From positions 3,152 to 67,151 of the forward strand of contig RFFU01000078.1 of assembly GCA_003697085.1 (NCBI GenBank): 64,000 nt of DNA, read 5' to 3'. This document shows positions 1 to 64,000 of this stretch, one piece after another. How positions within the stretch are numbered: the first letter of the stretch is position 1; each line of letters starts with the position of its first letter. Origin of the DNA: Candidatus Hydrogenedentota bacterium (lineage in GTDB: Bacteria; UBA8481; J006). The translations under genes and the position numbers were made by a program. The notes beneath the pieces were generated by a model. It was not told where the DNA came from and made no database searches. It saw nothing but the letters and a program-made list of their open reading frames with translations.

Positions 1-511
1 CCACGAAAAGAACCTCTCCCGGGGTGACCCTCCATTCCTCCAACCACTCCCGCAAGGTCGGTGCCTTTTCCCGCGGAGCACCGGCGATCTTTTCAAAGAA
101 TTCCTTCAAACCGTGATGCGTAACTACTTCCAACAACTCCTTCTCCGGAGTTCCTGATATCAAACCGGTATGAAATCTTCCGGCGGCCCAGGAAAGCAGT
201 TCCCTCGTCCCCGGCACCAACGCCGCCGAAAAGACCTCCTTGCGTACCTCTTCCGTATAATCCGCCACCAGTTCCTCCACTATTCCCTCGACCTCTTCCT
301 CCGGTGCCTTCACCAATTCCCGCACGAGGTATTCCAACTTGACTCTCCGCGTGATCCCGCCGTTTCGGCGATGATGGTCCAGAAAAGCCTCTACGTGATC
401 GGGGAATCTCTCGCCAACGACCCGCCGGTAGGCATTGGTCTTGATACCGCTCGATTCCAACAGAACGCCGTCGAAATCGAAGTTCAGCGCCCGAAGTGCC
501 GCCTCTCCCAT
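1..511 (-). CDS. HAD-superfamily hydrolase (phosphatase-like); the 3' end runs off the window
   Basis: Absent from the ORF track because there is no stop in the window. My translation from ATG at 511 gives MGEAALRALNFDFDGVLLESSGIKTNAYRR...LISGTPEKELLEVV. It has the DxDG nucleophile motif of the HAD family. The start shares 1 nt with the upstream stop (TGATG). Confidence 0.7.
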   Translation of the reverse strand, partial: MGEAALRALNFDFDGVLLESSGIKTNAYRRVVGERFPDHVEAFLDHHRRNGGITRRVKLEYLVRELVKAPEEEVEGIVEELVADYTEEVRKEVFSAALVPGTRELLSWAAGRFHTGLISGTPEKELLEVVTHHGLKEFFEKIAGAPREKAPTLREWLEEWRVTPGEVLFV

Positions 512-1494
512 CAGACTTCGTTCCTTCTCAAATCATCCGGGACTCTTCCGGGAGGAGATTTCCCTTCGAAAAATGCAATAATGTTTCCCGCCGCTTCCTC
601 CTCCATCCTTTTCCTCGCCAAATCGGAACACGACCCCATATGACAGGTCAACAGTACGTTCTCGAGAGACCGCAGCGGCCCCTCATACGGTTCCTTCTCG
701 AAGACATCGATGGCCGCACCGGCAATTCCGCCCTTCCTCAAGGCTTCATACAACGCCGGCTCATCAACAACCGAACCCCGCGATGTGTTGATCAAAACGG
801 CCGTCGGTTTCATTCTGTTCAAAAACGCCTCATTCACCATCCCTTTGGTCAGTTTCGTCAGCGGAACATGAAGCGTCACAAAATCGGATTCCGCCAACAG
901 ATCCTCCCGCGCTCTCCATTCCACCCCCCACTTTCGGGCAAATTCGTGGTCAGGAGCAATATCGTTCGCCACGATCTTCGCACCGAGAGCCTTCATCGGA
1001 GGAACAACCAATTTACCGATCCGTCCCAGACCGATGATTCCCAGCGTCCGGGAATGAATTTCCAAACCCACATACCGCTTCCACTCTCCCCGCCGCAAGC
1101 CGCGATCGGCCTTTCCGACGAAGCGTGTCGTGGAAATGATCAACCCGACGGTCAGTTCAGCCACGGCGCGCGACACCGCATCGGGGGTCCAACACACTTC
1201 GATCTCAAGACGCGACGCGGCCGAAAAATCGATATTGTCGAGCCCGACTCCGACCCGAGAGATGATTCTCAGGTTGGGAAGCCTCTCCAATAAGGAAGCG
1301 CCATAAGAATCCGTCCCCGCCACGACCGCAACCGCATCCTTCATCAACTCCGCCTTTTCCTCCGTCGATGGCTTCCGCGTTGATCCCACCAATGTCGTAT
1401 CCACGAAAAAGCCCGCCTCCCGAAGCATTTCGACGGCTCGGCTCGCCTCACCAAAAACGCTCGTCGCCACGACAACCTTTCCCCGGTGTATCAC
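511..1494 (-). CDS. D-isomer-specific 2-hydroxyacid dehydrogenase (PGDH/GyaR-like)
   Basis: From ORF 511..1575. Motifs seen: GIIGLGRIGK (Rossmann), INTSRGSVVDE, LTCHMGS. I moved the start to GTG 1494, which overlaps the upstream stop as GTGA. Confidence 0.85.
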   Translation of the reverse strand: MIHRGKVVVATSVFGEASRAVEMLREAGFFVDTTLVGSTRKPSTEEKAELMKDAVAVVAGTDSYGASLLERLPNLRIISRVGVGLDNIDFSAASRLEIEVCWTPDAVSRAVAELTVGLIISTTRFVGKADRGLRRGEWKRYVGLEIHSRTLGIIGLGRIGKLVVPPMKALGAKIVANDIAPDHEFARKWGVEWRAREDLLAESDFVTLHVPLTKLTKGMVNEAFLNRMKPTAVLINTSRGSVVDEPALYEALRKGGIAGAAIDVFEKEPYEGPLRSLENVLLTCHMGSCSDLARKRMEEEAAGNIIAFFEGKSPPGRVPDDLRRNEV

Positions 1495-2237
1495 TTCTTC
1501 TCCTCTTCTTCCTCTCCCCCGTCCCGGCGTTCCAGCCCCATTCTTTTCACCCAGTATTCCCAGCCGTACTCCCACGGTTCTCGTTCGAGAGAAGTAAAAA
1601 TTTTTCTCAACCGCTCCAACTGCTCCTCCCGATCCACAGAAAGGTCACAGGAAGAGAAATCCGCCGGCGCCGCGATGTTGTGAATCCGAAAGCGCCCCGC
1701 ATGGCGATAAAAATACCGGGTGACATGTTCCTTGTCTTCCTTTTCCGTCCACTGTGCCGACCATTCGACAAATACCCTCGTGCGAACCACCTCCACCGAT
1801 TCCCCCTTCGGAAAACTCCGGCGCAATACATTTGTTACGATATCCACTTCGCGCCTTCGGAATTCTCGAACAAGGAGATCCACCAATCGGTAATCGAGAA
1901 GCGGGCTGTCCCCGTTGACCCGAACGAAATATTCGGCCGGGCAACGTTCCAACACTCCTCGAAACCGGGCCGCGACATCCTCCAGCGGTCCCCGGAAAAC
2001 CGATACCCCCTCCCGCTCACCGAACCCCGCAACGGCATCATCGTCCCTCTCCCAAGAAGTCGCCAGAATGATCTTCTTCAGTTCCCGAGCCCGGCGCAAC
2101 GATTCCAAGGTCCAATGGAGCATGGGACGCCCATTGAGATCGGAAAGCACTTTCCCCGGAAACCGTTTCGACGAGAAACGGGCTTGAAGAATCGCGATCA
2201 CCTCCGGATGCTCCCGATCCTCTTTCTCGAATTTCAT
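1491..2237 (-). CDS. SpsF/NeuA-like cytidylyltransferase
   Basis: From ORF 1491..2270. Motifs seen: AILQARFSSKRFPGKVL and VRVNGDSPLLD. The internal ATG at 2237 overlaps the Sua5 stop (ATGA). Confidence 0.75.
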   Translation of the reverse strand: MKFEKEDREHPEVIAILQARFSSKRFPGKVLSDLNGRPMLHWTLESLRRARELKKIILATSWERDDDAVAGFGEREGVSVFRGPLEDVAARFRGVLERCPAEYFVRVNGDSPLLDYRLVDLLVREFRRREVDIVTNVLRRSFPKGESVEVVRTRVFVEWSAQWTEKEDKEHVTRYFYRHAGRFRIHNIAAPADFSSCDLSVDREEQLERLRKIFTSLEREPWEYGWEYWVKRMGLERRDGGEEEEEKK

Positions 2238-3259
2238 CGTTTCCTCTCCGCACCAGACCTCTTCACGCAAGAACCCCTTTTCGCACGCGATGCTCTGATG
2301 ACGCGGTCACGAACGGCCCTTCCCAGCTCCTTCTCCGGCGGAAGCTCCACGAAAAGCCTCCGTATTCCCCTCCGATCCGCTTCCCGAAACAAGGCATACA
2401 ACCGCCTGGCGAGGTCGTCCACGCTTTCTACAATAAATATCCGTTCCTTTCTTTCTCGATGTGACGAAGAAGAAAGACATATCGCCGCCTCGTTCTCCCT
2501 CAGGACGGGACATTCTCCCTCGAAGGGAATAACGTTCGCCTCCGGAGCATAATGCGCTTCCGACGTTCCCGGCGATTCCCGTTGCCGCCCCGAGTCCTCG
2601 ATACGAACGGGGAATCCCAAAATCGCCTCGATATCCTCGATCCCGATTCCTCCGGGTCGGAAAAGAACCGCCTCACGATCAAATAGTCCCAGCACGGTCG
2701 ATTCGATTCCGACACGGCACTCTCCTCCATCCACCACTGCATCAACTTCGCTCCCCAACTCCTCGAGCACGGCCCCCGCCGTCGTCGGACTCGTTCTCCC
2801 CGATCGGTTCGCGCTCGGCGCCGCAACGGGTAAATCCGCCTTCTCAATTATTGTCCGTGCCACCGGATGATCAGGAATCCTTACACCAACGGTTGGATAC
2901 CCCGCTGTTACGACATCGGGGATCTCCGACCTTTTTTCAAGAACCAAAGTCAGAGGCCCGGGCCAAAAGGCCTCTGCCAACTTCTCCGCCGCCTCCGGAA
3001 CGTTCGGCACCAAGGCCTCCAGCCTTTCGACCGCATCGATATGCACGATCAACGGGTTGTTCGCCGGTCGCCCCTTGATCCGAAATATACGCTCGACGGC
3101 CGCGATGTTAAAACAGTCGGCTCCGATTCCGTACACGGTCTCCGTGGGGAACGCAACGAGCCCACCTTGGCGAAGTACCCCGGCGGCTACCTCGAGGTCG
3201 GATTCCCTTGAAGAAAGAATCCGGTCTCGTCCCCTCGATCCGACCGCCGCTCCGATCAC
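2234..3259 (-). CDS. tsaC: L-threonylcarbamoyladenylate synthase, long Sua5/YwlC type
   Basis: Motifs seen: GGLVAFPTETVYGIGADCFN and AAPSANRSGRTSPTTA. The 341-aa length implies the extra C-terminal Sua5 domain. Confidence 0.85.
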   Translation of the reverse strand: MIGAAVGSRGRDRILSSRESDLEVAAGVLRQGGLVAFPTETVYGIGADCFNIAAVERIFRIKGRPANNPLIVHIDAVERLEALVPNVPEAAEKLAEAFWPGPLTLVLEKRSEIPDVVTAGYPTVGVRIPDHPVARTIIEKADLPVAAPSANRSGRTSPTTAGAVLEELGSEVDAVVDGGECRVGIESTVLGLFDREAVLFRPGGIGIEDIEAILGFPVRIEDSGRQRESPGTSEAHYAPEANVIPFEGECPVLRENEAAICLSSSSHRERKERIFIVESVDDLARRLYALFREADRRGIRRLFVELPPEKELGRAVRDRVIRASRAKRGSCVKRSGAERKR

Positions 3260-3261
3260 CC

Positions 3262-3705
3262 CTATTTCTTCCGTCCGGAGGCTCGTTCCACATACCCTCC
3301 TCCGAAGTCGAGGCTCACCGTGGCATCCCGGAAATTGTAACTCCAGTGTTCCGTCCCCAAACCATAGTTCTTGATGGTATCCGGAGGCCCGAGAATGAAG
3401 CGGACTTCATCGGGATCCTTCTTGCGGAGTCTCGCGTTCAGTGTCGCCCCGAAATTTTCTCGCGCATAGATCGGACATCGACGGCGCGAGTTGTCCTGGG
3501 TCCTCTTTCCACTCCACACCCGTTTCTTCGTCTGCTTCACCGTCACCTTCGAAGTATCGAACCCATACTGCTTGTACGTGACATAAACGACACTTCCAAG
3601 AATCAGAAGGATCAGCGGCGGCAACAGCACCGTTAATGACAACTTTTCCTTCGGTGCGTTCGCTCTCATCCCCGCACTCTTCTTCTTTCTGGCCATAACC
3701 GACAC
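3262..3705 (-). CDS. Hypothetical membrane-anchored protein
   Basis: A basic N-terminus is followed by one hydrophobic helix (LSLTVLLPPLILLILGSVVYV). It sits directly upstream of tsaC on the same strand. I recognise no family. Confidence 0.5.
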   Translation of the reverse strand: MSVMARKKKSAGMRANAPKEKLSLTVLLPPLILLILGSVVYVTYKQYGFDTSKVTVKQTKKRVWSGKRTQDNSRRRCPIYARENFGATLNARLRKKDPDEVRFILGPPDTIKNYGLGTEHWSYNFRDATVSLDFGGGYVERASGRKK

Positions 3706-3972
3706 CTCCCGAGGAACTGATGAGATTCTACACGAATCCTAAGTTCTCTATAAACCACTCTTTTGAAAAAGGCGCATTTCCTTGGTGTGTTGCCGTCGTA
3801 CCGACAGATTCTTTCACTTTTCCGGCCTCAAGCCATCTATCAAATGATGATGTTTTTCTCAAATCGTTTAAAAGTGATGCCTATTCCTCCGATTTTTCAT
3901 CGTTTCTGTTCCAGCGGGTGCGATTTTATTTTGTAGGTAGGGGAGCCTTGCGGGGGATTCCGAAGCCGTTAA

Positions 3973-3994
3973 AAACGTCCGCAAACGGACGTTT
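3973..3994 (-). terminator. Hairpin AAACGTCCG-CAAA-CGGACGTTT (9-bp stem); on the minus strand the stem runs into TTTTT
   Basis: Read directly from the sequence. It lies in a 780-bp spacer with no convergent gene to terminate, so it may end a small independent transcript. Confidence 0.4.
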
Positions 3995-4064
3995 AGGCCG
4001 ATGCCTCGGAGGCGGCCAGGATGGCCGCCGAGAAAGAGTGAAAGACGATATTGGACAACTAGAA

Positions 4065-4137
4065 GCGGTTTCATAAGGCTCCCTTTCTCCTTGATAATGA
4101 AGGATTTCCGAGGCCATAACGGTACTTATGAAACCGC
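4065..4137. other. 73-nt stem-loop with a perfect 13-bp stem (GCGGTTTCATAAG / CTTATGAAACCGC) enclosing an inner 5-bp hairpin (TCCTT-GATAATG-AAGGA)
   Basis: The inverted repeat was read directly from the sequence. The strand and function are unknown. Confidence 0.5.
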
Positions 4138-4503
4138 GTCTACCTACTTTTTGAATCCGCACCCGTTTCGGCAGTTTTCTTCACCGCCAGACCAATTTCA
4201 GCGAAGGTATTTGTCGTGAGAGGCTTTTTCGGTGAAAAGCCATTTATCAGAAAGAATGAAGCCGACGAATTACACCGTTGTCTACGTAGATCACAGTAAG
4301 GTTTTCTTACCACACCATTGGAATCTGAAAGCCGATTTTCGACTTTTTCGTCATCGCTTATCTAGACTGGATTCCGTTCACGCGATATATTCCCTAATTA
4401 CAGGCCGATGAACAATATCAGTCGGAGGTTTCGAACCTTACTTTGTGCAAGATAGACACAACACCTTTGCGCCGACTCCATCTTGAAATCGAAAGGATTA
4501 TTC

Positions 4504-5946
4504 GTGTTATTCAATTCCTTTGATTTCGCAATTTTCTTACCCATAGTTTTTGCTGTCTATTGGATGTTGCGTAAAAACTTACGGCTACAAAACGCTTTTA
4601 TCGTCGCCGCAAGTTATATTTTTTACGGGTGGTGGGATTGGCGTTTCCTCTCGCTTATTCTTTTGAGCACTTTAATTGACTACTGTGCCGGGCGTGCTCT
4701 TTCGCGCACTGAAAACCCAGCAACTCGAAAAAAGATTCTTTTGTGCAGCCTCGTAGGTAATCTTGGTATTCTTGGATTTTTCAAGTATTTTAATTTTTTC
4801 CTTGACACCTTTCTTTCCGCTTTCTCCTTTTTCGGTGTTAAAATTTCGGGGCATTATTTGAACATCATTCTCCCTGTGGGAATCAGTTTTTATACATTTC
4901 AGACAATGAGCTATACCATCGATGTCTTCCGGCGAAAAATGGACGCTTGCAATAATTTCCTCGCCTTCGCCGCCTATGTCAGTTTCTTTCCTCAATTGGT
5001 AGCCGGGCCGATCGAGCGCGCCACGCACTTACTCCCACAATTCGAAATTGACCGCCATTTCGACTATTCGAAATCCGTCGATGGATTGCGCCAATGTCTT
5101 TGGGGGGGGTTCAAAAAAGTCGTGATTGCCGACAACTGTGGTCATTTTGTCAACTTGATCTACTTCTCTCCTGATAGTCACAGCGGAAGCACACTATTTT
5201 TGGCAACAGTTCTTTTTTCTTTTCAAATCTATGGAGACTTTTCCGGCTATTCCGATATCGCTATTGGAGTTTCACGTCTCTTCGGCTTTGATCTGCGGCG
5301 TAATTTCGCGTACCCTTATTTTTCCAGGGATATCGCTGAATTTTGGAGAAGATGGCACATTTCCTTGTCGACGTGGTTTCGCGATTACCTCTACATTCCT
5401 CTCGGTGGAAGTCGTTGTAACACAACAAAAAAAATCCGCAACACGTTTGCCATTTTTCTTGTGAGTGGCTTTTGGCACGGCGCCAACTGGACTTTCCTCG
5501 CTTGGGGAACGCTTCACGCCTGCTTTTTTCTTCCCCTGCTTCTGGCAAACCGCAATCGCCGGCATCTCGGTATTGTATCGGAGAAAAACGCTCTTCCCTC
5601 TTTAAGTGAACTCCGCTCGATCATAACAACCTTCGCGCTGGTAACACTCGGGTGGGTTTTCTTTCGTTCCAATTCCTTGGCAACCGCAATGCATATTCTC
5701 AACAAAATCTTTTCGACAAGCCTTCTCTCTGTCCCAGAACTCCCGGAAGCACCGATTACTCTCTTTTCTTTGCTCGCTTTTCTGTTAATCGCCGAATGGA
5801 TCGGCCGGTATTACGAACATCCGTTGATGATTCTTCAAACGATCCCGTCACGTTTTTTTCGGTACACATCTTATTATGGGCTCGTTCTTCTAATACTACT
5901 CTTCGGCAGTTTTGATAACATGGAATTCATTTATTTTCAGTTTTGA
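4504..5946 (+). CDS. MBOAT-family membrane O-acyltransferase (AlgI/DltB-like)
   Basis: From ORF 4483..5946. A GTG at 4504 gives the typical N-terminus MLFNSFDFAIFLP. Motifs seen: FWRRWHISLSTWFRDYLYIPLGG and GFWHGANW (the MBOAT His). The gene is AT-rich relative to its flanks. Confidence 0.9.
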   Translation: MLFNSFDFAIFLPIVFAVYWMLRKNLRLQNAFIVAASYIFYGWWDWRFLSLILLSTLIDYCAGRALSRTENPATRKKILLCSLVGNLGILGFFKYFNFFLDTFLSAFSFFGVKISGHYLNIILPVGISFYTFQTMSYTIDVFRRKMDACNNFLAFAAYVSFFPQLVAGPIERATHLLPQFEIDRHFDYSKSVDGLRQCLWGGFKKVVIADNCGHFVNLIYFSPDSHSGSTLFLATVLFSFQIYGDFSGYSDIAIGVSRLFGFDLRRNFAYPYFSRDIAEFWRRWHISLSTWFRDYLYIPLGGSRCNTTKKIRNTFAIFLVSGFWHGANWTFLAWGTLHACFFLPLLLANRNRRHLGIVSEKNALPSLSELRSIITTFALVTLGWVFFRSNSLATAMHILNKIFSTSLLSVPELPEAPITLFSLLAFLLIAEWIGRYYEHPLMILQTIPSRFFRYTSYYGLVLLILLFGSFDNMEFIYFQF

Positions 5947-5950
5947 AGTT

Positions 5951-7060
5951 ATGAAATTATTTATCAATAAGATCGTTTCTTTCCTATTTCCAATCTTTCT
6001 CACGATTGTAATAACGAACTTCTTCGTTGACCCTGGAACCCGATTTTTTCGGAAACCCATCGTTGAAAACAAAATTTACAGTGCTCTCCTCCAGGGCCAC
6101 AATCTTACGGGAATCGGAAACCTCGACGAATTCTCATTTCAACAAAGACTGATTTTACAAACGGACCAATGTCCGGAAATTGTCGCCGTCGGCTCAAGTC
6201 GGTCAATGCTGATTCACAATTATTATTTTTTTCCCCATTCTTTTCGAAACAATAGCATTCCAAATTGCCGAATCTCGGAAATGGCGAGTTTTCTCTTCGA
6301 ATACATAGAAAAAGGGTGCCGCCCGGATACTGTGTTGATCGAGGTTGACCCGTGGTCTTTCGACGCCTCCCACGAAAGAGGAGCCGTCCAAAACACAGAT
6401 GTTTCGCGGGCATTGACCGCTCTCGGACATTCTCCCCCGGCTGTTCCTCGTTATCAAAAATGGCTTCGAAAGACGAAGGCGGGTGTCTCTTACGTTTTAC
6501 CCTTGGTTCTTCCCTCCTATTTTCAGTCGTCCATCCGTCAGTTATACCGTCACGATACCGGCATTGTTGTCACTGATCAAATTTTCAATACCCTGCCAAC
6601 CCGTTTGGCCGACGGCTCTCTAAGCTACCAAAAAGCAATTAACACATTGACCCCTTCGGAATCCGAAAAACTCGCAATAAAAGATCTCGATCGACCTGAC
6701 ATGAAATCGAAAATTACGAGGTCTCACGTTTCTCACGAAACAATCTCTCTATTTGAAAATTTTCTGAAATATTTGGAAGAACGACGAATTGAAATTATCA
6801 TCATCGACCCCCCTCTCCATCCTCTTATTTGGGAATATATATTACAGTCGCCGGAATGCCGAGAAGTTCTGGAATGGGACAAAATCCTAAAACAAATCGT
6901 AAAAAAACATCACATTTTATTGATCGGCTCACTTAATCCGAAATCGCTTGGAATGAAATCAACTGATTTTGCTAATGGATTTCACCTCAATCAAAAAGGG
7001 GTCACCAAGCTTCTTAAGCCGATCTCGACTTGTTCTACACCAAATTGCTCATCGAAATAA
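5951..7060 (+). CDS. DltD-like/SGNH-like partner of the MBOAT protein (putative extracytoplasmic acyl-transfer protein)
   Basis: From ORF 5912..7060. The ATG at 5951 lies 4 nt after the MBOAT stop. It has an N-terminal TM anchor, MKLFINKIVSFLFPIFLTIVITNFF. VAVGSSRS resembles the DltD GSSE serine block, and DFANGFHLNQKG resembles the C-terminal D..H block. Recalled by eye only. Confidence 0.6.
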   Translation: MKLFINKIVSFLFPIFLTIVITNFFVDPGTRFFRKPIVENKIYSALLQGHNLTGIGNLDEFSFQQRLILQTDQCPEIVAVGSSRSMLIHNYYFFPHSFRNNSIPNCRISEMASFLFEYIEKGCRPDTVLIEVDPWSFDASHERGAVQNTDVSRALTALGHSPPAVPRYQKWLRKTKAGVSYVLPLVLPSYFQSSIRQLYRHDTGIVVTDQIFNTLPTRLADGSLSYQKAINTLTPSESEKLAIKDLDRPDMKSKITRSHVSHETISLFENFLKYLEERRIEIIIIDPPLHPLIWEYILQSPECREVLEWDKILKQIVKKHHILLIGSLNPKSLGMKSTDFANGFHLNQKGVTKLLKPISTCSTPNCSSK

Positions 7061-7476
7061 TTACCAATGATCGATTCACAAATGGTTATTCCTCGCACTT
7101 CCGCATTATCCCACGCGGAGCGTCCTCCCGGATACCGTACCTGAAATCCTTCCTTTCCCTTTAACAACCAAAGAGAATTCCTCGGCGGCGCATCAGCGCG
7201 AACGAAGCGAGGGAATGCTTCGGAACGACCGATGAAGAAGGCGGCGCCTTCCGCCCGTGCCCCGCACTCCGCGTCCTTTCCGAAGGGCCGCGAAATTCTC
7301 CCATAAACCATTTTGAACCCAAAGCCGCCGCTGACTTCTGTGCCAACTCGAAGGACACGGCTTTGCAAAGATGCAAACGAAAGCGCGACTGTCGGCGGCT
7401 GTACGTCAGGCGGAAGGTTTCGAAGGCATACCATCAAATCCTTCTTTTCCAACGCCGGCAGTGCGAACGCGATCAA
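6991..7476 (-). CDS. Hypothetical protein; the C-terminal ~30 codons lie in AT-rich island DNA and overlap the convergent gene by 70 nt
   Basis: A 161-aa ORF that is GC-rich like the host except at its 3' end. I recognise no family, so it could be non-coding. Confidence 0.35.
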   Translation of the reverse strand: MIAFALPALEKKDLMVCLRNLPPDVQPPTVALSFASLQSRVLRVGTEVSGGFGFKMVYGRISRPFGKDAECGARAEGAAFFIGRSEAFPRFVRADAPPRNSLWLLKGKEGFQVRYPGGRSAWDNAEVRGITICESIIGNYFDEQFGVEQVEIGLRSLVTPF

Positions 7477-7560
7477 CCGCGGTGTCTGAACAGGACCCGA
7501 GACTGGAATAAAAAGGCATTTTTATCCCCATCTATTTCTGAAAACCCGATCCTGGTCAAA

Positions 7561-9072
7561 TCACAACTTCTCCCGCGCGAGCAAAATACTTTTTTCGTCT
7601 TCGTACAAGACCCGCCACTTCGGCAACCTCCTTATTTTCTGAACCACGGGCAACCGGGACGGTAAAAGAACAGCATCTGTCGGATAGTTTTCCAGAAGCC
7701 GCCGCCAGCCCTCACCAGCATAATAAAAGTCGAAGGCCATCTTCGCGGTCGCCGGAGAATAGACCGTCTCGTAACGCCCGTCGAAAGCCACTTTCCACCG
7801 CCCCCGCGTCTTCCACGTAATATATTCTCCCCAGCCGAACCACGCCGCCACATTTCCCCCCTCCCCCCTTCCTTCGAGAACCTCCAATGCCGCTATCGGA
7901 TAAACGATTCCCGCGCCGTTCCCCTTCGTCTCGATCCGCCAAGAGAGATGCCGCGCCGTCCCGCGAAAAACTCCGACGGAAAGAAGAAGAAGAATTGTCC
8001 CCCAAACGCCTCGGAATCTTCTCTTCACCAACAAAATCCTCTCCGCCCGAAGACACACCCTGCGCGCGGTCAAGGCGATCGCGACATAAGCGCTCATCGC
8101 AAGAAACGGAAGGTGCCGTGCATGCCGAAAACCGAGAAACACGCACGCGCCTGTCACGATAAGAAAGGGAAGGTTCTTCCGAACACCGCGAATCAACCCG
8201 GCCAGGGCTCCCAGCGAGATCAGTGTCGCACTTGCAAGAATAACCCGTCCTTGAAGATCACCGCGACTCCATTTCCCCAGCGGCGCCCATTCTCCGATGA
8301 ACCGCCGCTCCATTCCCACCGCGCGAATAAGATAACTCCAATAATCCAAACCATAGGGATTGAACAGCGTGATCAGCAACACTCCGGAAACAAGTACCAA
8401 CATCGGGGGGAGCCAGATTCCTTTTTCGGAAGGGGCCCGAAGAAACGCTCCGAAGGAAAACAGCCCCAGAATTCCCAAGCCGGCCAGAACCCCCCCGTGC
8501 AATCCCGCCCACAGCGGAAAAAGCAGCGGAAGGAAGATATTCGTCGCCGTGATCTTCCCTTGCTCCCACGCGACACAACATTTCAAGATCACGGCAAAGA
8601 AGAAATACGTGAAGACTTGGGCTCGAACGGGAGAATATGCCACGCCCATCACGACGAGGAGTAAGATGCCCGCCGCCAAGACCACTGTTCGGGAGGCGTT
8701 GTTTCTTGCCGCAATACGGAAGAGAAGAATAAAGGTCGCCATTCCGACCGCCCATTTCAGGATCTGAAGCGCGCTCCATCCGAAGAGCGCCTGCAACGGG
8801 TAAAAAAGAATCCCCGTCAACCATTCGTGATAGACCCATCGGCTCCGAACCGGGGTGTACGCCGCACCGTAATCCGTAAAGGGAAACTTTCCTGTTGTCC
8901 AAAAATGTTTTCCAAACTGAAGATAACCGAAGAGATCCGGATCCGCAGTGACCGTTCCCAGGGCTCGCACCGCCGAGACAACGGCGAACAGACCGAGACA
9001 GAAAACGAGCCAACGACCACGGCCCCGCGGCGGCGGCCCCCCGATGGCCGGCACGTTTCCTTCACGCCCCAT
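7561..9072 (-). CDS. Polytopic membrane protein, possibly a GT-C-type glycosyltransferase
   Basis: It has about 11 or more hydrophobic segments. An acidic first-loop motif (TADPDLFGYLQFG) is present. The soluble C-terminal ~110 aa includes WFGWGEYITW...FDGRYETVY. Its start overlaps the cbiO stop by 11 nt. Confidence 0.55.
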   Translation of the reverse strand: MGREGNVPAIGGPPPRGRGRWLVFCLGLFAVVSAVRALGTVTADPDLFGYLQFGKHFWTTGKFPFTDYGAAYTPVRSRWVYHEWLTGILFYPLQALFGWSALQILKWAVGMATFILLFRIAARNNASRTVVLAAGILLLVVMGVAYSPVRAQVFTYFFFAVILKCCVAWEQGKITATNIFLPLLFPLWAGLHGGVLAGLGILGLFSFGAFLRAPSEKGIWLPPMLVLVSGVLLITLFNPYGLDYWSYLIRAVGMERRFIGEWAPLGKWSRGDLQGRVILASATLISLGALAGLIRGVRKNLPFLIVTGACVFLGFRHARHLPFLAMSAYVAIALTARRVCLRAERILLVKRRFRGVWGTILLLLSVGVFRGTARHLSWRIETKGNGAGIVYPIAALEVLEGRGEGGNVAAWFGWGEYITWKTRGRWKVAFDGRYETVYSPATAKMAFDFYYAGEGWRRLLENYPTDAVLLPSRLPVVQKIRRLPKWRVLYEDEKSILLAREKL

Positions 9073-9862
9073 GCGTATGAGGAATTCCTTCTTCGTGGTG
9101 GCGGCGATGATGCGGATCGTCCGGCATGATCGGATGGATATGCTCTCTTCTCAAACTGTAGGGTATCTCGAGGCCGTGCCGGGTGAGCAGCGGCCCGTTT
9201 TGCATAATCTCACTCGTGGCTCCGTCCGCTACGATCCTTCCTTCGTCGAGCAGGACTGTTCGCGGACAGAGTTCAAGGACGAGTTCAAGATCGTGTGTGG
9301 CAACGATAAGTGTTTCCTTTCGTGAACGGAGGAACTCGATGATTCTCCTTCGTGCCCGAGGATCCAATCCGCTCGACGGCTCGTCCAACAAGAGGAACCG
9401 CGGGGCCGTCACGAGTGCGCCGGCAAGAGCCACGAGCCGTTTTTCCCCTCCCGAAAGACGCGCCGGATGCCGGTGCTCCAAGGCTTCAATGCCGATCGTT
9501 CTCAGCATCTCGCGGGCCTTCCGCTGCGCCCTTTCCTCTTCGCATCGCTCAATCCGTAACCCAAACGCTACGTCGTCCAGAACCCGAGGAAAGATCACTT
9601 GATCATCCGGATCCTGGAAAAGCACGGAAAAACGGGAATCGACCGCCGTCCCCTCACGAGAACTCTCCCCGACGAAAATTCTTCCTCGGATCGGCTGGTA
9701 CAGCCCCGCGAGCACCAGAAGCAAAGTGGTCTTTCCCGCTCCGTTCGGTCCAACAACCCCTACTCGACTCCCTTTCGCCACGGAGAGGGTTATTTCATGG
9801 AGCGCCCGCGTGCCGTCGGGATAGGAGTAATCGACCGCTTCGAGCAACACCGCCGCTGTCAT
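9062..9862 (-). CDS. cbiO: ECF/cobalt-nickel transporter ATPase with a His-rich C-terminal tail
   Basis: Motifs seen: GPNGAGKTTLL, LSGGEKRLVALAGAL and LLLDEPSSGLD. The ATG at 9862 overlaps the cbiQ stop (ATGA). The tail is ...EHIHPIMPDDPHHRRHHEEGIPHTHGA. Confidence 0.85.
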   Translation of the reverse strand: MTAAVLLEAVDYSYPDGTRALHEITLSVAKGSRVGVVGPNGAGKTTLLLVLAGLYQPIRGRIFVGESSREGTAVDSRFSVLFQDPDDQVIFPRVLDDVAFGLRIERCEEERAQRKAREMLRTIGIEALEHRHPARLSGGEKRLVALAGALVTAPRFLLLDEPSSGLDPRARRRIIEFLRSRKETLIVATHDLELVLELCPRTVLLDEGRIVADGATSEIMQNGPLLTRHGLEIPYSLRREHIHPIMPDDPHHRRHHEEGIPHTHGA

Positions 9863-10647
9863 CCGAATCCGCCGCTGAAAAACGGATGGCTCTTCGGAAA
9901 GCAGGAAAGAAACCTCAAAATTCCAAAAAGACTCAACCAACCCGCACTATAAACACCCTCCCGGATTCCAAACCGATGACCTTGGGGAAGAGGAATTCTC
10001 CCCTTGAACCCCCGCGCCGCCATTCCCAGATAAAGACGCCGTGACCGCTCGAGAGAACGAACCAGAAGGGACCCCAAGAGCGCGGCGGCGGGAACCGGAG
10101 GGGGACCGCGGCGGGAACGCGAACGGATTCGAAAGGCACGAAGCATCCCGGCGGCTTCTTCCTGTAACACAGCGATATAACGATGAAGGATCAGAACCTG
10201 AAGCACGAGCGGATCGGGGACGTGCAGCCGCCTCAAGGCCACGCAGAGATCAGGGAAAGGAACCGGAGCCGCCAGCGCCACTGCCGCCAGAACAGCCAAA
10301 CTTCCGCGCACCAGAAGCGAAAGCCCCGTGGCCGCTCCTACGCTTATGGAAGTTTTCCCAAAGAACCGCAAACTTTGAGAATCGAGGAAGAAGTTCGGTA
10401 TCGCCACGGCAAGGAGAAAAGGAGCGGAGGTGAGAAACCATCGAGCCATCGTTCGAAGAGGAACCTTCTCGACGATAAGAGTTCCGAGCGGAAATATCGT
10501 CCAGGGAAGGAAATCCAAAACCGCAGTTCGCGGATAGGAGGCCAGGAAGACCAGATAAATTCCCGTCACGACCACGCGAACCTCGAGACTCGGACGCCTC
10601 CGCTCTTCTCCTCCAAGGTCCGCTGAACTCGTGACGTCTTTTCTCAC
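9859..10647 (-). CDS. cbiQ: ECF transporter transmembrane (T) component
   Basis: A polytopic protein between cbiM and cbiO. The GTG at 10647 overlaps the cbiM stop as GTGA. Confidence 0.8.
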   Translation of the reverse strand: MRKDVTSSADLGGEERRRPSLEVRVVVTGIYLVFLASYPRTAVLDFLPWTIFPLGTLIVEKVPLRTMARWFLTSAPFLLAVAIPNFFLDSQSLRFFGKTSISVGAATGLSLLVRGSLAVLAAVALAAPVPFPDLCVALRRLHVPDPLVLQVLILHRYIAVLQEEAAGMLRAFRIRSRSRRGPPPVPAAALLGSLLVRSLERSRRLYLGMAARGFKGRIPLPQGHRFGIREGVYSAGWLSLFGILRFLSCFPKSHPFFSGGFG

Positions 10648-11714
10648 CCGCGACCATCCCGCCGCTTTCGCCGATTCCGGCGGGCGCTCAACCAAATTAC
10701 ACCGCCGCCCCAAACAGCGGAACCGATCAGAGTTATCACCACCCCGGCCCCTCCGGCCAGCGCACGTTCAGCACTCTCCTCCCATTCGATTCCGGAAATC
10801 CGGTAGTTTTCAAAAGGAGCGGGAACGGCCCTTCCGTTTCCTTCCGTCGTCGCATCTCGATATCCGATCCCGTTTCGAAAATATTCGAGACTCCAATTCA
10901 AACCATCGGGCGCCTGCGACGCAAAGGCGGAAACCACGAGCGCTGTCACCAGCGCCGCCGTGCCAAAAAATGTCCACACCGTCCTTCTTCCCCCGCAAGA
11001 GCCTTCCACCAATTTAAGCGCGGGAACGATCGACTCCCTCCCTAGAAAACGCAAAATCAACACCGTGATCCCTCCCTCGAAAAGCCCGATCGGAATGTGA
11101 ACAAGGAGCATCAGAAAGAAGAACTTCCCCGAAGGAAGAAGCGTCTTCCCGGAAAGCAGTATCTCGGCGACGACGAGGGCCGCTCCGAGAACGATACTGA
11201 GAAAGGCGCCGAAAAAAACCGCCACGGTCGTAAGAGACCTTCCCGGGTACAAAAGCCCCCCCGTCTCTTTTCGAAACTCTCTTTCTTCCTCCCGAAACTC
11301 CTTCCTCCCGCTTGCATGCCCGCGGCCCGCGAAAAAGGCAACCAATGGGAAAATTCCGTAGCACGGCAAGACTCCCATATTGAAGATATTCGCCCCCAAC
11401 GCCAGTAAACCTCCGTCCCCAAAAAGGAAGGCTTGGATGAGAAGAACCGAAGTGACGGCCAAAAGCGCCGCGTCCGGTCCCAAGAGAATCGCAAGAAGCA
11501 TTCCCCCCACGAGATGCCCCGAAGCACCGGTTCCTGGAATGGCGACGTTGACCATTTGCGCGGCGAAGACGAAGGCCGCAAGGATTCCCATACGGGGCAC
11601 CGTTTCCGCATCCGCGGCGGCTACGCGGCGAGAAGCGTAGCCGACGGCCAGAGCGGAGATACCCAACATCCCTCCGCCGACACGAGCCGAAAGTAACGCG
11701 TCGCTGATATGCAT
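10644..11714 (-). CDS. cbiM: CbiM/NikM-type substrate-capture component fused to a PDGLE (CbiN-like) domain
   Basis: I chose the internal start MHISDALL (the CbiM hallmark N-terminus) at 11714, preceded by AAGGAGGA. Also seen: SGHLVGGMLLAILLGP, and a C-terminal QAPDGLNWSLE followed by a final TM helix. Confidence 0.85.
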   Translation of the reverse strand: MHISDALLSARVGGGMLGISALAVGYASRRVAAADAETVPRMGILAAFVFAAQMVNVAIPGTGASGHLVGGMLLAILLGPDAALLAVTSVLLIQAFLFGDGGLLALGANIFNMGVLPCYGIFPLVAFFAGRGHASGRKEFREEEREFRKETGGLLYPGRSLTTVAVFFGAFLSIVLGAALVVAEILLSGKTLLPSGKFFFLMLLVHIPIGLFEGGITVLILRFLGRESIVPALKLVEGSCGGRRTVWTFFGTAALVTALVVSAFASQAPDGLNWSLEYFRNGIGYRDATTEGNGRAVPAPFENYRISGIEWEESAERALAGGAGVVITLIGSAVWGGGVIWLSARRNRRKRRDGRG

Positions 11715-11993
11715 CTTCGCAATTCCTCCTTGAAGCATCAGCATATCGTCGCCGTTCCCTCTTGCAAGTCGGGAGTGGGTGCATGGCAACACGTAAAAGA
11801 AAGGACGGAAAAGAATGATAGGCAACGGGAAAAGAAGACTGCTTCGCCGTTTCTTTTGACACGGCACGAATATTGCTCCCCGTACCGTTGCTCTTGAAAA
11901 TCTCGCGGAAAGACTGGTAAAGTCGCGATGATAACGAAATCGCCGCGTCGAAGACGAAAGCGTCGTCGAATCAAAAAGGAGGAAATTGATTCA

Positions 11994-12974
11994 GTGAAAA
12001 AAATTTCTTTTTCATCTCTCGGACATTTTTTCGTTCTCTTGTTCGTTTTTTCCCTTCCGGCGGCCGCGGGGGCCGCGAAAGCGACATCCCACCCTTTTCG
12101 CTCCAAGATGGCGTCCGACACGCCGGGAAAGTCCTATCCCGACGGACACGGAGGGACCGTCTTCTTCCCGCTCGGTGACCTCTCCTTCGCCGATGAAGTC
12201 GTCGATTTCCTTCCGGGGGATCCTCCCCCTCCCTCGTATGTCGCCGCTCCTGAATTGGCCTTAGGAATTCCTGATTACGTTGAGGACACACGCTATGTCA
12301 CGCTCGGGTGTCGAGGAACCCTGACGGTACGTTTCACCGACAACGTCTTGATCGATGTTCCCGGACCGGACCTGTATGTTTTCGAGATCGGGCCGGCCGT
12401 CGAACCGACCGAACTTCAAATCTCTCCGGATGGAAAACGTTGGACGAAGATCGGAACCATCAGCGGCGGCAGAGCGGAAGTGGATCTCGAGGGAAAAGTT
12501 CGGCCGGGAGAGGTCTTCCACTACGTTCGACTCACCGACCTCGCAACGGGGTGTGACGGAGACTGGCCGGGAGCGGACATCGACGCGATTGGAGCGATCG
12601 GTTCCGCCTACCAGTTCACGTTGAGCGATTCCGTCCTTTTCGATTTCGACAAGGCGGTACTCAAGCCCGAGGCGATGGCCGCTCTGGAAAAAGTCGCCGA
12701 TCTTTTTCAAAAGGTTCACGGCGGCAGAATCATCGTTTCCGGCCACACCGACAGCGTGGGAGACGATCGTTACAACTGGGAGCTCTCCGGAAAACGCGCG
12801 AAGGAAGTAAAACGTTTTCTGAAGAGTCTCAAGCCCTTGCGCGGGGTTCCGATCGAAGCGATCGGATACGGAGAATCGAGGCCCCGCGCCTCGAACGACA
12901 CCGCCGAGGGACGTGCCGCCAACCGCCGCGTCGAAATCGTCGTCGTTCCGAAAGCACAACCGAATTCGAATTGA
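11994..12974 (+). CDS. OmpA-family protein with an unassigned N-terminal beta-rich domain
   Basis: A GTG at 11994 follows AAGGAGG and gives the signal peptide MKKISFSSLGHFFVLLFVFSLPAAAGAAKA. The C-terminal OmpA domain shows FDFDKAVLKPEA, SGHTDSVGDDRYNWELSGKRA and NRRVEIVV. Confidence 0.85.
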   Translation: MKKISFSSLGHFFVLLFVFSLPAAAGAAKATSHPFRSKMASDTPGKSYPDGHGGTVFFPLGDLSFADEVVDFLPGDPPPPSYVAAPELALGIPDYVEDTRYVTLGCRGTLTVRFTDNVLIDVPGPDLYVFEIGPAVEPTELQISPDGKRWTKIGTISGGRAEVDLEGKVRPGEVFHYVRLTDLATGCDGDWPGADIDAIGAIGSAYQFTLSDSVLFDFDKAVLKPEAMAALEKVADLFQKVHGGRIIVSGHTDSVGDDRYNWELSGKRAKEVKRFLKSLKPLRGVPIEAIGYGESRPRASNDTAEGRAANRRVEIVVVPKAQPNSN

Positions 12975-13194
12975 CATACGTCATCCCCCGCGGACACATT
13001 CCTTCCCACAACGCCAATTTTTCCAAGCACGCCCTGGTCTCATTCTCTTTTCGAGCCCGAAAACGCATTATTCTCTGATAACCATTCTTGATAATCCCGT
13101 TCCCCGGTGACGGTCCTCGAGAATCCCCTTTGATCGGTGTCCCGATCAACAAACGACCAGAAACGTTACAGTCCTTCTTTCGAAAATGTGTTCG

Positions 13195-13557
13195 TTATAA
13201 GAAGAGAATCTCCTCTCCTCGGAGAATTCCACATACAACTCTCCGGCCGAATTTCAACGAAATCCTGCCATGCTGAAGCAAAAAACGCCCCCGTTCCACG
13301 ACCGTCACCGTTCCGCGGCCGCGAGAGAGAGGCCCGGAATAGGTAAGATAGATTCGGCGGTGAGGAAACGAAATTCTTGCGATATCGGATGGTTCCGGCG
13401 GCCAACGTTCGAGGCGGAAAGCGCGCAACTTGCCTTTCCGCGACGTTTCTAGGAAGAGATCGAAGTGTGACGAATGTTTCTTGAGATGCCGGCTGACCGT
13501 GAAACGCCCATGCTTTCCGGAAAAGCGACGTTGAAAAAACGCCGGACGAAAAAACAT
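13195..13557 (-). CDS. Small stand-alone LigD 3'-phosphoesterase-like (LigD_N-type) protein
   Basis: From ORF 13195..13659, trimmed to the ATG at 13557 just downstream of the ruvB stop. RFTVSRHLKKHSSHFDLFLE...RAFRLERWPP...FPHRRIYLTYSGPL..GRGTVTVVERGRF resembles the LigD_N pattern (HyDlRLE ... DHrl.Y..feG ... G.V.vwD.G). Confidence 0.5.
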   Translation of the reverse strand: MFFRPAFFQRRFSGKHGRFTVSRHLKKHSSHFDLFLETSRKGKLRAFRLERWPPEPSDIARISFPHRRIYLTYSGPLSRGRGTVTVVERGRFLLQHGRISLKFGRRVVCGILRGEEILFL

Positions 13558-13582
13558 CACGAACTCGGTGGACCAGGAAATA

Positions 13583-14605
13583 TCAGTCGAAGAGGCCCGG
13601 CGGTCGCGAATCCTCGATCCCGAGGTATTCGTAGGCCCTGGGGGTCGCCATCCGCCCACGGGTCGTTCGCTTCAGGAGTCCGATCTGAATGAGATAAGGT
13701 TCGTATACCTCCTCGATCGTCCCGGGATCCTCGGAGACCGATACGGCCAGGGACGTGACCCCGACGGGACCTCCGCCGAATTTCTCCACGACGGCGCGCA
13801 GGATGCGTCGGTCCATCGCGTCGAGCCCCCATTCATCAACCTCGAGCATCTCGAGCGTCCCCCGCGCGGCTTCCCGCGTCAATCGTCCATCTCCCTTGAC
13901 TTGAGCGTAGTCACGAACCCGGCGCAGAAGGCGATTGGCGACCCGCGGCGTCCCCCGGCTCCGGTGCGCCAGCTCCTCGATCCCTTCCGAGGTTTCGGGG
14001 ACCCCGAGCAGGCGCGCAGCGCGCGCCACGATCTCCTTCATCTCCTCTTCCGAATAGTGATCGAGCCGGTGGGTGATCCCGAAGCGGGCGCGCATTGGAG
14101 ACGAGATGAGTCCCGAGCGGGTGGTTGCGCCGATCAGAGTGAAAGGAGGCAGTGTCAACTTGATACTCCGTGCCGCCGGTCCCTTTCCCAGGATGATATC
14201 GATCGCGTAATCCTCCATCGCCGTGTAGAGAATCTCCTCGACCGTTCGCGGCAAGCGATGAATCTCGTCGATGAAAAGAACGTCGCCGTTTTGGAGCTGG
14301 GTCAGGATTCCGGCGATGTCCCCCGGTTTCTCGATCGCGGCGCCGGATGTAGAGTGAAATCCGACTCCGAGTTCGCGCGCGATAATGGCCGCCAGCGTCG
14401 TCTTTCCCAGGCCCGGCGGGCCGGAGAGTAGAACGTGATCCAACGCCCCGCCGTCGGCGCGTTTCTTGACCGCGGTGATCGCCAGACGCAGATTCTCAAC
14501 CGCGCGCTTCTGCCCTATGAACTCGTCGAAAGAAGTCGGCCGAAGCGTGACATCGAAACCGGCGTCTTCCTGCATCTGCTCACCCGCAACAATACGTTCC
14601 GTCAT
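13583..14605 (-). CDS. ruvB: Holliday junction branch-migration helicase RuvB
   Basis: Motifs seen: [21 protein letters not shown] and [16 protein letters not shown]. The ATG at 14605 overlaps the pepA stop (ATGA). Confidence 0.95.
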
Positions 14606-16077
14606 CTTTTCCACCGGGACGAGGTCTTTCGCAGTCGGCCGGGCGAGAGCTCCTCCAGAAACCGCAACGTCGTCATCAAACCGAAGCCGGTCGCCCCCCG
14701 CGGCCAACCGCACGCTCCCTTCTCCAGAAATGCCGGACCGGCGATATCGAGGTGGATCCAGGGAACGGACCCGACGAATTTTTCAAGAAACGCGGCCGCG
14801 GTCGAGGCTCCACCATACCTCCCTCCCGTGTTCTTAATGCGGCCTTCCTCACCCTTGATCGCCTCATCGTAACAACGCCCCAAAGGCAGAGCCCAGAACG
14901 CCTCCCCGGAACATTCCGAATGCGAAAGGAATTCCTCGGCCAACCTCCGGGATCGCGTGAAAAACCCCCCTGTAGTTTCCCCCAAAGCCACCATACACGC
15001 CCCCGTCAAGGTCGCCGCGTCGAGGATCAGATCGGGTTTTCGTTCGAGAGCGAGATCGAGGAGATCACCGAGGAGAATCCTGCCCTCCGCGTCCGTGTTG
15101 AGTACCTCGACCCGCTTCCCGGACCGCATTGTGATGACGTCTCCCGGCTTGTAGGCTTTTCCCGAAGGCAGATTCTCGGCAAAGCCGAGAAAGCAGAACA
15201 TCTCCCAGGGGAGCCCGGCTTCGACGGAGGCGCCGAACACCGCCGCCATCAGGGCCGCTCCCGCCATGTCGCACTTCATCGTCTTCATCCCCTCGGCGGT
15301 CTTGACATTCAAGCCTCCCGAGTCGAAGGTGACCCCCTTTCCGACAAGCGCGATTCTTCCTCGGGACTTCGGTGGGGTATAGTGAGCCGTGAGCACAACG
15401 GGGGGATTATCAGAACCCCCGCCGACCGCAAGAATTCCGCGGCATTTTGACCGTTCCAAATCCCGTCGGCGCCAGAGTCGAGTTCGGACGTGCGGCCGGG
15501 ACAGAACTTTACGCATCCGTTGAGCGAGGGTCAGAGGTGGTTTCCGAGCGGGAATCGTGTTGACCCAATCGCGGATGTGATCTTCCCATGTTACAACCGA
15601 ACGGAGGCGGCGCTTCCGTACAGGCGAAAGATTCGGAAGAAGAACTTCAAGATTCCTCCGGCGGTTTTTTGTGGGTGAATAGGAATACGAAGCCGCGGCC
15701 GCGCCGCGGAATGCGGCTTCCTGGAACCCGTCCGGAATTGCGTGAAGTTCGAGAAGAGAGAACCCTTCTCTCTTGGCGAATGCAGCCGCCGCAGAGCCCG
15801 CCTGAAAGACCGCCGCGGCATCCGTGTCGCTTTCCGTCTCGGAAAATCCGAGAAACGGTTTTGAAACACGACAGCCGCAGAGAATTACAGGACATGGTCC
15901 CGTGAAGACGGTCCGAATCGTTCCCGGCGTTGGCTCGAACGTTCCACGTTCCACGGCCCGCTGAAGAAGGAGAGGATCGATTTCCGGAGGGAGGTGAGAT
16001 GTTGAAGGAATCTTCTCGGTTGCCGTAAAAATCGCGATAAGCCGTTTTGGATTTCCCTTTCTTAACTTCATCTTCAT
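14602..16077 (-). CDS. pepA: M17 leucyl aminopeptidase
   Basis: Motifs seen: [15 protein letters not shown] and [12 protein letters not shown]. The start overlaps the ruvA stop (ATGA). Confidence 0.9.
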
Positions 16078-16640
16078 ACTCCTGTTTGCAGGGCGGCCCT
16101 GAGCAGATCTTCTACTTCCGCCTTCCCGCCTAATTTCTTCCGCGCCGTCCGAGCGCGGCGTTCCGCATCCATCTCGGAAAAGCCCAACTCCAAAAGCGCC
16201 AGCACAACATCGTCGCGAATTTCTTTCCTCTTTCCGACTTTGTCGAGCGCAATTTTTCCACGCAATTCCAAAAGCAGCTGCTGCGCCGTCTTTTTTCCGA
16301 TCCCGGGAATCGCGGTCAACGCCGCGACGTCCTCCGCCTCGAGAACAGCCTGCAAGCCATCGACTCCGAGCGTGCCGATCACGGCTTGGGCCGCCTTCGC
16401 GGGAAGACCGCGGACCTTTTGAAGCGTCTCAAAAAGTTCCAACTCGGCGCGAGTGCGAAAGCCGAAGAGGTCCAGCGCGTCTTCCCGAACACGTTGAAAT
16501 GTCCAGTATTCGGCATGAGAACCGGGGGAAGGAGGCGAGAGCGTCGTAGAGACCCGGACGAGATAACCGACCCCGCCGCAGGAGACAACGACTTCCCCCG
16601 GTGCCGAGTGAAGAACCGTTCCGGAGAGATGCCGTATCAT
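16074..16640 (-). CDS. ruvA: Holliday junction DNA-binding protein RuvA
   Basis: From ORF 16074..16886, trimmed to MIRHLSGTVLHSAPGEVVVSCGGVGYLVRVS. An HhH motif, IPGIGKKTAQQLLLEL, is present. Confidence 0.9.
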   Translation of the reverse strand: MIRHLSGTVLHSAPGEVVVSCGGVGYLVRVSTTLSPPSPGSHAEYWTFQRVREDALDLFGFRTRAELELFETLQKVRGLPAKAAQAVIGTLGVDGLQAVLEAEDVAALTAIPGIGKKTAQQLLLELRGKIALDKVGKRKEIRDDVVLALLELGFSEMDAERRARTARKKLGGKAEVEDLLRAALQTGV

Positions 16641-16848
16641 GATCCGGTTCGCCTCGAAGAGGAAAACAGGGAGGCGGGAGGCAACCATTCCGCGCATCGG
16701 AACGAAGAACCGACACCGGCGAAAAGGAGCCAGATTCTTTCTCTTATCCGGCCGCTCGCGGCGGAACCGCAAGGCGAGAACCTCGCCCCCGCAAGAAAAC
16801 ATCCCTCGGGCGGACACCGCAACAAGAATGGAACAAAGGAAAACGGAT

Positions 16849-17532
16849 TCATAATCTTTTCTTCTCTTTTCCCTCCAGGAAACCAACGGCCTCGGGAATC
16901 TCGAAGACCGATTCTACCACGCAATCGGCCTCTCGCAACTCGCTCTCGTTCGCTGAAGAATAACCGTAGGCACAGCCGATCCAGAAAATGCCCGCCTCCC
17001 GCGCCGCCTCCCCATCCGAGGAACGATCTCCCACGAGAACCGCTTCCCCGGCAGACGAAAAGCTCTTCACGAGGCCGTTCTTGCCCAGATCCGGATATTC
17101 TTCGTTGCAGGCCATTTCCTCGAAAAAGGAACGGAGGTCGTATGTATCAAGGACGGCATCGAGATAAGAGCGGCGGCAATTGGAGACCAGATAGAGTCGG
17201 CGGCCCTCGCCGCGAAGTCGTTTCAACATTTCCGGGACTCCGGAAAAGAGGTCGCCTTCCCGATTCCGAATCCTCCGGCAGATGTGCCTGAGAATCCGCC
17301 TTCCCAGTTCGGCGCGACGGGCCTCGGGAAGTTCCCCGAAAAAATGCTTCATGATCTCGTTCGCGGGGCGACCCACCTCGCGCAGAATCTCGGCTCGCGT
17401 CGGACACCGGTAGGTTTCCCCCGATTCCGTACCGAACTCCTCAATGCCGTCACGATAAGCCGGCTCGAGAAGATTTTCAGAGGAGAAGAGCGTACCATCG
17501 AGATCGAAGAGAACGCGTGCGATTTTCGGCAT
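16849..17532 (-). CDS. HAD-family hydrolase (phosphoglycolate-phosphatase-like)
   Basis: From ORF 16849..17832, trimmed to MPKIARVLFDLDGTLF. Also seen: LVGDRSSDGEAAREAG. Confidence 0.8.
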   Translation of the reverse strand: MPKIARVLFDLDGTLFSSENLLEPAYRDGIEEFGTESGETYRCPTRAEILREVGRPANEIMKHFFGELPEARRAELGRRILRHICRRIRNREGDLFSGVPEMLKRLRGEGRRLYLVSNCRRSYLDAVLDTYDLRSFFEEMACNEEYPDLGKNGLVKSFSSAGEAVLVGDRSSDGEAAREAGIFWIGCAYGYSSANESELREADCVVESVFEIPEAVGFLEGKEKKRL

Positions 17533-17561
17533 CGGGAACCGTTTCGGCCGTCCGAGGCGGC

Positions 17562-19286
17562 CTAACGGTAGATCAAATCGCGGAAGGTCTTGCCGGACGG
17601 GATCATCGGAAGAACGTGCTCTTGGTAGGGGGTGATGACGTCGAGCACGAAGGCGGTTTTGGCCGCCAGCATCTCGTCCAGCGCATCCGCCACTTCTTCC
17701 AACTTCGTCACGCGGCGGCCCGGAATACGATACCCTTGGGCGATGGCGACGAAGTCGGGATAGGGGCCGTCCGCCTCGGGATCTCCGATATATGTGTGAG
17801 CCCGGTTCGCGCCATAGAAACGATCTTCCCACTGCGCCACCATCCCGAGGTGCTGATTGTTAAGAATGAGCGATTTCACGGGAATGCGATCGGAATAACA
17901 GGTCGCCAGTTCTTGAATGTTCATCTGGAAAGAACCGTCACCGTCGATGTTGATGACCGTAGCCTCGGGACGAGCGAGTTGTGCTCCCATCGCCGCGGGA
18001 AGACCAAACCCCATCGTGCCGAGCCCACCCGAAGTAAGCCAACGCCGCGGTTCCTCAAAGGTGAGAAACTGTGCCGCGAACATCTGGTGCTGCCCGACTC
18101 CCGTCGTCACGATCGTCTCCGAGGTCAACCTTTGGTTCAAAAGGCTCAACACGGCCTGCGGCGTGATCTTCTCCCCCATATCCGGAATATGGAAGGGCTT
18201 GTCTCTGCGCACTCCATCCAATTCTTCGATCCAACGATCGTGATTCTTTTCCTGGAGCATCGGAAGGAGCCGTTTCAAACTTTCCTTGAGATCCGCCACA
18301 ATGCCGATGTCCGCTCGCTTGTTCTTGTTCAGTTCACTGGCGTCGATGTCGATATGCACGATCGTGCCGTGCTTACAGAACTCGTCAAGTTTTCCGGTAA
18401 CCCGATCATCGAAACGAACGCCGAAGGCCAAAAGCAGGTCCGCGTGATGAACGGCGTAGTTCGAAGCGACGGATCCATGCATCCCAAGCATTCCGTAAAA
18501 GAGAGGATGCGAACCGGGAACGACCCCGAGGCCGAGCAGGGTCTGCGCCACCGGAATCCGACATTTTTCGACCAAGGCGCGAATCTCTTCCGCGGCACCT
18601 GACGCCACCGCTCCTCCGCCGACATATAAGACGGGCTTGTGCGCCGCGGCAATCGCTTCTGCTACTTTCTTGAGTGCCTCCTCCGGCGGGTCAGGGGGAC
18701 TCAGCGATTTTCGGAAAAGAGAACGTGTGATCTCGCCGGGCGGCGCATCCACGGATTGTTGGACATCCTTCGGGATATCCACGACCACGGGACCCGGACG
18801 CCCGCTGACTGCTAATTTGAAAGCATCGTGAATTACGACGGGAAGATCGTCGAGAGATTTCACGAGAAAGGCATGTTTTGTGATCGGCCGTGTCACCCCC
18901 GTCACGTCCGTTTCCTGAAACGCGTCTCGGCCGATCATCGCTGTGGGAACCTGCCCCGTGATGCAGATGATCGGGACGGAATCCATCATCGCATCAGCGA
19001 CGGGGGTGACCAGGTTTGTGGCGCCGGGGCCGGAGGTAGTGAGAACCACGCCGGGCTTTCCCGTCGCTCGGGCATAGCCTTGTGCCGCGAACCCACCCCC
19101 TTGCTCGTGACGAACGAGCACTAAACGAAGGCGGGCTCCCTTTTCCTCGACTCGCGTTATCGCCTGGTGGATCTCCATCGAGGCCCCCCCCGGATATCCG
19201 AAGATGATCTCGGTTCCTTCTCGAACAAGAGAGTCAACGACGATATCGGCTCCCTTCATCAAGGATTTTTCCGAGGCGGATATCAT
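17562..19286 (-). CDS. ilvB: Acetolactate synthase (AHAS) large subunit
   Basis: Motifs seen: GYPGGASMEIHQA, GLGTMGFGLPAAMGA and IDGDGSFQMNIQEL (the ThDP motif). The protein is 574 aa. Confidence 0.92.
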   Translation of the reverse strand: MISASEKSLMKGADIVVDSLVREGTEIIFGYPGGASMEIHQAITRVEEKGARLRLVLVRHEQGGGFAAQGYARATGKPGVVLTTSGPGATNLVTPVADAMMDSVPIICITGQVPTAMIGRDAFQETDVTGVTRPITKHAFLVKSLDDLPVVIHDAFKLAVSGRPGPVVVDIPKDVQQSVDAPPGEITRSLFRKSLSPPDPPEEALKKVAEAIAAAHKPVLYVGGGAVASGAAEEIRALVEKCRIPVAQTLLGLGVVPGSHPLFYGMLGMHGSVASNYAVHHADLLLAFGVRFDDRVTGKLDEFCKHGTIVHIDIDASELNKNKRADIGIVADLKESLKRLLPMLQEKNHDRWIEELDGVRRDKPFHIPDMGEKITPQAVLSLLNQRLTSETIVTTGVGQHQMFAAQFLTFEEPRRWLTSGGLGTMGFGLPAAMGAQLARPEATVINIDGDGSFQMNIQELATCYSDRIPVKSLILNNQHLGMVAQWEDRFYGANRAHTYIGDPEADGPYPDFVAIAQGYRIPGRRVTKLEEVADALDEMLAAKTAFVLDVITPYQEHVLPMIPSGKTFRDLIYR

Positions 19287-19402
19287 TGTTTTTCGCTTTC
19301 CACTTTCTTCACATCTTTCCCTTCGTCTCTCGAAACATAAAACTCACGCGTCCGATTTGCGTCCCACTCCCCCGCAGCATCTCTCCAGAAGGAAATTCGG
19401 AC

Positions 19403-19723
19403 CTAGGCCAACCCGAGCCGCTTTCGTTTTTCCTCGGCCGTCGGAAGAGGATCGCGACGCTCCGTGATATTGACCGCTTCCGGGCACTGCGACCGTTCCG
19501 CGTTTAATTCGATATATTGTTGCTGATCTTCCGGCACATCCGCCTCGGCAAAGATCGCCTCCACGGGACACGCGGGAACACAGGCGTTGCAATCGATGCA
19601 TTCGTCCGGATGAATGTAGAGCATCCTGTCTTCCTCAACGACATAGAAACAACTGACAGGACACTCCTCCACACAGTCCGTAAACAAGCAGTCCTTGCAA
19701 TTCTCCGTTACGACGTAAGCCAT
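19403..19723 (-). CDS. fdxA: 7Fe (3Fe-4S/4Fe-4S) ferredoxin, FdxA type
   Basis: From ORF 19403..19786, trimmed to MAYVVTENCKDCLFTDCVEECPVSCF...HPDECIDCNACVPACPVEAIF. This is near-collinear with Azotobacter-type FdI. Confidence 0.9.
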   Translation of the reverse strand: MAYVVTENCKDCLFTDCVEECPVSCFYVVEEDRMLYIHPDECIDCNACVPACPVEAIFAEADVPEDQQQYIELNAERSQCPEAVNITERRDPLPTAEEKRKRLGLA

Positions 19724-19878
19724 CGCCCTTCCTCCTCTTCTCCACTCCGCCTCGAGGTTTTCGCGGCGGAAATGATCTCGCGGCATTCGAAGGTCCGCCT
19801 GCCGCGGCGGAGAGTATAATCCTTCCCAAAAATAAAGTCGATACCCTCGCCGGCTCTTTTTTCCAAATATCTCGGAGA

Positions 19879-20355
19879 TTAGGACTCGTTCTTTAGGACG
19901 GCTTGAATTTCATCAAACGACGGCAGCACCTTCGGATCGTCGGAAACCCACGCGTAACGAATCGTCCCGTCCGGTCCGACGACGAAGGCCGACCGCTTTG
20001 CAACTCCTTTGAGTCCTACCAGTTCCTCGTGAGCGCAATCAAAGGCCTGAATCGCTTCCTTGTTGAAGTCGGACCAGAATTCGTATTGGAATCCTTCCTT
20101 CTCCGCCCAGAGTTTCTGTGCAAAGGGGGAATCCACGGAAATGGCAATCACCCGCGCCTTCAAATTCTTGTACTGTTGCAACGTGTCGCGGATCGTACAG
20201 AGTTCCTTTTCGCACACTCCGGTGTTGACCAACGGGAAGAAGAGAAGAACCGTTGTTTCGCCTTTCAGGTCCGATGTGTTGACGGTCTGCGGTCCCGCTT
20301 CTCCCAACGCAACAAGTGACGCGGAAGGAACGGGAGAACCTACGGTTACTGGCAT
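19879..20355 (-). CDS. Peroxiredoxin (AhpC/TSA-redoxin family)
   Basis: It contains LLFFPLVNTGVCEKELC, which holds the peroxidatic Cys in a thioredoxin-fold context. The protein is 158 aa. Confidence 0.85.
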   Translation of the reverse strand: MPVTVGSPVPSASLVALGEAGPQTVNTSDLKGETTVLLFFPLVNTGVCEKELCTIRDTLQQYKNLKARVIAISVDSPFAQKLWAEKEGFQYEFWSDFNKEAIQAFDCAHEELVGLKGVAKRSAFVVGPDGTIRYAWVSDDPKVLPSFDEIQAVLKNES

Positions 20356-20564
20356 GGTAAAGCCTCCTTTATCGATCGAATTGTGTGGGGAAGAAGACTT
20401 CCCTCACCGTGGATGCCGAATTATAGGCGCCGAAATCGAAAGAGAAAAGAATATTCCGACTTAGACAGTGAGATTTTTCCTTGGAAACGTTCGTCGGCGA
20501 CATTCTGCCCCGGCGCTGTTCGGACAGTCGGCGCGCGCCCTCCTTCGCCCAATGCCTTCCCCGA

Positions 20565-21470
20565 TTACGAACCCGACTCCACGGGGGCAACCGGGCGCAC
20601 GGCGTCCCAACCTCGTTCAGCGTGGTAGGAGGAGCGGACAAGCGGACCGGATTCGACATGTGCGAACCCCAGTGTGATTCCGGTACGCCGCCAATGTTCG
20701 AACTCGTCGGGATGAACGAAACGTTGAACGGGAAGATGCCGCCGAGAAGGACGAAGATATTGTCCGATGGTGAAGATTGAAACTCCGGCGGCAACGGCGT
20801 CGCGCATGACGGGAAGAATCTCGTCGACCTCCTCGCCGATACCCACCATAATGCCGGACTTCGTTCGAAAGCCGGCTTCCGACGCACGAGAGAGAATCTC
20901 CAGGGAAAAACTATAATCCGATTTCGGCCGTACCTGCGGATAAAGCCGCGGGACGGTCTCGAGGTTGTGAGCGAGAACGTCTGGTCGGGCATCGAGGACC
21001 GTCTCCAAGGCGCCGTCCTTTCCCCGAAAGTCAGGAATGAGGACTTCGATCGTCGCCTTCGTGCTTTGTCTCACGGCGCGAATGGTTTCGGCCCACTGAA
21101 ACGCCCCTCCGTCGGGGAGATCGTCTCGATCCACAGACGTGATAACGACGTGGCGGAGTCTCATTCGTTTTGCGGCCTCGGCCACCCGTTGGGGTTCTTC
21201 CGAGAGAGGCGCGGCGGGCCGGCCGCTCTTGACGGCGCAAAAGCCGCAAGAACGCGTGCAGACATCGCCCAGGATCATGAAGGTCGCGGTACCATGACTC
21301 CAGCACTCACCAATGTTCGGGCAGAGCGCGCTCTCACAGACGGTGTGAAGACCTCGGTCACCAAGGAGACGCGCGACGGCCGCGGCGGTTTCTCCGGATG
21401 GAAGGCGCCCGCGGATCCACGGAGGCTTCCGTGCTCTCAACGACAGCCCGGTTTCTCTCAGTCTCACCAT
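20565..21470 (-). CDS. lipA: Lipoyl synthase
   Basis: It contains CESALCPNIGECW and the radical-SAM motif CTRSCGFCAV. Confidence 0.95.
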   Translation of the reverse strand: MVRLRETGLSLRARKPPWIRGRLPSGETAAAVARLLGDRGLHTVCESALCPNIGECWSHGTATFMILGDVCTRSCGFCAVKSGRPAAPLSEEPQRVAEAAKRMRLRHVVITSVDRDDLPDGGAFQWAETIRAVRQSTKATIEVLIPDFRGKDGALETVLDARPDVLAHNLETVPRLYPQVRPKSDYSFSLEILSRASEAGFRTKSGIMVGIGEEVDEILPVMRDAVAAGVSIFTIGQYLRPSRRHLPVQRFVHPDEFEHWRRTGITLGFAHVESGPLVRSSYHAERGWDAVRPVAPVESGS

Positions 21471-21938
21471 TCAAGACATCCTTTCCTTTCGTCTCTTGGA
21501 GAAGACGTGAAGACGATACCTTCCTGGTGAGACGGCGGCAAGGGTGCACGGCGAAAAAAGGGGCGCTTTTTGACGAAAATGAAAAAGACGCGGCCTCCAG
21601 GTCTTGCTTGCCAGTAGGCACGGTGGCTCAATGGGGAGCAGACCAGGGAATTTTGATTCCAATGCTCGTTCCTCCAAGAAGGCCTTTCCAGCGACCTTTA
21701 CCTCCGCCGACAATCTTTCGTCGCCCGGCGGCGGTGGAACCTCGAAATATCTCTCGTCCGCGTAGGTCGGGCTTAAACCCGGTTTCGAGGCTCTTCGCCG
21801 GCGCGGAAATTTTCCGATTCGAAAGAAAGTTTCGTCTTCCAGGAAGATTCCTTCTCGTGTACCTTCCCCTTCACCGGCGTTCGTCGACTGTGGAATTTCC
21901 GAAGTTCTCCGCGGGAACGGAAGAGGTGAGGAAAAAAG

Positions 21939-22931
21939 ATGAGCAAGAAGAACGAGATTTCCCCGGCGAGGAAATGGCTTTCCTATCGTCCGGAAATAAA
22001 GGTCTTGGACTGCACGATTCGAGACGGGGGGTTGATGAACAACCACCGTTTCAGCGACGAGGTCGTTCGGGCGGTCTACCGCGCGTGTGTCGAAGGGGGG
22101 ATCGACTACATGGAGTTCGGATACAAGGCATCGACGGAAAGTTTTCCTCCGGACGAATACGGCCCATGGAAATTTTGCCGCGAGGAGGACGTACGGCGCA
22201 TCGTAGGTGACAACGATACCGACTTGAAACTTTCCGTTATGGCCGACGTCGGGCGGACAAACTACAAGGAAGACATCTTGCCGTCCGAGGAGAGCATCTT
22301 CGACATGGTGCGAGTCGCCGCCTACATCCATCAAATTCCCGCGGCGCTCGATATGATTCACGATGCACACGAAAAAGGTTACGAAACCACGCTCAATCTC
22401 ATGGCGGTTTCAACGATCCCCGACTACGAATTGGAACAGGGACTCGAGATGGCCGTGCAATCAGAGGTGGGGACGATCTACGTCGTCGATAGTTTCGGAG
22501 CGCTCTACAGCGAACAAGTCCATTACCTCGTCCGCAAATACCTCGATTTTGCCGGAAAGGCCGGGAAGCGCGTGGGAATGCACGCCCACAACAACCTCGG
22601 CCTCGGCTTTGCCAATACGATCGAGGCGATCATCGAGGGAGCGGAATTGCTCGACGGAAGTATGGCGGGGTTGGGCCGAGGAGCCGGCAACTGTCAGACG
22701 GAACTTCTGTTGGGTTTTCTTCATAATCCCAAATATCGGCTTCGGCCGGTCATCGAGTGTATTCAGAACCACATCGAACCGATGCGAAAGGATCTTCTTT
22801 GGGGACTCGACATTCCCTATATGCTTACGGGTTTTCTGAACCAGCATCCCCGTGACGCGATCAAGTTCAATACCACCGAGGATCGTGGAAATCTTGTAAA
22901 ATTCTTTGATCAGATGATGGAAAAGGAATAG
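21939..22931 (+). CDS. HMGL-like (DRE-TIM metallolyase/pyruvate carboxyltransferase domain) aldolase-family protein
   Basis: Motifs seen: VLDCTIRDGGLMNN and HAHNNLGLGFANT. GAGGTGAGGAAAAAAG precedes the ATG. Confidence 0.7.
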   Translation: MSKKNEISPARKWLSYRPEIKVLDCTIRDGGLMNNHRFSDEVVRAVYRACVEGGIDYMEFGYKASTESFPPDEYGPWKFCREEDVRRIVGDNDTDLKLSVMADVGRTNYKEDILPSEESIFDMVRVAAYIHQIPAALDMIHDAHEKGYETTLNLMAVSTIPDYELEQGLEMAVQSEVGTIYVVDSFGALYSEQVHYLVRKYLDFAGKAGKRVGMHAHNNLGLGFANTIEAIIEGAELLDGSMAGLGRGAGNCQTELLLGFLHNPKYRLRPVIECIQNHIEPMRKDLLWGLDIPYMLTGFLNQHPRDAIKFNTTEDRGNLVKFFDQMMEKE

Positions 22932-23409
22932 GAGAGGTTTTCTTCGTCGAGAACCGGACCGCCTATCTTTCCGTTTTCCCTTACATCCTTCCTCCTCCCA
23001 ATCTTTTCTATCAATCAGCGCCCACTGCTTTGCCCCCTACGGCAGCCCCGCCTTCCCTGCCTGCCGACGCGCACGGCGGCAATCTCGGAAGAAAAACCAA
23101 CACACCAAGGTATTGTGCCATTCGGGACTTCTTCCCGCAGGCAAGACGCCTGCGTTCCCAGGTTCCGAACTTTTTTCTTTCTTCCTTTCCAGTATTTCCC
23201 CTTCCCTTCTGCCTTCCCTTTTTTCCGCGTGTTCCGTGTTTTCCGCGTGGTCCTTCGCAAACAAGAGTCTCCGCGCTCCACCGACTTCTTTATTTCGTCA
23301 TTCTCGATTCGTTCCGTATTATTCCATTCTTAGCGGGGGTTCTCTTCCTTCCGTGTTCCCCGTGTGCTTCGCTGCCTCTTCATATGCGACTCGCAGGTAT
23401 CCGGGCAAT

Positions 23410-24027
23410 TTAATACTCGTCGTAGCGCTTCCCTTCGGTCGAAAGCGAATTGTTATTGATCCTCAGTTTTCCGTCCGTATTTCGATAATGCCATCCCCGA
23501 AAATTTCCGACCGGATTGCCGCTGGGAGGCAAAAGATTCGATTGCCAGACCCCGTTGGATGGGACTTTGGCACCGTCGGCCCAGGTCCAATTGCCTTGAT
23601 CCGCAACCTCGGCGAGAGGGATCACCGAAAGAAACTGACTCATCTCCGCCGAAACGTGGAAATTCTGCCCTTCGTCCTGACCACCTGACATTCCGTCACC
23701 CGCCGCCCAATTCTCCGAACCCGCCGGCGGCGTGAACCAGTTTCCTTCCTTCAACGTCCACGGCCACCCTCCCGTCGGATTTCCGCCGAAGTTTTGGTCC
23801 TTGTTCACGAGAGAATAATTCATATAGATCGCCGTCCGCAACGTGTTCAAACCAGCAAAGGTCCGCCCTTCCTTCGCCTTGCGAAGTGCATGTCGAATGT
23901 TCGTCAGCATTACAGCGGCCAGAATCCCAATGATCGTGACCACGACAAGCAACTCGATCAGCGTGAATCCGCGCGCAACGCGAACTCTTTGCCCACCAAT
24001 CTTTCTTCTCGGCCGATGCGATGGCAA
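23410..24027 (-). CDS. Prepilin-type N-terminal cleavage/methylation domain protein (pseudopilin-like)
   Basis: It contains ARG|FTLIELLVVVTIIGILAAV, the classic class III signal. Confidence 0.8.
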   Translation of the reverse strand: MPSHRPRRKIGGQRVRVARGFTLIELLVVVTIIGILAAVMLTNIRHALRKAKEGRTFAGLNTLRTAIYMNYSLVNKDQNFGGNPTGGWPWTLKEGNWFTPPAGSENWAAGDGMSGGQDEGQNFHVSAEMSQFLSVIPLAEVADQGNWTWADGAKVPSNGVWQSNLLPPSGNPVGNFRGWHYRNTDGKLRINNNSLSTEGKRYDEY

Positions 24028-24472
24028 TGTCCTTTTTCACCCCGTTTCTTCTTCCATCTTGAAGCGTCTCATCGAAATCCTTACCGGTCCAATTGCCCGT
24101 TCAATCCACCCTCCAAACGAATTCACTCACTCCACATCACATAATGCAAGCGTTTGCACTAGAGTGAAGTATAGGATATTCTGTGCTATAATGTCAATAG
24201 TCGGGAAGGAAAACTTTCGGTCTATCGTTTTCCGGCCATCTGGTTTTGGCAAAAGGTGTGGCGCGCCATTCCCAAAATCCGGCGATGGGAGCCGCCTCTC
24301 GAAGCGCCACCGGAAAAAACGATGACCGGAAGAGTGTGTCTTTCGAAGATTTTACGTTCCCTCGCGGTTCCTTCCTTGGCGCGATATTTGCTCGGAGTTG
24401 AAGAAAAATGAATTGTTTTCAAAGTTATGTCAAGGACTTGAAACAGGGAAGGGGGTTGTCGATAAGAGAGAT

Positions 24473-26827
24473 ATGAAACGCGTTTTTCCCGTTATTCTGG
24501 TCTCGATGGTTCTTCTCGGAACGGGTTTTTCTCTGGGGAACCCGGGGCGCAATTCACGAATATCGAGCGGATATCTTGCCGTCGAGCCGGCTTATGCCGG
24601 TTTCACGCGGACACTACCTCGGAACCGCGCCTTATTGCCTTTTGAACGATTCGAGCGGTATCGCGACCAAGGCGAGTGGGACTCGGCCGTGAAGGTTTTG
24701 ACGGCGATTCTACGAGAGAATAAGCGGCTTCTGCCCTACGTCAACGCGGCTTTTGCGGAGTTAGAGATAGCCCGGGGGGAGACGACGAGCGCGATGGTGT
24801 ACGCGGCTTCGGCGGCGGCCACACTGGACCGGGCGGTGGCCCGTTCGGCCGCCCGACTCCTGGCCGGATGGAAAGAAGCCGCGGGAGAGACGGCGGTGGC
24901 ATTCCGAATTTACGGGAGGCTGGCGGCGGCTCCTGAAAACGACCGCCGTTTCGAAGACGCAATGGAAGCGGAGCGCTTGAGGATGCGGCTGGGGGACACC
25001 CAAACAGCCCTGATGCATCTGAAACGTCTTTTGAAACACGAAAGAAATCCCCAACGAAGGGCCCGGATCGTCGAACAGGTTCTTGCCGCCGAAAATCCTT
25101 CCTCGATCAAAACGTTGAGACGTTATGCGGATGCGTATTACACCGCCGGCGATTTTCCAAAGGCGCGGCGGCTCTATTACCGTGCCTTCTCGATAGCCCG
25201 TTCCGGAAAGCGCCCTTCGCGCGGGTACTCGCGAGGCGAGGCGGAGCTGATCTACCGACAGGCGCGCAGCGAAGAGCGGGCGGACGACTTTCGAACCGCA
25301 ATTCGCACTTACAAGAAAATCCGCGCTCACGCTCCCAAATACCGTCCGGAGGAGATCTATTATCGGATCGGACTTTGTTACCAAAGGTTGGGAAAAGACA
25401 GGACGGGGGAAAAGTATTTCCGCAAGGCATTGCGCGCGACCAGAAAGCCACGCCATCGCGACGACATCTGGTATCGAATGGCTTTACGCCGAGATAACAG
25501 GAAGCATCGGAAAGAGGCGGTCGCGTTCTATTCCAAGATCTTGAAGCACCATTCACGGTCCTCGTGGGCGGACGACGCGGCGTGGAGAATCGGTTTGGGG
25601 CTTCTGGAGGACGGGAAGGAAGAGGCGGCCCTGGCGGCTTTCGAGAAGGCCCTGAAGCGTTATCCCCGTTCGGACTACGCTCCGGCATTCGCCTACTGGC
25701 GTGGAAGAATCCTCGAACGGATGGGGAGACGCGCGGAGGCGGCCGCCGCATACGCTGCCGTGCTCGAAACCCCCGGAATGCCGTACTATCGGGCGCGGGC
25801 CGTGGAGGGCTTCGAACGTTTGGGAGCGGAACTTCCCGACACGATGGAAAAAACGGCGAAGGAATTTTATGAGCGCGGAGAGACGATCGCGGGAATGAAT
25901 CGTCTCCGGGTCGTCAGGGAAATCGGAACGAACGAGCGTTCCGTCGCCGCTGCCCGTCAGTTGCGGAAGTGGGTTCTTGAATCTCCACCGTGGGGAGCAT
26001 TAGCCGAGGCCACAGGCGGCGCTTTCGAATCGAGGATTCTCTCGACCATTGAAGGAGCGCGGGGAAACGAGGTTTCGAAGGAGCGGTTGGAGGAGATCGA
26101 AGCGTTGATCGGGATCGGGGCGTTTGGTCTGGCAGGTCAGGAACTGTTGGCGACGGGGGTAACCCCCCCCGATCAACCCGAAAAGCGCGTTATGCTGGCT
26201 CGTCTGATGGCGGAAGCGGGGCGGTACCGCGAAGCGATTCGAGAAGTGGGAAGCGTGGTGGAAGCGAGCCCGGTTCCGGTCGATCCTCTTTCCGTCCCAC
26301 CGCTCGTCGCCGATCTCTGGTATCCGCATTTCTACGCCGATCTTGCCCGCCGGGAGGCGCGGCGTTACGGGATCGATACCCGTCTCATTTTAGCCGTCAT
26401 TCGCGAGGAATCGCGTTTTCAAGCAGACGTAGCCTCTTGGGCGGGAGCGCGCGGCCTGATGCAGATTATGCCATCCACCGGAAGAATGTTGGCGAAAAGC
26501 ACCGGTTTGGAAGACTTCCACGTATCCTGGTTGAATCGTCCCGAAATCAACCTTCGGCTCGGAGTACACTATCTCAATAACCTCGCAAAGATGTACGGGG
26601 GACGTTGGTTTCTGGCCCTCGCGGGATACAACGCCGGTCCCGGAAACACGAATCGATGGGTCCGCCAGTTTCCCGTCGAGGACGAGGAAAGTTGGATCGA
26701 GCGGATCGAATTTCGCGAGACGCGGCGTTATGTGAAGAAGGTTCTGGGAACGTACGCAATTTACCGCCAGTTGGATGGAGAACGATTGCGTTTGACGAAT
26801 GCATTCAAAACGCACGGCGAAGGTTAA
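24473..26827 (+). CDS. Soluble lytic murein transglycosylase (Slt70-like; TPR/superhelical N-domain plus SLT domain)
   Basis: From ORF 24398..26827, trimmed to MKRVFPVILVSMVLLGTGFSLG (signal peptide). The SLT domain shows AVIREESRFQADVASWAGARGLMQIMPSTG and ALAGYNAGPGN. Confidence 0.85.
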   Translation: MKRVFPVILVSMVLLGTGFSLGNPGRNSRISSGYLAVEPAYAGFTRTLPRNRALLPFERFERYRDQGEWDSAVKVLTAILRENKRLLPYVNAAFAELEIARGETTSAMVYAASAAATLDRAVARSAARLLAGWKEAAGETAVAFRIYGRLAAAPENDRRFEDAMEAERLRMRLGDTQTALMHLKRLLKHERNPQRRARIVEQVLAAENPSSIKTLRRYADAYYTAGDFPKARRLYYRAFSIARSGKRPSRGYSRGEAELIYRQARSEERADDFRTAIRTYKKIRAHAPKYRPEEIYYRIGLCYQRLGKDRTGEKYFRKALRATRKPRHRDDIWYRMALRRDNRKHRKEAVAFYSKILKHHSRSSWADDAAWRIGLGLLEDGKEEAALAAFEKALKRYPRSDYAPAFAYWRGRILERMGRRAEAAAAYAAVLETPGMPYYRARAVEGFERLGAELPDTMEKTAKEFYERGETIAGMNRLRVVREIGTNERSVAAARQLRKWVLESPPWGALAEATGGAFESRILSTIEGARGNEVSKERLEEIEALIGIGAFGLAGQELLATGVTPPDQPEKRVMLARLMAEAGRYREAIREVGSVVEASPVPVDPLSVPPLVADLWYPHFYADLARREARRYGIDTRLILAVIREESRFQADVASWAGARGLMQIMPSTGRMLAKSTGLEDFHVSWLNRPEINLRLGVHYLNNLAKMYGGRWFLALAGYNAGPGNTNRWVRQFPVEDEESWIERIEFRETRRYVKKVLGTYAIYRQLDGERLRLTNAFKTHGEG

Positions 26828-26911
26828 AGGGAGAGGAAAGCAGGAAGGAGAAAGACGGCAGAGCTCCTGCTTGAAAAGAAGACCTGATCGCCTATACTTT
26901 CTCTCCAGCGG

Positions 26912-29194
26912 ATGAATACGAAGGAGACATTAGAGCCGGTCGAGTCGGAGGAGGCTCCGCCGATCATCGGTGAGAACCTCCCCCGCCCGGAAGGAATCCG
27001 AAAGGTTTGCGGGACGGCCCTTTACGCCGACGATCTGAAGTTCGACTCCTGCCTTTTCGGAAGAACGGTTCGTTCTCCCGCCCCGCGGGGCCGGGTGCGA
27101 CATATCGCCTTTGGAGAAGGAATTCCGTGGGACGAGTTCGTGATCGTTCTTCCCGACGACATTCCCGGCGAAAACGCAGTGACTCTCATCGAAAAAAGCC
27201 AGCCGTTTTTAGCGACCTCCGTTCGGCACATCGGGGAACCGGTGGCGCTTATTGCTCATCACGACCGGGCCCTTCTCAATAAGGCCTTGAAGGCGATCAC
27301 GGTGGAGATCGACGAGGAGCCGGCGATCTTCTCCATTGAGGAAGCCCTGGAGGGAAAGGAAATTCAGTACGGCCGGGATAATATCTTCAAAGAGTACCGC
27401 ATCACGCGCGGGAAACTTGAGGAGGCGTTCTCGGAAGCCGACCACGTCTTGGAAGGGGTGTACGAAACCGGTGCCCAAGAACAGCTCTACATCGAGCCCC
27501 AGGGTGTTATCGCTCGTGCGGACCCGAAGGGGGAAGTGACGATCTGGGGATCGATCCAATGTCCGTTCTATGTTCAGAAGGCCTTGGCTCCTCTCTTCGC
27601 TCTTTCGCCGGAAAAGGTCCGGGTCATTCAGACGGAAACGGGAGGAGGTTTCGGAGGAAAGGAGGAGTATCCCAATCTTCTTTCGGGACATGCGGCCCTG
27701 TTATCTTACAGGGCGGGGGGGGCGGTTGTTCGTATGATCTATGACCGCCGCGAGGACCTTTTTGTCACGCCCAAGCGTCATCCCTCCAGGACCCGCATCA
27801 AATCGGCCTTTCGAAAGGATGGAACCTTCCTGGGGTTGGAAGTCGACTTTGTTCTCGACGGCGGCGCGTATCCCACGTTGAGTTCGACGGTTCTTTCCCG
27901 CGGCATTCTTCATTCCTTCGGCCCGTATCGAATTCCGCACGCCGATCTTCGGGCCCGCGTGGTTTTCACGAATTCGACACCTTACGGTGCCTTCCGCGGT
28001 TTCGGCGCCCCGCAGTCCATCTTTGCTCTGGAACTTCATCTCGATCGCGTCGCCCACGAACTCGGCCTCGATCCCGCCGAGTTGCGTCGAAGGAATTTCG
28101 TGAAGAAGGGGGACACCTTTCCGACGGGGCAGGTCATAAAAGAAGAGATTGACCTTGCTCTTTTGATGGACACGGCTTTGAAGAAAGCGGACTACGCGCG
28201 AAAGAGAAAGGCCTACGAGGAGGAAAACCGAAAGAATCCTCGTGTGAAGCGTGGAATTTCCCTCAGCGTCTTCTTTCACGGAAGCGGTTTTACGGGAAGC
28301 GGCGAGGTGATGTTGGGGTCGAAGGCCGCTGTACGGCTTCTCAAGGACGGAAGTGTCGAGGTTCTTTCGGCGAACGTTGAGTTTGGTCAAGGAACCAACG
28401 CCATGTTCACTCAGATCACCGCGGCCATTCTGGGAATCCCCCCCGAGTGGGTTCGGATTCATCAACCGGACACGGCGGTCGTGCCGAACAGTGGTCCGAC
28501 GGTGGCTTCCCGAACGACGATGATCGTAGGACGATTGGTCGAACGCGCCGCAAGGCGTCTTCGGGAACGCGTTCTCGAGGAAGGCGGTCTTTCGCAAGGG
28601 TACACGGGAGAGGAGTTCCGAGAGACGGCGAAGCGTTTGGCGGCGCGAGAGGAGTTTCGCGAGGAAGCGCAATACGTTCCTCCCCCCGATGTCCACTGGG
28701 ACGAACAGCGGTATCAGGGCGAGGCCTACAGCGGTTACTCGTGGAGTTGCGACGTGGCGGATGTTGAGGTGGATATGACCACTTTTCAAGCCGAAGTGAA
28801 ACATTTCGTTTCGGTTGTCGAATGCGGTACGGTTGTCAATCCGATCATCGCGGCGGGGCAGATCGAAGGCGGGATCGCCCAGAGCATCGGATATGCGCTT
28901 TATGAAGACGTTCATACCGAACGAGGTGTGATGGTGAACAACCAGTACACGAATTACATCATTCCCACTACGGCCGACATCCCCTCGATCGAGGTTTCCT
29001 TCATCCGCTTCCCCCTCTGCAATTATGGGCCCTTCGCCGCAAAGGGAATCGGAGAACTTCCGGCGGATGGTCCTGCTCCGGCCGTCGCAGCCGCGGTTGC
29101 TCATGCCTTGGGATATCGTTACATCAACAAAATTCCGTTATTGCCGGAGCGAATCGCCGCGGTTGTCTTGGAAGAAGAGGAGACGGCGGCGTGA
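26912..29194 (+). CDS. Xanthine dehydrogenase/aldehyde oxidase family molybdopterin-binding large subunit
   Basis: A 760-aa protein. Motifs seen: ETGGGFGGKEEY and a C-terminal AAKGIGELPADGPAPAVAAAVAHA. Confidence 0.9.
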   Translation: MNTKETLEPVESEEAPPIIGENLPRPEGIRKVCGTALYADDLKFDSCLFGRTVRSPAPRGRVRHIAFGEGIPWDEFVIVLPDDIPGENAVTLIEKSQPFLATSVRHIGEPVALIAHHDRALLNKALKAITVEIDEEPAIFSIEEALEGKEIQYGRDNIFKEYRITRGKLEEAFSEADHVLEGVYETGAQEQLYIEPQGVIARADPKGEVTIWGSIQCPFYVQKALAPLFALSPEKVRVIQTETGGGFGGKEEYPNLLSGHAALLSYRAGGAVVRMIYDRREDLFVTPKRHPSRTRIKSAFRKDGTFLGLEVDFVLDGGAYPTLSSTVLSRGILHSFGPYRIPHADLRARVVFTNSTPYGAFRGFGAPQSIFALELHLDRVAHELGLDPAELRRRNFVKKGDTFPTGQVIKEEIDLALLMDTALKKADYARKRKAYEEENRKNPRVKRGISLSVFFHGSGFTGSGEVMLGSKAAVRLLKDGSVEVLSANVEFGQGTNAMFTQITAAILGIPPEWVRIHQPDTAVVPNSGPTVASRTTMIVGRLVERAARRLRERVLEEGGLSQGYTGEEFRETAKRLAAREEFREEAQYVPPPDVHWDEQRYQGEAYSGYSWSCDVADVEVDMTTFQAEVKHFVSVVECGTVVNPIIAAGQIEGGIAQSIGYALYEDVHTERGVMVNNQYTNYIIPTTADIPSIEVSFIRFPLCNYGPFAAKGIGELPADGPAPAVAAAVAHALGYRYINKIPLLPERIAAVVLEEEETAA

Positions 29195-29682
29195 CGGAAC
29201 CGCTCGATCGGATGACGTTGACTCTGACGGTCAACGGTCGCACGATAAAGGTGGCCGTTCATCCGATGGCCCGCCTGCTCGATATCCTTCGTGAGGAGAT
29301 CGGTTTGACGGGAACGAAGGAGGGATGCGGCGAAGGGGAATGCGGGGCCTGCACCGTTTTGATGAATGGAGTGCCTGTCTTGGCCTGTCTCACTCCGGCT
29401 TGCCAAGTGGATGGGGCCGAAGTGGTTACCGTGGAGGGTTTGGCGAAAGAGACGCTTCATCCGATCCAACAGGCCTTTCTCGAGGAAGGCGGAGCCCAGT
29501 GCGGAATCTGCACTCCGGGGATGCTTATCAGCGCGTTCTATTATCTCGAGCACCCCGAATGCGCGGAGAATCTCCGGGAAGCCTTGGCGGGAAATCAGTG
29601 CCGGTGCACCGGATACACGAAAATCTTTTCCTCTGTCCGAAAGGCCGCGGAGCGTTTGGGAAAGACGATACCGGAGGTTTAG
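29191..29682 (+). CDS. (2Fe-2S)-binding small subunit of the molybdenum hydroxylase
   Basis: Motifs seen: GCGEGECGACTVLMNG, QCGICTPGMLIS and GNQCRCTGY. The GTG start overlaps the upstream stop (GTGA). Confidence 0.92.
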   Translation: MTEPLDRMTLTLTVNGRTIKVAVHPMARLLDILREEIGLTGTKEGCGEGECGACTVLMNGVPVLACLTPACQVDGAEVVTVEGLAKETLHPIQQAFLEEGGAQCGICTPGMLISAFYYLEHPECAENLREALAGNQCRCTGYTKIFSSVRKAAERLGKTIPEV

Positions 29683-29685
29683 CCC

Positions 29686-30561
29686 GTGCCGGAAGCCTCA
29701 TTGCTCGATTTCTCCGTTTTTAATCCGCGGCGGCTCGACGAAGCGCTGTCTCTGTTGGCCGAAGAGGAGAACGTCGTTCCTCTGGCCGGCGGAACGGATC
29801 TGATGGTGACGTTGGAGACCGGTAATTTATCTCCGTGTCGTTTTCTCAATCTGATGGGAATCGCGGAATTTCAGGAGCCTTTCTCGTGGTGCGATGGAAA
29901 ATTACGGATGTCGCCGCTTTGTTCTTACCGCGATACCCGTATCGACAAGGATGTTGCGACTCGATACCCGTTGTTGGTTCGAGCGGCCCGCGAAGTGGGA
30001 GTCCTGGCGATCCAGTCCCGCGGAACTTGGGCTGGAAATATCGTGAATGCAAGTCCGGCTGCGGATGGTGTACCGGTTCTTATGGTCTATGATGCGGAGG
30101 TTGAGTTGCGAAGCACGAGCGGAACGCGAACGGTTCCCCTTTGTGATTTCTACCGTGGTTACAAGGAGATGGACCGTGCTTCCGACGAACTCGTGACCGG
30201 CATAATACTGCCCCCGCCACCGGAGGATCGAATCGAATACTTCCGAAAGGTCGCCCCACGCCGGTTGCAAGCGATCACGAAGGTTCTCCTTACCGGATAT
30301 CTTCTCCGCTCGGACGACCGAATAGAAGACTGCCGGATCGTTCTTGGAAGCGTGGCGCCGTTTACGTTGCGCGCGCGTGAGACGGAATCGATTTTGCGCG
30401 GAAGTGTTCTTGATTCGGAAACGATCAAAGCGGCGCGAGCCGCGCTTCAAGGGGAGATTTCCCCCATTGATGACATTCGTTCCACGGCGATGTACCGTCG
30501 GAATGTCGCGGAACGTCTCCTGGACGAATTCCTCCTTTCTGCTTCGCCCGAATCCCATTGA
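29686..30561 (+). CDS. FAD-binding (CoxM/XdhB-like) medium subunit
   Basis: It contains VVPLAGGTDLMV. The protein is 291 aa, and its GTG start lies 3 nt after the small-subunit stop. Confidence 0.88.
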   Translation: MPEASLLDFSVFNPRRLDEALSLLAEEENVVPLAGGTDLMVTLETGNLSPCRFLNLMGIAEFQEPFSWCDGKLRMSPLCSYRDTRIDKDVATRYPLLVRAAREVGVLAIQSRGTWAGNIVNASPAADGVPVLMVYDAEVELRSTSGTRTVPLCDFYRGYKEMDRASDELVTGIILPPPPEDRIEYFRKVAPRRLQAITKVLLTGYLLRSDDRIEDCRIVLGSVAPFTLRARETESILRGSVLDSETIKAARAALQGEISPIDDIRSTAMYRRNVAERLLDEFLLSASPESH

Positions 30562-31607
30562 AGGACACCTCGCTTTCGAACTCCTCCGCCGAAGAAGCCG
30601 TCGGCCCCTTTCTGAAGGCGGGAATCATCGGGCTCGGGGTCGGAGAACGGCACATCGCCGGGTACGAGGCCCATCCTCAATGTCGGGTTACGGTCCTTTG
30701 CGACCTCAATGAAGAGGCCCTCCGTTCCTGCGGGAAACGCCATCCGGGAAGACGTCTCACAACGCGGCCGGAAGACGTTCTCGACGATCCCTCCCTCGAT
30801 ATCATTTCCGTCGCGGGTTACGATGATTCCCATGCGGCGCAGGTTATTGCTGCATTGGAGAGGGGCAAACATGTCTTTGTGGAAAAGCCGCTTTGTCTGA
30901 GCCGCGAGGAAGCGGATTCCATCCGGAAGGCTTGGAAAAGATCCGGAAAACGATTTTCATCAAATCTGATTCTCAGGCTCTCCCCGCGATTCCAAGCGCT
31001 ACGCGAGAGAATCGCATCAGGCCTCTTCGGAAATCTCTATTATGTGGAGGGAGATTACAACTACGGAAGAATCTGGAAGATCACGGAGGGGTGGAGGGGG
31101 AGGCTGCCCTTCTATTCCGTTGTTTACGGTGGCGGAGTTCATATCGTTGATCTTCTCGTCTTCCTTACGGGCCGGAAGATCCGATCGGTCGTTGCGCGTG
31201 GCAACAAGATCTGTACGGCAAACACGAGATTTCGATACAACGACTTCAATGTGGCTCTTTTGGATTTCGAAGATGGAATGATCGGAAAGGTCTCTTCCAA
31301 TTTCGGTTGTGTTCTTCCGCACTTCCATCAGATTCAGATCTACGGAACGAAACGAACCTTTCTTCAGACCGCGGCGGGCACGCGAGAATACGATTCACGG
31401 GAGCCGAATGATTCCGGTCATGAAGTCTCGGAGGCGTATCCGGGAATCGAGAAGGGGGATTTGCTTTACAATTTCGTCGAGGCCGTGTTGAATAGAGCCC
31501 CTTTATTGATTTCCGAAGAGGAAGTCTTTGACGCAATGGCTGTCTGTTTTGCGATCGAGGAATCGGCCCGTGAGGGCAAGGCGGTTGAGATTTCCGCTAT
31601 TCGTTGA
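30558..31607 (+). CDS. Gfo/Idh/MocA-family NAD(P)-dependent oxidoreductase
   Basis: Motifs seen: KAGIIGLGVGERHIAGY and VFVEKPL (the EKP motif). The TTG start overlaps the FAD-subunit stop (TTGA). Confidence 0.85.
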   Translation: MKDTSLSNSSAEEAVGPFLKAGIIGLGVGERHIAGYEAHPQCRVTVLCDLNEEALRSCGKRHPGRRLTTRPEDVLDDPSLDIISVAGYDDSHAAQVIAALERGKHVFVEKPLCLSREEADSIRKAWKRSGKRFSSNLILRLSPRFQALRERIASGLFGNLYYVEGDYNYGRIWKITEGWRGRLPFYSVVYGGGVHIVDLLVFLTGRKIRSVVARGNKICTANTRFRYNDFNVALLDFEDGMIGKVSSNFGCVLPHFHQIQIYGTKRTFLQTAAGTREYDSREPNDSGHEVSEAYPGIEKGDLLYNFVEAVLNRAPLLISEEEVFDAMAVCFAIEESAREGKAVEISAIR

Positions 31608-31630
31608 TTGAAAGGAATCGCGACGGGAAA

Positions 31631-32653
31631 ATGGAAGAGTTCGAGAAAAAGAGGATCGCCCTGATCGGCGGTGCGGGATTCATAGGGCACCATTTGGCCT
31701 TGGCTCTGAAAGAAGAAGGGGCGGAGGTGTTTGTTTTGGACAGCCTCCAGGTCAATAATATTCTCGCCTTCACCGTCACCGATGATATTCCCAACAAGGA
31801 CCTCTACCTTTCGATTCTGAATTCCCGGCTCGACCTCCTCAGGGAAGCGGGCATTCCTCTCTATATTCAGGACGCTCGGGACTATCACACACTTTCCAAA
31901 CTTCTCGGTGCCATCGATCCTGATACCATCATTCATCTCGCGGCCGTCGCTCACGCAGGCAAATCAAACAAAGATCCTTACAGTACATTCGACCACAGCC
32001 TGAGAACGTTGGAAAATGCACTGGATTTCGCTCGAGGCGAAAACATGAATGTTTCGCATTTCATCTATTTCTCCTCGAGTATGGTTTATGGACATTTTCC
32101 GTCGGGCGAGGTTACGGAGGAAACACCGTGCAACCCCTTGGGCATTTACGGGGCCCTGAAATTCGCGGGAGAAAAGATCGTGATCGCATACAATCAGGTG
32201 TTCGGCTTGCCATACACAATCGTTCGTCCATCGGCTCTGTATGGGGAACGTTGCGTCAGCCGACGCGTGGGACAAATCTTCATCGAAAACGCGATGAGAG
32301 GACTCGATATCTCGGTAAACGGGGATGGAAATGACAGATTGGACTTCACGTATATCGGAGATCTCGTGGAAGGAATTAAATGCGTGCTCCGTTCCCCCGC
32401 CTCGCGGAACGAAATCTTCAATCTCACTTATGGCGAATCGCGGACGATCGGACAGATGGCGAACATCTTGCGGAAACACTTTCCGAATGTCGAGATCCGA
32501 TACCTTCCGAAGGATGAACTGACGCCGGACAGGGGGACGCTGAGCGTCGAAAAAGCGCGAAAATTGATCGGTTACGAACCCAAGTATCCGTTGGAGCGGG
32601 GATTCCCGGAATACATTCGTTGGTACCGCTCGATTTGGCCTGAAAGAAAATAA
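31631..32653 (+). CDS. NAD-dependent epimerase/dehydratase (extended SDR, nucleotide-sugar type)
   Basis: Motifs seen: IALIGGAGFIGHHLA and YGALKFAGE (YxxxK). An alternative TTG start at 31604 would overlap the upstream stop. Confidence 0.88.
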   Translation: MEEFEKKRIALIGGAGFIGHHLALALKEEGAEVFVLDSLQVNNILAFTVTDDIPNKDLYLSILNSRLDLLREAGIPLYIQDARDYHTLSKLLGAIDPDTIIHLAAVAHAGKSNKDPYSTFDHSLRTLENALDFARGENMNVSHFIYFSSSMVYGHFPSGEVTEETPCNPLGIYGALKFAGEKIVIAYNQVFGLPYTIVRPSALYGERCVSRRVGQIFIENAMRGLDISVNGDGNDRLDFTYIGDLVEGIKCVLRSPASRNEIFNLTYGESRTIGQMANILRKHFPNVEIRYLPKDELTPDRGTLSVEKARKLIGYEPKYPLERGFPEYIRWYRSIWPERK

Positions 32654-32787
32654 GACCGGCGACTTTTTCACCAGAGGATGTGTTCCGACGGGAGATTTTT
32701 GTCACCTCCGAAGTTGCGAACGAAACCGCCGGCTTTTTCGAAAGGACAATGTTTTGTGGAAAAGAAAGAGTTTAGGGAGGAAAAAAA

Positions 32788-34596
32788 ATGAGAGCGATTC
32801 TGGGTATTCAAGAGGCTCACGATGCTTCAGCCGCCTTGATGGTGGACGGCCGTATCGTGGCGGCGGCTCAGGAGGAACGTTTCTCGGGCTTAAAAGGCGA
32901 CTATGGCTTTCCCCGCCAAGCCGTCGCGTATTGCTTGAGAGAAGCGGGGATCGATTCCTCGGACCTCGATGAGGTCGCGCTGGCTTCTCATTCTTGGAAC
33001 CCCGTCCTCACGAAGATCAAGAGGAACGCGAACTTTTCGGTCGAGGATTGGGTCAAGGAACAACACGACTACTGGTATCCCACGAAATACGAAAAGAAAA
33101 ATGTCGTCTACTACGATCTCTGGAAAGATCGGAAGGATTTTCGCTTCGACGATTTTTATCCGATGGAGGGCATCCTCCAGGGATATATGGACCCGGTGGA
33201 AATGGAGAAAATGAAGGAACTGAGACTTCAAACCGTGGCGGACTACCTTCGCCTGCCTCGGGAGCGTGTTCGTACGGTCACACACGAGGATTGCCATCGG
33301 TTCTACGCTTATTTTGGAAGCCCACTTCGTGGAGAAGTCCTTTCGTTGACCTCGGAGGGCATCGGAGATTATTCGAACGGCACGGTCGGTATCTTTTCCG
33401 AAAAGGGATTCCGCGAATTGGCCCACACGAAAGACAATCACATCGGACACATTTATCAATATGTAACGCTTCTTTTGGGAATGAAGCCCGCGCAACACGA
33501 GTACAAGGTTATGGGCTTGGCGCCGTACGCCAACGCGAGGGAACTCGAAAGGAGTTATCGCGTTTTCGAACGAGTGTTGAAGGTGGATGGATTGAAGATT
33601 GTCTTCGATCAGGAACCGCCCGACCTCTATTTTCACTTCCGAAAAGCGCTTGAAGGCCATCGTTTCGATGGAATCGCGGGAGCGGCGCAGAAGATGGTGG
33701 AGGAACTCCTTTGCGCTTGGGTGAGGAATTGTATTGCGGAAACCGGGTTGCACCGCGTAATCTTCTCCGGAGGGGTCGCCCAAAACATCAAGGCCGATAT
33801 GAAGATCGCTCAGATGGATGAAGTGGAGGACATCTTTGTCTGTCCCGCCGCCGGCGATACCTCTCTTCCTCTCGGGGCGTGCTACTTGGCGATGTGGGAA
33901 TTTTTAAAGAAGGAAGGGTTGAGCGCGGACCGGCTCCTCCCCCTCGACACGGCCTATCTCGGTCCCCAATTTACCGACGAAGAAACCCGAAGGGTCATCG
34001 AGGAGACGAAAGCGGCGGAACGGTACGATGTTCGGGAGCATGTCGCCCCGGCCGAAGTGGCCCGTTTGCTGGCGGAGGGGAAAATCATCGCGCGGTGCGC
34101 CGGTCGCATGGAATTCGGCCTGCGTGCCCTTGGAAATCGCTCGATTCTTGCCGACCCCCGCCATCCGCAAACCGTGCGAAAGATCAATGAAGCGATCAAG
34201 TTTCGGGATTTTTGGATGCCGTTTACTCCCTCGATTTTGGCGGAGCGGGAGAGCGAATACATCGTGAATCCGAAAGGTTTGAAGGCCCCTTTTATGACGA
34301 TGGCCTTTGATTCCACCGCCCGAGCACGACGGGAGCTTCCGGCGGCGTTGCATCCCGCCGATGAAACCGCCCGACCGCAAAGCCTCGAAAAACGACACAA
34401 TCCGATCTACCACGCGATTATTTCGGAATTCGAGAAGATAACCGGAGTCGGAGGGATCTTGAATACGAGTTTCAATTTGCACGGATATCCGATCGTGCTC
34501 GGCCCGAAGGAAGCCCTCTTCACCTTGGACAATTCCGAACTCGACGGCGTCCTTCTCGGAGACATCTTGGTCAGCCGGCGCGCTCCGATGTCCTGA
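32788..34596 (+). CDS. NodU/CmcH-family carbamoyltransferase
   Basis: The N-terminus is MRAILGIQEAHDASAALMVDGRIVAAAQEERFSGLK. The protein is 602 aa, and GGGAGG precedes the ATG. Confidence 0.9.
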   Translation: MRAILGIQEAHDASAALMVDGRIVAAAQEERFSGLKGDYGFPRQAVAYCLREAGIDSSDLDEVALASHSWNPVLTKIKRNANFSVEDWVKEQHDYWYPTKYEKKNVVYYDLWKDRKDFRFDDFYPMEGILQGYMDPVEMEKMKELRLQTVADYLRLPRERVRTVTHEDCHRFYAYFGSPLRGEVLSLTSEGIGDYSNGTVGIFSEKGFRELAHTKDNHIGHIYQYVTLLLGMKPAQHEYKVMGLAPYANARELERSYRVFERVLKVDGLKIVFDQEPPDLYFHFRKALEGHRFDGIAGAAQKMVEELLCAWVRNCIAETGLHRVIFSGGVAQNIKADMKIAQMDEVEDIFVCPAAGDTSLPLGACYLAMWEFLKKEGLSADRLLPLDTAYLGPQFTDEETRRVIEETKAAERYDVREHVAPAEVARLLAEGKIIARCAGRMEFGLRALGNRSILADPRHPQTVRKINEAIKFRDFWMPFTPSILAERESEYIVNPKGLKAPFMTMAFDSTARARRELPAALHPADETARPQSLEKRHNPIYHAIISEFEKITGVGGILNTSFNLHGYPIVLGPKEALFTLDNSELDGVLLGDILVSRRAPMS

Positions 34597-34822
34597 AATT
34601 CGGTGCACGGAGCATTATCGGCTGAAGCGCGAAACAATTCCATTAGGCGGAATTGTTCGGGCCGGCTTCGGATTCCGCTCTTCGATGATGATTTTGCGGT
34701 CTAGAGAATCCACGATCGATTTTTCGGTCCAGGGGGGGCACGGTCGGCCGTGCGCTCTTACGGAGATTGGATCGAGGCGTGAATCGAAGGAAGTGAAATT
34801 TACCACTCGGTATTCCTCCGCT

Positions 34823-35470
34823 TCAAGGTCCGATGCGTGAAGCAAGAAACCGCCGGTAATCCTCGGGCGTGTCGATGTCACGGGGCTGGCGCCCCTCGAT
34901 TCGAACCCTCTCAACCATTGCTGGTTTCTCCCGGATAATCGTTTTCAAGCCTTGCGGAAGGGAATCGTCGAGCAAAGTGTAGAGCGACCGGGTGATGAGA
35001 ACGGGATGACCGTATCCGTCGTCGTATTCCGGGAGAAGTATTCCGACACCGTCGGCTGTTTCGTATTGCAACATCGTCTTGATCGCGTCCGGCCGGATGG
35101 TCGGCACATCAACCAGCGAAATCAGAAGACGCTCTCTGTCGGAGAACGCTTCCCGGGCCCGGCGGATTGATTCGATCATTTCCGCCTCAGGAACGGGATT
35201 GATAATGATCAACAGTCCAAGTCGCTTTTCCTCGTTCAACCTCGAAACCGTCACCTCGTCCGAAGGATTGACGACAACGCCGATCGTTTCGATACCGGCT
35301 TTGCGGAAGACGAGTGTGATTTTTTCCAGAAAGGTTCGCGAAGGTCCTTCCTCGGAAGAGGGGATCTCGAGCGAAAATTTCGGGCGTCCCATTCGGCGGG
35401 ACCGTCCCGCGGCAAGTATAACTCCGGCTGTTATTCTGGAATCGGGCATTGGTGATAGCAATTCCTCCAA
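34823..35470 (-). CDS. MobA/MocA-like molybdenum cofactor nucleotidyltransferase
   Basis: It contains GVILAAGRSRRMGRPKFSL. It is convergent with the hydroxylase/sugar operon. Confidence 0.8.
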   Translation of the reverse strand: MEELLSPMPDSRITAGVILAAGRSRRMGRPKFSLEIPSSEEGPSRTFLEKITLVFRKAGIETIGVVVNPSDEVTVSRLNEEKRLGLLIIINPVPEAEMIESIRRAREAFSDRERLLISLVDVPTIRPDAIKTMLQYETADGVGILLPEYDDGYGHPVLITRSLYTLLDDSLPQGLKTIIREKPAMVERVRIEGRQPRDIDTPEDYRRFLASRIGP

Positions 35471-35591
35471 CCGCGGGCATTATGTCCGAATAAGGAAACA
35501 ACACAAGGCGGGGAAAGAGAGAAACCGAATTTTTGCAGGCCTCCGATCGGAAGCAGTGCAACCTCCGGACGAAGTGTCAAAAAGTCGCGGC

Positions 35592-35639
35592 GGTAAACAA
35601 TGCTGTTGCGCGGAAGGTAAACAATGCTGTTGCGCGGAA
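35592..35639. repeat. Perfect 24-bp tandem direct repeat x2 (GGTAAACAATGCTGTTGCGCGGAA), followed by a partial GG
   Basis: Read directly from the sequence. It lies in the divergent spacer between the mocA-like gene and the secreted-protein pair. Confidence 0.9.
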
Positions 35640-35676
35640 GGAAGAAGTCTGGGTATGATATCATCTGGCGTCCGGA

Positions 35677-36786
35677 ATGAGCACCGTTTCAAAAATCGAT
35701 TTCGCGTCTTCGATACGCTGTCTCTCATGGAAAAGATCGGGTTCGGGGGTGGACGACGGCACTGCTTCGCGGCGGAATACGAATTCGCCAGTGAAACAGA
35801 TTCTTTTCCTTTTTCTCGTGGTTCTCGCGTTGACGGGTTCGCCTCTGTTTCTTGGTTCGCCCGCCGCCGCTGCTGGAGCCGTGGTTCCGGCGGGCGCGCG
35901 CGCCGTGATCCCGCCGGATGCTCCCGGAGTGGTCGAGTTCCGGGTGGCCGGCGGTTCCATCGTCTGGGTAACGGCCGTCGGTGACGGTTTGGAAGGAATC
36001 GAGGCGAGTACGAAGGAGGCGAGGGTCTCTCGCAGCGGTACCAATCGCTGGCAGGAAGTTGTCTTACCCGTGGCGGAAGACGGGATCTTGCGCGTTCGAC
36101 TCCATCGCTCTGATGACCGTGGGGTCGTGACGGTCTGGACGTCCTACGGCGTCGGGAAGGTCGTTTCGCCGGCGGATGTAGGGGCCTTCCGGCGAAAAGT
36201 GATTTCCTCCGTCGGCGAGGAGGGAGAAGGAAATTCGCAAGAGAAGCCCCCTTCGGAATACCGCCCGAAGGAGAACGCGAAGGTTCAAGAGAGAAAACCT
36301 TCCTCCTCGACCACGACCGGGAGCAAGGAAGAAGAACAGCCGCGAAAGGAAGCCGTGAAACGAAAGGAAACTTCTCAGAGATCGGAATCGAGCGAAAACG
36401 AAACGGTTCCTCTCCAAAAAAAGGAAAGGGAGAAAAGCGAGGACCGCAGGGCGGCCCGGGCTCGGGAGATGAACGCCGAAATACTCGAACTCGGCCCGGT
36501 AACGATGGAGGCTCCCTTCAACGCGGTGGTCCCCTTAACCGTGGGATCCGGAGGCGAAATAACGGTAAAATTCTATGTTCCGAACAGAGTCCCGTTTCGC
36601 ATCACGATTTTGGGCGCGGATCTTTTCCGATTGAAATCGCTCCGAGGCTTTTTCGATAAGACAGTTTCCGTTTCCACCGAGGAAGGAACGGGAACACTTC
36701 TCGTAAATCCGCCGGACGATGAATATTACCTCCTTGCAGTGCGCGGCAGGGGTACGGTCCTGATGGCGACGGAGAGCCTGAAATGA
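35677..36786 (+). CDS. Hypothetical secreted protein: two beta-rich domains separated by a ~90-aa Lys/Glu/Ser-rich linker
   Basis: A likely real start is GTG 35791, giving MKQILFLFLVVLALTGSPLFLGSPAAAAGA (signal peptide). I recognise no family. Confidence 0.55.
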   Translation: MSTVSKIDFASSIRCLSWKRSGSGVDDGTASRRNTNSPVKQILFLFLVVLALTGSPLFLGSPAAAAGAVVPAGARAVIPPDAPGVVEFRVAGGSIVWVTAVGDGLEGIEASTKEARVSRSGTNRWQEVVLPVAEDGILRVRLHRSDDRGVVTVWTSYGVGKVVSPADVGAFRRKVISSVGEEGEGNSQEKPPSEYRPKENAKVQERKPSSSTTTGSKEEEQPRKEAVKRKETSQRSESSENETVPLQKKEREKSEDRRAARAREMNAEILELGPVTMEAPFNAVVPLTVGSGGEITVKFYVPNRVPFRITILGADLFRLKSLRGFFDKTVSVSTEEGTGTLLVNPPDDEYYLLAVRGRGTVLMATESLK

Positions 36787-37715
36787 AGCGCCGGCGATTC
36801 GTTTCTTCAGCCTTGTTGTGGTTGATGAGCGCCTTCCTGTTCACGTCGGGGGGCACCGTTCGAGCGGCGCGCCCGGGGTTGACTCCCGGTTCAGCGATTC
36901 CCCTCGGAGAGGAGACCGTGACGGGAACCGTTACACGGAATATCTACTACAAGTGGACGGCGTCCGAGAACGGTCTTTTGGAAGTACGCTTGACTCCCAC
37001 GTCGGGGGAAGCGGACTTGGCTCTGATTCATTTTTCGGGCAATCCCACGATCGAATCGCGAAGAGAAGGTCTTTCTCCCGAAGAGGTTGCAATCCGGGTG
37101 CGGAAAGGAGACGAGTACCTTATCCGTGTCAGCACTCCTTTGGGCCGACGCGGAACCTATTCTCTGCGCGTTCGACGCATCGCGGCAGAAAGGGAAATTC
37201 GCGGGTCGGCGGTTGCCGTGCCGCACACGATCTCCTCGGGGAAAACGGCGCTCGAGGCCGTGGAGCTTCCCGTAGGAAAGATTGCACCCGTGTTGGCGCG
37301 TGGAAAACGGTATTTCAAGATCGCCGTGCCCTCGGGGGTCGTTCTGGACTGCCGCATCTATCCGATCAATGCGGATTTGACGGCGGAAGCCGAAATCCGC
37401 TCCGGGGGTCTCACTCTTTCTGCTCGTTCGGCGCGGTCCGGCTTACAGGCGGAAGAGATTCTGTTGCCGCCGAGCGAAGGAGGAATGGTCTATCTCGTTG
37501 TAACCCCGCCGGCCGATTTCACGGCCTTGGCGCGTTATGGAATCGTGGCGAGATTGCGAGAACCCGGAGTCACGCCAGGAAAGAGGGCGGATATTTTCGA
37601 TGATGCGAACCGGCTTCAAGCCTTCTTTCAGAGGTTGGATGCGGGAAGCGGTGTTCCCGCGGACGTTCTTCCGGAAGGGGAAAAAGAGACTCCGAAGGTC
37701 TTGCGCCTGGAGTAA
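36783..37715 (+). CDS. Hypothetical secreted protein with two PPC-like (pre-peptidase C-terminal-like) beta-sandwich repeats
   Basis: The signal peptide is [29 protein letters not shown]. The pattern G..YYKW...NGLLEVRL....GEADLAL.......GDEYLIRVS....GTYSLRV is seen. The start overlaps the upstream stop (ATGA). Confidence 0.6.
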
Positions 37716-37816
37716 AAGGGCTGTATATTTCCGCTCCGCCTCGGAACTTGTTTCTCGAGATCGTTTTTCGGATTTGCGAAAAGAGAGACACGAAGAGACA
37801 CGAGGTGAGAGTTTCA

Positions 37817-37840
37817 ATGAAAGGGCGTGTGTCGCTTTGA
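37817..37840 (+). promoter_or_regulatory. 7-codon upstream mini-ORF (MKGRVSL*) whose TGA overlaps the TTG start of rpmE
   Basis: GAGGTGAG at 37802-37809 lies 7 nt before the ATG at 37817. The stop at 37838-37840 overlaps TTG 37837-37839. Confidence 0.35.
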
Positions 37841-38049
37841 AGAAGGATATCCATCCGCGGTACGACGAGTGTGTGGTTCGCTGTGCCTGCGGGAACTCGT
37901 TCCGAACCCGTTCCACGGTTCCCGAGATCCATATCGAGATCTGCTCGGTATGCCATCCTTTTTACACGGGAACGCAGAAGATCGTGGACACCGCCGGTCG
38001 CGTGGAGCGATTCCGGAGGAAGTACGCGGATCCCTACAAGACCCGCTAG
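37837..38049 (+). CDS. rpmE: 50S ribosomal protein L31 (Zn-ribbon type)
   Basis: A TTG start gives [22 protein letters not shown]...[10 protein letters not shown]. This is the tail of track ORF 37537..38049. Confidence 0.9.
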
Positions 38050-38175
38050 CCCAGACGTTCTACTCTCCCAGGGGAATCTCCCGATGACTCTCTCTCTGAA
38101 GGACCCCGACTTCTTTTTTCCAGACGACACCGCGCCGGCCGAGAGGCCAGGTGGGGAAGAGGGGGAGAGTCGGCG

Positions 38176-39279
38176 GTGAAGATCGAGTCGAAACGGGAAC
38201 GGGCGGAAAAGATCCTCGAGGAGTTCGCAGAGATCGAGGAACGGATCGCGGCCGCGGCGAGTGCGGGACATTCCGAAACCCTGACGGATCTCCTTCGGAG
38301 GCGGGCCGCGATGGAACTTCCCGCGAAGGCGGCGCAGCGTTTCTTGGATCTGCTCGAAGAAGCACGCGGGGTTTCGGAAATGACGGAACAAGCCCGTCGG
38401 GACGGCGATGGCGCCCTACTCGATCTTTCCCTCGAAGAGGCGAGGCGGTTGGAGAAGGAGATCGAGAAAGCGAAAGACGCTTTCAATAAAAGCCTTCTTC
38501 CGCCCGATCCGTATGATGAAAAGAACATCCTGATGGAGATCCGCGCGGGAACAGGGGGCGAGGAAGCCGCTCTTTTCGCGGCGGATCTCTTTAAGATGTA
38601 CACCCGCTATGCCGAACGAAGCGGTTATACCTGTGAAGTCCTTTCTTCTCACGAAACGGAGATCGGTGGCTACAAGGAGATCGTCTTTTCCATATCAGGA
38701 AAAGGGGCTTATTCTCGGTTGAAGTATGAGGGCGGTGTTCATCGCGTGCAGAGGGTGCCGCGGACGGAATCTTCCGGGAGAATCCATACCTCCGCCGCCA
38801 CGGTTGCGGTGCTTCCGGAGGCGGACGAAGTGGATGTAAAGATCGATTCTTCCGAACTCCGCATCGACGTCTTTCGCTCGCAGGGTCCAGGCGGGCAAAG
38901 CGTCAATACCACGGATTCCGCGGTGAGAGTCACTCATCTTCCCACCGGACTGATTGTCACCTGTCAGGACGAAAAGAGCCAACACAAGAACAAGGCGAAG
39001 GCCCTGCGTGTTTTGCGGTCCCGACTTTTGGAGCTGCGGGAGGAAGCAGAGAGAAGGGAACGTGATTCGGCACGGCGTTCGATGGTGGGAAGCGGTGATC
39101 GTTCGGAACGGATTCGCACATACAATTTTCCGCAGGGGCGCGTGACGGATCACCGCGTGGACTTGACGCTCTATGCTCTGGAGGATGTCCTCGACGGCGA
39201 TCTCGAGAAGATCATCGATGCCTTGCGGGAGGCGGATGACCGAAAGAGACTGGAGGCGATGGAGAAGGCGGGAAATTGA
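38176..39279 (+). CDS. prfA: Peptide chain release factor 1
   Basis: It contains [22 protein letters not shown] (GGQ). The PxT-position tripeptide PRT sits in [23 protein letters not shown]. The start is GTG. Confidence 0.95.
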
Positions 39280-39361
39280 AAGAAAACAATGCGCGGGGGA
39301 GAGGAGCGCGAGTTGAACGAGAACGCGGGTTCACGGACTTGCGTGTTCTCCGGGGGAAATA

Positions 39362-40246
39362 ATGGAGCGCGGAAAGCAGGAACTGGAAGCGCCGTTCCGC
39401 ACGGTTGCGGAAGCGGTCGAGTGGGGGGCACGCCATCTTCGAGAAGGAACGCGGTGCGAGGTCCGCGGGGAGCCCGTGCCGGGGACGGAAGACCTTTTTC
39501 GGCGAGAGGCGCGCTGGCTTCTGGAAGCAGCGGCCGTTTCCGCCGGGCGCGATCCAACCTTTCTCCGCCTTCCTGAACTGACCCAACGCGTCGCGGCCGT
39601 CTTTCGTTCTTCCATCGCCCGTCGGGCGCGAGGCGAACCTTTGGCTTACGTTCTCGGCACAGCGAATTTCCGCGGTTTGGATCTGGAGGTCACACCCGAT
39701 GTCCTGATTCCGAGACCGGAAACCGAGGAACTCGTCTCAATAGCGCTGGAATTTCTCGAAAGTGTCCGCACTCCGAGAATCCTCGATCAGGGAACGGGGT
39801 GTGGGGCCATCGCGATTGCGTTGGCGGTCGAGAGGCCGGATGCGCGAATAACCGGAATCGACATTTCTCCTTCGGCGCTGGCGATTGCTGAACGCAATGC
39901 GCGGCGGCATGGCGTCACGAAACGGGTGAGATTTATCGAAGCCGACCTCTTTCCGCAAGAGGCGGAATCTTTCGATCTGATCGTGGGGAATCTTCCGTAT
40001 GTTTCGGATACGGAGGAACTTCCATCCGAGGTAGAACTTTGGGAACCGCCGGGGGCTTTGCGGGGGGGGGCGAAGGGAACAGAGATCATTTGCCGTGCCT
40101 TGGCTCGGACCGGTGAATTCCTTACAAAAAACGGAAGGTTTCTCTATGAGATCGGGGAGGGGCAGCATAAGATTTTCGGACCTCGATACAGTTATCGGCG
40201 TGACGCGGCCGGTCGCATCCGTTTTCTTTGGGGCGGATGTGGTTGA
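39362..40246 (+). CDS. prmC: Release-factor glutamine N5-methyltransferase
   Basis: It contains GTGCGAIAIALA (SAM binding) and IVGNLPYV (an NPPY-type motif). Synteny with prfA supports the call. Confidence 0.88.
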   Translation: MERGKQELEAPFRTVAEAVEWGARHLREGTRCEVRGEPVPGTEDLFRREARWLLEAAAVSAGRDPTFLRLPELTQRVAAVFRSSIARRARGEPLAYVLGTANFRGLDLEVTPDVLIPRPETEELVSIALEFLESVRTPRILDQGTGCGAIAIALAVERPDARITGIDISPSALAIAERNARRHGVTKRVRFIEADLFPQEAESFDLIVGNLPYVSDTEELPSEVELWEPPGALRGGAKGTEIICRALARTGEFLTKNGRFLYEIGEGQHKIFGPRYSYRRDAAGRIRFLWGGCG

Positions 40247-40285
40247 AGCGACACGGCGTTTATTGGAGAAGGAAGCGGAGGACGA

Positions 40286-41578
40286 ATGGACAGGATTCTT
40301 GTAAACGGTGGAAGAGTGCTGAAGGGCGAAATTCCGATCTCCGGCTCCAAGAACGCAGCGCTTCCGATTCTCGCGGCGACGATCCTTTGCCGTGGCGCGG
40401 TGACGTTGAAGAATGTTCCAATGATTCGAGACATCACCTCGATGGTGGCCGTTCTACGGACGTTGGGAGCCGAGGTGCGCGTCGAGCGGAAGGAGAACCG
40501 CGTAACCGTGAACACGGAGCGCATTGTTCGACCGGAGGCTCCCTACGAACTCGTGAAGACGATGCGCGCCTCGATTCTTGTCTTGGGCCCGCTCGTGGCC
40601 ACGCTTGGCCGCGGCCGGGTCTCCTTGCCCGGCGGTTGCGCGATCGGCACACGTCCGATCGACATCCATCTCGCGGGTCTGGAGGCCTTGGGAGCGGAGA
40701 TCACTCTTGAACACGGTTACGTGATCGCCGAATCACGCCGGCTCCGCGGCGGTTATTTCCGGCTTCCTTTTCCCAGCGTCGGCGCGACAGAAAACCTCGT
40801 GTGTGCGGCCGCGCTGGCCTCCGGAAGAACAATTCTCGAGAACGCGGCGCGCGAGCCGGAGATCGTGGATCTGGCCGATTTCATCAACGCCCAAGGGGGA
40901 GCAATCTCCGGAGCAGGAACAGAACGAATCGAAATTGAAGGTGTCGGTTCCTTGGCTCCCAGGGAATACTCTGTAATGCCGGATCGGATCGAAGCGGGAA
41001 CGTTCCTCGTGGCCGGTGCCATCACCGGAGGCAGGATCGCCGTTCGACCAATGAGGCGCGTCTGGCTCGCCTCCTTCCTCGATACCCTCGACCAGGCCGG
41101 TGTTCCCGTCGCCGTCGAGGATGCGGAAGAACGGATAACGGTTTCTCCTCCTTACCGATTTCGGCCTGTTGAGGTGCGCACGGCCGTCTTTCCGGGGTTT
41201 CCTACGGACCTTCAGGCTCAAATGATGGTCCTGTCCGTTCTAACGGAAGGCGAATCTGTCTATCATGAGACGATCTTCGAGAACAGGTTTATGCACGTGG
41301 CGGAGTTGCGGAGGATGGGAGCCCATATTGAGATCGTGGGGAAATCGGCTCACGTCCGAGGTGTACCGTTCCTTTCCGGAGCGGAGGTTATGGCTTCGGA
41401 CCTGCGTGCCTCCGCGGCCTTGGTTCTGGCCGGTTTGATCGCGCGCGGCCGAACCACGGTGACGCGCGTCTACCACATCGACCGCGGTTATGAGCGTTTC
41501 GAGGAAAAACTGGCTGCTGTCGGAGCGGATATCCTTCGTGATCGAGACGCCGCCAACGAAGCCCGGATGGGATCATGA
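40286..41578 (+). CDS. murA: UDP-N-acetylglucosamine 1-carboxyvinyltransferase
   Basis: It contains ISGSKNAALPILAA and LPGGCAIGTRPID (the active-site Cys). Confidence 0.95.
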   Translation: MDRILVNGGRVLKGEIPISGSKNAALPILAATILCRGAVTLKNVPMIRDITSMVAVLRTLGAEVRVERKENRVTVNTERIVRPEAPYELVKTMRASILVLGPLVATLGRGRVSLPGGCAIGTRPIDIHLAGLEALGAEITLEHGYVIAESRRLRGGYFRLPFPSVGATENLVCAAALASGRTILENAAREPEIVDLADFINAQGGAISGAGTERIEIEGVGSLAPREYSVMPDRIEAGTFLVAGAITGGRIAVRPMRRVWLASFLDTLDQAGVPVAVEDAEERITVSPPYRFRPVEVRTAVFPGFPTDLQAQMMVLSVLTEGESVYHETIFENRFMHVAELRRMGAHIEIVGKSAHVRGVPFLSGAEVMASDLRASAALVLAGLIARGRTTVTRVYHIDRGYERFEEKLAAVGADILRDRDAANEARMGS

Positions 41579-42960
41579 AAATCTTCAACGCCTTAACCGG
41601 AGAGAAGGAAGTATTTACTCCGCACAGACCCGGCGAGGTACGAATGTACGTCTGTGGAATGACCGTTTCCGACGACATCCATCTCGGACACGCCCGTTCC
41701 GCGGCGGCTTTCGATCTTTTCAGGCGGGTCTTCGAGTTTCACGGATGGCGGGTCCTCTACGTCCGGAATATCACCGATATCGATGACAAGATCATCGAAC
41801 GGGGGCGGAAGGAGGGACGCGATCCAGCCGAACTTGCAGAATATTATCGCCAGCGCCATGAAGAAGATCTCGAACGCCTGCGGGTTCCACGAGCCAATGT
41901 CGAACCGAAAGCCTCCGAGCATATTCCCGAAATGATCCGCTTTGCCGAGGAATTGGTGCGGGCCGGATTGGCGGTGGTCCGGGACGGTGGCGTCTATTTC
42001 AATCCGGAGAAAATCTCTTGTTACGGCTGTTTGGCCCGGCGCCGCAATCTGACACCCGAACGAACGGAAGTTCCGCTCTGGAAGCCGTCTCGAAAAGACG
42101 AGCCCGGGTGGGACTCCCCTTGGGGACGCGGGAGGCCGGGATGGCATATCGAGTGTTCAACGATGGCGCGCGTCTTTCTCGGCGACGTTTTCGATATTCA
42201 CGGCGGTGGGGAGGATTTGTTGCATCCGCACCACGATACGGAGATCGCCCAGAGTGCGGGGTTGACGGGAAAGATTCCCGCTAATTTTTTTCTTCACAAC
42301 GGCCTTGTCTATCTTCCTCAAGAAAGCCGCAAGATGTCGAAATCCCTCGGGAACGTCTTTACGCTTCGTGAAATCTTCGCACAGTTCGATCCCGCCGTCG
42401 TGAGGCATTATCTCTTTTCGCGGCACTACCGAGAACCGATGACGTTCCGGTTGGAAGATTTGGAACGTTCGCGAGTCGCTGTCGATCGGCTCGAAGGGTT
42501 CCTCCGACGTTCCGCCGCGGCCCCCCGGCCGGCGCGCCTTGTCCCGGAGGCCGGGGAACGGGTTCGGGACGTCCTCAAATCGGCCCGGGTCCGTTTTCTC
42601 GAGGCGTTGGAAGATGACCTTGATACCGTCAAGGCCTTGAATGTCGTGGAGGATGTACTGGCGGCCGGCGAGGAATATCTTGAAAGCGGCAGCGCTGAAC
42701 CGCGGGAATTGGTGCGGATCGAGGAGTTGATCGAGGAATTCGACGAACTCCTCGATCTCCGACCGGAAGGGGCGCGAACCCACTCCCCCGAAGCCGTATT
42801 GATCGAGGAAATACTCAAGATTCGCGGGGAATTGCGCCGTTCCGAAAGTGAAGAAGCCCTTTCCTTGGCTCGAAGACTCGAGGAGGTTCTCGAAAACGCC
42901 GGGATCGAGTTCAGCGATACCGCTTGGGGAACCCGCTGGAAATGGCGGCAATATGAGTAG
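41575..42960 (+). CDS. cysS: Cysteine--tRNA ligase
   Basis: It contains CGMTVSDDIHLGHARS (HIGH) and KMSKSLGN. The start overlaps the murA stop (ATGA). Confidence 0.95.
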   Translation: MKIFNALTGEKEVFTPHRPGEVRMYVCGMTVSDDIHLGHARSAAAFDLFRRVFEFHGWRVLYVRNITDIDDKIIERGRKEGRDPAELAEYYRQRHEEDLERLRVPRANVEPKASEHIPEMIRFAEELVRAGLAVVRDGGVYFNPEKISCYGCLARRRNLTPERTEVPLWKPSRKDEPGWDSPWGRGRPGWHIECSTMARVFLGDVFDIHGGGEDLLHPHHDTEIAQSAGLTGKIPANFFLHNGLVYLPQESRKMSKSLGNVFTLREIFAQFDPAVVRHYLFSRHYREPMTFRLEDLERSRVAVDRLEGFLRRSAAAPRPARLVPEAGERVRDVLKSARVRFLEALEDDLDTVKALNVVEDVLAAGEEYLESGSAEPRELVRIEELIEEFDELLDLRPEGARTHSPEAVLIEEILKIRGELRRSESEEALSLARRLEEVLENAGIEFSDTAWGTRWKWRQYE

Positions 42961-44716
42961 TGCCGCGATTGTGGGCCTTTTGGGCCTGGCCGCAATCATC
43001 CTCTTTATGACGGAACGCTTCCCGAACGAGATCGTTGCGTTGGGGCTCCTCGTGGCGCTCGCTTTGACGCGTGTTCTCGATCTCCGCGAAGCGTTCTCCG
43101 GATTTTCCCACGCCTCCGTAATCACGATCGGAGCGTTCCTCGTCCTTTCGGAAGCGCTGGTCAAGACCGGCGCCGTCTCACTTCTGGCGCGCCACCTCTT
43201 CCAAACAACCGCTCCGCGCCGCATCCTCGCCATCGTCCTGGCCGTCGTCGCCTTTTCCTCCGCTTGGATATCCAACACCGCCCTCGTGGCACTCTTTATC
43301 CCCATCCTTTACGAGGTTTCGCGCGAGAAGAACATTCCCGCCAGCCGCCTCTTTCTTCCTCTGGGGTTCGCCGCCCTGATCGGGGGAACCTTCACCGTTA
43401 TCGGCAACTCCTCGATGATCTTCGGCGCGGCGCTCTACAAGGACATTACGGGTTCCACGATTCCTTTCTTCGCGCCTCTAAGGTTCTCGCTCTTCTTCTT
43501 CCTTCTTTATGCCACGTATCTCCTCTTCTTCGCCCACGCGCGCTTGCCTTTACGGCCGGAGCCGGAGGGCATCGAGATGCCGTTGGACGTCAGAGAGTTT
43601 CTCGCGCAGGCGCGAGTTCTTCCCGGCAGTCCTTTAATCGGGCAACCCGCAACCGGTTCCTATGTTCAGGAAACCTATGATTGGGAAATCGTCGCTCTCC
43701 GGAGGGGAAACCGGGCCTATTACCGTGTCCCCCCCGAACTCACGTTGCAGGCCGGAGACCTCGTGCTATTTCGCGCGGAACCCGAGTTGGTCGCGACACT
43801 GGCCAACGTGTTGCATTTGGAAGTCGAGCCGGAAGTAACGCTTCAAAAGGAGGGGTATGCCGCGGGCGAGATGGAATTTGCGGAGGTGATGGTGGGACCG
43901 CAATACCTCAACCATCCGGTGTCCGAAACACGATTGCGGGAGAAATTCGGTGCCAGCGTCCTGGCTGTCTGGCGCCGCGGACGGCTTCGCCGCCGGCGCG
44001 TAAACGACATCCTGCTGCTCCCTGGTGACGTCTTGGTTCTTCTCGGCGGCCGCGGTGTCGTGAATCTGCTCGAAAAAAATCGTGACTTCATTCTTCGACG
44101 GGAACATATCCTTCCCATGGAACGCCTCTCGCGCCTGCCCATCGCCGTCTTGACAATGCTGGCTGTATTGGTCACCGGTGTCTGGGGAGTCATTCCGCTG
44201 CCTCTGGCCGCACTTACCGGCGCGGTTTGCGTCGTTTTGACCGGCTGCTTGACACCGCGCGAGATGCGCACCGCCGTGAACTGGAATATGCTTCTGCTCA
44301 TTGCGGGACTGATCCCCTTCTCGATTGCTTTTCGAGAATCCGGACTTGCCGATCGCCTCGCCGAAACGGTCGCCGCTTCCGCGAGCCTCTTCGGTCCCCG
44401 CATTTCCCTCGCTGTCATTCTTGTCGTTGCTTCGCTTCTGGGCCAATTTGTCCAGCCCAACGGAGCGGTTGCGATCGTTCTCCCTCTGGCCTGCTCCACC
44501 GCTCAGGCTCTCGGAGTCGATCCGATGCCCTTCGTGATGGCGGTCCTTTACGCCGCAATCTATACCTTCATCACGCCCTACAGTTACACCGTCAACATTA
44601 TGATCGCCTCCGCGGGAAATTATCGAGCCCGCGATTTCGTTCGTCACGGAATCGGTTTGCTTCTTCTCTTCTACATCCTCGGCCCCCTTTTTCTCCCTAT
44701 TCTCTTTCCATTTTAG
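42953..44716 (+). CDS. SLC13/DASS-family permease with two central TrkA-C (RCK_C) domains
   Basis: From ORF 42848..44716, trimmed to MSSAAIVGLLGLAAIILFMTERFP. Two TrkA-C-like segments are seen: ...LPGSPLIGQP...LQAGDLVLF and ...LLPGDVLVLLG. Confidence 0.85.
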   Translation: MSSAAIVGLLGLAAIILFMTERFPNEIVALGLLVALALTRVLDLREAFSGFSHASVITIGAFLVLSEALVKTGAVSLLARHLFQTTAPRRILAIVLAVVAFSSAWISNTALVALFIPILYEVSREKNIPASRLFLPLGFAALIGGTFTVIGNSSMIFGAALYKDITGSTIPFFAPLRFSLFFFLLYATYLLFFAHARLPLRPEPEGIEMPLDVREFLAQARVLPGSPLIGQPATGSYVQETYDWEIVALRRGNRAYYRVPPELTLQAGDLVLFRAEPELVATLANVLHLEVEPEVTLQKEGYAAGEMEFAEVMVGPQYLNHPVSETRLREKFGASVLAVWRRGRLRRRRVNDILLLPGDVLVLLGGRGVVNLLEKNRDFILRREHILPMERLSRLPIAVLTMLAVLVTGVWGVIPLPLAALTGAVCVVLTGCLTPREMRTAVNWNMLLLIAGLIPFSIAFRESGLADRLAETVAASASLFGPRISLAVILVVASLLGQFVQPNGAVAIVLPLACSTAQALGVDPMPFVMAVLYAAIYTFITPYSYTVNIMIASAGNYRARDFVRHGIGLLLLFYILGPLFLPILFPF

Positions 44717-44802
44717 CAATGAAAAGAACGGGGGCGTATGGCTCTTTTTCGCCCGGGAACCGGGCAGAACAAAGGAAGCGAAGACAGTTGGGTCGGGTCT
44801 CT

Positions 44803-45399
44803 TTATTTTTCCGATTTCAAATTGATTACGGGGGCGTCGAGAAGTCGTTCCATAATGGCCTCATTGATCAAATCCACATCTCGTGTCTCGATATGACTGA
44901 AGTGCAAGCCGTGTCCGAAAAGGCCGTTGCCCTTCTCCTCACTCCAAACGACCATTGCAAAAGCCGAGATCGACTCCGGAATCGTCGGAAGTTCAAACTG
45001 AATTTCCAAAAGCGTCGATATCGGATACCGACTTCCCGTCACGATGTAAAGCCCGCCGGCCGAAAGGTTTTTGATATGCCCGGTTTCTGTTAAGGGCGCC
45101 GATTCCCGATACGGTTGTTCGGGGACCCATAGCACACGATAAAACGCTGATATCTCGATCGGAATTCTACGAAAACGTCTTCGTTCGGCGCCGCGCGGCT
45201 CCTCCTTTTCGGATTCGAGCGCGGATTCTCGGTCTTGCGAGGGCAACCCGAGATATTTCTCGAGCCATTTTTCGTAATAGCGATCGAGCCACAGAACCGT
45301 TGCTTCCCGCAGGGAAAGGTTCTTCCCTTGGTTATTCTTCCGCTTCCGATACGCTTCGATCTCCTCGCGCATCTTCGGAATAATCACCGTAAAATCCAT
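44803..45399 (-). CDS. PilZ-domain protein (putative c-di-GMP receptor)
   Basis: It contains RRRFRRIPIE (RxxxR) and IKNLSAGGLYI (D/NxSxxG). I chose the start MDFTVIIPKM at 45399, 7 nt after the leuD stop; longer starts at 45423 and 45435 are possible. Confidence 0.75.
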   Translation of the reverse strand: MDFTVIIPKMREEIEAYRKRKNNQGKNLSLREATVLWLDRYYEKWLEKYLGLPSQDRESALESEKEEPRGAERRRFRRIPIEISAFYRVLWVPEQPYRESAPLTETGHIKNLSAGGLYIVTGSRYPISTLLEIQFELPTIPESISAFAMVVWSEEKGNGLFGHGLHFSHIETRDVDLINEAIMERLLDAPVINLKSEK

Positions 45400-45406
45400 C
45401 GCTTTT

Positions 45407-45946
45407 CTACCCGAGGAATCCATGTTGTCGAGCATAATTGAATATCCCGCCCGCGTCGAGTACCGGAAGCGCTTCTCCCAAGGGCATCAAGGAAACAATC
45501 GTTCCATCCTTCTCGTAGATCATCTTGTTCTCATCGAGATCGATCGTCACTTCGTCGCCCGTCTGGATCCTCGGGAGTTCTCCCGAGGGTTCCACGGGGA
45601 TGATCTCTCCCGTCGCAATGCAGTTGCGATAAAAGATCCGCGCGAAACTCCTCGCCACCACAACCGAACACCCCGCCGCTCCCAAGGCAATCGGAGCGTG
45701 CTCCCGTGAGGACCCGCAACCGAAGTTCTTTCCCGCCACGATGACGGAATACGGCGTCTTGTCCGCTCCCTCCGGAACAAAGCATTCTTCGCCCGGAAGA
45801 CCGGCCAGAGCATAGCGGCCGAGTTCTTCATATTCTTTTGGAATCGTCGGCACCAAATTGAGATACTTCGCCGGAATAATTTGGTCCGTATCGATATTGT
45901 CTCCGACCACGAAGGCCGGCCCTTTTATCCGATGCGTTCTCTTCAT
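45407..45946 (-). CDS. leuD: 3-isopropylmalate dehydratase small subunit
   Basis: Motifs seen: GDNIDTDQIIPAKYL and GKNFGCGSSREHAP. Confidence 0.9.
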   Translation of the reverse strand: MKRTHRIKGPAFVVGDNIDTDQIIPAKYLNLVPTIPKEYEELGRYALAGLPGEECFVPEGADKTPYSVIVAGKNFGCGSSREHAPIALGAAGCSVVVARSFARIFYRNCIATGEIIPVEPSGELPRIQTGDEVTIDLDENKMIYEKDGTIVSLMPLGEALPVLDAGGIFNYARQHGFLG

Positions 45947-45975
45947 CCTTCCGACTCCTTCCCGCTACAATTCCG

Positions 45976-47346
45976 TCAATCCCGCGGATCCGCTATATGA
46001 CCGGCCAGTGCCGAAGCCGCAACCGTCGCCGGAGATGCCAGAATAACCCGGGAATCGCGGTGCCCCATCCTCCCTGGAAAGTTCCGGTTCGTGGCGCTGA
46101 TGCACGTCATCGGTGAGTTGAGCCGACCGAAGGAATCTTCCGGACCCCCGAGGCAAGCGGCGCAAGAAGCGTTTTCCGTCATTCTCACGCCGGATTCCTC
46201 GAGAATCTCCCACACCGTCTTCTCCCCGAGTTGCGCTCTCTGAAGTTCTTCGACAACGCGCGGAGTTGCAGGAACTCCAAAGGTCGGAACCTTCACCTCC
46301 TTGCCCTTCACGATCCGGGCGAAGGCGAGAAAGTCACTCGTCTTTCCCCCCGTACAAGAACCTATGTATGCCCGGTCGATCTTGATGTCGGTTACTTCCC
46401 GCGCTTTCCGGCGGTTTCCTGGATTCGGGTGCAACGCCACCAAGGGTTCGAGCTCGGAAAGATCAATCCGATACTCCGCCTCCACCGGCGCTCCCAAATC
46501 CTGCTCCACCGGCTCGAACTCGCTCACCGTTCCCTCCGCCTCTGTTCTCTCCCTCACAAACGCCACCGTCGCTTCATCACACGGAAAGATTCCGTTCTTT
46601 CCCCCCGCTTCAATCGCCATATTCGCGATGGTCATCCGATCATCCATCGTCAAGCCGCCCACTCCCTCCCCGCCGTATTCCATTGCTTTGTAAGTGGCTC
46701 CGTCGAAACCGATCATACCGATAATATGGAGGATGACGTCTTTCGCCATCACGCCGGAAGGAAGTTCTCCATCGAGAAGAAAGCGCAACGTGGGTGGAAT
46801 CCGAAGAAGAATTCGACCGGTTCCGAGCACGAATCCCGCATCCGTATTGCCGATTCCCGTCGCGAACTCGTTGAAGGCCCCTGCCGTGCATGTGTGGGAA
46901 TCCGTCCCCAACAGAACCTCGCCCGGACGTGTGTGCCCGTGTTCGGGCAACGCAGAATGGCAGACACCCGCGTATCGCGAACCATATTGTCGCTTGAACG
47001 GCCCCTTTTCGGCTTTGTATCGCCACCGCCCCTCGGAATCGTCGATCACGTCGTAGAAATACCGTATTCCCTGTTCCTTCGCAAATTCCCGAAGAATATC
47101 CACATTTCGATTCGCCAGAGAATCCGTGGTAAAAATGTAATGGTCCGGAATCAGTACCACTCGGTTCGGATCCCATACCCTCGCTTCCTTTCCGAATTCT
47201 CTCCGGAAAACCCCGATCGTCCCCGGCCCGCAAACGTCGTGCGTCATCAAAACATCCACATTCACCCAGACATTCTCCCCCGGCCGCACCTCCGCACGTC
47301 CGGATTTCCGGCAAAGAATCTTCTCCGTTAGTGTCATCTTAGGCAT
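45976..47346 (-). CDS. leuC: 3-isopropylmalate dehydratase large subunit
   Basis: Motifs seen: MTLTEKIL, LLGTDSHTCTAGAF and YIGSCTGG. Confidence 0.92.
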   Translation of the reverse strand: MPKMTLTEKILCRKSGRAEVRPGENVWVNVDVLMTHDVCGPGTIGVFRREFGKEARVWDPNRVVLIPDHYIFTTDSLANRNVDILREFAKEQGIRYFYDVIDDSEGRWRYKAEKGPFKRQYGSRYAGVCHSALPEHGHTRPGEVLLGTDSHTCTAGAFNEFATGIGNTDAGFVLGTGRILLRIPPTLRFLLDGELPSGVMAKDVILHIIGMIGFDGATYKAMEYGGEGVGGLTMDDRMTIANMAIEAGGKNGIFPCDEATVAFVRERTEAEGTVSEFEPVEQDLGAPVEAEYRIDLSELEPLVALHPNPGNRRKAREVTDIKIDRAYIGSCTGGKTSDFLAFARIVKGKEVKVPTFGVPATPRVVEELQRAQLGEKTVWEILEESGVRMTENASCAACLGGPEDSFGRLNSPMTCISATNRNFPGRMGHRDSRVILASPATVAASALAGHIADPRD

Positions 47347-47675
47347 AAAATCTCCAACCGGCCTTTCCAGAGATTTCTCCTCTCGAGAAGAAACGCACCT
47401 CCCGTGAGAAGAAAAACATATTAGCAGAAGAAACGAAGGACTTCTTCCTTTTTTTGGCTCTTCGGAGGTATTTTTGGGTGAGGGATCGGTAAAATTCGAA
47501 CTCCGAAAGGAAACCTCGGATATTATGCATTCGCCTTTTTCTCTTTCCTACTTTCGCCCAGGGAAAGCCTTTTCTTCGGGGCTTACACTTCCTCTTCCTC
47601 TGTGACTTCTCGGTGTCCTCTGGGTTCTCAGTGGCTTCCTAATGCGAGTTGCAGAAGTTCCGCTGGGATTTATTT

Positions 47676-47691
47676 CGAATTTCGAAATTCG
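47676..47691. promoter_or_regulatory. Perfect 16-bp palindrome CGAATTTCGAAATTCG
   Basis: Read directly from the sequence. It lies about 330 nt upstream of the leuC start, in a 510-bp AT-rich spacer. Function unknown. Confidence 0.4.
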
Positions 47692-47856
47692 GATTTCTTG
47701 ATTTGCTTTCTCATACATCCCATTCATTGCCAAAGAGAGACAACCATCTCCCACCCGCCAATTTTACTGATGAATCCATTTTTCTTTTTCGTGGCCGAAA
47801 TCGTCGATCGCCGAGAAAACGGGTTTGAGGAAGAAAATTCCCCCTTTTGTCAACTG

Positions 47857-48927
47857 TTATCCGCGGCGTAACGCACCGTTCCAGGCTTTCAGAGGATTCA
47901 ACCGTCTTCCGCCGCGGATAACCTCCAAGTGCAGGTGCGGGCCGGTCGAAAGCCCTGTCGAACCAACGCGTGCAATCGGCTGCCCCCCCGCAACCCTCTG
48001 TCCCCGCTTCACCAGAATCTTCGAATTATGGGCGTAGCGGGTGATCGTTCCGTCCGCGTGGTGGATATCCACGAGATAACCATAACCGCGAACATAGCCG
48101 GCACGAATGACGCGGCCACCGCGGACCGCGTGGACGACTGTCCCCTTCGGCGCGGCGATATCGATTCCGGCGTGGAACCGCACCTTGTGTGTGATGGGAT
48201 GACGACGGTATCCGAACCGCGAACTCAACCTGCCGCCGCGAATCGGCCAATAGTACTTCACCGAGCCCTCCCGACCATGACCGGAGCGCGCCTTTGCCCC
48301 GGGAAGAAAGAGATACTGTCCCGCACGGACGTTTCCCGCATCCTTCAATCCGTTCGCCTCAACGACATCTCCGATCTTCACATGATAGTAACGAGCCAAA
48401 GTCCAAAGATTCTCTCCCCGCCGGAGGCGAATTCGGATTCCCTTTCGGTTCGGTACCTTCAATCTCTTTCCCGGCCTCAGCACCGTTGATCGGAGTCCAT
48501 TGACATTCATTATCGTGGCCACATCCACTCCATATTTCCGCGCGATTCGCCCCAACGACTCGCCTCTCTTCACCTTGTGAATCACCATTCGAACACGACG
48601 GGAGGTAGGTTGGTGGGCAGAAGAGGATTTCGTCTTTTTGGCTTTCTGTACGGGGGTCTTTTCCGCGTACCCCCCGCCCCAGTCTTCCTCCGGCTCCTCG
48701 GATTCCCGTCCTTCGATCAAATGGAATTCGACCTTCTTGAGAGCGTTGATCTCGAGTCCATCGCCCGCGGGATAGTCCAGATCCATTCCCGTCAACGCCA
48801 ACGCCGGTTCGAGCGGTGCCGGCTCCTCCCGCTTCGCAAACGATGACGCTCCCCGCGAAAAACTCAAAAGAACAGCGGCGACTCCCGCGAGAAAAAAGGC
48901 TTGCTTGAGAAGTGTATTCTGGTTCAA
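47857..48927 (-). CDS. M23-family metallopeptidase with two LysM domains
   Basis: LysM domains: HKVKRGESLGRIARKYGV and IRLRRGENLWTLARYYHV. M23 motifs: HAGIDIAAPKGT and GSTGLSTGPHLHLEV. Confidence 0.9.
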   Translation of the reverse strand: MNQNTLLKQAFFLAGVAAVLLSFSRGASSFAKREEPAPLEPALALTGMDLDYPAGDGLEINALKKVEFHLIEGRESEEPEEDWGGGYAEKTPVQKAKKTKSSSAHQPTSRRVRMVIHKVKRGESLGRIARKYGVDVATIMNVNGLRSTVLRPGKRLKVPNRKGIRIRLRRGENLWTLARYYHVKIGDVVEANGLKDAGNVRAGQYLFLPGAKARSGHGREGSVKYYWPIRGGRLSSRFGYRRHPITHKVRFHAGIDIAAPKGTVVHAVRGGRVIRAGYVRGYGYLVDIHHADGTITRYAHNSKILVKRGQRVAGGQPIARVGSTGLSTGPHLHLEVIRGGRRLNPLKAWNGALRRG

Positions 48928-49079
48928 ATCAGCGGCTCCACGCTCTCTTTTCTCGGGAACGTTCCGTTCTTGCCGTGCCGCTCCCTCTCTCCATTATGTC
49001 GGCACGGAAGAAGGTTGTCTTGAATGCGCGTCTTTTCTTTTCTTTTCAAAATTCGACTTTTGGATCGAGAAGTTCGGCG

Positions 49080-49760
49080 TTATTTTCTTCTCGGGCCGAA
49101 GAGCGCTGTACCGATCCTCACCATCGTCGCCCCCTCCTCGATCGCCACCTCGAAGTCGTTCGACATTCCCATTGAAAGCCCCTCGATCTCCCACTCGCGA
49201 GCCAAATCCCGCAAAAGAGCGAAATATTTTCGGCTCTCTTCCGCCTCCTCGGCAAACGGCGGAATCGTCATCAATCCGCACAAACGTATCTTCGTCGCTT
49301 CGCGCGCCGCACGGACGAGCGCCCCCAAACGGTCGGGAGGAACCCCCCCCTTCGTCTCTTCCCCGCCAACGTTAACCTCAAGGTAACATTCAACCGGCTC
49401 GGAAGCCCGCTTCTCAATCTCCCGAATCTCTTCCTCCCGACTGACAGATAATAAAGAACGACTATAGTTGAGAATTGTCCGTATCTTTCTTCGTTGAAGT
49501 CGGCCCTGGAAATGCCACCGCGCCGGTATAACGGAAGCCTTCTCTTCGAGTTCCGAGAGATAATTCTCACCGAAATCCTCGACCCCGGCATCTTTGAGGA
49601 CATGCACGGCCTCGACTCCATGCCCCTTGCTCACTGCGATCAACCGTACCGCATCCGGCGACCTGCCGGAACGTTCCGCCGCACGCCGAATCCGCTCCCG
49701 CACCATTTTCAAACGTTCCAACAACGCCGCGGTATCAATCTTTTCCTCAGTAGGGCTCAT
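49080..49760 (-). CDS. yggS: YggS-family pyridoxal-phosphate homeostasis protein
   Basis: Motifs seen: LIAVSKGHG (the PLP Lys) and LSMGMSNDFEVAIEEGATMVRIGTALFG. Confidence 0.88.
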   Translation of the reverse strand: MSPTEEKIDTAALLERLKMVRERIRRAAERSGRSPDAVRLIAVSKGHGVEAVHVLKDAGVEDFGENYLSELEEKASVIPARWHFQGRLQRRKIRTILNYSRSLLSVSREEEIREIEKRASEPVECYLEVNVGGEETKGGVPPDRLGALVRAAREATKIRLCGLMTIPPFAEEAEESRKYFALLRDLAREWEIEGLSMGMSNDFEVAIEEGATMVRIGTALFGPRRK

Positions 49761-50421
49761 CTTCGTTACACAAGGGAGCGGGATTTTGGAATCCGAGCCG
49801 GCGGCGTGTGTCCCTCAATTTTGCGACCTGTTCCGGGTTCAAGGCGTGCGGACCTCCCAGCGGCATTGAAGCGAGAAGAATTCGGGCGGCATGATCGAGC
49901 GATTCCATCTTGTAAAGCGCTTCGAAAAGGTCCGCGCCGACGGTGAGCGCGCCATGATTCTCGAGCAAAACGGCGTCGGCACCGCGAATGTATGGTTCGA
50001 TCGATTCCGGAACCTCTTCCGTCGAGGGTGTGGCGTAAGGCGCAAGCGGAATCGCTCCCAACGCAACAATGATCTCGGGTATGACACAACCGGTAATCCC
50101 GCGACCCGCCACGGCGAACGCCGTCGCATACGGCGGATGCGCGTGACAAATCGCCGCGACATCGGGACGAAGCCGGTACGTTGTCAGATGCATTCGGATC
50201 TCGGAAGAAGGCCGCTTTTTTCGTTCCCCGATTATTGTCCCGTCGAGGCGCATTTCCACGATGTCGCCGTCCTTCAAGAAGCCCTTTGCCACCCCGGACA
50301 CCGTGGCCAGGATTCTTCCGTTCTTCATTCGGATCGAAAGGTTGCCGTCGGTTCCGGAAACGAGTCCCCGTTGCCAAAGGCGTCTTCCCACTTCGATGAT
50401 GTCGCGGCGTGTCATAACCAT
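49747..50421 (-). CDS. Class II aldolase/adducin-family protein (FucA/MtnB-like)
   Basis: Motifs seen: SGTDGNLSIR and ICHAHPPYATAF. An alternative ATG at 50415 overlaps the manC stop as ATGA. Confidence 0.85.
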   Translation of the reverse strand: MVMTRRDIIEVGRRLWQRGLVSGTDGNLSIRMKNGRILATVSGVAKGFLKDGDIVEMRLDGTIIGERKKRPSSEIRMHLTTYRLRPDVAAICHAHPPYATAFAVAGRGITGCVIPEIIVALGAIPLAPYATPSTEEVPESIEPYIRGADAVLLENHGALTVGADLFEALYKMESLDHAARILLASMPLGGPHALNPEQVAKLRDTRRRLGFQNPAPLCNEDEPY

Positions 50422-51470
50422 TTTTCTTCTCCCCTCTCGCGCAACTTCTCCAGCACTTCCTTCACCCTCTGTTCCTCACCGCGCTTCATCACAAGGAGAA
50501 TCTCCTCGCGCCGAACGATGACGAGGTCCTCCACACCGATCGTGGCGACAAGCCCCTCGTCGGAATCCAGAACGAGATTTCGCGAATCGATCAGAAGCGT
50601 CGAGAAACCGGAGGAAGCCGTGACGTTGCCGTCCGCGTCCGGATCTCGCACGCGCCTCACCGCTTCCCAATCACCAAGGTCATCCCAGGGAAACATCCCC
50701 CGTACAACGCCCGTCCTTTCGCTCTTCTCCATAATGCCGCGATCCACGGAGATACTCGGGCATTCGGAAAAGCCGTCCAGCGAACCCGTAGTCCGATAAC
50801 GGCGACAAAATTCCGCCCACACGGGAAGATGTTCCTCGAGAAGCCCCTCGTACACCCCCGCACGCACGATGAAGATACCCGCGTTCCACAGAGCACCCTT
50901 GGCAAGGAGCTTCCTAGCCACTTCCTTCGCCGGTTTCTCCACGAACCGTTCGATTCTCCGAACCCGGTCCCTTCCCCCCAAGGGCTCACCGGGAATAATG
51001 TAGCCATATCCGGTCGCGGGTCGGTCGGGTTCCACTCCCAAAGCAAGAATAATTTCCTCGTTGCGGGCCGTTTCAACGGCTTCCGAGACGGCTTCACGAA
51101 AACGTTCCCCGTCCGGAATATGGTGGTCCGCCGGTAGGGCGATGAGGACATCTTCACTCGAAACACCCCGCATTCCAAGAACGATCGCCGGGGCCGTGGA
51201 ACGACCGCAGGGCTCCTCAATAACCTTCAACGTATTTGCCCAACCTGCCGCCGTAATGATCTCCCCGGCTCGGGGGGCGAGATCCGTTCCCGTAATGAGA
51301 ACACCCTTCCCGGCGATCTTCGAAATCCGCTTCCAGGTCTCCTCGAGAAAGGTCTTTCCATCCGGAGCCGAGAGAAACTGTTTCGGTCGCCTTCGCCGGG
51401 ACCATGGCCACAGCCGTTCTCCGCGCCCGCCTGCCAGGATGACCGCTACGATCTCACTCATCGTTCCCAC
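50412..51470 (-). CDS. manC: Mannose-1-phosphate guanylyltransferase
   Basis: It contains AVILAGGRGERLWPWSRRRRPKQFL. The 352-aa length implies no isomerase domain. Confidence 0.88.
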   Translation of the reverse strand: MGTMSEIVAVILAGGRGERLWPWSRRRRPKQFLSAPDGKTFLEETWKRISKIAGKGVLITGTDLAPRAGEIITAAGWANTLKVIEEPCGRSTAPAIVLGMRGVSSEDVLIALPADHHIPDGERFREAVSEAVETARNEEIILALGVEPDRPATGYGYIIPGEPLGGRDRVRRIERFVEKPAKEVARKLLAKGALWNAGIFIVRAGVYEGLLEEHLPVWAEFCRRYRTTGSLDGFSECPSISVDRGIMEKSERTGVVRGMFPWDDLGDWEAVRRVRDPDADGNVTASSGFSTLLIDSRNLVLDSDEGLVATIGVEDLVIVRREEILLVMKRGEEQRVKEVLEKLRERGEEKWL

Positions 51471-51981
51471 TCTTCCGATCGTGAAAGAATTTCAATGGAA
51501 AGAGACCCTCTCTCTCCTGTCCGCCTTTTTATCTTAGGCATTATTGACTCCTCCCGAAACAATAACCTTTTCTTCGCTCCAAAAAAAGGACGGAACAGGA
51601 CGTCCAGCCAAAAATCGCTCCCATTGTTCCGGAGTAGGGTTCGACTCGAATTGTGGCGTTATGGCGCCCTCTAACTCAAGAAGGCATTGTCCTCCACAAA
51701 ATGTTTTTCAGAAGGACCTCGATGACGGGCTGTCAAAACGGAAGGATAAAAAACCGAAGATTTTCCGAGGCGCTTTCCCGTGTCCTCTTCCTTTCTTCCC
51801 ACGTTCTGAGCGGCTGTTTTAAGCTAACCCAATAGTAATCAGCCGTTTTACCCCAAACCCGTAGAGAGGAGAGATCACACTCTCGTTCAAGAGGGAGAAA
51901 ACTGAAAGCCGCCACGCTCTTCCCACGAAACGTTTAACGTCACCGCATAAAATTTCCTGCAATGATGTCAGTCCAATCTTC

Positions 51982-53733
51982 TCAACAATCACGCGATATT
52001 TGCCGGCCGGTTTGTTCCTCCTCGAGACGCCGACGGACTTGCTCCACTTCGCGATAGTATTCGTTGTCCAAGTCGACGCCCTTCTGCGCCATAAGTGCAT
52101 AGAGAATCCTATCAAATCCCCAGCCGACGCACCCGGAACAGCGCCGAACATCGTTCGGAGCGGAAAGTTCGAACTCGAACCGCGAATAGAATACTTGTCC
52201 ATGGTTGTTAACGGAAACCGCCGCGATGCGTTTTCCGAGATGTGGTATGGTTAATCGAAACTCCATTTTCGATTCTTCCAGTAATTGGGCCGATTGCTTG
52301 ATCTTGGAATCCTCACCAAAAAACGGGTCGGCCGCGGTATAGATCCCAAAATCGAGATCGAGGATATCCCGAAACCACAACCGAGTTTTCTCCAGAATTT
52401 CTTCCAGTCGTTCCTTGCAGAAAGCGGCATCACCGACGACAACGATTTCCCGCATCCAGAAATTGCGAAGCCGATCGAGAATATCACCCTCGCTCTGTTC
52501 ATTTCGAAAACAATTCGAAGCCGAAGTAAAAATCAAACCATTATGAGGAACCCTTTTTTTCGCCAAAGAGCTAAATATGTGGTAGCATACTGTTGGACTC
52601 GCTAGACCTCTGAAATGGCTTTCGGGAAGCACGGATTGCACCGTAAGGGCTTGGTGTTTAAAGGAATTGAGATACTGGCTTCGTGCGGCATTGGTTTGGT
52701 CGAGAATCGCCGGAACCTTTACCTCTTTCGCTCCAAGTTCTTTTGCCATCTGAAGAATAAAAAAATCGAGAGTAGAGAAGAGTCGCGTCACCTTCGAGCC
52801 ATAGACCACCAACCCATCTCCCACCGGCCGGATTTCATCGTATTCCCGGAGAAGCCGTGGAAAATCCGATGTCTTCTTGACGGTCCCGACGTTTTCGTAT
52901 TTGACACGCGAACGCGCCGTTCGAAGCCATTTTCTCTGCTCCCTCGGCCGCGATAAAAAGGAGATCAGATAAAAGCGATCTTCTTTCAGTTTCTCGCCTA
53001 TGACGCGATCTATATCTCGCGCTCGGAAGAGCACCAATGGCGCTCCATGAAACGTCGTTCTGCGGGCCAAATCGCGGCGGACGAGTTCCTCTTCCAAATC
53101 CTGCCAGCTGTCATCTATGTCCAGTTCCCGATATCGAACGTAGTAACGGCTTTTGACTCGAAATTCCTCCGTACCGTCCTTGATCGGTCCCCAGAAATCC
53201 TTGTAATAACGATAGGGCACGCCATATTTTTCTTCCGAAGCATAGACGCACGTGGCCCCTTTTTGGATGGGTATCCCAAACATCAAGTAGAGAAAGTCGT
53301 GTTCGAACATCTTAGCGAAAAAGGACTTCGGTCCAAAACACTCGTAACTATCGATTCGCAACAATTCATCCGCGGCCGGACCCAAGCCCGCATAGGAGAA
53401 GATCGGATGGCGCGACCGCTTTACTCCCGGATAGCGACGAAAATAGTCGGTAAGCGCTCCGACCGTGGAGGGGGTCTCCGCGACATCATAAAGTTCGCCG
53501 GAACACGCCGAATATGTGAAGGTCGGCATCAATAACGTTCCGGCTCTTCCCACCGCAGCGATGAGCGTCTCAGTATAGACCCTGAACAGCGCCTCAACCC
53601 CCTCTTTCGCGACCAAAGGGCGTAAATCCTTGGGCACTCCGAAAGCGGAAGCATCGCTGTGCACCGCAACGACGTCTCCTTCTTTCAACCCCAAGCTTCT
53701 TAAAACGTCCAGAAGTTCTTCATATACCGTCAT
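51982..53733 (-). CDS. Fusion protein: N-terminal AAC(3)-family (Antibiotic_NAT-like) N-acyltransferase domain plus C-terminal truncated class-II aaRS-like domain resembling amino acid:[carrier protein] ligases
   Basis: N-terminal half: LRSLGLKEGDVVAVHSDASAFG, GTLLMPTFTYS, TPSTVGALTDYFRRYPGVKRSRHP. After a basic linker at about aa 256-300, the C-terminal half shows DGLVVYGSKVTRLFSTLD...VKVPAILD...SQYLNSFKHQ, class II motif 2 CFRNE...RLRNFWMREIVVVG, and motif 3 GCVGWGFDRILYAL. There is no tRNA-binding arm. Confidence 0.7.
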   Translation of the reverse strand: MTVYEELLDVLRSLGLKEGDVVAVHSDASAFGVPKDLRPLVAKEGVEALFRVYTETLIAAVGRAGTLLMPTFTYSACSGELYDVAETPSTVGALTDYFRRYPGVKRSRHPIFSYAGLGPAADELLRIDSYECFGPKSFFAKMFEHDFLYLMFGIPIQKGATCVYASEEKYGVPYRYYKDFWGPIKDGTEEFRVKSRYYVRYRELDIDDSWQDLEEELVRRDLARRTTFHGAPLVLFRARDIDRVIGEKLKEDRFYLISFLSRPREQRKWLRTARSRVKYENVGTVKKTSDFPRLLREYDEIRPVGDGLVVYGSKVTRLFSTLDFFILQMAKELGAKEVKVPAILDQTNAARSQYLNSFKHQALTVQSVLPESHFRGLASPTVCYHIFSSLAKKRVPHNGLIFTSASNCFRNEQSEGDILDRLRNFWMREIVVVGDAAFCKERLEEILEKTRLWFRDILDLDFGIYTAADPFFGEDSKIKQSAQLLEESKMEFRLTIPHLGKRIAAVSVNNHGQVFYSRFEFELSAPNDVRRCSGCVGWGFDRILYALMAQKGVDLDNEYYREVEQVRRRLEEEQTGRQISRDC

Positions 53734-53742
53734 ATTCTCGAT

Positions 53743-54000
53743 TCAGCCCGTTGCTCTCTCCACATAATCGACGAGGTCTGAAAATGTTCCTATCTCCCTG
53801 AACTCCTCCGGTCCGATTTCAATATCAAAACGCTCCTCAATCGCCATTAAATAGGTTAAATGCTTGAAAGAATCCCACCCTGGTAAATTTCTGATCTCCG
53901 TCGAAAGCGAATATTTCTCGATATCCGAAAGGTGGAATGGTAAAGTCGCCAAAACGTTTTTCAACTCCGCGAATATGTCGCTCGAATTCTGTTTCGTCAT
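53743..54000 (-). CDS. Phosphopantetheine-attachment carrier protein (DltC-like ACP)
   Basis: An 85-aa protein. LPGWDSFKHLTYLMAIEERFDIEI places the Ser in a DSF context, as in D-alanyl carrier proteins. The ATG overlaps the upstream stop (ATGA). Confidence 0.8.
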   Translation of the reverse strand: MTKQNSSDIFAELKNVLATLPFHLSDIEKYSLSTEIRNLPGWDSFKHLTYLMAIEERFDIEIGPEEFREIGTFSDLVDYVERATG

Positions 54001-54437
54001 TGTCCCTCCCTCTTCCGACCCGTGATCTCTATTAAACCAACATGCGGATGGAAAAAGTGAGCCGCCCAGAAACCCGGCGTCACTTGCGACGCAAATGGTT
54101 CCGTTACGAGAAAGAACCCCTGCTTCTGAAGCCGCTCCTTATCTCGCGAAAAATCCGTTACCGCGAAGCAAATATGATACAGTTGGCTCTCTCGTGTTTC
54201 AATAAGATTCTCGACCGGATTCCCTTTCTCCGCCGGTTCGACAAGTTCAATCTTGTGGTCAGTCCAGGGTGCTCCAAGATATGTGATGAAAACCTTTTGT
54301 TCTGGCTCAAGCTTCTTGTAAGTCCTTATTTCAGGATAAAAAATCGAAAAAAACCTTATCGCGGCGTCGGTAGAACGCACCGCATAAGCAATATGATCGA
54401 GTTGGCCCCCGGGAAAAATATTTGAAACATCACCCAT
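53997..54437 (-). CDS. VOC-family protein (glyoxalase/methylmalonyl-CoA-epimerase-like)
   Basis: From ORF 53997..54512, trimmed to MGDVSNIFPGGQLDHIAYAV. A second module shows LYHICFAV. This is the paired beta-alpha-beta-beta-beta pattern. Confidence 0.8.
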   Translation of the reverse strand: MGDVSNIFPGGQLDHIAYAVRSTDAAIRFFSIFYPEIRTYKKLEPEQKVFITYLGAPWTDHKIELVEPAEKGNPVENLIETRESQLYHICFAVTDFSRDKERLQKQGFFLVTEPFASQVTPGFWAAHFFHPHVGLIEITGRKREGQ

Positions 54438-54705
54438 GGAAGTTTCGCCCCCAAAGGGAGTCCGCGGTGCCTTCGCCGGTCGTCTCCTTTTTCTCCATCG
54501 CTTCCGAACCACTCACACGATCCTGGCCCAAGAAAACCATCGCCTTCTCCTTCAATTCCTTCCGCCAGCGCGAAAAACGGCATAAACCACGTTGGTGAAC
54601 TTACAGAAACCGATTCGTCTTGTCCACTGCGAAGATTTCGCACGGGACTGTTTCATCGAAAATTCCTCTTGAAGGAAGACAATAGCAGGTCTAGAGTCCG
54701 ACCTT

Positions 54706-55206
54706 ATGGTTCGAAGGCACACCATATCGGTATTGGTGGAAAACCAGCATGGGGTCTTGGCGCGGATCGCGGGGCTCTTCGCCGCCCGCGGATTCAACAT
54801 TGATTCTCTCACCGTCGGAAGAACCAAGGACGATACGCTTTCGCGGATGACAATCGTGGTTCTGGCCGATGACGAGACGCTCGAACAGATCGTCAAACAA
54901 CTCGATCGGCTCGTGACAACCGTCCGCGTCGAGGACTACGTGGGACAGGACATCGTCGAACGGGAACTGATTCTTTTAAAGGTGCAGCCGGAGCCGGAGA
55001 AACGGAACGAGGTCTTCCAGATCGTCGAAATATTCCGCGGAAAGGTCGTCGACCTCAACCCGCGTAATCTCGTGATCGAGATCACCGGTTCCGAGGGAAA
55101 ACTTGCGGCGATCATCGAAGCCCTGAAGCCGTACAATGTTCAAGAACTGGCGCGTTCCGGAAAGATCGCGATGGCGCGGGGAAAGACGCTGAGAGATCCT
55201 CTTTGA
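54706..55206 (+). CDS. ilvN: Acetolactate synthase small (regulatory, ACT-domain) subunit
   Basis: It contains HTISVLVENQHGVLARIAGLFAARGFNIDSLTVG. Confidence 0.92.
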   Translation: MVRRHTISVLVENQHGVLARIAGLFAARGFNIDSLTVGRTKDDTLSRMTIVVLADDETLEQIVKQLDRLVTTVRVEDYVGQDIVERELILLKVQPEPEKRNEVFQIVEIFRGKVVDLNPRNLVIEITGSEGKLAAIIEALKPYNVQELARSGKIAMARGKTLRDPL

Positions 55207-55335
55207 ACAGGGGCGGAGAAACGCGCGCGAGAGGCGGCATGGAGGGGAGAAGGAAGAGAACATAAGGAAGCCAAGTTTTTAGGATGCGGAAAGTCGCATC
55301 CGATGAATTTGAAAGATTATTGAGGAGGCGAAGGA

Positions 55336-56334
55336 ATGGCCAGGATTTATTACGAAAAGGATGCGGATTTGCGTCTGATTCGCAAGCGGACGGTTGCGGT
55401 TTTGGGGTACGGCTCGCAGGGGCACGCGCACGCGCTCAACCTGCGCGACTCCGGCGTCGATGTGATCGTGGCGCAGAGAAAGGGTTCGGAGAATTACCGC
55501 CGAGCGGTGAAGGACGGCTTCAAGCCGGTCAGTGTCGCGGAAGCCTCGGAAAGGGCCGATGTGATCATGGTCCTCCTTCCGGACGAGGTACAAGCCGCGG
55601 TGTATCGCGAGGACATTTTGCCGCATCTCTCTCCGGGGAAAACGTTGGGATTCGGCCATGGATTCAACATTCGGTTCGGTCTGATCGACCCTCCGAAGGG
55701 CGTCAACGTTTTTCTGATGGCTCCAAAAGCGCCGGGACACCTGGTCCGGAGAACGTTTGCTGACGGCAAAGGCGTCCCGATGCTCGTCGCGGTCGAACGG
55801 GATCCGTCACGGACGACTTTGCGGCTGGCTCTCTCCTACGCCAAGGCGATCGGCGGGACACGGGCCGGCGTCATCAAGACGACCTTCGCCGAGGAAACGG
55901 AGACGGATCTTTTCGGCGAACAAGTGGTTCTGTGCGGCGGAATCACGGCCCTGATAAAGAGCTCCTTTGATACGCTCGTGGAAGCCGGGTATCAACCGGA
56001 GGTGGCCTATTTCGAATGCTGCCACGAGATGAAATTGATCGTGGACATGATCAACGAGGGGGGACTCCAATGGATGCGCTACTCGATCTCGGATACCGCG
56101 GAATATGGCGATTATACGCGAGGTCCTCGGATCATCACGGACCGCACGCGCCGGGAGATGAAGAAAATTCTCCGGGACGTTCAGTCAGGAAAGTTTGCAA
56201 AGGAGTGGGTCAGGGAAGCCACTGTCAACAAGAAACGCAACTTTCACAAGATGCGAAAGGCCGCCGAGAAGGAATTGATCGAACGCGTGGGAGCGAAGCT
56301 GCGCAAGATGATGGCGTGGTTGAAGAAGGGATAG
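55336..56334 (+). CDS. ilvC: Ketol-acid reductoisomerase (class I)
   Basis: It contains [19 protein letters not shown]. The protein is 332 aa. Confidence 0.95.
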
Positions 56335-56344
56335 AAGCCCGTCG

Positions 56345-57232
56345 TTACTCCACGGTCGTGTCGCGAAGTCCTCGAACGTAGTTCTTCTGCTCCTTCGAAA
56401 GCGGCATCAGAGGGGGACGAACCGTTCCGAGCGGGATTCCTTCGAGTGTAAGCCAGTATTTCATCGCGGCGGCGGTCGGAAGAATTTTAAGGCGTTCTTT
56501 TACAAGCGCCACTCTCTTTTGAAGTACCGCGGCGGCTGATTCGTCCTCCTCGTATTTCTCGATGATCTCCCGAATACGCGTTCCCTGGATGTTTGCTCCC
56601 GCCGAGATGATCCCCTGAACCCCCAACTTCAGACCGCTCAGAATCATCGTATCCGAACCGAGAAGAACGCGTCCCGGAGGCGCGGCAAGATAACGGGCGG
56701 TTTGGCGGAGATTCCCTCCGGTATCCTTGATCCCCCACAGGCTTTCGAAGCGTGTCAAGCGCTCCAACAACGGTCGCGAGAGGGGAATCGCCGTATACAT
56801 CGGCACGTGGTAGAGAATGACCGGGAGCCCGGCCTCCTCGAGGAAGGACGCGAAGAAACGTTCCAATCCGTCATCCTTGATGGTGCGGAAATAATACGGC
56901 GGAGGAAGAAGAAGGGCATCGGCACCTTTTCTTCGCGCGTATTCCGCCAGAGCAAGGGACTCCCACAGTGCCGTAGAACCGCATCCGGCTATCACCTTCA
57001 ATCCTGCTCGACACATCATCACTTCATCCAAAATCGAACACTTCTCATCGAAGGTGAGAGAAGGAAATTCTCCCGTGCTGCCCAAGACCAAAACGCCATC
57101 GATTCCCCTCTCCTCGAGAAACGAAAGGTAAGGCCCCAACGCACCTTGGATCACGTTTCCGTCTTCGTCGAAAGGCGTCAGAAGCGCCGTGATCAGCGGT
57201 TTCGACCCCTCGCGGCTCCATTCTTCCAGCAT
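56345..57232 (-). CDS. DapA/NAL-family class I aldolase (dihydrodipicolinate synthase family)
   Basis: Motifs seen: GSTGEFPSLT, YHVPMYT and GIKDTGGN (the Schiff-base Lys). The substrate cannot be assigned. Confidence 0.85.
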   Translation of the reverse strand: MLEEWSREGSKPLITALLTPFDEDGNVIQGALGPYLSFLEERGIDGVLVLGSTGEFPSLTFDEKCSILDEVMMCRAGLKVIAGCGSTALWESLALAEYARRKGADALLLPPPYYFRTIKDDGLERFFASFLEEAGLPVILYHVPMYTAIPLSRPLLERLTRFESLWGIKDTGGNLRQTARYLAAPPGRVLLGSDTMILSGLKLGVQGIISAGANIQGTRIREIIEKYEEDESAAAVLQKRVALVKERLKILPTAAAMKYWLTLEGIPLGTVRPPLMPLSKEQKNYVRGLRDTTVE

Positions 57233-57384
57233 TTCACGTCCTCATTCATCGAAACGATTTTCTCTTTCGGAAGAAGAAGCATACACGAAATCGAAAGAAC
57301 CTTGTGGAAAAAAGGGGGCTTGGCGTCCGGCGGCCCGTAGAATTGTCTCCTCTCACTTCGACAAGACCGTATTCTACAAAGCCG

Positions 57385-59049
57385 TCATCCAAAGACGACC
57401 CAGCGCCAAAGGTGCGGCACCGAGAGGAAAATCCAGTCCCACAGAAGTTGGACGCCGAGAAGAAGTGAAAAGATTCGTTCTCCACGCCTCGTTCCGCAAA
57501 ACACCTTCACTTTCACGGCCCAAAAAGGAATCCACAAGGGAAGAACGGGAATGAGGTATCTCAGATGCGGCCAGGAATCGAAGGTGTGGGGATAGGTGAT
57601 AATCACCGCAAGGTAGAGCAGGGATATCCAGAGGAAGGAGCGCACCAGGCGCCGCTCCTCATTCCGGCATCGTGATTCCCCCGCTATCCTCCGGCGTCGC
57701 CAGGGAAACAAGAGAACGAGCCAGGGGGGAAGATGGACGAAGAGCCCGATCTCGACGGAAAAGAGGTGGGCGTAGATCGCGCGGACCCATCGAGTCGGCT
57801 CCCAGAAATGCACTCCCTTGAGGCCGTAGGCGTGCGGGAGATGGTGGGGAAAGGAAAAACCAAATATCGCCGCCAAGCCCAAGAACGACGGAACCGCCCC
57901 GAGACCGAGTCCGGCCAGAACCCGGCGGCGCTTCCGAGAGAACCAGAAGAACGCAATCAGAAACGGCAATCCCACGAGCCCGAGGCGTTCGTGAAAGATT
58001 GGTGTGACCGTTGCCAGAAAGCTGCCTGGAAAGGGATCGGCATTGGTCCGAATAATTCGTTCGAGTGCGAACATCAAGGCGGGGACAATCGCGAAAAAAA
58101 GGCCTTCCGGTTGGGTATTCGTCGTGTAATAGAGAAAGGGGGTCATGGAACCGACCGCGATGAATACGGGGAGCGAAAAAAGATCCAATTCAACAAGCAT
58201 TTTCGTCAGGAAGAAGATTCCGATTGCGTAGGAAAACAGCGTGGGAAGATAGGCGATCCACCATCGGACCATCGGCACGGGAACGTGGGAGGCAACCGCG
58301 ACGAAGGGAGCCAACAGCAGGGGGTATCCGAAGGGACGTTTCGACCAAAGATAAATCGGCGTGCCTCTTTCGAGGTTGAAGGTGTACCACGTGAACGAAG
58401 ACGGGATCTTGCCGAAGTAGAATTCTGTCATTTTTCCTTCCCTTGTCACTCCATCGACACGCGGAACGCCGTGGTCGGCGATTCCCAGCGCTGCCGCCAC
58501 ATAATCTCCCTCGTCGGATTCGTTCGGCGGCTGCGTCGAGACCGCGAACGAAAGGAGAAAGACACCGAAAAAGAGGGCGGAGATAAGGCGCTTGGCGTCA
58601 GGCCTTGTTGTTTCTCGAAGGGTATGCTTCATAAGAAGCGCGGTGGCTGTTCCCGTTCCGAAAATCCACGCGGCGGAGAGGAAATGCTTGGCTGGTCCCA
58701 GCGGCGTCCCCGTCATCCCGTACCGTCCCTCGGGAAAAAGAAAAATCCCCCAAGGAAGAAGCACCGCCCCCCACGGCAGCCATGCTTCGATCATATTTTC
58801 CGTCTCCGCCTTGAAAAGCCACGCGAGCAAGGCGGTCCAAAGGATTGAGAGGCAGAAGCCGCCGGACGCGAGAATGGTTCCGGCGCGGATCATTATCTTC
58901 GTGGGAACCGCCGTGGGATGAGAACAGACGTGGCCCGCGGCAAGGGGAAGATAGAGAGCAAGCAAGAGTCCGGCCGTCAACCCCGGCAGGCCGCGATTAA
59001 GAAGGCGTTTCAAACTATTCTTTCCTGTCTCGCTGTTATCGAGAAACAT
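57385..59049 (-). CDS. GT-C-type (PMT_2/ArnT-like) membrane glycosyltransferase
   Basis: From ORF 57385..59364, trimmed to MFLDNSETGKNSLKRLL because the longer version overlaps a credible divergent gene. A first-loop motif, NESDEGDYVAAALGIADHG, is present. The protein is polytopic. Confidence 0.65.
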   Translation of the reverse strand: MFLDNSETGKNSLKRLLNRGLPGLTAGLLLALYLPLAAGHVCSHPTAVPTKIMIRAGTILASGGFCLSILWTALLAWLFKAETENMIEAWLPWGAVLLPWGIFLFPEGRYGMTGTPLGPAKHFLSAAWIFGTGTATALLMKHTLRETTRPDAKRLISALFFGVFLLSFAVSTQPPNESDEGDYVAAALGIADHGVPRVDGVTREGKMTEFYFGKIPSSFTWYTFNLERGTPIYLWSKRPFGYPLLLAPFVAVASHVPVPMVRWWIAYLPTLFSYAIGIFFLTKMLVELDLFSLPVFIAVGSMTPFLYYTTNTQPEGLFFAIVPALMFALERIIRTNADPFPGSFLATVTPIFHERLGLVGLPFLIAFFWFSRKRRRVLAGLGLGAVPSFLGLAAIFGFSFPHHLPHAYGLKGVHFWEPTRWVRAIYAHLFSVEIGLFVHLPPWLVLLFPWRRRRIAGESRCRNEERRLVRSFLWISLLYLAVIITYPHTFDSWPHLRYLIPVLPLWIPFWAVKVKVFCGTRRGERIFSLLLGVQLLWDWIFLSVPHLWRWVVFG

Positions 59050-59217
59050 CTTTGTATCCGGAGTGTGGGCTGCCGGACTTCGAAACTCGATGGAGTCTGC
59101 CGAAATCTCTCGAAAAATTTTTTCCCCCCGAACCTCTTTGCTTGATCCCGGTTTTCGTTTCTCCCCTTCGGAATCTTTCCCTTTGGAAATTTTTTTTGGC
59201 AAAATAGGGATTCTGAA

Positions 59218-59592
59218 ATGGAACAGAGGACTCCAAAAGAGGGGCGCGTTCCCGTGGCCGTTTACGATGGCCGCTGCGGGCTCTGCAGGAACTTCGCGGC
59301 ATTGTTGCGGAAGCAGATTCCACTCGAGGATCTCGATGTTGTCCCCTGTGGGTCGCCTCTCCAAAAGAAGCTGGCGCCCGAGGCGAACGAAGCCTGCCGA
59401 ACATCATTCGTGATTGTTGAGCCCGACGGTCGCGTTCTCTCGGGAGGAGACGCGGCGGCGCGCGCCGTGGCGATGGCACCCCGCCTGAAGCCGTTCCGTT
59501 GGATGATCGACAGCCGCGCGGGACGAAGCGTCGCCCGGCGCGTCTATCGGGGAACGCAATGGTTGCGCCGCCGACGGCGCTGTTGTGAATAA
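59218..59592 (+). CDS. DCC-family thiol-disulfide oxidoreductase (DUF393)
   Basis: It contains VAVYDGRCGLCRNFAALLRK. Confidence 0.75.
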   Translation: MEQRTPKEGRVPVAVYDGRCGLCRNFAALLRKQIPLEDLDVVPCGSPLQKKLAPEANEACRTSFVIVEPDGRVLSGGDAAARAVAMAPRLKPFRWMIDSRAGRSVARRVYRGTQWLRRRRRCCE

Positions 59593-59637
59593 CATCGGGA
59601 AAGAACACCTGGAGTTCGGGAGATAAAACCGAAAAAC

Positions 59638-60504
59638 TCACTCCCCATTTCGGCCGCTCTCCGCGCCCGAAATCGCCCCCGCAAGCCCCCATAGTCCGCA
59701 GAAAAGGACGACGGTTGCGGCCGCCGGGGTGACGTCGAGACGGAGGCTCGACAAGAACGGTGTTCCTCGGGAATAGATTTTGAAAAGCAGATAGGCCAGA
59801 AGTAAACCGAATTCGGAGCCGAGAATTCCGATCAAGGCACCCTCGCCGATCAGCGGACCCCGAACGGCGAGCTCGCTTCCCCCGAGAGAGCGGATCACGG
59901 CGATCACCGAACTCCGTAACGCGAAACGGAGTCTTCCGGCTATCAAGATCACCACGAGAAGTCCGGCGACCCACACAATGCGTACGATGCCCAAAACGGA
60001 GGAAAAGCGCCGACGGTCCCGCTCGGCCCGAAGATAACCGCGCCGAGCATAGATCACTTCACGAACTCCCGGTCCGGATTGCAACAGGGAAGCAATGCGC
60101 TCGGGGGAACATGCGCCAGCATCGATCGCCATCTCGATGAACGGCGGAACGGCGGGAGCATCAACGGCGTTTTCGATCCCCTGCGCGACGCTGTCACCCG
60201 CCACTTCCCGGAAGAAGGCAAACGTCTGGGCGCTCGAAAAATATTCGATCGACTCGACACAAGGGAGGCTGGAGACACGGGACGAAACGGGGACGGCGTC
60301 CTCTTCTCCCTCGAGAACGATTTCCAACTCGAATCCCTTCATTCGTTCGGTGAGTCGGCGGTCGACTTCCGCGGAGACGATGAGCAACGTCACGGTTGCG
60401 AGGGAAAGAACGGCGGTCAGAAGAACAACCCCGACGAAGGCCGCGGGATTTTCCTTCACGGACTGGAAAATCTCGCGAGCCGTAAAGCGAAGCAAGCGCA
60501 TCAC
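59638..60504 (-). CDS. ftsX: FtsX-like ABC permease
   Basis: The topology is an N-terminal TM helix, a periplasmic domain of about 100 aa, then three C-terminal TM helices. It is coupled to the upstream ATPase by ATGA. Confidence 0.75.
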   Translation of the reverse strand: MMRLLRFTAREIFQSVKENPAAFVGVVLLTAVLSLATVTLLIVSAEVDRRLTERMKGFELEIVLEGEEDAVPVSSRVSSLPCVESIEYFSSAQTFAFFREVAGDSVAQGIENAVDAPAVPPFIEMAIDAGACSPERIASLLQSGPGVREVIYARRGYLRAERDRRRFSSVLGIVRIVWVAGLLVVILIAGRLRFALRSSVIAVIRSLGGSELAVRGPLIGEGALIGILGSEFGLLLAYLLFKIYSRGTPFLSSLRLDVTPAAATVVLFCGLWGLAGAISGAESGRNGE

Positions 60505-61262
60505 GGTATTTCTCCTCGGCCGTCTCCCGCCTCGGTTACGCTTCTATAAACCTCGCCGTTCTCGATATATAACCGTATTCCCTCCAGAGCCTCGACCTTT
60601 TCCGGATCGCTCAAGGCCACCACGATCTCCCTTCCTGCTTCCCGCAGAGCGAGAATTCGCTGAAGGATGAGGCGGCCTTCCGCGGGAGCGAGTCCCAGGA
60701 AAGGCTCGTCGAGAACGAGCATAGGGTAGGGCAACGCGGTCACGAGAAAGACGGCCGCCAACCTCTGCTCGCGATAGGAGAAGGCGCCAAGCGGCCTTCG
60801 AGAGCCGAGATCGAGCCCGAAGGTTTCCGCTGCTTCCTTCACACCATCGTCTTTCAGTCTTTTTTCGCCGAGACCGAGGAGTCGGCCGCGAAAGAGAAGA
60901 TTTTCCCTCAGCGTTCGTTCCGGGAGGAAGCCTCCCGTTTGCGGCAGATACCCCACGACTTTCCGAAGCCGTCTGTTTCGAAAAATCCCCCTGCCCGGTC
61001 CGATGCGGAATTGCATAACCTTGACATCTCCCGATAAATGGGGCCACCTCCCGGAAAGCGTACGGAGAAAGAGGCTCTTTCCGGACCCTCGAGGACCGTG
61101 AAGAAGCACCACACGGCCGACCTCGATTCCCAGGACAATCCGTTGAAGAACAGGAACGCGATGGCGGCGATCGGAATAGATCGTCACGCCGGAGAAAGAA
61201 AAAAGCCTGATCTGAATCCGCGGCGGCACCACGCAAACCCTTTCCACCTGTTCGTACCTCAT
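60501..61262 (-). CDS. ftsE: FtsE-like ABC ATPase with degenerate signature and H-loop
   Basis: Walker A is GPRGSGKS, the Q-loop is LPQ, and Walker B is MLVLDEP. FSYREQRL replaces LSGGQ, and IVVALSD replaces the TH(D) switch. Confidence 0.7.
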   Translation of the reverse strand: MRYEQVERVCVVPPRIQIRLFSFSGVTIYSDRRHRVPVLQRIVLGIEVGRVVLLHGPRGSGKSLFLRTLSGRWPHLSGDVKVMQFRIGPGRGIFRNRRLRKVVGYLPQTGGFLPERTLRENLLFRGRLLGLGEKRLKDDGVKEAAETFGLDLGSRRPLGAFSYREQRLAAVFLVTALPYPMLVLDEPFLGLAPAEGRLILQRILALREAGREIVVALSDPEKVEALEGIRLYIENGEVYRSVTEAGDGRGEIP

Positions 61263-62035
61263 CGGGGATCCCCGGCGCGGCTCGTCCGAAATTTCTCGAC
61301 GAGGCTCTTTACCTCGCCGAATCGCCGGACATGGCGGAGAAAAGCGCCACCGATCAGAACGGCGTCGGCCCGCTGCGGCAGATCCTCCGGGCTTTCATAG
61401 CCTGACTCGGCGACAAGAAGGTAGCCGGCAGGAACATCCCGCGCCAGTTCCCGCGCTCGATTTGCATCGGTTTCGTACGAAGGACTCGAAAGATCGCGAT
61501 TGTTGATCCCGACGATCTCGGTGTTTCGTGGAAGGCGTTTCAGGTCCTCGGCCGAATGGATCTCGACGAGAACATCGAGTTGCGCGTCGCGTGCCTCGTC
61601 CAAGAGGGCTTCTAGGACCGCGTCCTCGAGAAAAGCGACGATGACGAGAACGGCGTCGGCTCCGAGCACTACGGATTCGCGGATCTGTTCGGGCGCGAGG
61701 AGAAAATCCTTGCGGAGAACGGGCAGCGACGTCTTCGCCGCCAGGTCTTCGAATTCCTCCGGGCTCATTCCAAAATGTCGATCCGAGAGGATCGAAAGGG
61801 CGTCGACTCCGGCCGCCTCGTATGCCTCCAACACCGGCCTCGGCTCGACCTCAAAGGAACCGGTGGACGGAGAGGAACGTTTGATCTCGGCGATGATGGA
61901 AAGACCGTCACGTGCCAACGCCTTCCGAAAGGAATATCGCCCCCGCCTCCGAGAACGCTTTTCCCACGGGCGCTCCTTCCGAAGACGTTCCACCTCCGCC
62001 TGTTTGGCCTCGAGGATTGTCTCGACGGAAATCAT
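61259..62035 (-). CDS. trpC: Indole-3-glycerol-phosphate synthase
   Basis: Motifs seen: IAEIKRSSPSTG, VLRKDFLL and VGINNRDL. Confidence 0.92.
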   Translation of the reverse strand: MISVETILEAKQAEVERLRKERPWEKRSRRRGRYSFRKALARDGLSIIAEIKRSSPSTGSFEVEPRPVLEAYEAAGVDALSILSDRHFGMSPEEFEDLAAKTSLPVLRKDFLLAPEQIRESVVLGADAVLVIVAFLEDAVLEALLDEARDAQLDVLVEIHSAEDLKRLPRNTEIVGINNRDLSSPSYETDANRARELARDVPAGYLLVAESGYESPEDLPQRADAVLIGGAFLRHVRRFGEVKSLVEKFRTSRAGDPR

Positions 62036-63393
62036 CTTTCCTCCATCTGTACCAGCGTTTTTGTCACGCCGCGGATGAGAACATCAGAGTATTTCCAAAG
62101 GCAGCCAAATGCCAGCGCAACAAGACTCGTTCCCGCAAAGGATACGACGTAATGAAGAGACGGCGGGGTTATCGCCGGCAGAAAATCCGGATAACCTTCG
62201 AGGAGAATTCCGAAGGAAAAGAGGGCCCACGTCACTTTCATAGTGCCAAGTCCGTAGTTGAAGAGCACCGGTGGCAGCGACAGGAAGACGATGCTGTCGA
62301 GGAGAAGAATCGCCGTTGTTGCCATTGAAGAAAAACGGGGAAAGGGGAGAAAGGGAGCCGGTTGCAGGAGAAAAAGCACGAGCAGGACAAAGGTCGCCGA
62401 AGCAACAGCCACAACGAACATCACCATCACCTGAATAACGGGAAATCCCCATCGCAGATATTGTCGCAGGATGAAGAGGGAGGCGAGGACGAGCGTGCCG
62501 CGGGAGAAGAGACGAAGAGTGGGGATAATCGTGGGATTCGCGAAGACCGGACCGAAGACTTGGTTTACGGAACCGGCCAGAAAAGAGGCCAGCAAAAGCA
62601 CGAGGAACATCCGCATACTTCGGGAGTCGAAGTGATTCAGGAGAAGAATAAGGAGAAAGACGGTAAGAAGAGAGACTCCGGAGAGGGCAATCCGAGCCAA
62701 GGTCAAGAAATACGGTATCGGAAGAAACGGAGGCACCGCGCTGAAGAGCACAACGAGAAAGAGGCCCCGCCGGACGAAGACCCGCACCTCCGAATAGGTA
62801 AATTCGTGCTCGGGATCCGACCGAAGGTGAAGCCCCGCCAGAAAGAAGAGTTCGAAGGCGGAAAGAGCCAAGGTGGGAAGCGCGAGGGAGAGCGCGGTTT
62901 TTTGTTCGAGAAAGGCAAAAAGGAGAAGGAAAAAGAGGCTTGGCGCGGTTCCTAGAACGATGACCCGCGTTCGGACGATGACGTCGATATCGCGTGACCG
63001 TCCCGGCGCGCCTGCAAGTATGAGCGGAACGAGGAACCCGAAGAATCCGGCAAGAAAGAGTCCGTAACGAGGAAAGAGGGCGAAGACGGAAAGGAGATAC
63101 CACGAATTCCTCCACCGGCCCGTTCGGAAATAAGAGGCCAGAGCGACACAGAAAGAGAGCCCCAAACCCAAGGGAAGAGCGATAACCGGTGAAAACCAGG
63201 AGGGAAGCAATGATTCCGTAAATCGTGAAAAAGCGGCGGAAAAAAGAAGGAGGATTTTGAAGAGAAGGAAGGTCCAGGTTTGAGCCAGAAGGACGGCGCG
63301 AGTCCGGCGGGCGGTCGTTCCGTGATGGCGCAGAATTCCGAAAAGGTAGATCGTGACGGCGAGATTGACGATGAGAAGAAGAACGAGATCCAT
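62032..63393 (-). CDS. Hypothetical polytopic membrane protein (12 or more TM helices)
   Basis: From ORF 62032..63612, trimmed to MDLVLLLIVNLAVTIYLFG at 63393 (TGATG overlap with the upstream gene). Its stop overlaps the trpC start. I recognise no family. Confidence 0.55.
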   Translation of the reverse strand: MDLVLLLIVNLAVTIYLFGILRHHGTTARRTRAVLLAQTWTFLLFKILLLFSAAFSRFTESLLPSWFSPVIALPLGLGLSFCVALASYFRTGRWRNSWYLLSVFALFPRYGLFLAGFFGFLVPLILAGAPGRSRDIDVIVRTRVIVLGTAPSLFFLLLFAFLEQKTALSLALPTLALSAFELFFLAGLHLRSDPEHEFTYSEVRVFVRRGLFLVVLFSAVPPFLPIPYFLTLARIALSGVSLLTVFLLILLLNHFDSRSMRMFLVLLLASFLAGSVNQVFGPVFANPTIIPTLRLFSRGTLVLASLFILRQYLRWGFPVIQVMVMFVVAVASATFVLLVLFLLQPAPFLPFPRFSSMATTAILLLDSIVFLSLPPVLFNYGLGTMKVTWALFSFGILLEGYPDFLPAITPPSLHYVVSFAGTSLVALAFGCLWKYSDVLIRGVTKTLVQMEER

Positions 63394-64000
63394 CACACCG
63401 CCTCCTTCCGCCGTCTTTCGGTCTTCCCCACGAACGGGACCAACACTGCAAGAAGAGTTCCCGCTGCAAGGAGCTGTGCGCCTTTTTCGCTTTGCGTCCA
63501 CATTTCCAAACCCGCAAGCGGAAAAGAAAAGAGAAAGATTTGTCTTATTAGGGAGCGGGGAACCCGTCCGAGGAAGAGCCCCAGACTGACAAACGTAAGA
63601 GGCAGCGTCCACCAGGGCGAAAGAGGGATGAGGTCCAGAAAGAGGAAGAGAAGAAGGGGGAGAAGGAGACGAAGGTCCTTCTTGTCAGGCAATTCCGTCG
63701 AGAAGAAGAAAGCGAGAGAGAGAGCCGAGGCGGCCGCAAAGGAGTAGGAGGGTTGACCTGCTCCACGCGCGAGGAAAAGACCGGAAACGACGGCCGGTAG
63801 AAGCGTCAAAGCGGCCGCGTACCGGACCTTTTCATACGTCATTGCCAAGGCTGCGGGGGGAAAGGAGGCCGTGAGAAGAAGAAGACCTTCCCGCTCCCGT
63901 TCCGGCTGAAAGAAGAAAATGAGAAAGAGCAGAGCGGCGAGGGCGACACCGTTGCGCGCCCCTCCGCGGAAGCCCGACACCGCGAGGGAAAAGACGAGGC
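63393..64000 (-). CDS. Hypothetical membrane protein; the 5' end may lie beyond the window
   Basis: The frame is still open at position 64000 (LVFSLA before the GTG at 63980). It contains several hydrophobic helices. Confidence 0.45.
   Translation of the reverse strand, partial: LVFSLAVSGFRGGARNGVALAALLFLIFFFQPEREREGLLLLTASFPPAALAMTYEKVRYAAALTLLPAVVSGLFLARGAGQPSYSFAAASALSLAFFFSTELPDKKDLRLLLPLLLFLFLDLIPLSPWWTLPLTFVSLGLFLGRVPRSLIRQIFLFSFPLAGLEMWTQSEKGAQLLAAGTLLAVLVPFVGKTERRRKEAV

Follow-up and report, generated by a model that had tools for sequence, protein, structure and literature searches.

A candidate carrier-protein-dependent aminoacyl-transfer cassette with an AAC(3)-fold domain fused to an aminoacyl-tRNA synthetase-like ligase

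A compact three-gene cassette of a Candidatus Hydrogenedentota bacterium, located in the 64,000-nucleotide stretch of DNA that we analysed (hereafter the window), on balance probably encodes a self-contained, tRNA- and NRPS-independent module that transfers an aminoacyl group from a carrier protein onto an amino sugar. This reading draws on homology, gene fusion and synteny. The cassette encodes a VOC-fold protein, a small carrier protein, and a fusion of an Antibiotic_NAT (NAT) domain to a class II aminoacyl-tRNA synthetase (aaRS)-like domain of amino acid:[carrier protein] ligase (aa:CP ligase) type. A preliminary description of this DNA knew of no earlier account of the architecture, and our search of literature and annotations for a function assigned to VOC-carrier-NAT::ligase found none. 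A 2022 review still terms the biological role of aa:CP ligases unknown (PMC9437257). The glycan-cluster relatives reported below suggest a long-missing job for these aaRS-like enzymes, and the NAT domain is a candidate for the downstream step that is absent from the characterised ligases.

Organization and composition of the cassette

The three genes are co-directional on the minus strand and closely packed. The features of the region are:

51471..51981: gap 3' of the fusion gene, 511 nt, with a terminator-like hairpin and T-run at 51605-51588 (-)
51982..53733 (-): Antibiotic_NAT::class II aaRS-like fusion gene, 583 aa, stop codon 51982-51984
51985..52923 (-): ligase domain, aa 271-583, SerRS-derived class II core of the aa:CP ligase type
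52924..52953 (-): inter-domain linker, aa ~261-270
52954..53733 (-): NAT domain, aa 1-260, Antibiotic_NAT / AAC(3)-FrbF fold, predicted aminoacyl-S-carrier:amine N-acyltransferase
53233..53253 (-): NAT catalytic-motif position, T161-C-V-Y164-A-S-E167 against the family pattern T-x-hydrophobic-H-hydrophobic-A-E
53743..54000 (-): phosphopantetheine carrier protein gene, 85 aa
53869..53871 (-): Ser44 codon, predicted site of phosphopantetheine attachment, within the motif G-W-D-S-F
53997..54437 (-): gene for a VOC-fold metalloenzyme, 146 aa counted from the ATG at 54437, accessory module part
54438..54705: divergent intergenic region, 268 nt, with the VOC gene on one side and ilvN on the other, presumed cassette promoter region by position only

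On the minus strand the VOC/carrier junction reads ...GGACAATGACG..., so the stop codon of the VOC gene and the start codon of the carrier gene overlap in the ATGA at 54000-53997. A 9-nt spacer, ATCGAGAAT (53742-53734), lies between the carrier stop TGA and the fusion ATG at 53733, and a GGGAGGG Shine-Dalgarno sequence stands ahead of the carrier gene. According to the ORF listing, the VOC frame is open beyond the ATG at 54437, up to a GTG at 54512. The coordinates, strand, overlap and spacer of the preliminary description were all found in the sequence, and its manC and ilvN neighbours were identified as genes for a ManC-like nucleotidyltransferase (immediately downstream) and IlvN.

The cassette has a GC content of 0.494, which is lower than the mean of the window (0.557) and falls at the 5.5th percentile of equal-sized segments, and GC3 is 0.48-0.55 in its genes against 0.63-0.73 in neighbouring genes. 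The block is therefore AT-richer, as had been claimed, and probably of foreign origin. The long non-coding gaps on either side, also part of that description, are real: gene remnants, Rfam matches and flanking repeats were sought in both and none was found, and promoter-like and terminator-like matches in the two gaps were no more numerous than chance. The regional number of terminator-like sites around 51605-51588 is likewise at chance level, and 54438-54705 has no ORF support, Rfam match or promoter match above chance. Glycan genes, a de-N-acylase and a PPTase were sought near the window locus and none was found; the nearest sugar genes lie ~20 kb off. The window cassette is an isolated, compositionally foreign island. 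A more extreme low-GC block occurs elsewhere in the window, at 3.8-7 kb (GC 0.44).

Ligase domain and carrier protein

Profile searches returned all of the domain families that had been anticipated (Antibiotic_NAT, the aa:CP-ligase family, PP-binding and Glyoxalase/VOC). The assignment of the C-terminal half of the fusion to the class II aaRS/aa:CP ligases is borne out by both sequence and predicted structure. Its best NCBIfam match is NF005479, 'amino acid--[acyl-carrier-protein] ligase' (9e-35), which at 120 bits is below the curated equivalog cut-off of 357 and by sequence covers only the C-terminal two-thirds of the model; tRNA-synt_2b matches aa 400-550 (5.8e-9), and Bll0957 matches at 4e-19 with ~24% identity. 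When the predicted fusion structure was superposed on Bll0957, as had been proposed, the ligase domain gave a TM of 0.80 over ~297 columns (rmsd 3.1; TM 0.80 to 4h2s/3mey). The Zn ligands C383/E429/C535, the motif 2 residues R410/E412 and the motif 3 residue R542 align with their Bll0957 counterparts and do not vary within the clade. The domain lacks a tRNA-binding domain and terminates in a long helix (aa 558-582). The aaRS core had been called truncated; measured against aa:CP ligases this was mistaken, and the model indicates a complete aa:CP-ligase fold. In the fusion model (pTM 0.60) the linker is the sole low-confidence block (pLDDT 59), and its position is that of the stop/start junction between separate NAT and ligase genes in three relatives (loci L007, L013 and L016).

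The carrier protein matches PP-binding at 3.2e-4 and 21.3 bits, barely above the gathering score of 20.8, and NCBIfam ACP models reach 30 bits, under their cut-offs. When it is aligned to solved ACPs the DS serine is in register: Ser44 lines up with the ACP phosphopantetheine 'DS' serine. Of 13 aligned module carrier proteins, 12 share W-D-S, the exception being a weak hit (L006) with L-D-S. A putatively modifiable serine, which the preliminary description required, is present and conserved. A small ORF homologous to the carrier lies directly upstream of NAT in all six metagenome loci, which were recovered through NAT alone, and also in L001, L004 and L021.

NAT domain

The N-terminal half is of AAC(3) type, as originally read: PF02522 (Antibiotic_NAT) matches aa 51-243 at 5.6e-32, and the predicted structure (pLDDT >95) has Foldseek TM values of 0.71-0.77 to AAC(3)-IVa, FrbF, BA2930 and YokD. 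Its AAC(3) equivalog scores are far under the cut-offs (64 against 420; 57 against 270). With the motif register set by profile alignment to BA2930 (TSVHLSE) and YokD (TCFHLAE), the canonical general-base His of the fold is Tyr164 here, and Thr161 and Glu167 are kept. The canonical His is retained in 86 of 104 related NAT representatives and absent in 14 of the 16 ligase-linked clade members, in which His109 is invariant instead; the paired Glu is absent in seven of these 16. Tyr164 at the canonical His position is a signature of the ligase-linked clade. The 16 sequences, at ~40% identity, share 21 invariant positions, including R106, H109, S113, Y174-R175, K178 and R200.

As Tyr164 replaces the family catalytic His, the NAT domain cannot act exactly like AAC(3), and since some clade members have lost the Glu as well, the transfer chemistry is uncertain; the domain could be inactive or have some other activity. 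The earlier label of AAC(3)-type N-acyltransferase thus stands for the fold and falls for AAC(3)-identical catalysis.

VOC protein

The VOC protein matches Glyoxalase_4 (1.5e-11), and its best NCBIfam match is TIGR03081, methylmalonyl-CoA epimerase (2.6e-11; 44 bits against a cut-off of 115). Its best solved relatives are 2qh0/3hdp (4e-18), followed by the methylmalonyl-CoA epimerase 1jc4 (1e-5). The ligand pattern H..E..H..E is kept in the VOC proteins of L004, L021 and L014, all encoded directly upstream of carrier-NAT. In the module the VOC protein is accessory, being found in four of the ~12 loci and missing from most. Its place in an operon with the carrier makes a carrier-bound aminoacyl thioester its likely substrate; the closest solved relative was deposited as a glyoxalase I, not an epimerase, so that of the original methylmalonyl-CoA-epimerase-like assignment the VOC fold holds and the epimerase role stays speculative.

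Relatives and their genomic context

The sample of relatives is small, comprising ~12 independent loci, of which many lie on short contigs. Only two among 1.84 billion representative proteins carry the NAT::ligase fusion, those of the window and L001. The L001 halves share 59-60% and 52% identity with stand-alone genes but just 42.5% and 37.5% with the window halves, and the two fusions arose independently. The same parts, as individual genes lying side by side in the arrangement [PPTase]-[VOC]-carrier-NAT-ligase, occur in ~10 archaeal and bacterial metagenomic loci. A search for the same fusion and for conserved neighbours, suggested at the outset, has therefore yielded both. The NAT and ligase genes adjoin or overlap each other in L007, L013, L016 and L021, and in L004 they are divergent. 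Loci L001, L004, L013 and L017 have a PPTase (ACPS) gene directly upstream, and a dedicated carrier gene also adjoins related ligases in L008, L010 and L011. The wider NAT clade includes PP-binding::NAT and MaoC::NAT fusions. Some close ligases lack a NAT of this type (L008, L018, L020), and the L015 NAT seems to be paired with an ANL adenylating enzyme instead.

All relative loci with NAT and flanking sequence are glycan or nonulosonic-acid clusters. They include NeuB (L001, L016, L021), a CMP-sugar-type cytidylyltransferase (L021, L004), PIG-L (L007) and DUF4910 (L007, L015, L016), as well as DegT aminotransferases, glycosyltransferases, and Wzx or ABC-2 exporters. FrbF, a structural neighbour of the NAT domain, N-acylates a CMP-linked amine. 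Cj1295, of the DUF4910 family, is needed to swap the pseudaminic acid N5-acetyl for another acyl group (PMC3068675), and glycans are known to contain N-(acetyl-D/L-alanyl) and N-acetylglycyl amino sugars (PMC3210612).

Proposed mechanism

We propose that the C-terminal domain of the fusion acts as a zinc-dependent aa:CP ligase which, by homology to Bll0957 and Atu2573, would adenylate a small alpha-amino acid (the precedent is of Gly or Ala type) and thioesterify it to the phosphopantetheine arm on carrier Ser44. The NAT domain, with an active site apparently rewired around Tyr164 and the clade-specific His109, would then transfer this aminoacyl group, bound as a pantetheine thioester, to a substrate amine, as fold, fusion and synteny suggest. 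The most plausible acceptor in the relatives would be either an amino sugar in nucleotide-activated form or a 5,7-diamino nonulosonic acid (pseudaminic/legionaminic type), and a neighbouring PIG-L or DUF4910 (Cj1295-type) de-N-acylase may sometimes free the amine first. The expected product is an N-aminoacyl sugar as in O-antigens and flagellin glycans (N-alanyl/N-glycyl Qui3N/Qui4N etc.). More speculatively, VOC may work at the C-alpha of the carrier-bound thioester, for example in L-to-D epimerisation, on the model of methylmalonyl-CoA epimerase. A scheme of loading the carrier and then discharging it was already part of the preliminary description; it gains support from the conserved carrier-NAT-ligase order in unrelated genomes and the two independent fusions, and further from the PP-binding::NAT fusions, adjacent PPTases and glycan/nonulosonic-acid surroundings.

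Comparison with known systems

The ligase domain resembles the aa:CP ligases Bll0957/Bll6282 of Bradyrhizobium and Atu2573 of Agrobacterium (PDB 3mey, 4h2s) in whole-enzyme fold, Zn triad and motifs 2 and 3, in lacking a tRNA-binding domain and in having a dedicated small carrier encoded next door; it differs, besides the low identity given above, in its fusion to, or immediate juxtaposition with, an AAC(3)-fold domain. Those ligases were reportedly described by Mocibob et al. in 2010 and 2013. The NAT domain shares with the Antibiotic_NAT family (AAC(3), FrbF, YokD, BA2930) its fold, the Thr and Glu of TxΦHΦAE, an R-S-x-H-P motif and the drawing of an acyl group from a pantetheine thioester, FrbF acting on a nucleotide-linked amine, whereas Tyr164, a predicted aminoacyl-S-carrier donor in place of acetyl-CoA and a setting without resistance genes set it apart. 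The VOC protein has the single-chain paired βαβββ fold and H/E/H/E metal ligands of methylmalonyl-CoA epimerase and glyoxalase I, both of which stabilise an enolate beside a thioester-type carbon; it differs from them in scoring under family cut-offs and in sharing an operon with a carrier, and we know of no VOC activity on a carrier-bound aminoacyl thioester.

DltABCD adds D-alanine to teichoic acids, and Vibrio cholerae AlmEFG places glycine on lipid A. Both lead, like the proposed module, from ATP-dependent amino-acid activation through a small dedicated carrier thioester to a cell-envelope glycoconjugate; however, they employ an ANL adenylating enzyme rather than a class II aaRS homologue, an MBOAT or lysophospholipid acyltransferase rather than an AAC(3) fold, and O-acylation across or at the membrane rather than the cytoplasmic N-acylation predicted here. 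The butirosin (BtrI/BtrJ/BtrH), V. cholerae O1 perosamine tetronate and C. jejuni Cj1295-Cj1304 flagellin-glycan systems also convert an acyl group on a dedicated ACP into an amide on an amino sugar, but load it by ATP-grasp or ANL enzymes and have transferase folds that are other or uncharacterised; to our knowledge, an aaRS-like ligase has been reported in none of them. NeuB is accompanied by genes for DUF4910/DUF2172 (Cj1295), an ACP and an 'N-acetyltransferase' (PMC3068675, PMC4000134), and the C. acetobutylicum neighbourhood lists an ATP-grasp 'amino acyl ligase' instead (PMC4000134).

Alternative explanations

In this genome the module might have a non-glycan role, aminoacylating a small soluble amine (a polyamine, aminophosphonate or other metabolite) or making a short peptide-like secondary metabolite. 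The position of the cassette amid housekeeping genes, with no adjoining glycan genes, fits such a role, as do the linkage of the L008 carrier-ligase pair to aminophosphonate genes (PEP mutase::nucleotidyltransferase, TPP decarboxylase), the non-glycan context of the L020 ligase and the membership of FrbF in a phosphonate pathway. We nevertheless consider it unlikely, given the uniformly glycan or nonulosonic-acid clusters of the flanked NAT relatives and the ManC-like gene immediately downstream in the window. It is distinctly unlikely, in our estimate, that NAT depends on acetyl-CoA and acetylates the alpha-amine of the carrier-tethered aminoacyl group, an unlinked enzyme then moving N-acetyl-aminoacyl to the sugar. 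The module has no conserved second transferase, ordinary acetyl transfer to an amine is harder to square with loss of the general-base His, and the acyl groups of MaoC::NAT fusions and C. jejuni-type loci have no amine to acetylate (PMC3068675), so that the clade points to transfer of the thioester-bound acyl itself. Yet characterised Antibiotic_NAT enzymes do use acetyl-CoA (PMC8956665), glycan aminoacyl groups are usually N-acetylated (N-acetyl-alanyl, N-acetylglycyl; PMC3210612), and a carrier-tethered acceptor would explain the tight carrier-NAT linkage and fusions equally well.

The losses of His and Glu across the clade would also suit a catalytically dead NAT-like domain that only docks or scaffolds the carrier, with discharge by another enzyme such as an MBOAT in Dlt-like O-aminoacylation of an extracellular polymer. 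MBOAT genes lie near the carrier-ligase pairs of L008 and L010, and a window MBOAT scoring 354 bits against that of L008 is encoded ~46 kb away in another low-GC block. This we hold to be very improbable in view of the strong conservation of NAT, its very high fold confidence, the Thr161 and Glu167 kept in the window protein and the lack of an MBOAT at most NAT loci. The Pfam name of the N-terminal half and the separate, overlapping NAT and ligase genes of most relatives might be taken to indicate an aminoglycoside-resistance AAC(3) fused by chance to a piece of an aaRS, or two neighbouring genes joined artefactually through assembly or a frameshift. Such an origin is extremely improbable: besides the equivalog scores and the missing catalytic His, the surroundings are a carrier protein and a ligase with no resistance genes, there is another fusion of independent origin, another assembly (Logan SRR7905022) yields the identical 583-aa ORF, and the model is continuous and confident across the junction save for the 10-residue linker.

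Organisation and composition of the cassette

A preliminary description of the window placed three co-directional genes on the minus strand, and the ORF coordinates bear this out:

51982-53733, minus strand: fusion ORF, 583 aa
53743-54000, minus strand: carrier protein ORF, 85 aa
53997-54437, minus strand: VOC ORF, 146 aa from its ATG, with an open frame extending up to a GTG at 54512

The stop/start overlap reported between the VOC and carrier genes is present as ATGA at 54000-53997 on the minus strand, and the gaps beside the cassette, described as unusually long, measure 511 and 268 nt. On the minus strand, the junction between the carrier and fusion genes reads TGA, ATCGAGAAT, ATG, and a GGGAGGG Shine-Dalgarno sequence lies ahead of the carrier gene. 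The two gaps have no Rfam match, and contain no gene remnants, insertion scars or flanking repeats (tblastn with all ORFs of the locus and blastn of flank against flank returned only noise). The frequency of promoter-like and terminator-like sites in the gaps does not exceed that found after shuffling; as these counts are at chance level, the scans were not used as evidence.

At 0.494, the GC content of the cassette lies under the mean of the window (0.557), and its GC3 is 0.48-0.55 against 0.63-0.73 in the genes alongside. Thus, the cassette is probably foreign by composition, and the block at 3.8-7 kb of the window is more extreme still. One flank of the cassette carries genes for a ManC-like nucleotidyltransferase, a class II aldolase and a YggS-like protein, and the other genes for IlvN, IlvC and a DHDPS-family protein; the window also encodes an SLT transglycosylase, a LysM/M23 peptidase and PrfA/PrmC, which mark it as bacterial. 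No tRNA genes, and no Rfam families at the gathering threshold, were found in the whole 64-kb window. The housekeeping proteins of the window fall into clusters of just one or two sequences at 90% identity, which indicates that the source belongs to a sparsely sampled lineage.

The ligase half of the fusion

In the C-terminal half of the fusion (aa 271-583), Pfam recognises a class II core (tRNA-synt_2b, PF00587; 5.8e-9, aa 400-550). The best NCBIfam match of this half is 'amino acid--[acyl-carrier-protein] ligase' (9e-35), followed by methanogen-type SerRS; the score against NF005479 is 120 bits, under the cut-off of 357, and only positions 132-306 of the 318 in the model are matched. Judged by sequence, the ligase half belongs to a distant subfamily of amino acid:[carrier protein] ligases (aa:CP ligases), outside the curated equivalog.

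An AlphaFold2 model of the fusion (38-sequence alignment) has a mean pLDDT of 93.4, with a linker of about 10 residues (aa 261-270) as its sole weak stretch, and a pTM of 0.60; taken together, these values describe two domains that are each confident, with an undefined orientation to one another. In a Foldseek search of the PDB, the C-terminal half matched the whole of the Bradyrhizobium Gly:[carrier protein] ligase (4h2s/3mey; target-normalised TM 0.80, about 297 columns, rmsd 3.1 Å) and also Methanosarcina SerRS. It has the fold of the class II aaRS catalytic core without a tRNA-binding domain; its stand-alone ligase relatives are 297-318 aa long. The aa:CP ligases and methanogen-type SerRS have in common a zinc-binding Cys/Glu/Cys triad. 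Sequence alignment to the Bradyrhizobium ligase Bll0957 pairs 3mey chain residues C151/E196/C299, equivalent to C131/E176/C279, with C383/E429/C535 of the window protein, and places motif 2 (fRxE) at R410/E412 and motif 3 (GxGxxR) at G539...R542. The zinc ligands and the residues of both motifs are invariant in six members of the clade. Because the full fold, the zinc ligands and the motifs are all kept, this half is a complete and, it appears, competent aa:CP ligase. The fold and motifs agree with its earlier assignment to the class II aaRS/aa:CP type; the core had also been called truncated, which it is not when compared with Bll0957.

The NAT half of the fusion

The N-terminal half (aa 1-260) matches Antibiotic_NAT (PF02522; 5.6e-32, fusion aa 51-243) and, by Foldseek against the PDB, AAC(3)-IVa, FrbF, BA2930 and YokD (6mn5, 3sma, 3n0m and 2nyg; TM 0.71-0.77), so that the TTHA0583/YokD-like fold is present. 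Its scores against the NCBIfam AAC(3) models are under their cut-offs (AAC_3_IV, 64 against 420; AAC_3, 56.7 against 270).

Mechanistically, Antibiotic_NAT enzymes are characterised by the motif TxΦHΦAE, whose Glu polarises the His that deprotonates the acceptor amine (PMC8956665). Profile alignment sets TSVHLSE of BA2930 and TCFHLAE of YokD against T161-C-V-Y164-A-S-E167 of the window protein. As this alignment fixes the register, the catalytic His is replaced by Tyr164, with Thr161 and Glu167 retained. The preliminary description of this half as AAC(3)-type holds for the fold, and the missing catalytic His is a correction to it. The His is kept in 86 of 104 NAT-containing representatives; it is absent (Tyr or Ile) from 14 of the 16 members of the ligase-linked clade, compared with four of 88 other relatives. 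Since the losses concentrate in that clade, the substitution is not an oddity of a single sequence. Another histidine, His109, is invariant in the ligase-linked clade and is H, D, E or Q elsewhere.

The sequence evidence thus describes a putative NAT with the fold and most motifs retained and a rewired active site. With the catalytic His missing, the transfer chemistry of AAC(3) is not simply transferable to this protein. The rewired site is compatible with a different donor, as acetyl-CoA is less reactive than an alpha-ammonium thioester. The carrier, ligase, PPTase and glycan genes around the NAT argue against acetyl-CoA as donor and the 3-N position of an aminoglycoside as acceptor.

Rarity of the fusion and recurrence of the module

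A profile was built from the two fusions and run exhaustively with HMMER against 1.84 billion representative proteins, returning 7080 relatives. Among these, both halves are spanned only by the window protein and by P0002, a 569-aa protein with 39% identity to it from an 'uncultured archaeon' MAG; close single-domain versions exist (ligase-only, 297-318 aa; NAT-only, about 260 aa). The contigs of the relatives were scanned with local profiles for gene order. Scans of metagenomes and genomes gave six and five loci, respectively, and our statistics rest on about 12 independent loci.

Gene order and neighbouring genes at relative loci
L001 (uncultured archaeon): PPTase - carrier - NAT::ligase; with NeuB, DegT, PseG-like Glyco_tran_28_C, methyltransferases, sulfotransferase
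L004 (Promethearchaeota): PPTase - VOC - carrier - NAT, ligase divergent; with two GT2 glycosyltransferases, GFO/IDH/MocA oxidoreductase, CTP_transf_3 cytidylyltransferase, three NDP-sugar epimerase/dehydratases, nucleotidyltransferase
L007 (Woesearchaeota): NAT - ligase, genes overlapping; with PIG-L, GT4, Wzx
L013: PPTase - carrier - NAT - ligase
L016: DUF4910 - carrier - NAT - ligase; with NeuB, ABC-2 exporter
L021: VOC - carrier - NAT - ligase, order identical to the window; immediately upstream and co-directional are DegT, CTP_transf_3 and NeuB
L012, L014, L015, L017: carrier - NAT, on short contigs

At all six metagenome loci found via the NAT half alone, the carrier gene lies immediately upstream of the NAT gene. 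The NAT half of L001 is 59-60% identical to stand-alone genes and 42.5% identical to the NAT half of the window fusion; for its ligase half the values are 52% and 37.5% (stand-alone genes from L012 and L004). As the halves of L001 are nearer to stand-alone genes than to those of the window, the fusion arose at least twice. PP-binding::NAT and MaoC-dehydratase::NAT fusions occur as well in the wider NAT clade. Through fusions, gene order and synteny, the NAT is linked both physically and in its evolution to the ligase and to a thioester held on a carrier. The module is scattered over MAGs of Asgard and DPANN archaea and also occurs in a few bacteria, a distribution that suggests it moves horizontally as a small cassette.

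The carrier and VOC proteins

The 85-aa protein has a marginal match to PP-binding (PF00550; 21.3 bits against a cut-off of 20.8). A modifiable serine had been expected in it, and Ser44, within the motif G-W-D-S-F, is aligned to the serine that bears phosphopantetheine in solved ACPs; W-D-S is invariant among the carrier proteins of the module. A carrier gene adjoins the ligase or NAT-ligase genes in the window and at L001, L004, L008, L010, L011, L013, L016 and L021, and an ACPS (PPTase) gene lies directly upstream in L001, L004, L013 and L017.

The VOC protein matches Glyoxalase_4 (Pfam, 1.5e-11) and scores under the NCBIfam cut-offs for methylmalonyl-CoA epimerase (TIGR03081, 44.2 bits against 115) and GloA (16.2 against 165). 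With scores so far under curated cut-offs, this protein and both halves of the fusion are distant relatives rather than members of the named equivalogs. The H/E/H/E metal-ligand pattern is kept in three full-length VOC homologues, and the protein is predicted to belong to the paired βαβββ module superfamily with its metal ligands in place. By profile, its solved relatives are 2qh0/3hdp ('glyoxalase I', 4e-18) and methylmalonyl-CoA epimerase 1jc4 (1e-5); the former may be the C. acetobutylicum 'glyoxalase' CA_C2192, from a neighbourhood with NeuB, ACP, NAT and DUF4910. The VOC assignment first proposed for the protein holds. It is present at four of about 12 loci, and we treat it as an accessory part of uncertain role; as its nearest structure is a 'glyoxalase I', an epimerase function is speculative.

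Glycan context of the relatives

Every NAT-bearing relative locus with flanking sequence is a glycan locus. At three of the loci, a DUF4910/DUF2172/wHTH 'aminopeptidase-like' protein (Cj1295 family, PDB 3k9t family) abuts the module:

L007, 1578-2891
L016, 1421-2785
L015, 3-839

In C. jejuni, Cj1295 is needed for swapping the N5-acetyl of pseudaminic acid for another acyl group (PMC3068675). In C. acetobutylicum, a DUF4910 gene lies beside genes for NeuB, an ACP, an 'aminosugar N-acetyltransferase', a 'glyoxylase' and an ATP-grasp 'amino acyl ligase', a neighbourhood to which the 2014 structural-genomics paper gave no mechanism (PMC4000134). Within the 64-kb window, phmmer and profile searches found no homologues of the PPTase (ACPS), DUF4910, PIG-L, NeuB or DegT, and about 20 kb separate the cassette from the closest sugar-modifying genes.

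More distant aa:CP ligases of classical size also lie in glycan loci, with other candidate transferases. At L011 (6167-10830), a 381-aa aa:CP ligase and a carrier protein are encoded between WbqC-like and GT2 genes and genes for a hexapeptide-repeat acyltransferase and a radical SAM/SPASM protein, with methyltransferases and DegT downstream of the ligase-carrier pair; the name WbqC derives from an O-antigen cluster gene. MBOAT genes occur at the ligase loci L008 and L010. The general picture is modular, with a central carrier protein, exchangeable loaders and dischargers, and use in glycan decoration.

Two observations at individual loci concern the range of loaders and acceptors. On the minus strand of L015 (1957-2148), convergent on the NAT gene, an ANL-type adenylating enzyme is represented by its C-terminal end (...LPTYMLP...NANGKIDRKQL), so that the carrier-NAT core may use a non-aaRS loader in that lineage. 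At L008 (9816-12585, a Pseudobdellovibrionaceae MAG), aminophosphonate biosynthesis genes for a PEP-mutase::nucleotidyltransferase fusion and a TPP-dependent decarboxylase come right after carrier, ligase and methyltransferase genes, and the acceptor amine could also be that of an aminophosphonate head group.

Proposed mechanism and alternatives

From the folds, motifs, gene order, fusions and contexts observed, we infer the following function. By homology, the ligase domain would adenylate a small amino acid and thioesterify it onto Ser44 of the holo-carrier protein, a step we regard as likely. The fusion and the synteny suggest that the NAT domain would then pass the aminoacyl group to an amine, which seems reasonably probable; to judge from the context in relatives, the amine would be on a nucleotide-activated amino sugar or nonulosonic acid, and de-N-acetylation by PIG-L or DUF4910 may sometimes precede aminoacylation. 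Epimerisation or other processing of the thioester at C-alpha by the VOC protein is speculative, and we consider epimerisation rather unlikely. On balance we favour the mechanism as a whole; that the ligase loads the carrier and the NAT discharges it onto an amine had already been proposed in the preliminary description, and the comparative evidence strengthens that proposal. Glycans are known to contain N-(acetyl-D/L-alanyl) and N-acetylglycyl Qui3N/Qui4N (PMC3210612), and Gly and Ala are loaded by those aa:CP ligases that have been characterised (PMC9437257, PMC5370406).

The main rivals concern the NAT and its acceptor. The NAT may instead acetylate the amine of the carrier-tethered aminoacyl group; this keeps the acetyl transfer typical of the AAC(3) fold, and is opposed by the loss of the catalytic His. 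The acceptor could be a non-glycan small molecule, a reading that suits the distance between the cassette and sugar-modifying genes in the window and sits poorly with the glycan genes at the relative loci.

The NAT could also be catalytically dead and serve as a scaffold, with an MBOAT discharging the carrier. For this reading speak the lost catalytic His and the lowest-GC block of the window (3800-7100, about 0.44), where the gene for an MBOAT (DltB/AlgI family) precedes a 382-aa ORF without Pfam match:

4483-5946, plus strand: ORF in the low-GC block
5912-7060, plus strand: ORF in the low-GC block

The window MBOAT matches that of L008 (354 bits, 8e-107), where a carrier-ligase pair without a NAT follows 5 kb downstream; the MBOAT of L010 is also beside a carrier-ligase pair. 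Against the scaffold reading stand the strong conservation of the domain, His109 included, and the absence of MBOAT genes from most NAT loci. The window MBOAT could be a second, Dlt-like outlet for the aminoacyl carrier protein. Two further readings were rejected: an aminoglycoside-resistance gene, given the low AAC(3) scores and the missing His, and an assembly artefact, given that an independent fusion exists and that a second assembly has the identical 583-aa ORF.

Relation to known systems

The ligase half has the structure and motifs of the aa:CP ligases and falls short of the curated equivalog score; the NAT half shares the AAC(3) fold but not its catalytic His. Dlt and Alm systems combine an ANL-superfamily adenylating ligase (DltA/AlmE) with an MBOAT or LPLAT transferase. 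The cassette would work in a like manner, but its ligase is class II aaRS-like and its transferase has the AAC(3) fold, so that it is not a member of either system. We rate carrier-protein aminoacylation of envelope glycans as known logic, and the loading and unloading enzymes as new in these roles.

In 2010, aa:CP ligases were reported to load Gly or Ala onto carrier proteins. A 2022 review still called their biological role unknown (PMC9437257). Public names of the relatives go no further than 'aminoacyl--tRNA ligase-related protein', and our literature search found no functional assignment for aa:CP ligases, for Antibiotic_NAT with a carrier or for aaRS-like glycan enzymes; subscription journals and InterPro may differ. 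As the fusion and the conserved operon name a downstream enzyme and an acceptor class, the role of the aa:CP ligases becomes testable with three small soluble proteins, which turns a 15-year-old question on aaRS-like carrier-protein ligases into a three-protein experiment.

More tentatively, the module may be the missing context of the SerRS-derived aa:CP ligases: a tRNA- and NRPS-independent system in which a synthetase relative loads the carrier and a NAT with Tyr for His aminoacylates nucleotide-activated amino sugars or nonulosonic acids, which would explain the N-alanyl and N-glycyl sugars of O-antigens and flagellin, with the VOC protein as a new aminoacyl-thioester epimerase giving D-aminoacyl versions. 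We find this extended proposal attractive but somewhat less probable than its alternatives taken together. If the mechanism holds, the cassette would supply a biosynthetic route for the aminoacylated amino sugars of O-antigens and flagellin glycans, whose acylating enzymes are to our knowledge mostly unassigned. It would also add aminoacyl transfer, by another catalytic arrangement, to the functions of the AAC(3)/FrbF fold, which is familiar chiefly from antibiotic resistance, bear on the origins of resistance enzymes, and add a third evolutionarily independent amino-acid decoration of the envelope besides Dlt and Alm.

Other features of the window

At 30558-34596, right behind a molybdopterin dehydrogenase operon and about 20 kb from the cassette, a small group of sugar-modifying genes encodes a GFO/IDH/MocA oxidoreductase, an NDP-sugar epimerase/dehydratase and a NodU/CmcH-type carbamoyltransferase. 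Several large ORFs have no Pfam match:

57385-59364, minus strand
62032-63612, minus strand
7561-9072, minus strand
35677-37715, plus strand

Among these is a 659-aa polytopic membrane protein, encoded three genes from the cassette, which by eye looks like a glycosyltransferase-C or ArnT-like protein.

Follow-up and report, generated by a model that had tools for sequence, protein, structure and literature searches.

Amino acid:[carrier protein] (aa:CP) ligases are offshoots of the aminoacyl-tRNA synthetases (aaRS) that transfer amino acids to carrier proteins rather than to tRNA. The closest described representatives are the Gly:[carrier protein] ligase Bll0957 from Bradyrhizobium (PDB: 3mey, 4h2s) and Atu2573, which both consist of a truncated class II core akin to methanogen-type seryl-tRNA synthetases (SerRS). 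To our knowledge, the physiological products of aa:CP ligases are still undefined and the fate of the aminoacyl-carrier protein generated by the rhizobial enzymes was never established. The ligase described here is built on the same truncated core and shares with Bll0957 and Atu2573 the class II motifs 1–3, an aligned Cys-Glu-Cys triad and a DPFFG motif followed by a carrier-protein-recognition helix, as well as the adjacent gene of a small carrier protein and the absence of a tRNA-binding domain. Conversely, it is about 25–30% identical to these proteins, falls short of the trusted cutoff of the NCBIfam model, is part of a 'short' subfamily and is fused to a transferase.

A transferase-ligase fusion and its operon

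The fusion is encoded on the minus strand of the window, by which we refer to the whole 64-kb stretch of DNA that was analysed. The genes and elements of the operon, in the order of transcription, are:

53997-54437, minus strand: first gene of the operon, encoding a VOC-fold (Glyoxalase_4), methylmalonyl-CoA-epimerase-like protein of 146 aa
53743-54000, minus strand: carrier protein of 85 aa, acidic (pI 4.5), with a Pfam PP-binding match
51982-53733, minus strand: NAT-ligase fusion ORF with ATG start, 583 aa plus stop codon
51588-51605, minus strand: terminator-like hairpin with T-run, about 380 nt past the fusion stop and before a ManC-like gene

The fusion protein combines an Antibiotic_NAT domain of the AAC(3) fold (residues 1–262) with an aa:CP ligase domain (residues ~291–557). 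A preliminary description of this DNA had proposed such a two-domain architecture, which is real, with domain matches that are far above chance, and all motif positions given there proved to be exact when checked on the 583-aa translation. In the N-terminal domain these encompass VHSDASAFG (24–32), GTLLMPTFTYS (65–75) and RSRHP (106–110), in the ligase domain TVCYH (381–385), FRNE (409–412), RLRNFWMREIVVVG (421–434), CSGC (532–535) and GCVGWGFDR (534–542). Full-length fusions are very rare, with two found in 1.84 billion representative proteins searched, and a protein search of a plasmid collection retrieved single-domain relatives and no fusion. In the second case, found in an archaeal metagenome-assembled genome (MAG; locus L001), each domain resembles stand-alone proteins more than it resembles the corresponding domain of the window, and the two known fusions are apparently independent events as judged from their sequences. 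We propose that the fusion has originated from rare read-through between two genes that are usually direct neighbours and coupled in translation.

Upstream of the fusion, the stop codon of the VOC gene overlaps the start of the carrier-protein gene (ATGA), which in turn ends 9 nt ahead of the fusion. The carrier protein scores 21.3 against the Pfam PP-binding model, barely over the cutoff of 20.8, and its matches to NCBIfam ACP models are weak. Its predicted phosphopantetheine site is Ser44 within the sequence GWDSF (53869-53871), and the WDS[FML] motif is retained in the carrier proteins of the related loci L001, L004, L009, L012 and L013. The VOC protein matches Pfam Glyoxalase_4 (2.4e-11), and its top NCBIfam match is methylmalonyl-CoA epimerase (MCE; 2.7e-11, under the model cutoff), while its PDB matches include the glyoxalase-like protein 2qh0 (5e-10) and the MCE 1jc4 (2e-3). 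In L012 and L013, orthologues with 42–48% identity are found in the equivalent position, and L021, L023 and L024 also contain the VOC gene, whose position is conserved in 6 loci. The terminator-like hairpin is weak, as such sites occur in the region at chance level.

When searching the 64-kb window by tblastn with proteins that neighbour the related cassettes, we found neither nonulosonic-acid genes nor NeuB, DegT, DUF4910 or an ACPS/PPTase. The only nearby sugar-related genes are the ManC-like gene (50412-51470) and genes encoding a GFO protein, an epimerase and a carbamoyltransferase at 30.5–34.6 kb. The setting in an amino-sugar or nonulosonic-acid cluster is thus a property of relatives and not of the window. 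Neither the VOC partner nor the glycan context had been part of the preliminary description.

Domains, active sites and junction of the fusion protein

The features of the fusion protein, from its N- to its C-terminus, are:

52948-53733, minus strand: Antibiotic_NAT (AAC(3)-fold) domain, residues 1–262, defined by Pfam (PF02522), Foldseek and the structural model
53233-53253, minus strand: catalytic-motif region T161-C-V-Y164-A-S-E167, corresponding to the consensus TxΦHΦAE with Thr and Glu retained and His replaced by Tyr
52864-52947, minus strand: junction, residues 263–290, the basic N-terminal tail of the ligase
52063-52863, minus strand: aa:CP ligase domain (class II aaRS core), residues 291–557, defined by Pfam, NCBIfam, PDB and Foldseek
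52699-52728, minus strand: class II motif 1 region KEVKVPAILD with the nearly invariant P341
52585-52587, minus strand: Cys383, putative zinc ligand 1, aligned with Cys151 of the Bll0957 chain (= Cys131)
52498-52509, minus strand: motif 2, FRNE, residues 409–412, with R410 and E412
52447-52449, minus strand: Glu429 in MREIV, putative zinc ligand 2, aligned with Glu196 of the Bll0957 chain (= Glu176)
52261-52329, minus strand: DPFFG motif and next helix, residues 469–491, with D469, F471, F472, K489 and E491 invariant
52108-52134, minus strand: motif 3, GCVGWGFDR, residues 534–542, containing Cys535 and R542

The AAC(3) character of residues ~1–255, as initially described, is borne out by the Pfam match of the N-terminal domain to Antibiotic_NAT (E-value 5.6e-32; 111.6 bits compared to a gathering cutoff of 25), by a PDB sequence match to AAC(3)-IVa (4e-12) and by Foldseek, which retrieves AAC(3)-IVa (6mn5, TM 0.78), FrbF (3sma, TM 0.74–0.77) and also BA2930. 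In the AlphaFold model the domain has a pLDDT of ~97. The fold is common to the Antibiotic_NAT family (AAC(3)-IVa, AAC(3)-VIa, meta-AAC0038, FrbF, YokD and BA2930; TM 0.72–0.78), with which the domain shares the HS(D/S), PTFTYS and RSxHP motifs as well as Thr and Glu within the TxΦHΦAE signature. It differs from this family in scoring far below the cutoffs of the NCBIfam AAC(3) models (AAC_3_IV: 64 compared to 420; AAC_3: 56.7 compared to 270), in a genomic context of carrier protein and ligase rather than resistance, in its probable donor, which would be an acyl- or aminoacyl-carrier protein in place of acetyl-CoA, and in the residue at position 164.

The active site described for AAC(3) enzymes is retained in part: Thr161, Glu167 and the hallmark motifs are present, whereas the catalytic His is replaced by Tyr164, a substitution that had been overlooked. 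At the equivalent position, 101 of 118 homologues carry a His, 16 a Tyr and one an Ile, with the Tyr being common to the nearest relatives of the domain. Within the TxΦHΦAE motif, His and Glu were described in the literature as completely conserved in the Antibiotic_NAT members analysed, and in AAC-VIa replacing the catalytic His lowers activity to 3–5%. With a Tyr in place of the general base, the catalytic mechanism of AAC(3) enzymes cannot simply be transferred to this domain, and we propose from its sequence that the transferase would employ a Tyr164/Glu167 pair instead of the canonical His/Glu dyad. Elsewhere in the domain P70, G92 and R106 are invariant and T161, Y174, R175, K178 and F180 nearly so, and H109 is invariant inside the Tyr clade. 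In close relatives, Glu167 is replaced by Leu or Met and His25 is also lost, with one of them carrying a Leu at the His position.

The ligase domain is recognized by Pfam as tRNA-synt_2b (5.8e-9), has as top NCBIfam match an amino acid--[ACP] ligase (9e-35) and as PDB sequence match Bll0957 (4e-19). A family profile detects Bll0957 over nearly its whole chain (2.6e-62), followed by type-2 SerRS (8e-43) and M. barkeri SerRS (1e-26), and Foldseek superimposes the domain on the complex of Bll0957 with its carrier protein with a TM of 0.79 (4h2s). Among the proteins compared, Bll0957 is the closest to the domain. With 120.1 bits compared to a curated NCBIfam cutoff of 357 (PRK07080), the sequence represents a divergent subfamily rather than an equivalog, and the 'short' subfamily to which it belongs lacks the N-terminal extension of ~80 aa and an insertion of ~20 aa found in other members. 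Its similarity to methanogen-type SerRS models is confined to the catalytic core, which alone aligns (PRK00960: 79 compared to 611; TIGR00415: 64 compared to 490). The earlier claim that a tRNA-binding domain is absent agrees with the SerRS alignment, which begins past the N-terminal domain of that enzyme, with the AAC(3) fold of the upstream 262 residues and with the Foldseek coverage, which comprises about half of SerRS (TMt 0.48) and nearly all of Bll0957 (TMt 0.79).

Within this core, FRNE corresponds in the alignment to fRrE in Bll0957 and hRyE in SerRS, and GFDR to GmdR and GleR, respectively. R410, E412 and R542 are invariant in 26 homologues, and the catalytic arginines of motifs 2 and 3 are hence intact in the alignment with Bll0957 and M. 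barkeri SerRS. As for the putative zinc triad, the alignment supports Cys383, the Glu of MREIV (Glu429) and Cys535, whereas Cys532, which had been considered as alternative, is not conserved. C383 and C535 are invariant, E429 is found in ≥90% of sequences, Cys535 as third candidate ligand aligns with C299 of the Bll0957 chain, and all three residues fall on the C/E/C positions of 2cim and 3w3s. The residue types of the zinc ligands (Cys, Glu) are confirmed in the literature. The numbering of these ligands in Bll0957 and SerRS is the one we take to be correct, corroborated solely by the fact that the residues so numbered in the deposited chains are C, E and C. In the ligase family, the segment for carrier-protein recognition that follows DPFFG is conserved, and two deposited sequences of Bll0957, the wild type and a variant engineered for a foreign carrier protein, differ in the segment equivalent to residues 469–491 alone. 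The C-terminal domain is thus, as initially assigned, a class II core of the aa:CP-ligase type by its motif arginines, its Cys-Glu-Cys residues and its lack of a tRNA-binding domain. A different fusion is found in P0049, P0062 and P0091, where the ligase is attached to a domain of ~220 aa that matches no Pfam family and, by BLAST, is not similar to the GNAT-like gene found in L009.

Between both domains, residues 261–289 contain 10 K/R and 2 D/E within 29 residues, and the AlphaFold model predicts disorder for residues 274–287 only. What had been described as a basic linker turns out to belong to the ligase itself as its N-terminal tail, without any insertion: in fusion numbering, stand-alone NAT homologues stop at ~263 and stand-alone ligases start at ~265–268. 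As a curiosity, an AGGGAG sequence followed by an out-of-frame ATG at the junction might be taken for a relic of a ligase start, which we rejected as the downstream frame is without homology.

Two further explanations of the ORF were considered. Since NAT and ligase genes of relatives overlap or lie a few nucleotides apart, a single indel could fuse them, and an assembly or sequencing artefact might thus have joined two neighbouring genes; the Shine-Dalgarno-like sequence preceding the out-of-frame ATG and the restriction of the exact ORF to one population would fit this view. We regard it as very improbable: an independent second assembly (L011, run SRR7905022) contains the same ORF with 100% identical DNA over 5465 bp, frame 0 is open and homologous on either side of the junction, and the archaeal fusion has domains that resemble stand-alone proteins more than those of the window. 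Still harder to sustain is the assignment as a true AAC(3) for aminoglycoside resistance or a true SerRS, which the Pfam matches and the fold similarity to both would suggest and which we rejected in view of scores far below the respective model cutoffs, the missing catalytic His, the missing tRNA-binding domain and an operon context of carrier protein and VOC protein.

Unfused relatives in surface-sugar clusters

In related loci, the unfused genes form a module of the order [PPTase]-[VOC/methylmalonyl-CoA-epimerase-like]-carrier protein-NAT-ligase-[DUF4910], which usually resides within nonulosonic-acid or amino-sugar clusters. The NAT occurs together with an aa:CP ligase in 15 loci; they form a single protein in the window and in L001, and in 12 others the NAT is encoded directly upstream of the ligase as separate gene (L008, L012, L015, L017, L021-L024, L026-L028 and L030). 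As the loci were retrieved via the ligase or via a single domain, the search itself does not impose this adjacency; the genome scan used a 4-sequence alignment as query. Most related loci include a carrier protein, flanking genes encode NeuB, DegT, PseG-like proteins, CMP-sugar synthetases, PIG-L and glycosyltransferases, with PIG-L genes found in L008 and L009, and a DUF4910/DUF2172 gene adjoins the module after the ligase in 9 loci.

The same NAT subfamily is also found in other carrier-protein contexts: fused to PP-binding domains (P0003, P0034), after FkbH and a carrier protein (L004, L005), beside an AMP-binding ligase (L002), after an NRPS A-domain and ACP in Solidesulfovibrio and fused to FkbH in Maritalea. 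These arrangements and the constant order of NAT and ligase in the 12 unfused loci lend strong comparative support to the view that transferase and carrier protein are functionally coupled. N-aminoacylated amino sugars have been described, such as Leg5Ac7(D-Ala) in E. coli O161, for which there is only a putative alanyltransferase. A DNA-level search of E. coli genomes with the cassettes of L012 and L013 gave no match, a result that is uninformative with respect to O161.

Proposed function and comparison with known systems

In our favoured reading, to which we assign a probability of about 0.6, the fusion, the carrier protein and the VOC protein would constitute a carrier-protein-dependent aminoacyl-transfer module with a bifunctional fusion enzyme. 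Its process is best read as the carrier-protein-dependent N-aminoacylation of an amino sugar, where we infer the amino acid, the acceptor and the role of the VOC protein. By homology to Bll0957, the C-terminal class II domain would activate a small amino acid with ATP, hold its α-amine at the Cys383/Glu429/Cys535 zinc site and esterify it onto the thiol of the phosphopantetheine arm carried by the 85-aa protein. As suggested by gene context and domain fusions, the Antibiotic_NAT-fold domain would use the aminoacyl thioester on the carrier protein as donor instead of acetyl-CoA and pass the aminoacyl group to the amine of an acceptor, which in the relatives would most likely be an amino sugar or a nonulosonic-acid precursor. 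More speculatively, the tethered thioester is probably the substrate of the co-transcribed VOC protein, which might, for instance, convert it from the L- to the D-form. In the fusion, substrates might be channelled between both sites via the swinging Ppant arm, although the AlphaFold model, with an overall pLDDT of 89.6 and a pTM of 0.59, does not predict the interdomain geometry with confidence. Besides this geometry, the reading has to contend with the absence of NeuB, DegT, DUF4910 and PPTase genes from the 64-kb window, with an NCBIfam aa:ACP-ligase score that is far below the trusted cutoff (120 compared to 357) and with the replacement of His by Tyr164 in a family where every characterized member uses acetyl-CoA.

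The last point bears on two other roles of the N-terminal domain. It is conceivable, if unlikely, that the domain would instead tailor the loaded amino acid by acetylating its α-amine with acetyl-CoA, yielding an N-acetyl-aminoacyl-S-carrier protein, from which another enzyme, such as a DUF4910/M28-like protein, would transfer the group to the sugar. Such a role would conform to the characterized Antibiotic_NAT enzymes, which all use acetyl-CoA and act on an amine, it would relate to the N-acetyl-alanyl, -glycyl, -seryl and -threonyl amino sugars that are common in the literature, and it would employ the DUF4910/DUF2172 proteins encoded next to the module in 9 loci, whose homologue class includes the C. 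jejuni protein Cj1295, reported to be genetically required for an acyl-pseudaminic acid. It is not easily reconciled with the presence of the same NAT subfamily in cassettes of the FkbH (glyceryl-ACP) and AMP-binding types, whose tethered acyl groups may lack an amine, or with its direct fusion to carrier proteins, and in the vicinity of the fusion the window encodes neither DUF4910 nor another candidate for off-loading. The loss of the catalytic His equally speaks against acetylation, and together with the loss of Glu167 and His25 in close relatives and the Leu at the His position in one of them, it might be taken as a sign that the domain is a pseudo-enzyme, a dead AAC(3) fold serving as docking site or scaffold for carrier protein or acceptor, with the ligase alone being active. 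To this possibility we give little weight, as the Tyr is kept across a clade, unlike in random decay, other residues of the active-site region are strongly conserved, including the invariant P70, G92 and R106, the fold is modelled with high confidence, and the pair of NAT and ligase is maintained in at least 14 loci of bacteria and archaea.

The fusion ties aa:CP ligases physically to a transferase, as the unfused cassette ties them to it by gene neighbourhood, and its context, with unfused relatives located in surface-sugar clusters, suggests a purpose for this orphan ligase family. The location of the cassette in nonulosonic-acid and amino-sugar clusters offers a testable hypothesis for the origin of the N-aminoacyl decorations on surface sugars of bacteria and archaea. 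Within the 'aminoglycoside acetyltransferase' family, a large branch that lacks annotation likely consists of carrier-protein-dependent biosynthetic acyltransferases, with consequences for the annotation of resistance genes, as the genes of this branch are not resistance genes, and the replacement of the supposedly universal catalytic His in one of its clades bears on catalysis in this fold. A more specific and rather doubtful proposal equates the VOC-CP-NAT(Tyr/Glu)-ligase arrangement with the missing downstream pathway of aa:CP ligases: an L-amino acid such as alanine would be loaded and converted to its D-form by a novel type of VOC-fold aminoacyl-thioester epimerase, and the His-less NAT would install it as an amide on the amine of a nonulosonic acid or amino sugar, as in Leg5Ac7(D-Ala). 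If true, the fusion of the window would be the 'Rosetta stone' of that pathway.

The proposed module resembles the Dlt system (DltA/DltC) for the D-alanylation of teichoic acids, where an adenylating loader, a dedicated carrier protein and a transferase decorate a glycoconjugate of the envelope, and the same logic of loader, carrier protein and transferase underlies the attachment of glycine to lipid A by AlmEFG of Vibrio. In both systems, the loaders are members of the ANL family, the transferases are membrane MBOAT or LPLAT proteins and the products are esters, whereas the module described here employs a class II aaRS homologue and an Antibiotic_NAT protein and would form amides. Closer in its presumed chemistry is butirosin biosynthesis, where BtrI, BtrJ and BtrH transfer an ACP-tethered aminoacyl group to the amine of an amino sugar in an aminoglycoside, with an ATP-grasp loader and a transferase fold that are both unrelated to those of the module. 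In mycothiol biosynthesis, an aaRS paralogue (MshC) aminoacylates a sugar amine bared by a PIG-L-type deacetylase (MshB), which is reminiscent of the PIG-L genes in two of the related loci; MshC is a class I enzyme in which the amine is attacked straight from the adenylate, and it operates without carrier protein or separate transferase. Finally, the flagellin-glycan locus of C. jejuni, a pseudaminic-acid locus, pairs Cj1295, a DUF4910-type 'aminopeptidase', with the 'N-acetyltransferase' Cj1296/7, which presumably has an AAC(3) fold, and this pairing is linked to an N-acyl (di-O-methylglyceroyl) sugar. This locus shares with the module the DUF4910 family that follows the ligase in related loci, and it differs in that it involves no aa:CP ligase, while the window encodes the ligase and no DUF4910 protein.

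Architecture of the fusion protein and its operon

The two domains are encoded on the minus strand by a single open reading frame (ORF), which follows genes for a Glyoxalase_4-fold protein (VOC) and a carrier protein (CP) in an operon of the order VOC, CP, fusion, with the fusion starting 9 nt past the CP stop:

53997-54437, minus strand: VOC/Glyoxalase_4 gene, first in the operon, with methylmalonyl-CoA epimerase as its top, albeit weak, NCBIfam match
53743-54000, minus strand: carrier protein gene, its start overlapping the VOC stop (ATGA)
51982-53733, minus strand: fusion ORF, ATG start, 583 amino acids
51588-51605, minus strand: terminator-like hairpin and T-run between the fusion gene and a ManC-like gene

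All motifs quoted in a preliminary description of the protein were located in the translated ORF at the residue numbers assigned to them. Pfam detects an Antibiotic_NAT domain at residues 51-243 (5.6e-32) and a class II core, tRNA-synt_2b, at residues 400-550 (5.8e-9). In NCBIfam, the N-terminal half (NAT) matches AAC(3) models and the C-terminal half (ligase) has 'amino acid--[acyl-carrier-protein] ligase' as top match (9e-35), followed by models of methanogen-type seryl-tRNA synthetases (SerRS), with all scores for both halves falling far under the curated cutoffs. The top matches in a sequence search of the PDB are the Bradyrhizobium Gly:CP ligase Bll0957 (4e-19), AAC(3)-IVa (4e-12) and M. 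barkeri SerRS (4e-4). An AlphaFold2 model calculated from an alignment of 75 sequences has a mean pLDDT of 89.6 with both domains confident and values below 50 confined to residues 274-287 and the last three, and its pTM of 0.59 implies that the relative orientation of the domains is not reliable. In Foldseek, the C-domain superimposes on the Bll0957-carrier protein complex 4h2s (TM 0.79 on target) and the N-domain on AAC(3)-IVa (0.78), FrbF (0.74-0.77), BA2930 and YokD. The model cutoffs, a missing catalytic His, a missing tRNA domain and the gene context rule out both a genuine AAC(3) resistance enzyme and a genuine SerRS.

Since stand-alone NAT homologues stop at about residue 263, where stand-alone ligases start (about 265-268), nothing has been inserted between the domains, and the stretch initially described as a basic linker (residues 261-289; 10 K/R and 2 D/E in 29 residues) is instead the N-terminal tail of the ligase itself. 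The carrier protein of the window is acidic (pI 4.5). At the junction (52927-52944, minus strand), a Shine-Dalgarno-like AGGGAG precedes, by 8 nt, a +2-frame ATG that opens a peptide of only 31 amino acids; the pair may be a relic of an earlier start of the ligase gene, or chance.

Both domains share a chain in only two proteins among 1.84 billion representatives, the second being P0002 from an uncultured archaeon with 40% identity to the window fusion. The fusion might be an artefact, which is unlikely since a separate assembly of run SRR7905022 contains the identical ORF (100% DNA identity over 5465 bp). Each domain of P0002 resembles stand-alone proteins (48-52% identity) more than it does its window counterpart (44% and 37%), which points to two independent fusion events.

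Conserved features of the ligase and transferase domains

In an alignment of 26 ligase-domain homologues, P380, C383, R410, E412, R421, G434, A467, D469, F471, F472, K489, E491, S507, N509, C535, G539 and R542 are invariant. Its profile matches Bll0957 at 2.6e-62, spanning chain residues 32-330 of 346, the type-2 SerRS 3w3s at 8e-43 and M. barkeri SerRS at 1e-26. The class II arginines are intact, as had been proposed, with the invariant R410 and R542 aligning in motif 2 (FRNE in the window, fRrE in Bll0957, hRyE in M. barkeri SerRS) and motif 3 (GFDR, GmdR and GleR, respectively). We take the zinc ligands to be Cys131, Glu176 and Cys279 in Bll0957 and Cys306, Glu355 and Cys461 in M. barkeri SerRS. 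Shifted by a 20-residue tag, the former numbers coincide exactly with C151, E196 and C299 in the deposited chain, which align to C383, E429 and C535 of the window protein. The suggested zinc triad would thereby comprise C383, the Glu of MREIV (E429, kept in at least 90% of the sequences) and C535; C532, which had been considered alongside the latter, is unconserved. A review describes Cys and Glu residues as zinc ligands of SerRS. The tRNA-binding domain is absent, as initially noted: the SerRS alignments begin past it, and the 262 upstream residues belong to a different fold. Bll0957 is deposited as wild type and as a variant 'engineered' for binding of a foreign carrier protein, and differences between the two are confined to the helix after DPFFG, a segment equivalent to residues 469-491 of the window protein and the most conserved motif of the ligase family.

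In P0049, P0062 and P0091, the short ligase subfamily to which the window protein belongs is fused C-terminally to an unrelated domain of about 220 residues that has no Pfam match and whose three copies are mutually 28-38% identical. On one metagenome contig (L029, 4363-5178), a ligase homologue is broken across two ORFs that do not share a frame; this is a frameshift or else a pseudogene.

An exhaustive phmmer search supplied 118 N-domain homologues, across which G65, P70, G92 and R106 show little or no variation and a YR-x-x-K-x-F block (residues 174-180) hardly varies. The Antibiotic_NAT family's catalytic motif is TxΦHΦAE (Φ, hydrophobic), in which His takes the proton of the substrate amine, Glu raises the basicity of His and Thr stabilises the oxyanion; mutation of T186, H189 or E192 in AAC-VIa leaves 3-5% activity, and His and Glu have been described as completely conserved in all analysed members, including FrbF, YokD and BA2930. 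The window motif reads T161-C-V-Y164-A-S-E167. Thr and Glu are thus kept and the catalytic His is replaced by Tyr164, so that catalysis as in AAC(3) should not be taken for granted. The His column contains H in 101, Y in 16 and I in one of the 118 homologues, with the Tyr-bearing sequences being the nearest relatives of the window protein (P0008-P0026). Several of these also substitute H25 and E167; none deviates at H109. Stand-alone NATs deviate further, with Leu at the His position in L022 (619-1401) and a Tyr plus Leu or Met pair, without the acidic partner, in L015, L026, L027 and L030.

A recurrent cassette in related loci

Related loci were collected via one domain only and then scanned with HMMs for the four parts of the cassette, so the search itself does not enforce adjacency. 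An unfused NAT lies directly upstream of the ligase in 12 loci (L008, L012, L015, L017, L021, L022, L023, L024, L026, L027, L028, L030), with gaps or overlaps of only a few nucleotides; L013 has a divergent ligase that adjoins ACPS-VOC-CP-NAT. Close metagenomic relatives of the ligase have a NAT upstream in 8 of the 9 cases with upstream sequence. A VOC gene opens the cassette in six loci, including L012 (5359-5772) and L013 (2254-2700), and its presence tracks the type of catalytic motif.

Residues at positions 164/167 and presence of VOC in loci with a visible upstream region
Tyr/Glu: window, L012, L013, L021, L023, L024; VOC in 6 of 6
Tyr/Leu or Met: L026, L030; VOC in 0 of 2
His/Glu: L001 (fused P0002); no VOC, PPTase directly upstream of CP
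Leu/Glu: L022; no VOC, PPTase directly upstream of CP

A DUF4910/DUF2172/HTH_47 (M28-peptidase-like) gene adjoins the ligase in nine loci (L008, 1578-2888; L017, L020, L021, L023, L025, L026, L028, L030), in eight after the ligase and in L026 upstream of CP; this class includes C. jejuni Cj1295, which is needed for acylated pseudaminic acid. Further neighbours are NeuB-type synthases (5), DegT aminotransferases (6), PPTases (6), CMP-sugar synthetases, PseG-like genes, PIG-L deacetylases and glycosyltransferases. By gene content, we classify these loci as nonulosonic-acid or amino-sugar decoration clusters; their hosts include Woesearchaeota, another archaeon and a Pseudobdellovibrionaceae bacterium. 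In the latter (L009, 2781-10582), a CP and ligase without NAT partner neighbour DegT, GNAT-like, PIG-L, methyltransferase, PEP mutase-cytidylyltransferase and phosphonopyruvate decarboxylase genes, in what looks like a phosphonate-decorated glycan cluster.

The glycan context of the relatives is absent from the window itself, with none of their glycan genes found within its 64 kb. Its flanks are mostly housekeeping (ilvH and ilvC, both divergent, a dapA-like gene, trpC, ftsEX), and the ManC-like gene, a class II aldolase and yggS lie downstream of the fusion; besides the hairpin, the only content of the 510-nt gap before the ManC-like gene is a short ORF on the other strand that lacks support. 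A possible sugar-modification set lies some 18 kb away from the cassette (30558-34596, plus strand), with genes for a GFO/IDH/MocA oxidoreductase, an NAD-dependent sugar epimerase/dehydratase and a NodU/CmcH-type carbamoyltransferase side by side. For two large minus-strand ORFs, 57385-59364 (659 aa, strongly hydrophobic) and 62032-63612 (526 aa), neither Pfam nor NCBIfam yields a match.

Proposed function and its alternatives

Relatives of the N-domain are combined with varied partners. They carry N-terminal PP-binding (P0003, P0034) or MaoC dehydratase (P0004, P0069) domains and C-terminal methyltransferases or DUF4910 (P0046, P0087, P0098), follow FkbH and CP in the nonulosonic-acid loci L004 and L005 and stand beside an AMP-binding ligase in L002. 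Two annotated cases from cultured bacteria could be experimental entry points: Solidesulfovibrio carbinolicus pDCAR1 (L019, 4254-7825), which encodes an NRPS-type adenylation protein, an ACP, a hypothetical protein and an 'AAC(3) family N-acetyltransferase' in this order, and a Maritalea myrionectae plasmid (L018, 7001-9460), with an 819-residue NAT-FkbH (HAD-IIIC) fusion between pseB and the DUF4910 and NeuB-family genes. From this association of one transferase family with four chemically different loaders, the strongest argument at hand, we infer that NAT takes its acyl group from a carrier protein.

By homology, the C-domain would adenylate an amino acid and thioesterify it onto the carrier protein, and the N-domain, as context and fusions suggest, would pass the aminoacyl group to an amine, most plausibly that of an amino sugar. 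The loaded amino acid is expected to be small by analogy to Bll0957 (Gly) and Atu2573 (Ala). Methylmalonyl-CoA epimerase acts at the alpha-carbon of a thioester and, speculatively, VOC might epimerise or otherwise modify the CP-tethered thioester; the His/Glu/His/Glu positions conserved with its top PDB match are present. Alternatively, the N-domain may act as an N-acetyltransferase on the tethered amino acid, with a DUF4910-type enzyme off-loading the latter; a gene of this type is absent from the window. The N-domain may also be a dead scaffold; across its clade, the His-to-Tyr replacement looks like a swap of catalytic residues rather than random decay. Under the proposed aminoacyl transfer, the fusion provides a Rosetta-stone link by which the physiological role of aa:CP ligases becomes directly testable, and which would give a branch of 'AAC(3)' genes a biosynthetic label.

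Both domains are members of known families; the searchable literature yielded neither the fusion nor the recurrent VOC-CP-NAT-ligase cassette, its nonulosonic-acid association or the His-to-Tyr clade. Known products of the proposed kind include D-alanyl on legionaminic acid in E. coli O161, where the 'alanyltransferase' Lea3 is a proposal only, L-alanyl on GlcN in Proteus penneri, and N-acetyl-glycyl, -seryl, -threonyl and -alanyl groups on 6-deoxy-amino sugars.
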